Shown: positions 1 to 18,298, numbered from the stretch's first letter. The stretch is 18,298 nt of DNA from Candidatus Woesearchaeota archaeon (GCA_019323525.1 JAHWHD010000103.1:1-18298); one strand, 5' to 3'. The notes: generated by a model not told the origin, from the letters alone. Made by a program: numbers and translations.

Positions 1-668
1 TAATCAGGAAATAATTTGTTAGCAAACCTTATCTCTGACCTGACTGAATCCCACAGGAGAAACCCGAACAACTGCTTTTTCAACCCAGTTTTAATTATTA
101 GATCAGGCGGCATGAAATACGAGGTATAGATATTGTCCTTGACAGTCTCGGCAGTTATACTTTCAGGATCCAATTTATCACCCTGCACTTTCTTAGCTAT
201 CAGTTTACACGCGTCAACTATCTCTTCCTGACCATTGTAATTCAGGCATAGGTTCAAGAAAAACCTATCATAATCCTTTGTTGAAGCTATCAATGCTTTA
301 ATCTCTTCTATCAACTCGCTTGGAAGGTCATACCATTTACCTACCACAGATATTTTTACCTGGTTCTCCTCAATAAGTTTACTGTTCTTAACACCTGCAA
401 GGAACTTAGTAAGATACGAAAGCAATATATCAGGTTTAGACATCTCCTGCGGAAGCAGATACAATGTCAAAATCCTCACATTGTTGGCTATCTGCTGCTC
501 GATCATCTCGTTCAAGAGCTTAAACGACCGTTCATACCCAATGTCAAGGTCTTTATCATTATTCTCGCACCACATCTCTGTCCCGTTCACAGTAAGACCT
601 ACATGTAATGGAATACGTTTACCCTCCTCTTTTCTCTTCCGCATCAAGTCTAAAAACTTCTGAAACAT
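1..668 (-). CDS. cis-prenyltransferase (UppS / undecaprenyl-diphosphate synthase fold) homologue with degenerate active-site motifs; partial, C-terminus lies beyond the window start
   Basis: Not in the supplied ORF track because it is open to the window edge. My minus-strand translation from ATG 668-666: MFQKFLDLMRKRKEEGKRIPLHVGLTVNGTEMWCENN..NVRILTLYLLPQEM..VKISVVGKWYDLP..LNLCLNYNGQEEIVDACKLI..PPDLIIKTGLKKQLFGFLLWDSVRSEIRFANKLFPD, with no stop down to position 3. Collinear with UPPS blocks (HVAIIMDGNxRWA; LTLYAFSxEN; NIAxNYGGRxEI; PDLLIRTGGExRxSNFLLWQ..E..F....WPDF). Confidence 0.8.
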   Translation of the reverse strand, partial: MFQKFLDLMRKRKEEGKRIPLHVGLTVNGTEMWCENNDKDLDIGYERSFKLLNEMIEQQIANNVRILTLYLLPQEMSKPDILLSYLTKFLAGVKNSKLIEENQVKISVVGKWYDLPSELIEEIKALIASTKDYDRFFLNLCLNYNGQEEIVDACKLIAKKVQGDKLDPESITAETVKDNIYTSYFMPPDLIIKTGLKKQLFGFLLWDSVRSEIRFANKLFPD

Positions 669-690
669 TTTACTATTAAGTGATGATACC

Positions 691-704
691 AAAATATATA
701 AATC
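691..704. promoter_or_regulatory. single AT-rich TATA-like element AAAATATATAAATC midway between two divergent start codons (668 and 726)
   Basis: The centre (about 698) is 30 nt from ATG 668 (minus strand) and 28 nt from ATG 726 (plus strand). The whole intergenic region is only 57 bp. Confidence 0.45.
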
Positions 705-725
705 TTGTTATACTTAATTCACTAT

Positions 726-1562
726 ATGATAGAGTTCGTTATAGCTGTAATAGCATTACTGGTTGCAAGCTGGTCAGATATAAAGACTCGAGAGGTTCCT
801 GACTGGCTTAGCTATGCCCTTATCTTCATAGGATTCGGTCTAAGGGCAATACTCTCAATATTCCATGAAGATCCAAGCTATATACTCTATGGGGCATACG
901 GCTTTATAGTTTTCTTAGGTATTGGCTTACTATTATACTACTCTGGCCAATGGGGCGGCGGAGACTCTAAACTTATCTGGGGCATTGGCGCGTTAATCGG
1001 GTTAAAACTAGAACTCTCGATGCAGTTCATGATACTTTTCCTGATAAACCTTATTATTATAGGAGCAGTGTACGGATTTGTATGGTCTATCACATTATCC
1101 ATCAAGCACAGAAAACAGTTCATAAAAGAATACACAAATATATCTAACAAGCTAAAAGGATTAAGAAAGATAGTACTTATCTCTAGCATTGGTTTATTTA
1201 TTTTATTCTTATTGTTAATCAATAATACACTACTATCATTACCCTTACTGCTTGTAGCAGTCTTTGCCTTACTATTCTTCTATGTATTCGTATTTGCAAA
1301 AGCAGTAGAAAACTCATGCATGCTAAAGCTCTATCCTATCTCTAAGCTTACAGAAGGTGACTGGATAGCTAAAGACGTTATTGTTAAAGGAAAAAAGATC
1401 TGCGGACCTAAAGACCTTGGCATTACCAAGGAACAGATAGCAACCTTAAAAAAACTTAAGATCAAGAAAGTCCTTGTAAAGGAGGGCATACCATTTGTGC
1501 CAAGCTTCCTTATAGCCTTTATCTTTACCTGGGTAGTGGGTAACTGGTTCTTGTTTTTCTAA
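726..1562 (+). CDS. A24-family type IV prepilin / preflagellin peptidase (archaeal PibD/FlaK/EppA-like), polytopic membrane protein
   Basis: Both catalytic-Asp motifs of the GxGD aspartyl peptidases are visible: ..SWSDIKTREVPDW.. and ..QWGGGDSKLIWG... Multiple hydrophobic helices and a C-terminal soluble insert before the last TM, as in archaeal A24 peptidases. Track start 705 is a TTG. I prefer the in-frame ATG at 726, which lies 28 nt from the centre of a TATA-like box (694-702). Confidence 0.85.
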   Translation: MIEFVIAVIALLVASWSDIKTREVPDWLSYALIFIGFGLRAILSIFHEDPSYILYGAYGFIVFLGIGLLLYYSGQWGGGDSKLIWGIGALIGLKLELSMQFMILFLINLIIIGAVYGFVWSITLSIKHRKQFIKEYTNISNKLKGLRKIVLISSIGLFILFLLLINNTLLSLPLLLVAVFALLFFYVFVFAKAVENSCMLKLYPISKLTEGDWIAKDVIVKGKKICGPKDLGITKEQIATLKKLKIKKVLVKEGIPFVPSFLIAFIFTWVVGNWFLFF

Positions 1563-1616
1563 ATATATTTCCCGCTATAGTAATAGTTAAATAACCATCT
1601 TAGATTCTAATATTCT

Positions 1617-1946
1617 ATGGATACATTCAATATCTACTACGGGAGGCCTGCACTAGCAAGTCCCTCTCCTATTGGTTACTATGTTGAAGGCGGAGACTGT
1701 CACGGGCTAAGACTTCTACAGTACGACTGCAATGACGAGCATCCTGACTACAAGAGCATTGCAAAGACAGTAGCAGCTAATTTTCCAGGAACGATCGTTG
1801 AACTCACGCTGCTGTCTCAACAGCCTGAAAGCAAGCGTACAAACCACCGTTTTGGCATTGTAAAAGGCAAGATGTTTGGAGCTCTTGACGATAATCAATT
1901 GAAAGAACTTGCAACAGAAATCGCGCACGAGCTAAGAGGAAGATAA
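1617..1946 (+). CDS. hypothetical protein, paralogue A of a tandem pair (109 aa), no recognisable family
   Basis: ORF with a TATA-like GTTAAATAA (1586-1594) about 27 nt upstream of the ATG. Shares motifs with the next ORF: N-[IL]-Y-[YF]-G-R, Y-[YF]-x-EG, [HR]-R-F-G, L-D-[DE]-x-Q-L-x-E. No signal peptide or TM segment. Confidence 0.6.
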   Translation: MDTFNIYYGRPALASPSPIGYYVEGGDCHGLRLLQYDCNDEHPDYKSIAKTVAANFPGTIVELTLLSQQPESKRTNHRFGIVKGKMFGALDDNQLKELATEIAHELRGR

Positions 1947-1947
1947 A

Positions 1948-2280
1948 ATGTCAACTCGAACATCTTGCGGAGCACCTATGCCTGGAACATACAGTATTGC
2001 TAATCTTTATTTTGGAAGAGACAAGAAAGATTCCAAAGACTACTTTTTTCTTGAAGGCTATCTTGCAGATACAGGTGAATGGCACGACCTTGGCAGCCGC
2101 CTAGACCCTGCTAAGGCAGCACTTCTTATTGATAAAGGCAGGATTCCAACTGTAGACTCAAAACAATCGCACATCTACTCAACTAGAAGATTCGGAACAG
2201 AATCAAACAGATACGCATGGCACGGTCTTGACGAAAAACAATTAGCAGAATTCTTGCAACTTGTCAAATCCGACGATTAA
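1948..2280 (+). CDS. hypothetical protein, paralogue B of a tandem pair (110 aa)
   Basis: Starts 1 nt after the stop of the previous ORF (TAA-A-ATG), suggesting co-transcription. Motif-level similarity to 1617..1946 (NLYFGR, YFFLEG, RRFG, GLDEKQLAEF). Confidence 0.6.
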   Translation: MSTRTSCGAPMPGTYSIANLYFGRDKKDSKDYFFLEGYLADTGEWHDLGSRLDPAKAALLIDKGRIPTVDSKQSHIYSTRRFGTESNRYAWHGLDEKQLAEFLQLVKSDD

Positions 2281-2777
2281 GGCATCCTCTCAAGCTGCTT
2301 AATAAGGTAATTCTCTTCACCCTCTTCTTTCTCTATCTTCTCAATATCTTCAAGCTCCTCTTTCTTCTCTTCTTCCTTCTTCTCTTTCAGTCCATCTTTA
2401 AGCAGGAGCTCAAACCCTTGCATGTCATCATCAGAAAACTTTTCAGGTTTCCAGTCAAGGTTAAGACCGTCACCCTCAGTCCTTGGTATGATGTTGATAG
2501 AGAAATGCGGCACTTCCTGTCCAGGCGTACCGTTATGAACTATGATGTTAGTTCCGTGCACTCCAAGCACCTCAAACACTAAGGCACTTAACTTGTTAGA
2601 TACATTGAACAGATGCTCAACCTCAGCGTCAGGGACTTCTTCAAATATCCTGTAATGCTGTTTAGGAACAACTGTAATCTGTCCTTCAGCAACAGCAGTT
2701 TTAGGAAGGAACGCTATTAGTTTCTCATCTTCGTATATCACCTGTTCGCGTTCCACATCACAGTATTTACACGTCAT
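2277..2777 (-). CDS. HIT (histidine triad) superfamily protein with degenerate triad (H-F-S-I-N) and an acidic/lysine-rich C-terminal tail
   Basis: N-terminal CxxC (MTCKYC). HIT-fold blocks: YEDEKLIAFLPK, ITVVPKQHY, GTNIIVHNGTPGQEVPHFSINIIPR, then W-K-P. Triad codons checked on the DNA: 2507-2493 read CAT TTC TCT ATC AAC. Its ATG overlaps the upstream gene stop (ATGA at 2774-2777). Confidence 0.85.
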   Translation of the reverse strand: MTCKYCDVEREQVIYEDEKLIAFLPKTAVAEGQITVVPKQHYRIFEEVPDAEVEHLFNVSNKLSALVFEVLGVHGTNIIVHNGTPGQEVPHFSINIIPRTEGDGLNLDWKPEKFSDDDMQGFELLLKDGLKEKKEEEKKEELEDIEKIEKEEGEENYLIKQLERMP

Positions 2778-3673
2778 CCTAACAACTGGGCAATAGCATC
2801 TAGATCTATACCCTCTCCCTCCTCAATCTTCTCATCAATTTCATCGTCTTTATCTTTTGCTTTGGATTTTTCTGTTTTTTTAGAACCTGTTTTTATTTCA
2901 TTTATTTCATTTTTCTTAGTAGCTTTTTCTTTCTTTAAAGGAATCTTTTTACCGCTGACACATGTGCAAGGCTTTTTCCCAGACTCTTCTGCTTCTTCCT
3001 CTGTAAGGTATATCCTGTTTTCTTCGCGTATGTTCTGTGCAAAAGCACAGTTCTGTGTATGGAACCTTTTAGCTGTCTTGCTAGTGATGTATTTATCAGC
3101 TTTCTTTGTTTCAGTTTTTTGTATTTCTGATTTTTTTTCTTTTGATACTTTTTCTGATGCTCTTTTTACTTCTTTTTTTTCAGGCACATACCCAATCCTT
3201 GCACTTAACTTCTTTTTAACATCTGCAATATCAATTTCTCGTTCTTTAACCTTGAACAGACCGTCAGCCTCAAACCTAGGTATTATATGTATCATGAAAT
3301 GCTGCGCTCTCTGGCCTGCAACACCGCCGTTAGCGATGAACACAGTAGTGCCTGTAGCTTTCAATGCCTTTAACGCAGAATTACTTAGCTTCTTAGCCAC
3401 AACAAACAAATGGCCTAACACGTCTTGAGGTACAACAGGCATTATAGCATAATGCTCTTTAGGCATGACTAGCATATGACCTTTAGAAGCAGGGTTAATA
3501 TCCAGTATTGCTATTACCTTATCATCTTCATACACTTTCTTTGCAGGTATCTTCCCGCCAATGATCTGGCAGAATATACAATTCTGTTTCTGGTACTCTG
3601 CTAACTCCTCTGGAGACATGTTCTTCAACTTTTCCTGTAACGCAGCCATATCCTGCTCTGACATCTGTTGCAT
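2774..3673 (-). CDS. HIT superfamily protein (triad H-F-M-I-H) fused to a lysine-rich linker, an Ada-type/'sunset'-like Cys motif and an acidic tail
   Basis: NCIFCQIIGGKIPAKKVYEDDKVIAILDINPASKGHMLVMPKEHY and GTTVFIANGGVAGQRAQHFMIHIIPR are canonical Hint-branch blocks apart from the central His. The C-terminal half is K/E-rich and contains FHTQNCAFAQNIREENRIYLTEEEAEESGKKPCTC. Palindromic TTTATAAA (3696-3703) is centred about 26 nt upstream of the ATG. Confidence 0.85.
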   Translation of the reverse strand: MQQMSEQDMAALQEKLKNMSPEELAEYQKQNCIFCQIIGGKIPAKKVYEDDKVIAILDINPASKGHMLVMPKEHYAIMPVVPQDVLGHLFVVAKKLSNSALKALKATGTTVFIANGGVAGQRAQHFMIHIIPRFEADGLFKVKEREIDIADVKKKLSARIGYVPEKKEVKRASEKVSKEKKSEIQKTETKKADKYITSKTAKRFHTQNCAFAQNIREENRIYLTEEEAEESGKKPCTCVSGKKIPLKKEKATKKNEINEIKTGSKKTEKSKAKDKDDEIDEKIEEGEGIDLDAIAQLLG

Positions 3674-3749
3674 AACACAACTTTAAGAATGTTTGTTTAT
3701 AAATGTTTCTCCCAAAACATATTTATACCATTACTTATTCTGGTTTCAC

Positions 3750-4118
3750 ATGAACGATTTCCAAAAACGTATCAAACAATTCGCAGAAGAGCGTGACTGG
3801 AACCAGTTCCATAATCCTAAAGACCTTCTTCTAGGTATTGTTGAAGAGATCGGCGAGATACGCAACCTTGTCAAATGGGTGCAGGACCATGAAACACTGA
3901 AGAAGGTACTGGCTGACAACAAAGATATTCTTGAAGACAACATAGGCGACATCTACTGGTTCCTGGCAATACTTGCAAACAACCACGGAGTCAACATAGA
4001 TGAAGCAATTGACAAGGTTATCAAGAACAACGAGAAACGCTTCCCTGTAAAGGACGTCAAATCCCAGCATACTAACATATACCTTGGCGGCAAGGATAAG
4101 CAGTATGATGATGCATAA
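3750..4118 (+). CDS. MazG-like nucleoside triphosphate pyrophosphohydrolase (small all-alpha NTP-PPase)
   Basis: MNDFQKRIKQFAEERDWNQFHNPKDLLLGIVEEIGEI..NIGDIYWFLAILANNHGVNIDEAIDKVIKNNEKRFP shows the EExxE...D metal-binding pattern and the typical length. The track ORF begins at 3693. I prefer ATG 3750, which is 26 nt from the centre of ATTTATA (3721-3727). Confidence 0.8.
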   Translation: MNDFQKRIKQFAEERDWNQFHNPKDLLLGIVEEIGEIRNLVKWVQDHETLKKVLADNKDILEDNIGDIYWFLAILANNHGVNIDEAIDKVIKNNEKRFPVKDVKSQHTNIYLGGKDKQYDDA

Positions 4119-4133
4119 AAAAAAATAAAAAAA
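4119..4133 (-). terminator. oligo-T tract (T7-A-T9 on the minus strand) immediately after the SBP1 stop; archaeal-type terminator candidate
   Basis: Plus strand reads TAA-AAAAAAATAAAAAAA-TCA between the convergent MazG stop (4116-4118) and SBP1 stop (4134-4136). Confidence 0.5.
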
Positions 4134-5222
4134 TCATTCGAGTTCTACAAACTCTCCATCATGTATTGTCTTGAGGTTTATTTCTTTCAGTGTAGAGCTT
4201 TTTGAAAACTTGATCTTTCCAGATGCACCCTCGAAATCAAGCTCCTTGACCTTATCCACCATGCACTCTGAATCATCACACCGTTCGATAAGATCTTTCA
4301 TGATATATACCATATCATAAGTGCTTGCAGACGAGAACTCTGCCTGTTCGCCATACCTTTTCTCATAGAGCTCTGAATACTCTGTAATCTCTGGTGTCGA
4401 GCCAGCCTTGTAATGGTACGTATAGACAATGCCGTCAGCCAGTTCACCAGCCCCTTCCATAAGGTCAGGCGTCTGTGTGTACCAGATACCTATGACAGGA
4501 ATGTCTATGCCAAGCTCTTTCTTCTGCTTTAGCATGTTAGCATAAGGTCCTGGGTTGAGACCCGCGAAGATAACATCAGGATCAGCCTTTTTAAGCTTTG
4601 CAAGCTGCACCCTGAACTCAGAAGCAAGCCAATCACTTGGCTGAATACTGATAACATCAACACCTTGCTTTTCAGCGATCTCTACCACAATCTCTCTATA
4701 ACTTTCATAAAAATCGTTCTGGTTATAGATGATCCCGAGAGTCTCATAACCCTGCTCCTCAACATACTCGAAGAGTTTGGTAACCTCTCTCCTCATCGAC
4801 GGCTGAAGGCTGAAATAATGCGGAAACTTACCTTCCAAAGACATGAGCCTGAACGATGGCGTGAAAACTATAGACTTCCCTTCTGTCACAGGAGCTACTG
4901 CTGGAGAGTTTGCTGAGCAGACAACTATGAACTTGTCAATACCCTGCGTCTGCATCTTGTTGACTGCAGTTACAGCTGGCTGTGCAGAGCACTGGTCATC
5001 CTCTACAACAAGCTCGAGCATCTTACCATCTATCCCTCCTGCTTCGTTTATCTCATCTATAGCAGTCTGTGCGCCTCTAAGGCTCCACTCACCTAACCTG
5101 GCTACAGGCCCTGTAAGAGGTCCTGAAAACCCTATCTTGATAGTATCTTCTGAACATCCTGCTACCAAGACCAATACAACAATTATTCCGAAAATAAGTT
5201 TGTTTTTTACCATATTGAACAT
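4134..5222 (-). CDS. ABC transporter substrate-binding protein, Liv/PBP type I family (SBP1), lipobox-like anchor
   Basis: Signal/anchor ..IIVVLVLVAGCSED. followed by IKIGFSGPLTGPVARLGEWSLRGAQTAIDEINEAGGIDGKMLELVVEDDQC..AVTAVNKM, typical of LivJ/LivK-like Peripla_BP_6 proteins. Alternative in-frame ATG at 5213 (MVKNK...). Confidence 0.9.
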   Translation of the reverse strand: MFNMVKNKLIFGIIVVLVLVAGCSEDTIKIGFSGPLTGPVARLGEWSLRGAQTAIDEINEAGGIDGKMLELVVEDDQCSAQPAVTAVNKMQTQGIDKFIVVCSANSPAVAPVTEGKSIVFTPSFRLMSLEGKFPHYFSLQPSMRREVTKLFEYVEEQGYETLGIIYNQNDFYESYREIVVEIAEKQGVDVISIQPSDWLASEFRVQLAKLKKADPDVIFAGLNPGPYANMLKQKKELGIDIPVIGIWYTQTPDLMEGAGELADGIVYTYHYKAGSTPEITEYSELYEKRYGEQAEFSSASTYDMVYIMKDLIERCDDSECMVDKVKELDFEGASGKIKFSKSSTLKEINLKTIHDGEFVELE

Positions 5223-5249
5223 ATATGTTATAGAACATATTTAAATTTG

Positions 5250-5271
5250 TGTTGTCAATTAATTAACGACA
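5250..5271. promoter_or_regulatory. candidate operator: imperfect palindrome tGTTGTCAATT|AATTAACGACa between the divergent SBP1 and TrmB1 promoters
   Basis: 9 of 11 arm positions pair. Flanked by ATATTTAAATTT (5237-5248, faces SBP1) and TTTATAAATA (5281-5290, 30 nt before ATG 5311). Confidence 0.55.
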
Positions 5272-5310
5272 GAAGAAAGATTTATAAATATATTAACATT
5301 TCTTCTGACA

Positions 5311-6042
5311 ATGGAAGAAGAACTAAGGGAATTCGGCCTTACCGATAAAGAGATTCAGGTATACCTTGCATGCCTTAAGCTGGGCTCTGCACTGGTCCAG
5401 GACATTGCAAAAGCAGCAGGCACGTACAGGACTTATACCTATGAGATTCTTAAATCATTAAAAGAAAAAGGGCTTGTTTCTTATGTGATTAGGTCAGGCA
5501 AGCAGTATTTTGAGGTCGCAGAGCCAGACAAACTTCTCAGTATCCTCAAAGAGAAAGAAGCAAAAATCAACAACATCATGCCACAATTAAAAGGCATATA
5601 CAAGACAGCTGTAGAAAAGCCAAAGATAGAGGTCTACGAAGGCAAAGAAGGTGTTAAGACAGTCATGGATGATATTGTAAGAACCAAACAAGAGGCTTTG
5701 GTTTACTGTTCTACAAGAAAACAAATGAACCTGCTTACATTCTATTTCCCAAACTTCATCAAAAGACGTATCAAGAACAAGATAAGGATCAAGGTTTTGG
5801 CAGAAGCTTCAAAAACAGCCATGGAATATGTCAAGACAAATAAACAAGAGTTAAGAGAGATGAGATTCTTGCCGATTGAGATGGAGTTTCCAACAGCTAC
5901 ATACATATATGGAAACAAAGTGGCGATAATGTCGCTAGAGAAAGATATTATTGGGGTGGTCATAGAAAGCGAGACAATTGCAAAGACACAAAGAATTGTG
6001 TTTGATCTATTATGGAGTGCAGCTCATCTTCCGCCAAAATAG
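5311..6042 (+). CDS. TrmB-family transcriptional regulator, short form (TrmB1, 243 aa)
   Basis: N-terminal winged HTH typical of TrmB: LREFGLTDKEIQVYLACLKLGSALVQDIAKAAGTYRTYTYEILKSLKEKGLVSYV. The C-terminal domain is shared with three paralogues in this window (IEVYEG.EGVKT, FPNFI, YGNKVAI, LLW). Confidence 0.85.
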   Translation: MEEELREFGLTDKEIQVYLACLKLGSALVQDIAKAAGTYRTYTYEILKSLKEKGLVSYVIRSGKQYFEVAEPDKLLSILKEKEAKINNIMPQLKGIYKTAVEKPKIEVYEGKEGVKTVMDDIVRTKQEALVYCSTRKQMNLLTFYFPNFIKRRIKNKIRIKVLAEASKTAMEYVKTNKQELREMRFLPIEMEFPTATYIYGNKVAIMSLEKDIIGVVIESETIAKTQRIVFDLLWSAAHLPPK

Positions 6043-6728
6043 ATATTCTTAATCTTCTTATCTTTAAGGATCTCTTTACCTCCCTCAAGAGCTATCTTTC
6101 CATCCTCAAGAACATAAGTCCTGTCAGCTATCTTTACAGCCTGTTTTGCATTCTGCTCGACTATAATGACAGATATGCCTTCCTTGTTTATCTCGACGAT
6201 CTTCTCAAATATGTGCTTCATTGCTTTCGGGGATAATCCAAGAGAAGGTTCATCTAAAAGAAGAAGTTCAGGACTTTGTATTAGAGCCCTTGCAATAGCT
6301 AACATCTGCTGCTGACCTCCTGAAAGAGTAAATGCGTAATCATTTTGTTTATCTTTAAGGAAAGAAAACTTCTCAAACACGTCTTGAAGGTTTCTTGCAA
6401 GTACCTCGCGGTCCTTCATAATAAACCCGCCCATCTCAAGGTTCTCTTTGACAGTCAGGTCAGAAAAAACCTGCCTTCCCTGAGGCACGTAACTCACACC
6501 CTCATAGATAAGTTCATGTGTTGGCAGTCTTGTTATGTTCTTATCCTTGAACATGATCTCCCCAGAATAAACCTTGCAGAGATTAAAGATACTTTTCAAT
6601 AACGTGCTTTTCCCAGCACCATTCGGACCGATTAACGCAACAATCTCAGCTGGTTTAACCTCTAAACTAACCTCTTTTAGAATCTCCATCCTGTCATATC
6701 CGGCTCGCAGTCCCTCTATCTTTAGCAT
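6024..6728 (-). CDS. livF: branched-chain amino acid type ABC transporter ATP-binding protein, LivF-like
   Basis: MLKIEGLRAGYDRMEILKEVSLEVKPAEIVALIGPNGAGKSTLLKSIF (Walker A), GVSYVPQGRQVFSDLTVKENLEMGGF (LivF-typical block), LSGGQQQMLAIARAL (signature), LLLLDEPSLGL (Walker B). Confidence 0.9.
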   Translation of the reverse strand: MLKIEGLRAGYDRMEILKEVSLEVKPAEIVALIGPNGAGKSTLLKSIFNLCKVYSGEIMFKDKNITRLPTHELIYEGVSYVPQGRQVFSDLTVKENLEMGGFIMKDREVLARNLQDVFEKFSFLKDKQNDYAFTLSGGQQQMLAIARALIQSPELLLLDEPSLGLSPKAMKHIFEKIVEINKEGISVIIVEQNAKQAVKIADRTYVLEDGKIALEGGKEILKDKKIKNIYFGGR

Positions 6729-6763
6729 AATAAAAAAAATAAAGAAAAAAGAGTTAATAAATG
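6729..6763 (-). promoter_or_regulatory. SBP2-to-livF junction element: TTTATTAAC-TC-TTTTTTC plus T8 on the coding strand (candidate internal promoter with embedded oligo-T terminator)
   Basis: Minus strand reads TAA-CATTTATTAACTCTTTTTTCTTTATTTTTTTTATT-ATG. The core TTTATTAAYNCTTTTTC recurs before livG and livH. Confidence 0.5.
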
Positions 6764-7867
6764 TTACCTTTGCAAAGGCCTGATCTCTCCTTCTTCAACA
6801 ATCCACCACATAAAATCTCTTACTGCATCTCCTTTGGCATTGACGCTGTAACTTCCTATCACACCTTCTCTATCTTCAAACGAGTAAAGCTTGTCTCTTA
6901 TGCATTTTGAGTCTGAGCACCCGTCAAGAGCATCATAAAGTGCCATGTAAACATCATACCCGAGCCCTGCATGCATCTCTTCAGGAACCTTTTCTCCAAA
7001 CTCTGCTTCATACGCTTTAAGATATTCCTTCATAGCATCAGAGCCACCATCATAAGCATACGTCAGTATCAAAAGCCCTTCAGCAGCCTCACCAATGACA
7101 TTCTTGAGCACTGTCCTTGAAAAAAACCCTTCATTCCCTATCAGCTGTGTTCCAATGTTAAGCTCTTTAGCCTGTTTCACAAGCAAAGCCCCTGATATCG
7201 GCGACTGCACAAGCATGAGTATTGCTTCTGGCCCAGCTTCATTGATCTTCAGCAGCTGCGTCTTCACATCACTGTCACCAGTGTTAAAGCTCTCGGCACT
7301 AACGATCTCTCCTCTAAAGCTGTCAACAAACGAGTCCTTCCAGCCGACAGCATAGTCGGTATTCTCATAAACGATTCCAATTCTTTCATACCCTGACTCT
7401 TCTAACATCAAAGCAGTCCTCTCTGCAAAAAGGTCAGCAGAGCTTGATATCCTAAAAACATAATCTCCAGCTTCTGAGATGGCTGGAGTGCTTGATATCG
7501 GAGATATCAGTATCTTTTCCTGAGCCTCTGTCAAAGGAGCGATTGCTAAAGTGCTGCCACCGCATATAGAGGAGACAACAATGTCAACACCATCAACATT
7601 CAACAGCTTATTTGCAGCAGTAACAGCTTCTTTTGGTATGCATTTGTCGTCTTCATAGATAACCTCAATCTCTCTTCCATTCACTGCGCTATATTGGGCA
7701 TGCGCAAGCTCAAAGGAGTTCTTGACATAGACGCCTGGATTAGCTAATGGGCCTGTAAGAGGTCCTATAAATCCTATCTTGACTGTCTGTTGTTCTTGCG
7801 GTAGATTCATGAATATAGCTATTGCAATAATTGCTACAATTCCAATGGTCAGTATTATTTTTTTCAT
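6764..7867 (-). CDS. ABC transporter substrate-binding protein, Liv/PBP type I family (SBP2), N-terminal TM anchor without lipobox Cys
   Basis: MKKIILTIGIVAIIAIAIFMNLPQEQQTVKIGFIGPLTGPLANPG..EVIYEDDKC..AVTAANKLL. Track start 7876 is a TTG. ATG 7867 fits the TATA spacing (TTTATATA on the minus strand at 7893-7900). Confidence 0.9.
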   Translation of the reverse strand: MKKIILTIGIVAIIAIAIFMNLPQEQQTVKIGFIGPLTGPLANPGVYVKNSFELAHAQYSAVNGREIEVIYEDDKCIPKEAVTAANKLLNVDGVDIVVSSICGGSTLAIAPLTEAQEKILISPISSTPAISEAGDYVFRISSSADLFAERTALMLEESGYERIGIVYENTDYAVGWKDSFVDSFRGEIVSAESFNTGDSDVKTQLLKINEAGPEAILMLVQSPISGALLVKQAKELNIGTQLIGNEGFFSRTVLKNVIGEAAEGLLILTYAYDGGSDAMKEYLKAYEAEFGEKVPEEMHAGLGYDVYMALYDALDGCSDSKCIRDKLYSFEDREGVIGSYSVNAKGDAVRDFMWWIVEEGEIRPLQR

Positions 7868-7903
7868 CTTACTCAAGGAGTAACTTCTTAAGTATATAAA
7901 CGC

Positions 7904-7926
7904 TTGTTGTAGAAAATCTACTACAA
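7904..7926. promoter_or_regulatory. candidate operator: palindrome TTGTTGTAGAA-A-ATCTACTACAA between the divergent SBP2 and TrmB2 promoters
   Basis: 9 of 11 arm positions pair around centre 7915. Flanked by TATATAAA (7893-7900, faces SBP2) and TTAAATA (about 7938-7944, roughly 27 nt before ATG 7968). Confidence 0.55.
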
Positions 7927-7967
7927 AATAGAAAAGCTTAAATACTGCAGTCTAACACTATTTTATC

Positions 7968-8687
7968 ATGTCAAAAGAATCAATACTAAAAGACCTTGGA
8001 CTCTCAGATAAAGAGATAAAAGTCTATCTTACCCTGCTCTCAGTCGGACAATCCACAGTAAACAAGATCGCATTAAAATCAAAACTTAACAGGGTGACAT
8101 GCTACGATGTGCTTAACTATCTGAAAGATAAAGGTCTTGTATCATACGTAATAAAGTCTGGCGTTAAGTATTTTGAGGCATCTGAACCGCAGAAACTTCT
8201 GGGAGATCTCCAGGAAAAAGAGGACAAACTAAAGTCAATACTTCCTGAACTAGAACTTCTTAAAAAATCAGTAAAGCAAAAACCCTCTATCGAGCTCTAC
8301 GAAGGCCTTGCTGGCCTCAAGACTGTTGTTGAGGACGTATTGAAGGAAAATAAGGAATGCTGGTTCCTTGTAGCACCTAACTTCATAGATGAACTTCAGT
8401 ACTATTTCCCTCATTTCATTACAAAGAAACGAAAACAAGGCATGTTCTCAAAAGTTATTGCAGAACACTGCGAAAGGATGCGTGATTACAAGAAGAACAA
8501 CCCCAAACGTTTTATTGATATGCGTCTTGTAAAAGCTAAGTTTCCCACAACAAAGATCATCTACGGAGATAAAGTAGCCATCCTAACATTCGAAAAAGAT
8601 AATTCTATAGGGATCATAATGGAGAACAAAGCTATAGCAGAAACTGAACGAAAACAGTTTAATCTTTTGTGGGGTATTGCTAAATAG
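7968..8687 (+). CDS. TrmB-family transcriptional regulator, short form (TrmB2, 239 aa)
   Basis: LKDLGLSDKEIKVYLTLLSVGQSTVNKIALKSKLNRVTCYDVLNYLKDKGLVSYV, and the shared C-terminal domain (IELYEG.AGLKT, FPHFI, YGDKVAI, LLW). Confidence 0.85.
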   Translation: MSKESILKDLGLSDKEIKVYLTLLSVGQSTVNKIALKSKLNRVTCYDVLNYLKDKGLVSYVIKSGVKYFEASEPQKLLGDLQEKEDKLKSILPELELLKKSVKQKPSIELYEGLAGLKTVVEDVLKENKECWFLVAPNFIDELQYYFPHFITKKRKQGMFSKVIAEHCERMRDYKKNNPKRFIDMRLVKAKFPTTKIIYGDKVAILTFEKDNSIGIIMENKAIAETERKQFNLLWGIAK

Positions 8688-9771
8688 CAACACCATTCAC
8701 AATCTTCTTAACTAGAAAATCTTTAGTGAACCCTCCTTTGCCGTCTGAAACAAGACTTCCAGAAACACCTTCATACTCTTCTATACCATTCATGTACTCC
8801 TGAAGTGCTGAAGGATCTGTCGAACCTGTCTCTCTCATTGCCTCGGCGATTATCATAACAGCATCATACGCTGAAGCTGCTCCTATGTCTATAGGTATTC
8901 CAAACTCTGCTTCATACCTTTCCTTAAATTCCTGTGTGGGTGTCAGGAATGTTAAGAATTCCATTCCCTCATAAGCCCCTTCTGCAGCCTTGATTACATC
9001 AGCGTCTATTGTTATGGAATACAATGGTAAGTCTACTCCAAGCTCCCTAGCTCTTTTAGCTACCAATACACCCACAAGCACACCGTCAGTTGTAGACACG
9101 ATTGCATCCATCTCTGTATTATCCTTGATTTTTAAAGCCTCTGTACTCACATCCTTCTCTTGAGGGTTAGGCTCAACTAAAACCTCTACAGAACCGCCAA
9201 GTTCTTTAAACCTATCACTGAACGCAGTAGTCTGGTCCTTTACCCAGACGTTTTGAGCTCCGATAAGGGCGACTTTCCTGTGTCCTTTTTCATATATCAG
9301 GTCTGCAAGGTTCTGTGATAATATAAAATCATGCGGCCATGTGTTAAACAATAACTTGCTTTCTTCATTAAATTCCTTGACACCCAATGAAGGAGACACC
9401 ATCAGGATGTTCTTCTCTTTAGCCAGTTCTACTAAAGGCAGCCCTGTATGCGACCATGTAGTTCCTATTATAACATCAATACCATCTAGCTCAGTCAATT
9501 TTCTAAAAGCGCTTAACGCATTTTTTGGGTCGCTATGGTCGTCCTCAAAAATCACTCTTAACGATTTTCCATTGACGCCTCCATCTGCGTTAATGTCTTG
9601 GACAGCCAAATCAATGCCATTCTTTGCTGCTGTTCCCCAAGAAGCTCCTTCGCCTGTCAAGATAAGGATGCTGCCTATTTTAATATCTTCAGCTTGCTTG
9701 CATCCTGATAAGGCTATTAATGAAATCATTGCGATAATCATGACATTTAAAATATAATCTCTTATTTTCAT
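8680..9771 (-). CDS. ABC transporter substrate-binding protein, Liv/PBP type I family (SBP3), lipobox-like anchor
   Basis: ..MISLIALSGCKQAEDIKIGSILILTGEGASWGTAAKNGIDLAVQDINADGGVNGKSLRVIFEDD... Its start lies 2 nt after the SBP4 stop, so the two are tightly coupled. Confidence 0.9.
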   Translation of the reverse strand: MKIRDYILNVMIIAMISLIALSGCKQAEDIKIGSILILTGEGASWGTAAKNGIDLAVQDINADGGVNGKSLRVIFEDDHSDPKNALSAFRKLTELDGIDVIIGTTWSHTGLPLVELAKEKNILMVSPSLGVKEFNEESKLLFNTWPHDFILSQNLADLIYEKGHRKVALIGAQNVWVKDQTTAFSDRFKELGGSVEVLVEPNPQEKDVSTEALKIKDNTEMDAIVSTTDGVLVGVLVAKRARELGVDLPLYSITIDADVIKAAEGAYEGMEFLTFLTPTQEFKERYEAEFGIPIDIGAASAYDAVMIIAEAMRETGSTDPSALQEYMNGIEEYEGVSGSLVSDGKGGFTKDFLVKKIVNGVAI

Positions 9772-9773
9772 TT

Positions 9774-10868
9774 TTATTCACCTATCCTAACAATATCTTC
9801 TCCTTCCACCCTGAACATCTTCTCCCTTACAGAACGTACAATACCGTCTTCGCTCATCGACAATGTGCCTGCCAATCCTTTGAAATCTTTTATAGAATAA
9901 AGAGAATTCTTTAACCCTTCACCGCGAACATCTCCTTTCTTCATAGCCTCTGCAACCATCATCATAGAATCATACCCTGTGACTGCAAACAATAACTGGT
10001 CTGGTATTTCTCCATACTCGGCTTCATACTTAGAAACAAATGCATCTAACTCTTCTGACTGTTCATCCCAGAAAGTGAAATAAGTACCATCAGCAGCACC
10101 TTGTGCACTCTCTATCACTGTCCTGGAGCTTATCGTGTCTATACCAACAAATTGTGACTCAATAGCCATCTCTCTTGCCTGTTTCAATACAATGCCTTGC
10201 TCCTCAAAACCTATGATAACTATAAAATCAAAATCACCTTCTTTCATCTTTGTCAGCTGCACCCTGAAATCTCCCTGGTCAGGATCATAACCTTCCAATC
10301 TCTCCACTTCACCGCCAAGTTCTGTGAATTGTTCTATAAAAGCCCCCTTTACAAGCTCGATAAAAGGGTCTGCTTTATTATACAATATCCCTGTCCGTTC
10401 CTCGCCCCTCTCTGCAAGAAATTCTGCCATAGTATAACCTATGCCTTCATCATATATGCCGACTGCAAAAGAATAATCTCCGACCTCGGCGATCTCTTCG
10501 CTTGTATCTACCGTATTTACGACAACAACCCTATCCCTCTCAGCATTGGGAGAGGTTGTGAATATCCCTGAATAACTTGTTGTAAGTACTACATCAACAT
10601 CATCCACTCTTGTGAATTTCTGATAATTGGTAAGAGTCTCCTTACCCTCAAACTTATCATCCTGGTACAAGAATTCTATCTGCTTTCCGTTGATACCTCC
10701 AGCAGCATTTATCTCATCGATAGCTATCTCTACACCGCGGAAATTGTTTTTGCCGAGAGATGCAAGATTGCCTGTAAGTCCGCCGCTCCATCCTACCTTA
10801 ACTGTGTCAGAAGAACATCCAAAAATAAACAAGCATAATACTAATATTGTTATTATTACGGTTTTCAT
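9774..10868 (-). CDS. ABC transporter substrate-binding protein, Liv/PBP type I family (SBP4), lipobox-like anchor
   Basis: MKTVIITILVLCLFIFGCSSDTVKVGWSGGLTGNLASLGKNNFRGVEIAIDEINAAGGINGKQIEFLYQDD.. Confidence 0.9.
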   Translation of the reverse strand: MKTVIITILVLCLFIFGCSSDTVKVGWSGGLTGNLASLGKNNFRGVEIAIDEINAAGGINGKQIEFLYQDDKFEGKETLTNYQKFTRVDDVDVVLTTSYSGIFTTSPNAERDRVVVVNTVDTSEEIAEVGDYSFAVGIYDEGIGYTMAEFLAERGEERTGILYNKADPFIELVKGAFIEQFTELGGEVERLEGYDPDQGDFRVQLTKMKEGDFDFIVIIGFEEQGIVLKQAREMAIESQFVGIDTISSRTVIESAQGAADGTYFTFWDEQSEELDAFVSKYEAEYGEIPDQLLFAVTGYDSMMMVAEAMKKGDVRGEGLKNSLYSIKDFKGLAGTLSMSEDGIVRSVREKMFRVEGEDIVRIGE

Positions 10869-10916
10869 TTTATATATTTTTACCAGAATTATTATATAAA
10901 TATATCGATAAAAAAA
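10869..10916 (-). promoter_or_regulatory. livG-to-SBP4 junction: T7 terminator candidate directly after the livG stop, then a TATA-like TTTATATA about 28 nt before the SBP4 ATG
   Basis: Minus strand reads TAG-TTTTTTT-ATCGATATATTTATATAATAATTCTGGTAAAAATATATAAA-ATG. A-run 10910-10916 and TATATAAA 10893-10900 on the plus strand. Confidence 0.45.
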
Positions 10917-11645
10917 CTATTCCCCAAGATAAGCCTCTAGAACCATCTTATTATTTTTTATCTTGTTTGGTTCACCTTCTGCGATAACCCTTCCCTCATC
11001 CATCACAATAACTTTATCAGCTATGCCCAATGTGAAGTTCATATCATGTTCTATTAACAATATCGTCTCGCCTTTTTTCTTTAACTCCAGCAATATATCT
11101 GCAATCTCCTTTCTTAGTTTAGGGTTAACCCCTGCTACTGGCTCGTCTAACATCAGCAACTGATGAGGTTTAGTCACTGTTCGCATTAACTCTACCAACC
11201 TTTTCTGACCAAAGCTTAAATTTCTAGTTAATCTGTTCTCAAACCTCTCCATACTCACCAGCTTCAGTGCGTCCTTAATCTCTTTATCATCAATCGTCCT
11301 GTCCTTAATAAGGTTCTTCCAGAACTTGGTGTTCTCAGTATCTAAACCTAGCATTAAATTATCTCTAACACTTAAATTTGTAAAGAGTTTAGAGCGCTGA
11401 AACAATCTAGAAATTCCAAGATTTGCGATTTTCTCTGGAGAAAGATTAGTTATATCAGTATTGTTAAATATCACCTTGCCAGAATCAGCCTTTAACACGC
11501 CTGATACAAGATTAAACATGGTAGTCTTACCAGAACCGTTCGGACCAATCAAAGCAGTAATCAGCCCTTTATCTACCTCAAAACTGCAGTTATTAACAGC
11601 TTTCACACCGCCAAAGTGTTTCCTGAGGTTTCTAATCTTTAACAT
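10917..11645 (-). CDS. livG: branched-chain amino acid type ABC transporter ATP-binding protein, LivG-like
   Basis: MLKIRNLRKHFGGVKAVNNCSFEVDKGLITALIGPNGSGKTTMFNLVSGVLKADSG (LivG-typical FGG.KAV and Walker A), LSFGQKRLVELMRTV (signature), LLMLDEPVAGVNP (Walker B), EAYLGE terminus. Confidence 0.9.
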   Translation of the reverse strand: MLKIRNLRKHFGGVKAVNNCSFEVDKGLITALIGPNGSGKTTMFNLVSGVLKADSGKVIFNNTDITNLSPEKIANLGISRLFQRSKLFTNLSVRDNLMLGLDTENTKFWKNLIKDRTIDDKEIKDALKLVSMERFENRLTRNLSFGQKRLVELMRTVTKPHQLLMLDEPVAGVNPKLRKEIADILLELKKKGETILLIEHDMNFTLGIADKVIVMDEGRVIAEGEPNKIKNNKMVLEAYLGE

Positions 11646-11687
11646 AAAGCAAATAAAGAGAAAAAGTGTTAATAAATCTTTGGATAT
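11646..11687 (-). promoter_or_regulatory. SBP5-to-livG junction element: ATCCAAAGA-TTTATTAAC-AC-TTTTTC (candidate internal promoter plus oligo-T)
   Basis: Minus strand reads TAA-ATATCCAAAGATTTATTAACACTTTTTCTCTTTATTTGCTTT-ATG. Shares the 17-nt core with the livF and livH junctions. Confidence 0.5.
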
Positions 11688-12791
11688 TTAAACCTTGATA
11701 AACAGGCCATCCTTAACCTGTTTGATAAATATTGGTTTCTCAACATCTCCGTTCTTATCAAAACTAAACACACCAGACCCTCCCTTAAAGCCTTTTGCAT
11801 TCAATAGATACTGCTTGGCATCATATGGGTTCTCACCAACCTTCTCTATCGCTGTAGCTAACACCATCATAGCATCATAAGATGTTGCAGCTGAAAAGTC
11901 TGGAAGTTCATTATATCTATCTTTGTATTTCTGAATAAATCCACTTATACTCTGTTCTTTAGAATCAGTATCATAGACGTATGGATATGTTAGTCCTTCG
12001 GCAACCTCGCTGTAATCTTTTAACAACTGCGCATTCTCTGCCCCGAACGATGCCAGCCATTTTACATCGACATCTAATTCTTTTGCCTGTTTCATTAACA
12101 AACCTAGTGTTGGACCAGATGCATGAAGATTAAAGATGGTATCTGGTTGCTCTTCATTAACTTTGATAATCTCTGAGTGTACATCTTTTTGGGTTAATAC
12201 AAATCCTTCCTCAGCAACAATCTCTCCGCCAAGTTCCTCAAAGCTCTCCCTAAAATGTTTAACATGCTCTTTACCAAAAGACGTTTCAGAACGTAAAACA
12301 CCTACCCTTCTTGAACCCATCTCATTATAAGCATACTCTGCTAATACATCCATCATATCATTTATGGTTGGCACTGTTCTAAAAAATAAATCATCCTGGC
12401 TTACTGTGTCTAGTATGCATACCGGTGATATGAGCAAAACCCCAGCTTCATTAGTAACAGGAACCATCGTACCTGTTGTCTCGCTCCAGGAATCCCCGAT
12501 TATGAATCTAACACCATCAAGATTGATTAACTTGTTAACAGCAGTCACTGCCTTTGCTGGCTGTGCTTCAGAATCCTCAACCACAAACTCTACCATCTTA
12601 CCATTGATACCCCCTCTAGTATTTATCTCTTCTTTAGCAATTTCTAATCCTCTCAGCTCTTGCTGTCCAAGATAAGATCCTACACCTGTCATGGTTCCGA
12701 CTACACCAATCTTAATGGTCTGTTTTTCTTGACATCCTGATAGTGCAATAATGCACACCAATACTACCAATATAACGATTTTTGTATTCAT
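11688..12791 (-). CDS. ABC transporter substrate-binding protein, Liv/PBP type I family (SBP5), lipobox-like anchor
   Basis: MNTKIVILVVLVCIIALSGCQEKQTIKIGVVGTMTGVGSYLGQQELRGLEIAKEEINTRGGINGKMVEFVVEDSEAQPAKAVTAVNKLI. Confidence 0.9.
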   Translation of the reverse strand: MNTKIVILVVLVCIIALSGCQEKQTIKIGVVGTMTGVGSYLGQQELRGLEIAKEEINTRGGINGKMVEFVVEDSEAQPAKAVTAVNKLINLDGVRFIIGDSWSETTGTMVPVTNEAGVLLISPVCILDTVSQDDLFFRTVPTINDMMDVLAEYAYNEMGSRRVGVLRSETSFGKEHVKHFRESFEELGGEIVAEEGFVLTQKDVHSEIIKVNEEQPDTIFNLHASGPTLGLLMKQAKELDVDVKWLASFGAENAQLLKDYSEVAEGLTYPYVYDTDSKEQSISGFIQKYKDRYNELPDFSAATSYDAMMVLATAIEKVGENPYDAKQYLLNAKGFKGGSGVFSFDKNGDVEKPIFIKQVKDGLFIKV

Positions 12792-12829
12792 TCTAAACCT
12801 GTATACTGCAGAATCTACTTAAAAATTAG

Positions 12830-12847
12830 TCCTCCAATATTGTAGGA
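12830..12847. promoter_or_regulatory. candidate operator: palindrome TCCTCCAAT|ATTGTAGGA between the divergent SBP5 and TrmB3 promoters
   Basis: 8 of 9 arm positions pair. Flanked by TTAAAAATTA (12819-12828, faces SBP5) and TTTAAATATA (12859-12868, centre about 26 nt before ATG 12890). Confidence 0.5.
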
Positions 12848-12889
12848 TAGAAATAAACTTTAAATATAACCCTTCTTCTATTACAATAT

Positions 12890-13603
12890 ATGGACACGAA
12901 AATTTTAGAAGATATTGGATTAACCCAGAGAGAGATCAAGGTTTATCTAGCTTTACTAGAGCTAGGTCCAAGCACAGCAGGTTCTGTTCTGGAAAAAGCC
13001 AATCTTCAGAACTCGGTTTTCCATTTCTGTGTTAATCGTTTGATTGACAAAGGACTTGTTTCATATGTTAAGAAAGGAAAAGTTAGGGTTTACCAGGCAG
13101 CTGACCCTGACCAGTTCTTGATCTATGTCAAGGATAAGGAAAACCAGGTTCAGAAATTACTTCCAGAATTAAAAGCAAAACAGTCTTTTGCTAAAGATAA
13201 GCAAGAGGTTGAACTGTTTGAGGGTATAAAAGGAATCTATACTTTGATGAACACAATGATTAACAATGCCAAGAGAGGAGATGAACATCTGTTCTTTTCA
13301 GCTGACATAGACGAGATAAACGAAGATATCCAGAAATTCTTCAGAAGGTTCGATGCAAAACGAAAAGATAAAGGTATACTTGCAAAAGGCATTGCCCCCA
13401 AAAAACTAAAATACCTGTTCAAAGGACGTCCTATAAAGATGAAATACACAAATACGCCAATACCGGCCAACAGTGCTGTATGCGGTGACATGTTGAACTA
13501 TATTGTCTGGGGAGATAAACCAACAGGGGTACTAATAAAATCAAAGCATATCGCAAAAAAACAAAAAGAGTTCTTTAAGGAATTGTGGAATTCGATTAGA
13601 TAA
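12890..13603 (+). CDS. TrmB-family transcriptional regulator, short form (TrmB3, 237 aa), the most divergent paralogue
   Basis: LEDIGLTQREIKVYLALLELGPSTAGSVLEKANLQNSVFHFCVNRLIDKGLVSYV, then VELFEG.KGI and ELW near the C-terminus. Confidence 0.8.
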   Translation: MDTKILEDIGLTQREIKVYLALLELGPSTAGSVLEKANLQNSVFHFCVNRLIDKGLVSYVKKGKVRVYQAADPDQFLIYVKDKENQVQKLLPELKAKQSFAKDKQEVELFEGIKGIYTLMNTMINNAKRGDEHLFFSADIDEINEDIQKFFRRFDAKRKDKGILAKGIAPKKLKYLFKGRPIKMKYTNTPIPANSAVCGDMLNYIVWGDKPTGVLIKSKHIAKKQKEFFKELWNSIR

Positions 13604-13604
13604 G

Positions 13605-14465
13605 TTATCCTAGTTCAACCTTTCCATAAAACCCTTTAGGTCTGTAAATCAATATCAATAGTAATATCAAAGCAAACATAATCTGTCTTGCAGGTCCTAC
13701 CACTGACGAAGGAAATCCGATAAACCTTAAAGGTTCTGGTAATAACACCAAAATTATAGTTGCGACCACGGTACCTCTTAATGATGCAAGACCTGCTATG
13801 ATAACAATAGCCAGTAATGGTATCAGCTGCAACAATGTAAATGACGAAGGGTCTATAAATGTGATATAATGCGCATATAACGATCCAGCAATACCTGCAA
13901 AAAAAGCAGAAACACCAAGAGCATAACTTTTCATCTTAAAAGTGTTCTTGCCAAGTGTTCTTGCAGCTAACTCATCATCCCTGATAGCTTCTAAAACCTT
14001 ACCAAAACCAGAGTTAGCAATCCTTTTTATTATATAATATGAGACCAAAGCAACAACTATGACTAAAGCAAGAAAACCAAGGTTATGAGAGACTATATCG
14101 GGCCTTGGTATACCTGGCAAACCTAACGGCCCTCTTGTCAAACCTGTCCAGTTCAGTGCAACTGCATACACCACAAAGGTAAAACCTAAAGTTGCCAGAG
14201 CAAGATAATCTCCTTTAAGTTTATTCGTAGGAATAGCTAACAGAAAACCGAACAGCATCGCCATCGCACCAGCCGCTATAATAGAAACCCAGAATGGCAC
14301 TCCGTTCAAAGCCAATAATGCCGATGTATAAGCACCCAGAGCAAAAAAAGCAATATGCCCTAAATTTAGTAATCCCGTAAAACCCATTGCCAACTGCAAA
14401 GATATGGCCAAGATTAGGTAAATCCCTATCAAAATAGCTAAGTGTATGAAATAAGCTTCTATCAT
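13605..14465 (-). CDS. livM: branched-chain amino acid type ABC transporter permease, LivM-like
   Basis: Polytopic membrane protein with GFTGLLNLGHIAFFALGAYTSALL and DDELAARTLGKNTFKMKSYALGVSAFFAGIAGSLYA, both LivM-type blocks. Its ATG overlaps the livH stop (ATGA at 14462-14465). Confidence 0.9.
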   Translation of the reverse strand: MIEAYFIHLAILIGIYLILAISLQLAMGFTGLLNLGHIAFFALGAYTSALLALNGVPFWVSIIAAGAMAMLFGFLLAIPTNKLKGDYLALATLGFTFVVYAVALNWTGLTRGPLGLPGIPRPDIVSHNLGFLALVIVVALVSYYIIKRIANSGFGKVLEAIRDDELAARTLGKNTFKMKSYALGVSAFFAGIAGSLYAHYITFIDPSSFTLLQLIPLLAIVIIAGLASLRGTVVATIILVLLPEPLRFIGFPSSVVGPARQIMFALILLLILIYRPKGFYGKVELG

Positions 14466-15328
14466 TTTTTAATCCCTAGTATGCCTTTTGGTTTAAACAA
14501 TAGGAATACGAACAGTATAATAAAAGCAATCGCATCCTTATAACCTGACGGTAAAAACCATATCCCGAAGTTCTCCGCAAAACCTAACAAAAACGAACCC
14601 AGAACAGCTCCTGGCACTGAGCCAATACCTCCTATGATGGCCCCTGTAAATCCTTTAACTATTAAATTTGTACCCATCATTGGCTCTAGGTTCTGCTCCA
14701 GACCGACCAGGATAGCAGCAACACCTGCAATAGCAGACCCTATCACGAATGACCAGCTATAGATTCTTTTAGAGGAAATGCCCATGATCTCTGCAACATC
14801 TTTATTATCAGAGACAGCTCTCATCGCTTTGCCTATCCTGGTCTTTTTCATAATTATATAGAGCAGGACAAGTAAGATTACAGATGTTGCAATAATAAAT
14901 ATCTGTAACGGAGTTATGACAGCTCCAATAAACTCTAAACCCTTTGCCACCTTAATGTAGCCGATTGTCTTTACATCAGCTCCAAACAAGATCAGTATTA
15001 AGGATTCTATAAATATTAACAATGCAAAGCTTGCAATTAATAGAATGATCGAGCTTGCTTTTCTTTTTCTTAACTGTTCATAAACAATAATGTTCATCAA
15101 TAGTCCAAAGAGACTTGCAAACACAATTGCAAAAATAACAGATAACCAGAAGTTCAATCCTAGGACAGAGAACAAAAAGTACAGGAAATAAGCAGAAAAC
15201 GCAACAGTCGCACCATGTGCAAAATGTATAAACTTACAAGTCGAATATATCAAGGAAAAACCAGACGACACTAAAGCGTATATCGCGCCTGCTATTAGCC
15301 CATTTACTAACAGTTGTGTAAATACCAT
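14462..15328 (-). CDS. livH: branched-chain amino acid type ABC transporter permease, LivH-like
   Basis: LLVNGLIAGAIYALVSSGFSLIYSTCKFIHFAHGA.. and GKAMRAVSDNKDVAEIMGISSKRIYSWSFVIGSAIAGVAAIL are LivH-type blocks. Confidence 0.9.
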   Translation of the reverse strand: MVFTQLLVNGLIAGAIYALVSSGFSLIYSTCKFIHFAHGATVAFSAYFLYFLFSVLGLNFWLSVIFAIVFASLFGLLMNIIVYEQLRKRKASSIILLIASFALLIFIESLILILFGADVKTIGYIKVAKGLEFIGAVITPLQIFIIATSVILLVLLYIIMKKTRIGKAMRAVSDNKDVAEIMGISSKRIYSWSFVIGSAIAGVAAILVGLEQNLEPMMGTNLIVKGFTGAIIGGIGSVPGAVLGSFLLGFAENFGIWFLPSGYKDAIAFIILFVFLLFKPKGILGIKK

Positions 15329-15391
15329 GTTTTTGTCAATTTAACGAAAAAGAATTAATAAAGGTTTGGATTTTTAAAAAATAATAAAAAA
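15329..15391 (-). promoter_or_regulatory. SBP6-to-livH junction element: T6/T6 tracts, then ATCCAAACC-TTTATTAAT-TC-TTTTTC (candidate terminator plus internal promoter)
   Basis: Minus strand reads TGA-TTTTTTATTATTTTTTAAAAATCCAAACCTTTATTAATTCTTTTTCGTTAAATTGACAAAAAC-ATG. Confidence 0.5.
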
Positions 15392-16438
15392 TCATCTCCA
15401 TCCATCACTATACTCCACTGTCTTCACTGGCAACACAGCAACTCCGTCTTTATCAAATTTAGTGGGGCCTGTCACAAACTCAAACTCTGAAGTCAAAAGT
15501 TTCTCTTTGATACACTCTGAATCTCCGCATTCATCCAATACTTCTAAAAGTATCTTCATGTTTGTGTAAGCATATGCTGAGTATCCGTTTGGTTCTTCAC
15601 CATAGCTTGCCCTATACAGGTCTATAAACCCTTTAACTCCAGCATCCATAGGATCAAAATATAAATCACTGCCAACAGCCCCTTCAAACAATCCGTGCTC
15701 TTCGGCAATCTCAACTGCTTTTAAATCTCCTGAGGCAGTCCCTGTATTGAAAGGTACAATCAGTTTTACATCAAGGTCAAGCTCAATCATTGTCTCAAAT
15801 ATCTCAGGGAAAAACTTACTATACGTATAGATAACAAGACCTTCAGGTTCTTTTTCCTTTATTTTAGTCAAAACTGTTCTGAAACCAGGATCTTTAATAC
15901 TAAACCTTTCTAATGCAACCATCTCTGTTTTAATCCCTAGTTCACACTCTGCACCTCCGCCCTCTAGGTCACCCATGTACGCAATTCTATCTGTTCCTCT
16001 CTCAACCGCGTTCTCAGTTGCAACCTCACAGAAAGTTCTTGCATCTGGAAATCCATCAAAAACATACTCCTTACCCTCAGCAATCCCTCTTGATGTTGAA
16101 GAGTATAGTAAAAAAACCTCATTCTTTTCCGCGATTGGAGCTACTGCCATGCTCACACTACTTAAGCTAGAGATTAATACAGGGACCTCATCAATTGAAA
16201 TAAGCTTATTAGCTGCTGTAACAGCCTTTTCAGGATTAGTCTCACTGTCCTCTACAATCAATTGAACATCAGAACCCTCTAAAGCTAACATTAAACCCTT
16301 TAATGTGGGTTCGCCTATGTAAGCCCCTTTTCCAGTCAATGGCAGTATAGCTCCTATCTTAATTTTTTCAGTAGGTGTACAACCAATAATGATTATGATG
16401 GCCATCATTGTAAAAATGATTTTCTTCATGTTTATCAC
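15392..16438 (-). CDS. ABC transporter substrate-binding protein, Liv/PBP type I family (SBP6), lipobox-like anchor
   Basis: ..KKIIFTMMAIIIIIGCTPTEKIKIGAILPLTGKGAYIGEPTLKGL..LIVEDSETNPEKAVTAANKLI. The start is ambiguous: GTG at 16438 (27 nt from the TATA centre) or ATG at 16429 (MKKIIF...). Confidence 0.9.
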   Translation of the reverse strand: MINMKKIIFTMMAIIIIIGCTPTEKIKIGAILPLTGKGAYIGEPTLKGLMLALEGSDVQLIVEDSETNPEKAVTAANKLISIDEVPVLISSLSSVSMAVAPIAEKNEVFLLYSSTSRGIAEGKEYVFDGFPDARTFCEVATENAVERGTDRIAYMGDLEGGGAECELGIKTEMVALERFSIKDPGFRTVLTKIKEKEPEGLVIYTYSKFFPEIFETMIELDLDVKLIVPFNTGTASGDLKAVEIAEEHGLFEGAVGSDLYFDPMDAGVKGFIDLYRASYGEEPNGYSAYAYTNMKILLEVLDECGDSECIKEKLLTSEFEFVTGPTKFDKDGVAVLPVKTVEYSDGWR

Positions 16439-16472
16439 CAGGTAATGAGTATACTGGAGGATATATAATACT

Positions 16473-16493
16473 TTGTTGTAATCATAACAACAA
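16473..16493. promoter_or_regulatory. candidate operator: 21-bp palindrome TTGTTGTAAT-C-ATAACAACAA between the divergent SBP6 and TrmB4 promoters
   Basis: 9 of 10 arm positions pair, and the outer 7 bp are perfect (TTGTTGT/ACAACAA). Flanked by ATATATAATA (16461-16470, faces SBP6) and TTTATAAA (16496-16503, 30 nt before ATG 16526). Confidence 0.6.
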
Positions 16494-16525
16494 CATTTAT
16501 AAATGTATGACTATTTTACACTATT

Positions 16526-17245
16526 ATGGACATAAAACTATTACAAGAATTAGGATTAAGCAATACCGAATCTAAGGTATATATAGCGTTACTTGAACTA
16601 GGCTCCGCTTTAGCAGGTGAGATTACAAAAAAATCAGGTGTAAACAGGACAAATGTCTACGATGCTTTAGAGAGATTGATTGAGAAAGGTCTTGTTACAT
16701 TTGTTATCTCTGCAAATAGAAAGATGTTTGAACCAGTAGAACCTGAAAGATTACAAGAGATTCTTAAAGAAAAACAAGCAAAACTAGATTCATTAATGCC
16801 AGAGCTTCAATTAAAGTATAAGGCAAGCAGAGCAAAAGAAGAGGCAACTGTATACAGAGGAAAAAAAGGGATTAAAACTATCTTTGAAGATATACTAAAA
16901 GAAAATAAAGATTTGTACGCCTATGGTGCAGAGAGCAGGTTCAAGACTTTATTTCCATACTATCAAAAACACTGGAATAGCAGAAGAGCAAAACAAGGTA
17001 TAAAACTAAACATAATCTGGTCTGAAAGAGTAAGAAAAACAAAGCTTAAAGAGAAATTTAAACTGACAAACAAGAGATTTCTGCCAAGATCTTATGAATT
17101 CCCATCTTCAGTGGTTATCTATGGTGATAGGGTAGTAACCTTTGTCTGGGCAGAAGTGCCGTTTGGTTTTATGATAAAAAGTAAAGAAGCTACAAAGAGT
17201 AACATGGGTTTTTTTAGATTGTTATGGAACCAGGCAAGTAAATAA
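16526..17245 (+). CDS. TrmB-family transcriptional regulator, short form (TrmB4, 239 aa)
   Basis: LQELGLSNTESKVYIALLELGSALAGEITKKSGVNRTNVYDALERLIEKGLVTFV, and the shared C-terminal domain (YRGKKGIKT, YGDRVV, LLW). Confidence 0.85.
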   Translation: MDIKLLQELGLSNTESKVYIALLELGSALAGEITKKSGVNRTNVYDALERLIEKGLVTFVISANRKMFEPVEPERLQEILKEKQAKLDSLMPELQLKYKASRAKEEATVYRGKKGIKTIFEDILKENKDLYAYGAESRFKTLFPYYQKHWNSRRAKQGIKLNIIWSERVRKTKLKEKFKLTNKRFLPRSYEFPSSVVIYGDRVVTFVWAEVPFGFMIKSKEATKSNMGFFRLLWNQASK

Positions 17246-17260
17246 GAAACCTATCAAAAA

Positions 17261-17274
17261 CCAAAGCTTTTTGG
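17261..17274 (+). terminator. short hairpin CCAAA-GCTT-TTTGG containing a T5 run, 16 nt after the TrmB4 stop
   Basis: Seen directly: ccaaagctttttgg, with T5 at 17268-17272. This is the only trmB paralogue followed by an oligo-T tract. Confidence 0.4.
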
Positions 17275-17333
17275 AGGTTCTAAAATCTCTGATTTTAGTA
17301 ACATTTAAATACCAAAATTCTATAATCATAGGT

Positions 17334-17813
17334 ATGTTCAAATCAAAAAGAGGTATATCACCACTAGTTGCAACCATACTTCTCATTGGTTTTGCAGTAG
17401 CTTTAGGCGGTGTTGTAATGTCCTGGGGCCAGAACATTGTAGAGGAAGGCGCAGCTGGCCATGCATCATGTGTTGATATCAATGTCAAGCTTGAGAAGAA
17501 CGCGTGCAGAGGCGGCTCTGGCGCAGCAGGCTTTGTAGACTTTGTGCTTGAGAACGACGCACCGTTCGCAGTAACTGGCATGAGCGTCTGGATCTATGGA
17601 GAATCATTCGACCACAGCAACATTGTAAAGGTAACTGACATATCTGATATCGACGTAAAACCAGGAGAACCTTATGCAGCCCATGTACTTTACGATTTCA
17701 CACGTTTTGGTACGATCAATTCTGTAACAATAGTTCCAAAGGTAAAACAAGCAGGCGACTATGTTCTATGCCATGACAATGAAATCACTGTTCAGAGTAT
17801 AGGTTCTTGCTGA
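17334..17813 (+). CDS. archaeal type IV pilin-like protein with class III signal peptide
   Basis: MFKSKRGISPLVATILLIGFAVALGGVVMSWG is the classic K-R-G / I-S-P-[LV]-[IV]-A-T-[IV]-L-L-I prepilin N-terminus cleaved by A24 peptidases. The track ORF starts at 17271. ATG 17334 lies about 27 nt downstream of TTTAAATA (17303-17310). Confidence 0.8.
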   Translation: MFKSKRGISPLVATILLIGFAVALGGVVMSWGQNIVEEGAAGHASCVDINVKLEKNACRGGSGAAGFVDFVLENDAPFAVTGMSVWIYGESFDHSNIVKVTDISDIDVKPGEPYAAHVLYDFTRFGTINSVTIVPKVKQAGDYVLCHDNEITVQSIGSC

Positions 17814-18298
17814 TGAAAATCACGCTCCATCTCGATAAATCCCTAGAAGAGAACGCATCTATCTATTACGACAAAGCAAAGAAGTACAAGAAAAAGATCC
17901 AAGGAGCTAAAGAAGCTCTTGAAAAGACTGAACAAAAACTGAAAAAGCTTGAAAAAAAGAAACCTGAACCTAAGAACCTGGAGACAAAAGGCACTATAAA
18001 GAGAGAATGGTACGAGAAATTTCGCTGGTTTAACTCATCTGAAAACTTCTTGGTGATCTGCGGCAGGGACGCCACTTCTAATGAGATTGTTATAAAGAAA
18101 CATACAGACAAGGACGATATAGTGTTCCACACCTCAATGCCAGGCTCACCTTTCTGTGTTATCAAGACAAAAGGTAAAACGCCAACAGAAAGAACTCTGG
18201 AAGAAGCAGCACAGCAGACAGCTTCTTACTCAAAAGCCTGGAAACTTGGTATTGCGGCTGCTGAAGTGTTCCATGTAAAACCTGACCAGGTCTCGAAA
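17813..18298 (+). CDS. NFACT-R (DUF814) domain protein, short form beginning in the coiled-coil segment (RqcH/FbpA-related); partial, runs off the window end
   Basis: Not in the track (no stop in the window). My translation: MKITLHLDKSLEENASIYYDKAKKYKKKIQGAKEALEKTEQKLKKLEKKKPEPKNLETKGTIKREWYEKFRWFNSSENFLVICGRDATSNEIVIKKHTDKDDIVFHTSMPGSPFCVIKTKGK..AAQQTASYSKAWKLGIAAAEVFHVKPDQVSK. WYEKFRWF..S.GF.V..GRDA..NE and H....GSPF.VIK are the NFACT-R signature. Its ATG overlaps the pilin stop (TGATG). Confidence 0.8.
   Translation, partial: MKITLHLDKSLEENASIYYDKAKKYKKKIQGAKEALEKTEQKLKKLEKKKPEPKNLETKGTIKREWYEKFRWFNSSENFLVICGRDATSNEIVIKKHTDKDDIVFHTSMPGSPFCVIKTKGKTPTERTLEEAAQQTASYSKAWKLGIAAAEVFHVKPDQVSK

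What the first reader, a model, noticed from the sequence alone, without database searches (positions are those of the whole stretch)
4134..17245. One split LivHMGF translocon shared among six SBP paralogues and four dedicated TrmB-family regulators in four repeated divergent cassettes
Seen in sequence: 13 kb holds exactly one livH, livM, livG and livF, and they are not contiguous. The four cassettes are: (1) SBP1 <-> TrmB1. (2) livF <- SBP2 <-> TrmB2. (3) SBP3 <- SBP4 <- livG <- SBP5 <-> TrmB3. (4) livM <- livH <- SBP6 <-> TrmB4. Every cassette begins with an SBP gene divergent from its own TrmB paralogue across an 87-100 bp spacer, and no cassette encodes a complete transporter. By eye the SBPs are only about a third identical to each other, so these are old, maintained duplicates rather than a recent amplification. 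Established knowledge: classical liv loci are contiguous (livKHMGF). In E. coli two receptors (LivJ, LivK) share one translocon. The characterised TrmB of Thermococcales is a sugar-sensing regulator embedded in a sugar ABC cluster. These regulators are about 100 aa shorter than that TrmB and are paired with PBP type I (amino-acid family) receptors. Inference: a receptor-switching uptake system in which one translocon is re-addressed to different substrates by six interchangeable receptors, and each receptor set is gated by its own one-component sensor-regulator.
Basis: partly seen in the sequence, partly recalled or inferred. Interest (0 to 1): 0.8.

Follow-up and report, generated by a model that had tools for sequence, protein, structure and literature searches.

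The report
Multi-receptor uptake island with private regulators
A tiny-genome (DPANN, Woesearchaeota) archaeon carries one ABC import channel served by six different binding-protein receptors, four of which sit back-to-back with their own small TrmB-type regulator and a private DNA operator. This layout turns out to be common in related uncultivated archaea and has not been described before.

Summary
In detail: six Peripla_BP_6 SBPs, four ~240-aa TrmB-family regulators, and one each of livH, livM, livG and livF. Four SBP<->TrmB divergent spacers measure 87-98 bp.

- Read on the minus strand, the island keeps the canonical H-M-G-F order, with SBP or TrmB-SBP modules inserted.
- In 32 related long loci there is one livH each with 1-10 SBPs. 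SBPs or TrmBs are interleaved in 26 of 31, and 25 of 26 island TrmBs are divergent from an SBP.
- Each spacer holds a unique palindrome 3 nt from the SBP-side TATA box. The palindromes are conserved in orthologues and co-vary with the regulator's recognition helix, so they are very likely operators.
- The regulators have TrmBL2-type architecture (wHTH, helix, PLD-like domain) and no sugar-sensing subdomain. They belong to a large DPANN/CPR family.
- Close orthologues of the four regulators are mostly not SBP-linked (6 of 24). "Dedicated sensor" is therefore unproven.
- The SBP pockets all differ and the substrates are unknown.
- livF, livG and livH may have their own promoters.

This is a new variant of known kinds (shared-translocon ABC importer; TrmB-regulated transporter).

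The parts
4134..5222 (-). SBP1, Peripla_BP_6 receptor with a lipobox-like signal (..LVAGC)
   Evidence: Pfam E 1.5e-53; sequence
5239..5246 (-). TATA-like box for SBP1, 3 nt from the operator
5250..5271 (.). Operator 1, TGTTGTCAATTAATTAACGACA. Conserved upstream of TrmB1-clade genes in L003-L009.
5281..5290 (+). TATA box of TrmB1, 30 nt before the ATG (leaderless-type)
5311..6042 (+). TrmB1, short TrmB-family regulator (recognition helix YRTYTYEILKSL)
6024..6728 (-). livF-type ABC ATPase. Its 3' end overlaps TrmB1 by 19 nt.
6754..6761 (-). TTTATTAA, putative own TATA of livF (inferred)
6764..7876 (-). SBP2, Peripla_BP_6. N-terminal anchor without a lipobox Cys.
7892..7900 (-). TATA-like box for SBP2, 3 nt from the operator
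7904..7926 (.). Operator 2, TTGTTGTAGAAAATCTACTACAA. Conserved in the TrmB2 clade (L083, L015).
7936..7945 (+). TATA-like box of TrmB2
7968..8687 (+). TrmB2 regulator (helix NRVTCYDVLNYL)
8680..9771 (-). SBP3, 2 nt downstream of SBP4 (co-transcribed with it)
9774..10868 (-). SBP4, with its own TATA-like TTTATATAA at 10892-10900. No TrmB operator.
10917..11645 (-). livG-type ABC ATPase (BCA_ABC_TP_C tail). TTTATTAA at 11669-11676.
11688..12791 (-). SBP5, Peripla_BP_6
12830..12847 (.). Operator 3, TCCTCCAATATTGTAGGA. It lies between TATA-like boxes at 12818-12826 and 12858-12868. The TCCTnC..GnAGGA class is conserved in L085, L130 and L040.
12890..13603 (+). TrmB3 regulator (helix QNSVFHFCVNRL)
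13605..14465 (-). livM-type permease
14462..15328 (-). livH-type permease. TTTATTAA at 15355-15362.
15392..16438 (-). SBP6, Peripla_BP_6. Orthologues are paired with TrmB4 orthologues in L053, L063 and L065.
16473..16493 (.). Operator 4, TTGTTGTAATCATAACAACAA. It lies between TATA boxes at 16461-16469 and 16496-16505. Conserved in 10 orthologous loci.
16526..17245 (+). TrmB4 regulator (helix NRTNVYDALERL). This is the protein whose structure was modelled.

Best explanation
This is a HAAT-family (Liv/Urt-type, TC 3.A.1.4) ABC import island of a DPANN archaeon. One LivH-LivM-LivG-LivF translocon, still in canonical gene order, serves six membrane-tethered binding-protein receptors whose ligand pockets all differ.

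Four receptor-led transcription units were created by insertion of portable regulatory modules. Each module is a short, autoregulated TrmB-family transcription factor (winged helix, dimerisation helix and PLD-like domain, i.e. TrmBL2-type architecture) plus a bidirectional archaeal promoter with a private palindromic operator.

The regulator dimer binds its own palindrome. The palindrome lies 3 nt from the receptor gene's TATA box, so it overlaps the BRE, and 2-10 nt upstream of the regulator's own TATA. Most likely the regulator represses the receptor promoter by blocking TFB/TBP and also controls its own synthesis. The four operator/recognition-helix pairs differ, so the units are insulated from one another. 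The translocon genes and SBP4-SBP3 probably also have their own promoters.

Shown by computation: families, architecture, conservation across genomes, operator footprints, helix/operator covariation, the regulator fold and pocket divergence.

Inferred: physical sharing of the translocon, repression rather than activation, any effector, and independent translocon promoters.
For: - Families are confirmed.
- Pocket-aligned residues share 0-4 of 12 positions between paralogues.
- In 32 related loci of at least 9 kb there is one livH each with 1-10 SBPs. SBPs or TrmBs are interleaved in 26 of 31. 25 of 26 island TrmBs are divergent from an SBP.
- Translocon proteins are 62-80% identical across genomes, while SBPs are at most ~50% identical.
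- Each operator occurs once in the window, against 0.00-0.04 expected from shuffles.
- Operators are conserved in orthologous spacers while the flanking sequence diverges.
- Recognition helix and operator class co-vary over about 55 loci.
- Geometry is uniform: 3 nt to the SBP-side TATA in all four spacers.
- TrmB genes show a TATA peak at -30 (0.68 per gene).
- The family as a whole is biased towards a divergent neighbour (66/77 vs 243/469, p = 9e-9) and towards upstream palindromes (p = 8e-7).
- Cognate TrmB and SBP co-diverge: Mantel r = 0.39, p = 2e-4, and r = 0.21-0.28 after dereplication.
- The structure model has pLDDT 91.7. Foldseek gives TrmBL2 at E 1e-13, TrmB at 5e-9, and PLD-fold nucleases for the C-terminal domain.
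- The TrmB review states that sites at the BRE/TATA repress (PMC4158304).
Against: - No expression or binding data exist.
- Only 18 kb of the genome is visible, so a second translocon elsewhere cannot be excluded.
- By the TrmB-family rule, a site upstream of BRE/TATA can activate, and here the operator lies upstream of both TATA boxes.
- Close orthologues of all four regulators mostly lie next to unrelated small genes. The regulator-receptor link is therefore evolutionarily labile.
- TrmBL2, the closest structural match, has no known ligand.
- The clade-wide TATA signal upstream of the liv genes is weak. Own promoters for livF, livG and livH rest on a TTTATTAAC motif shared with only a few relatives.
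- The pocket comparison relies on a 25-30% identity alignment to LivJ, and the list of LivJ pocket residues comes from memory.
Confidence: 0.6

Rival explanations
1. Same architecture, but the short TrmBs are activators. Bound to the palindrome between the two TATA boxes, they recruit TBP/TFB to one or both divergent promoters, as Ptr2 does and as TrmBL1/Tgr do at gluconeogenic genes.
For: The operator is upstream of both TATA boxes. The TrmB-family review states that sites upstream of BRE/TATA go with activation. On the regulator side the 9-10 nt gap leaves the BRE free in three of four spacers.
Against: On the SBP side the gap is only 3 nt, so the operator overlaps the BRE. That resembles the repressive TrmB site at malE. 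In sp4 the operator also abuts the regulator's own TATA (2 nt).
Confidence: 0.25
2. Strict cassette gating. livH-livM, livG and livF are expressed only by read-through from the TrmB4-, TrmB3- and TrmB2-controlled SBP promoters, so a working transporter needs several cassettes switched on together. Each TrmB senses the substrate of its own receptor.
For: The translocon genes lie 35-63 nt downstream of SBP genes on the same strand. No TrmB operator sits in front of them.
Against: - T-runs follow the SBP2, SBP5 and SBP6 stop codons, and a shared TTTATTAAyNCTTTTT lies 31-34 nt before livF, livG and livH.
- What follows SBP6 orthologues differs between genomes.
- The regulators lack a known sensor subdomain.
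- Orthologous regulators occur without SBPs.
Confidence: 0.12
3. The six SBPs do not share this translocon. Some may dock to transporters encoded elsewhere, or have non-transport roles such as sensing or attachment to a host cell.
For: Only 18 kb of the genome is seen. SBP-TrmB pairs occur without any liv permease within 10 kb in L009 and L040. SBP identities of ~30% are far below the ~80% of LivJ/LivK (established knowledge, from memory).
Against: All 32 related long loci have exactly one livH with up to 10 SBPs interleaved among the translocon genes. Orphan SBPs using a distant translocon are a known pattern (PMC3223731).
Confidence: 0.12
4. The adjacency has no regulatory meaning. The short TrmBs are self-regulated, mobile or general factors (or TrmBL2-like chromatin proteins) that happen to insert next to SBP genes in a recombination-prone island.
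For: Most family members and most orthologues are next to unrelated genes. TA-like modules interrupt sister islands. The best structural match is the chromatin protein TrmBL2.
Against: - 25 of 26 island TrmBs are divergent from an SBP.
- The 3-nt spacing to the SBP TATA is fixed.
- TrmB and SBP co-diverge significantly.
- Sequence-specific palindromes that co-vary with the recognition helix argue against non-specific chromatin binding.
Confidence: 0.06

Closest known systems
E. coli LivJ/LivK-LivHMGF, and other importers whose translocon accepts several SBPs (HisJ/ArgT-HisQMP, Opp systems)
   Same: Same transporter family and the same H-M-G-F gene order. More than one receptor per translocon. 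Sharing is documented but called 'relatively rare' (PMC3971661; orphan SBPs in PMC3223731).
   Different: Six receptors here, and up to ten in relatives, at only 25-33% identity. They are interleaved between the translocon genes. No protein reaches NCBIfam equivalog cut-offs. The host is an archaeon with archaeal promoters. The substrates are unknown.
TrmB of Thermococcus litoralis / Pyrococcus furiosus in the trehalose/maltose ABC cluster
   Same: PF01978 winged helix, a dimerisation helix and a PLD-like domain. The regulator gene is embedded in an SBP-dependent ABC cluster. A palindromic operator lies at the BRE/TATA of the SBP gene.
   Different: These proteins lack the C-terminal beta-barrel subdomain that holds most sugar contacts: there is no PF11495 hit and the fold ends after the PLD-like domain. 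There are four paralogues with four operators in one island. They are paired with type I (LivJ-like) receptors, not sugar receptors.
TrmBL2 (Thermococcus kodakarensis TK0471; PDB 5box, 5bpd)
   Same: Best full-length structural match (Foldseek E 1e-13). Similar length and domain set, with no sensor subdomain.
   Different: Only 18-20% identity. TrmBL2 is an abundant, largely sequence-independent chromatin protein and global repressor (PMC3031468 abstract). The proteins here have clade-specific palindromes that co-vary with the recognition helix, and several paralogues occur per genome.
MreA of Methanosarcina acetivorans and other sensor-less TrmB-family regulators
   Same: A TrmB-family factor without the sugar sensor domain that still acts as a gene regulator (PMC3419521 abstract).
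   Different: No relationship was tested here beyond family membership. MreA is a global regulator of methanogenic pathways and is not paired with transporter receptors.

Membership tests
HAAT-family ABC importer (LivHMGF type) | Two BPD_transp_2 permeases plus two ABC_tran ATPases, one with the LivG C-terminal motif | tested here: met
   Pfam E 4e-41 and 2.5e-48 (permeases), 3e-35 and 3e-30 (ATPases). BCA_ABC_TP_C is present on the livG product.
HAAT-family ABC importer (LivHMGF type) | Type I periplasmic binding protein of the Peripla_BP_6 / LivJ fold | tested here: met
   All six SBPs match at E 1.6e-33 to 8e-58. SBP5 hits LivJ, LivK and other HAAT SBP structures at E 1e-28 to 1.5e-33.
HAAT-family ABC importer (LivHMGF type) | Equivalence to the E. 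coli branched-chain amino-acid system (curated equivalog score; LivJ ligand-contact residues) | tested here: not met
   All NCBIfam scores are far below the cut-offs, and Urt (urea) models score similarly. No SBP keeps the LivJ contact set, matching 1-3 of 12 positions. The substrate is therefore open.
Shared-translocon multi-SBP system | More SBP genes than translocons | tested here: met
   Six SBPs to one translocon in the window. One livH with 1-10 SBPs in each of 32 related loci. The whole-genome count was not available.
Shared-translocon multi-SBP system | Different SBPs physically dock to and deliver through the same permease pair | not testable with these tools
   This needs reconstitution or genetics.
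TrmB family (PF01978) | N-terminal winged helix-turn-helix of the TrmB type, followed by a long dimerisation helix | tested here: met
   PF01978 above cut-off in all four. The profile hits 3qph at E 2e-9. The model has helix 74-102 after the wHTH.
TrmB family (PF01978) | Effector domain with the C-terminal sugar-binding subdomain (as in TrmB, TrmBL1, Tgr) | tested here: not met
   There is no Pfam hit beyond residue ~75. The model ends after a single PLD-like domain, which matches NucT and Nuc. No invariant His, Lys or Asp is present, so there is no HKD catalytic motif.
TrmB family (PF01978) | Palindromic operator at or near the BRE/TATA of target promoters | tested here: met
   Comparative footprints and helix/operator covariation. 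Binding itself was not tested.
TrmBL2 subfamily | Two-domain architecture without a sensor subdomain | tested here: met
   Foldseek full-length match to 5bpd, 5box and 5bqt at E 1e-13.
TrmBL2 subfamily | Sequence-independent chromatin binding, with a single abundant copy per genome | tested here: inconclusive
   Specific palindromes and multiple paralogues per genome argue against it: four in the window, three in L011, four in L066. No binding data exist.

The most novel reading that the evidence does not exclude
The short-TrmB gene plus bidirectional promoter plus SBP units are orthogonal, exchangeable 'plug-in receptor cassettes'. DPANN archaea would shuffle them into a conserved LivHMGF backbone to build custom nutrient-scavenging repertoires. 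The PLD-like domain of each regulator would sense the imported ligand inside the cell. The same regulator family, shared with CPR bacteria, would be a main programmable transcription-factor system of ultra-small cells, with a readable recognition-helix-to-operator code.
Probability: 0.2. Interest if true: 0.8.

Novelty: new variant of a known kind. Interest (0 to 1): 0.58.

Why it matters
DPANN archaea have very small genomes, lack most amino-acid biosynthesis (PMC11606122) and are uncultivated. What they take up and how they regulate genes is therefore largely unknown.

This island devotes about 13 kb to one import channel with six differently shaped receptors and four private regulators. Relatives carry up to ten receptors.

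The comparative data yield concrete, testable predictions for organisms that cannot be grown:
- four regulator-operator pairs in this window;
- roughly ten recognition-helix/operator classes across the family;
- a fixed promoter geometry.

These could be tested with purified proteins and synthetic DNA. The result also cautions against reading 'livJ/K' annotations as branched-chain amino-acid uptake.

Tried and rejected
1. Recovering a longer source contig. Exact look-up of TrmB1 found only 1.3-1.4 kb Logan contigs, so the number of translocons in the genome stays unknown.
2. Co-duplication from the window alone or from 13 pairs. The signal came entirely from TrmB4/SBP6 orthologues (r = -0.10 after collapsing them). 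That negative result was revised when 32 pairs gave a moderate positive signal.
3. Guessing the regulators' signal from the genes next to non-SBP orthologues. The neighbours are small, soluble proteins without Pfam matches and with no common theme.
4. Assigning substrates through NCBIfam or LivJ pocket residues. No assignment was possible.
5. Clade-wide positional TATA test for independent liv promoters. The result was weak for livH and livF and absent for livG and livM, which usually follow the preceding gene directly.
6. Extra operator copies in front of livF, livG, livH or SBP4. None were found.
7. tRNA and Rfam scans of the window. Nothing was found.
8. Literature search for an earlier description. 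None was found for TrmB with SBPs in DPANN. One paper notes a complete liv pathway in 1 of 9 Woesearchaeota MAGs.
9. The idea that the regulators are truncated or degenerate sugar-TrmBs was rejected. They form conserved clades with a confident, complete two-domain fold.

Full report
**1. What is in the window**

- There are six Peripla_BP_6 binding proteins (SBP1-6).
- There are four proteins of 237-243 aa whose only Pfam match is the TrmB winged helix at residues 5-74.
- There are two BPD_transp_2 permeases (livH, livM) and two ABC ATPases (livG, carrying the BCA_ABC_TP_C tail, and livF).
- SBP paralogues are 25-33% identical and the regulators are 30-43% identical.
- The four divergent SBP/TrmB spacers are 88, 91, 98 and 87 bp.
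- Five of the six SBPs have a lipobox-like ..G-C after the signal helix.
- The contig is from a Candidatus Woesearchaeota (DPANN) MAG. The flanking genes are an archaeal-type A24 peptidase, two HIT proteins and a MazG-like protein.

Read along the minus strand, the order is [TrmB4|SBP6] livH livM [TrmB3|SBP5] livG SBP4 SBP3 [TrmB2|SBP2] livF [TrmB1|SBP1]. The translocon genes are separated but keep the canonical H-M-G-F order.

**2. The architecture is a lineage trait**

A metagenome scan with LivH returned 80 loci with orthologues at 68-82% identity. Wherever close LivH relatives carry a source name, it is archaeal or DPANN: Woesearchaeota, Aenigmatarchaeota or 'archaeon'. In the 32 loci of at least 9 kb:
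- Each has one livH.
- The usual order is livH..livM..livG..livF on one strand.
- SBP or TrmB genes lie between the translocon genes in 26 of 31 loci.
- SBP counts run from 1 to 10.
- Ten loci carry divergent TrmB-SBP units (up to five), and 25 of the 26 TrmB genes in these islands are divergent from an SBP gene.

Translocon proteins are 62-80% identical between genomes, whereas SBP orthologues reach only 34-56%. This fits a conserved channel with rapidly diversifying receptors.

Cassette content is not conserved. Downstream of the SBP6 orthologue lies livH-livM in the window, a livG/F ORF in L053, and nothing on the same strand in L063 and L065. Toxin-antitoxin-like genes interrupt sister islands.

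**3. The regulators**

A 56-sequence alignment gave a confident model (pLDDT 91.7). It consists of a winged helix, a long helix (74-102) and one alpha/beta domain.
- Foldseek matches full-length TrmBL2 (E 1e-13) and TrmB (E 5e-9). The C-terminal domain matches PLD-fold nucleases NucT and Nuc.
- No invariant His, Lys or Asp is present, so there is no HKD catalytic motif.
- The missing ~100 aa is therefore the C-terminal subdomain. By my own knowledge of the TrmB structures, that subdomain carries most of the sugar contacts.
- A sensor function is consequently neither excluded nor supported.

The family is large, with at least 1,970 hits. It is spread over DPANN archaea and CPR bacteria. Each of the four window paralogues belongs to its own clade with members 60-76% identical elsewhere.

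**4. The operators**

Each spacer has two outward-facing TATA-like boxes and a central palindrome. Each palindrome pattern occurs once in the window, against 0.00-0.04 expected. Each is conserved upstream of orthologous regulator genes while the flanks diverge:
- TGTTGTCA-N6-TAACGACA in the TrmB1 clade.
- TTGTTGTAGAAAATC.. in the TrmB2 clade.
- TCCTnC..GnAGGA in the TrmB3 clade.
- TTGTTGTAA..ACAACAA in the TrmB4 clade.

Over about 55 loci the recognition-helix sequence tracks the operator class. Examples: NRTNVYDALERL with TTGTTGTAA..ACAACAA in 11 loci, YRTYTYE[IV]LKSL with TGTTGTCA..ACGACA in 8 loci, and S/G-K-x-Y helices with CCCC..GGGG palindromes. Islands with several units have a different palindrome in each.

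The palindrome lies 3 nt from the SBP-side TATA in all four spacers, and 9, 9, 10 and 2 nt from the regulator-side TATA. TrmB genes have a sharp TATA peak at -30, consistent with leaderless mRNAs. According to the TrmB review, sites at the BRE/TATA repress and sites upstream of it can activate. I favour repression of the SBP promoter together with autoregulation, and I keep activation as a serious alternative.

**5. How dedicated are the regulators?**

From the regulator side they are not dedicated.
- In a regulator-seeded scan of one genome per species, only 9 of 109 family members lie next to an SBP.
- Among orthologues at 50% identity or more, the counts are 1/9, 0/3, 1/2 and 4/10 for TrmB1 to TrmB4.
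- The other neighbours are unrelated small proteins.
- Being divergent from a neighbour and carrying an upstream palindrome are family-wide traits.

From the receptor side the link is strong: 25 of 26 in islands. Cognate TrmB and SBP similarities are correlated over 32 pairs (r = 0.39, p = 2e-4; r = 0.21-0.28 after dereplication). Clear partner swaps also occur. An earlier 13-pair test had shown no signal once orthologues were collapsed.

The best reading is of portable, self-regulated TF-promoter modules that are repeatedly recruited to receptor genes and then partly co-inherited with them.

**6. Receptors and substrates**

Aligned to verified LivJ, the twelve pocket positions share 0-4 residues between paralogues and 1-3 with LivJ. 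The list of LivJ pocket residues comes from memory. NCBIfam scores are far below the curated cut-offs, and urea-system models score about as well as Liv models. Experimental screens have shown that COG0683 proteins often bind ligands other than branched-chain amino acids (PMC3223731). The pockets are clearly not identical, so that refutation criterion fails, but the substrates are unknown.

**7. Translocon expression**

livF, livG and livH are each preceded by TTTATTAAyNCTTTTT 31-34 nt before the ATG, and by T-runs after the upstream SBP stop codon. SBP4 has its own TTTATATAA. L053, L110 and L142 share the motif, but the clade-wide signal is weak. Independent translocon promoters are therefore an inference.

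**8. Comparison and novelty**

Receptor sharing of a translocon is known but rare (PMC3971661). TrmB embedded in an ABC cluster is also known. A Woesearchaeota paper notes liv genes in 1 of 9 MAGs. I found no description of the interleaved multi-receptor islands, of TrmBL2-type regulators paired with type I receptors, or of the operator code.

**Verdict:** This is a new variant of known kinds, with interest 0.58.

Noticed in passing
L022, L028, L049-L052, L057, L064, L066, L067, L073, L076, L077, L081 (match at about 10001-10730 in most): The same ~240-aa TrmB family (32-39% identity) is present in many CPR bacteria (Buchanan-, Peregrini-, Gracili-, Peri-, Komeili- and Saccharibacteria) as well as in DPANN archaea. 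An ultra-small-cell regulator family is thus shared across domains.
   Followed up: partly
L053:5329-5983, L053:11772-12679, L063:6036-6982: Small gene pairs with nucleotidyltransferase (MNT-like) or ParE-like matches sit between liv genes in sister islands. This suggests toxin-antitoxin insertions and recombination-prone islands.
   Followed up: partly
L053:5984-6898: One 304-aa ORF matches livG over its first ~206 residues (62%) and livF over its last ~107 (80%). It could be a livG/livF hybrid, a deletion product or an assembly chimera.
   Followed up: no
window 705-1562; L060:8851-9711: An archaeal-type A24 (prepilin/preflagellin) peptidase lies 2.5 kb from the island. Another lies immediately downstream of a TrmB4 orthologue in L060. 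A link to SBP or surface-protein processing was not examined.
   Followed up: no
window 6024-6042, 8680-8687, 13603-13605: Each TrmB gene ends against the 3' end of the preceding minus-strand unit. The overlaps are 19 nt with livF and 8 nt with SBP3, and there is a 1-nt gap to livM. This leaves no room for terminators between convergent genes.
   Followed up: no
window 5213-5222, 7867-7876, 16429-16438: TATA positions suggest that SBP1, SBP2 and SBP6 start at the ATG three codons downstream of the longest-ORF start (MVKNK.., MKKII.., MKKII..), giving leaderless or near-leaderless mRNAs.
   Followed up: partly
window 6764-7876: SBP2 alone lacks the lipobox cysteine found in the other five SBPs. 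It appears to keep an uncleaved N-terminal membrane anchor.
   Followed up: no
L085:8716-9879: The gene divergent from a TrmB3 orthologue encodes a 387-aa protein with Sigma70_r4 and RNA_pol_A_CTD domains. These are bacterial-type transcription domains, on a contig that also carries three short-TrmB genes.
   Followed up: no
L065:12707-14302: A 531-aa ORF matches the short-TrmB profile. It is about twice the normal length, so it may be a tandem fusion or an extended variant.
   Followed up: no
window 1617-2280 and 17222-18165: Five small ORFs (99-180 aa) flanking the island have no Pfam match.
   Followed up: no
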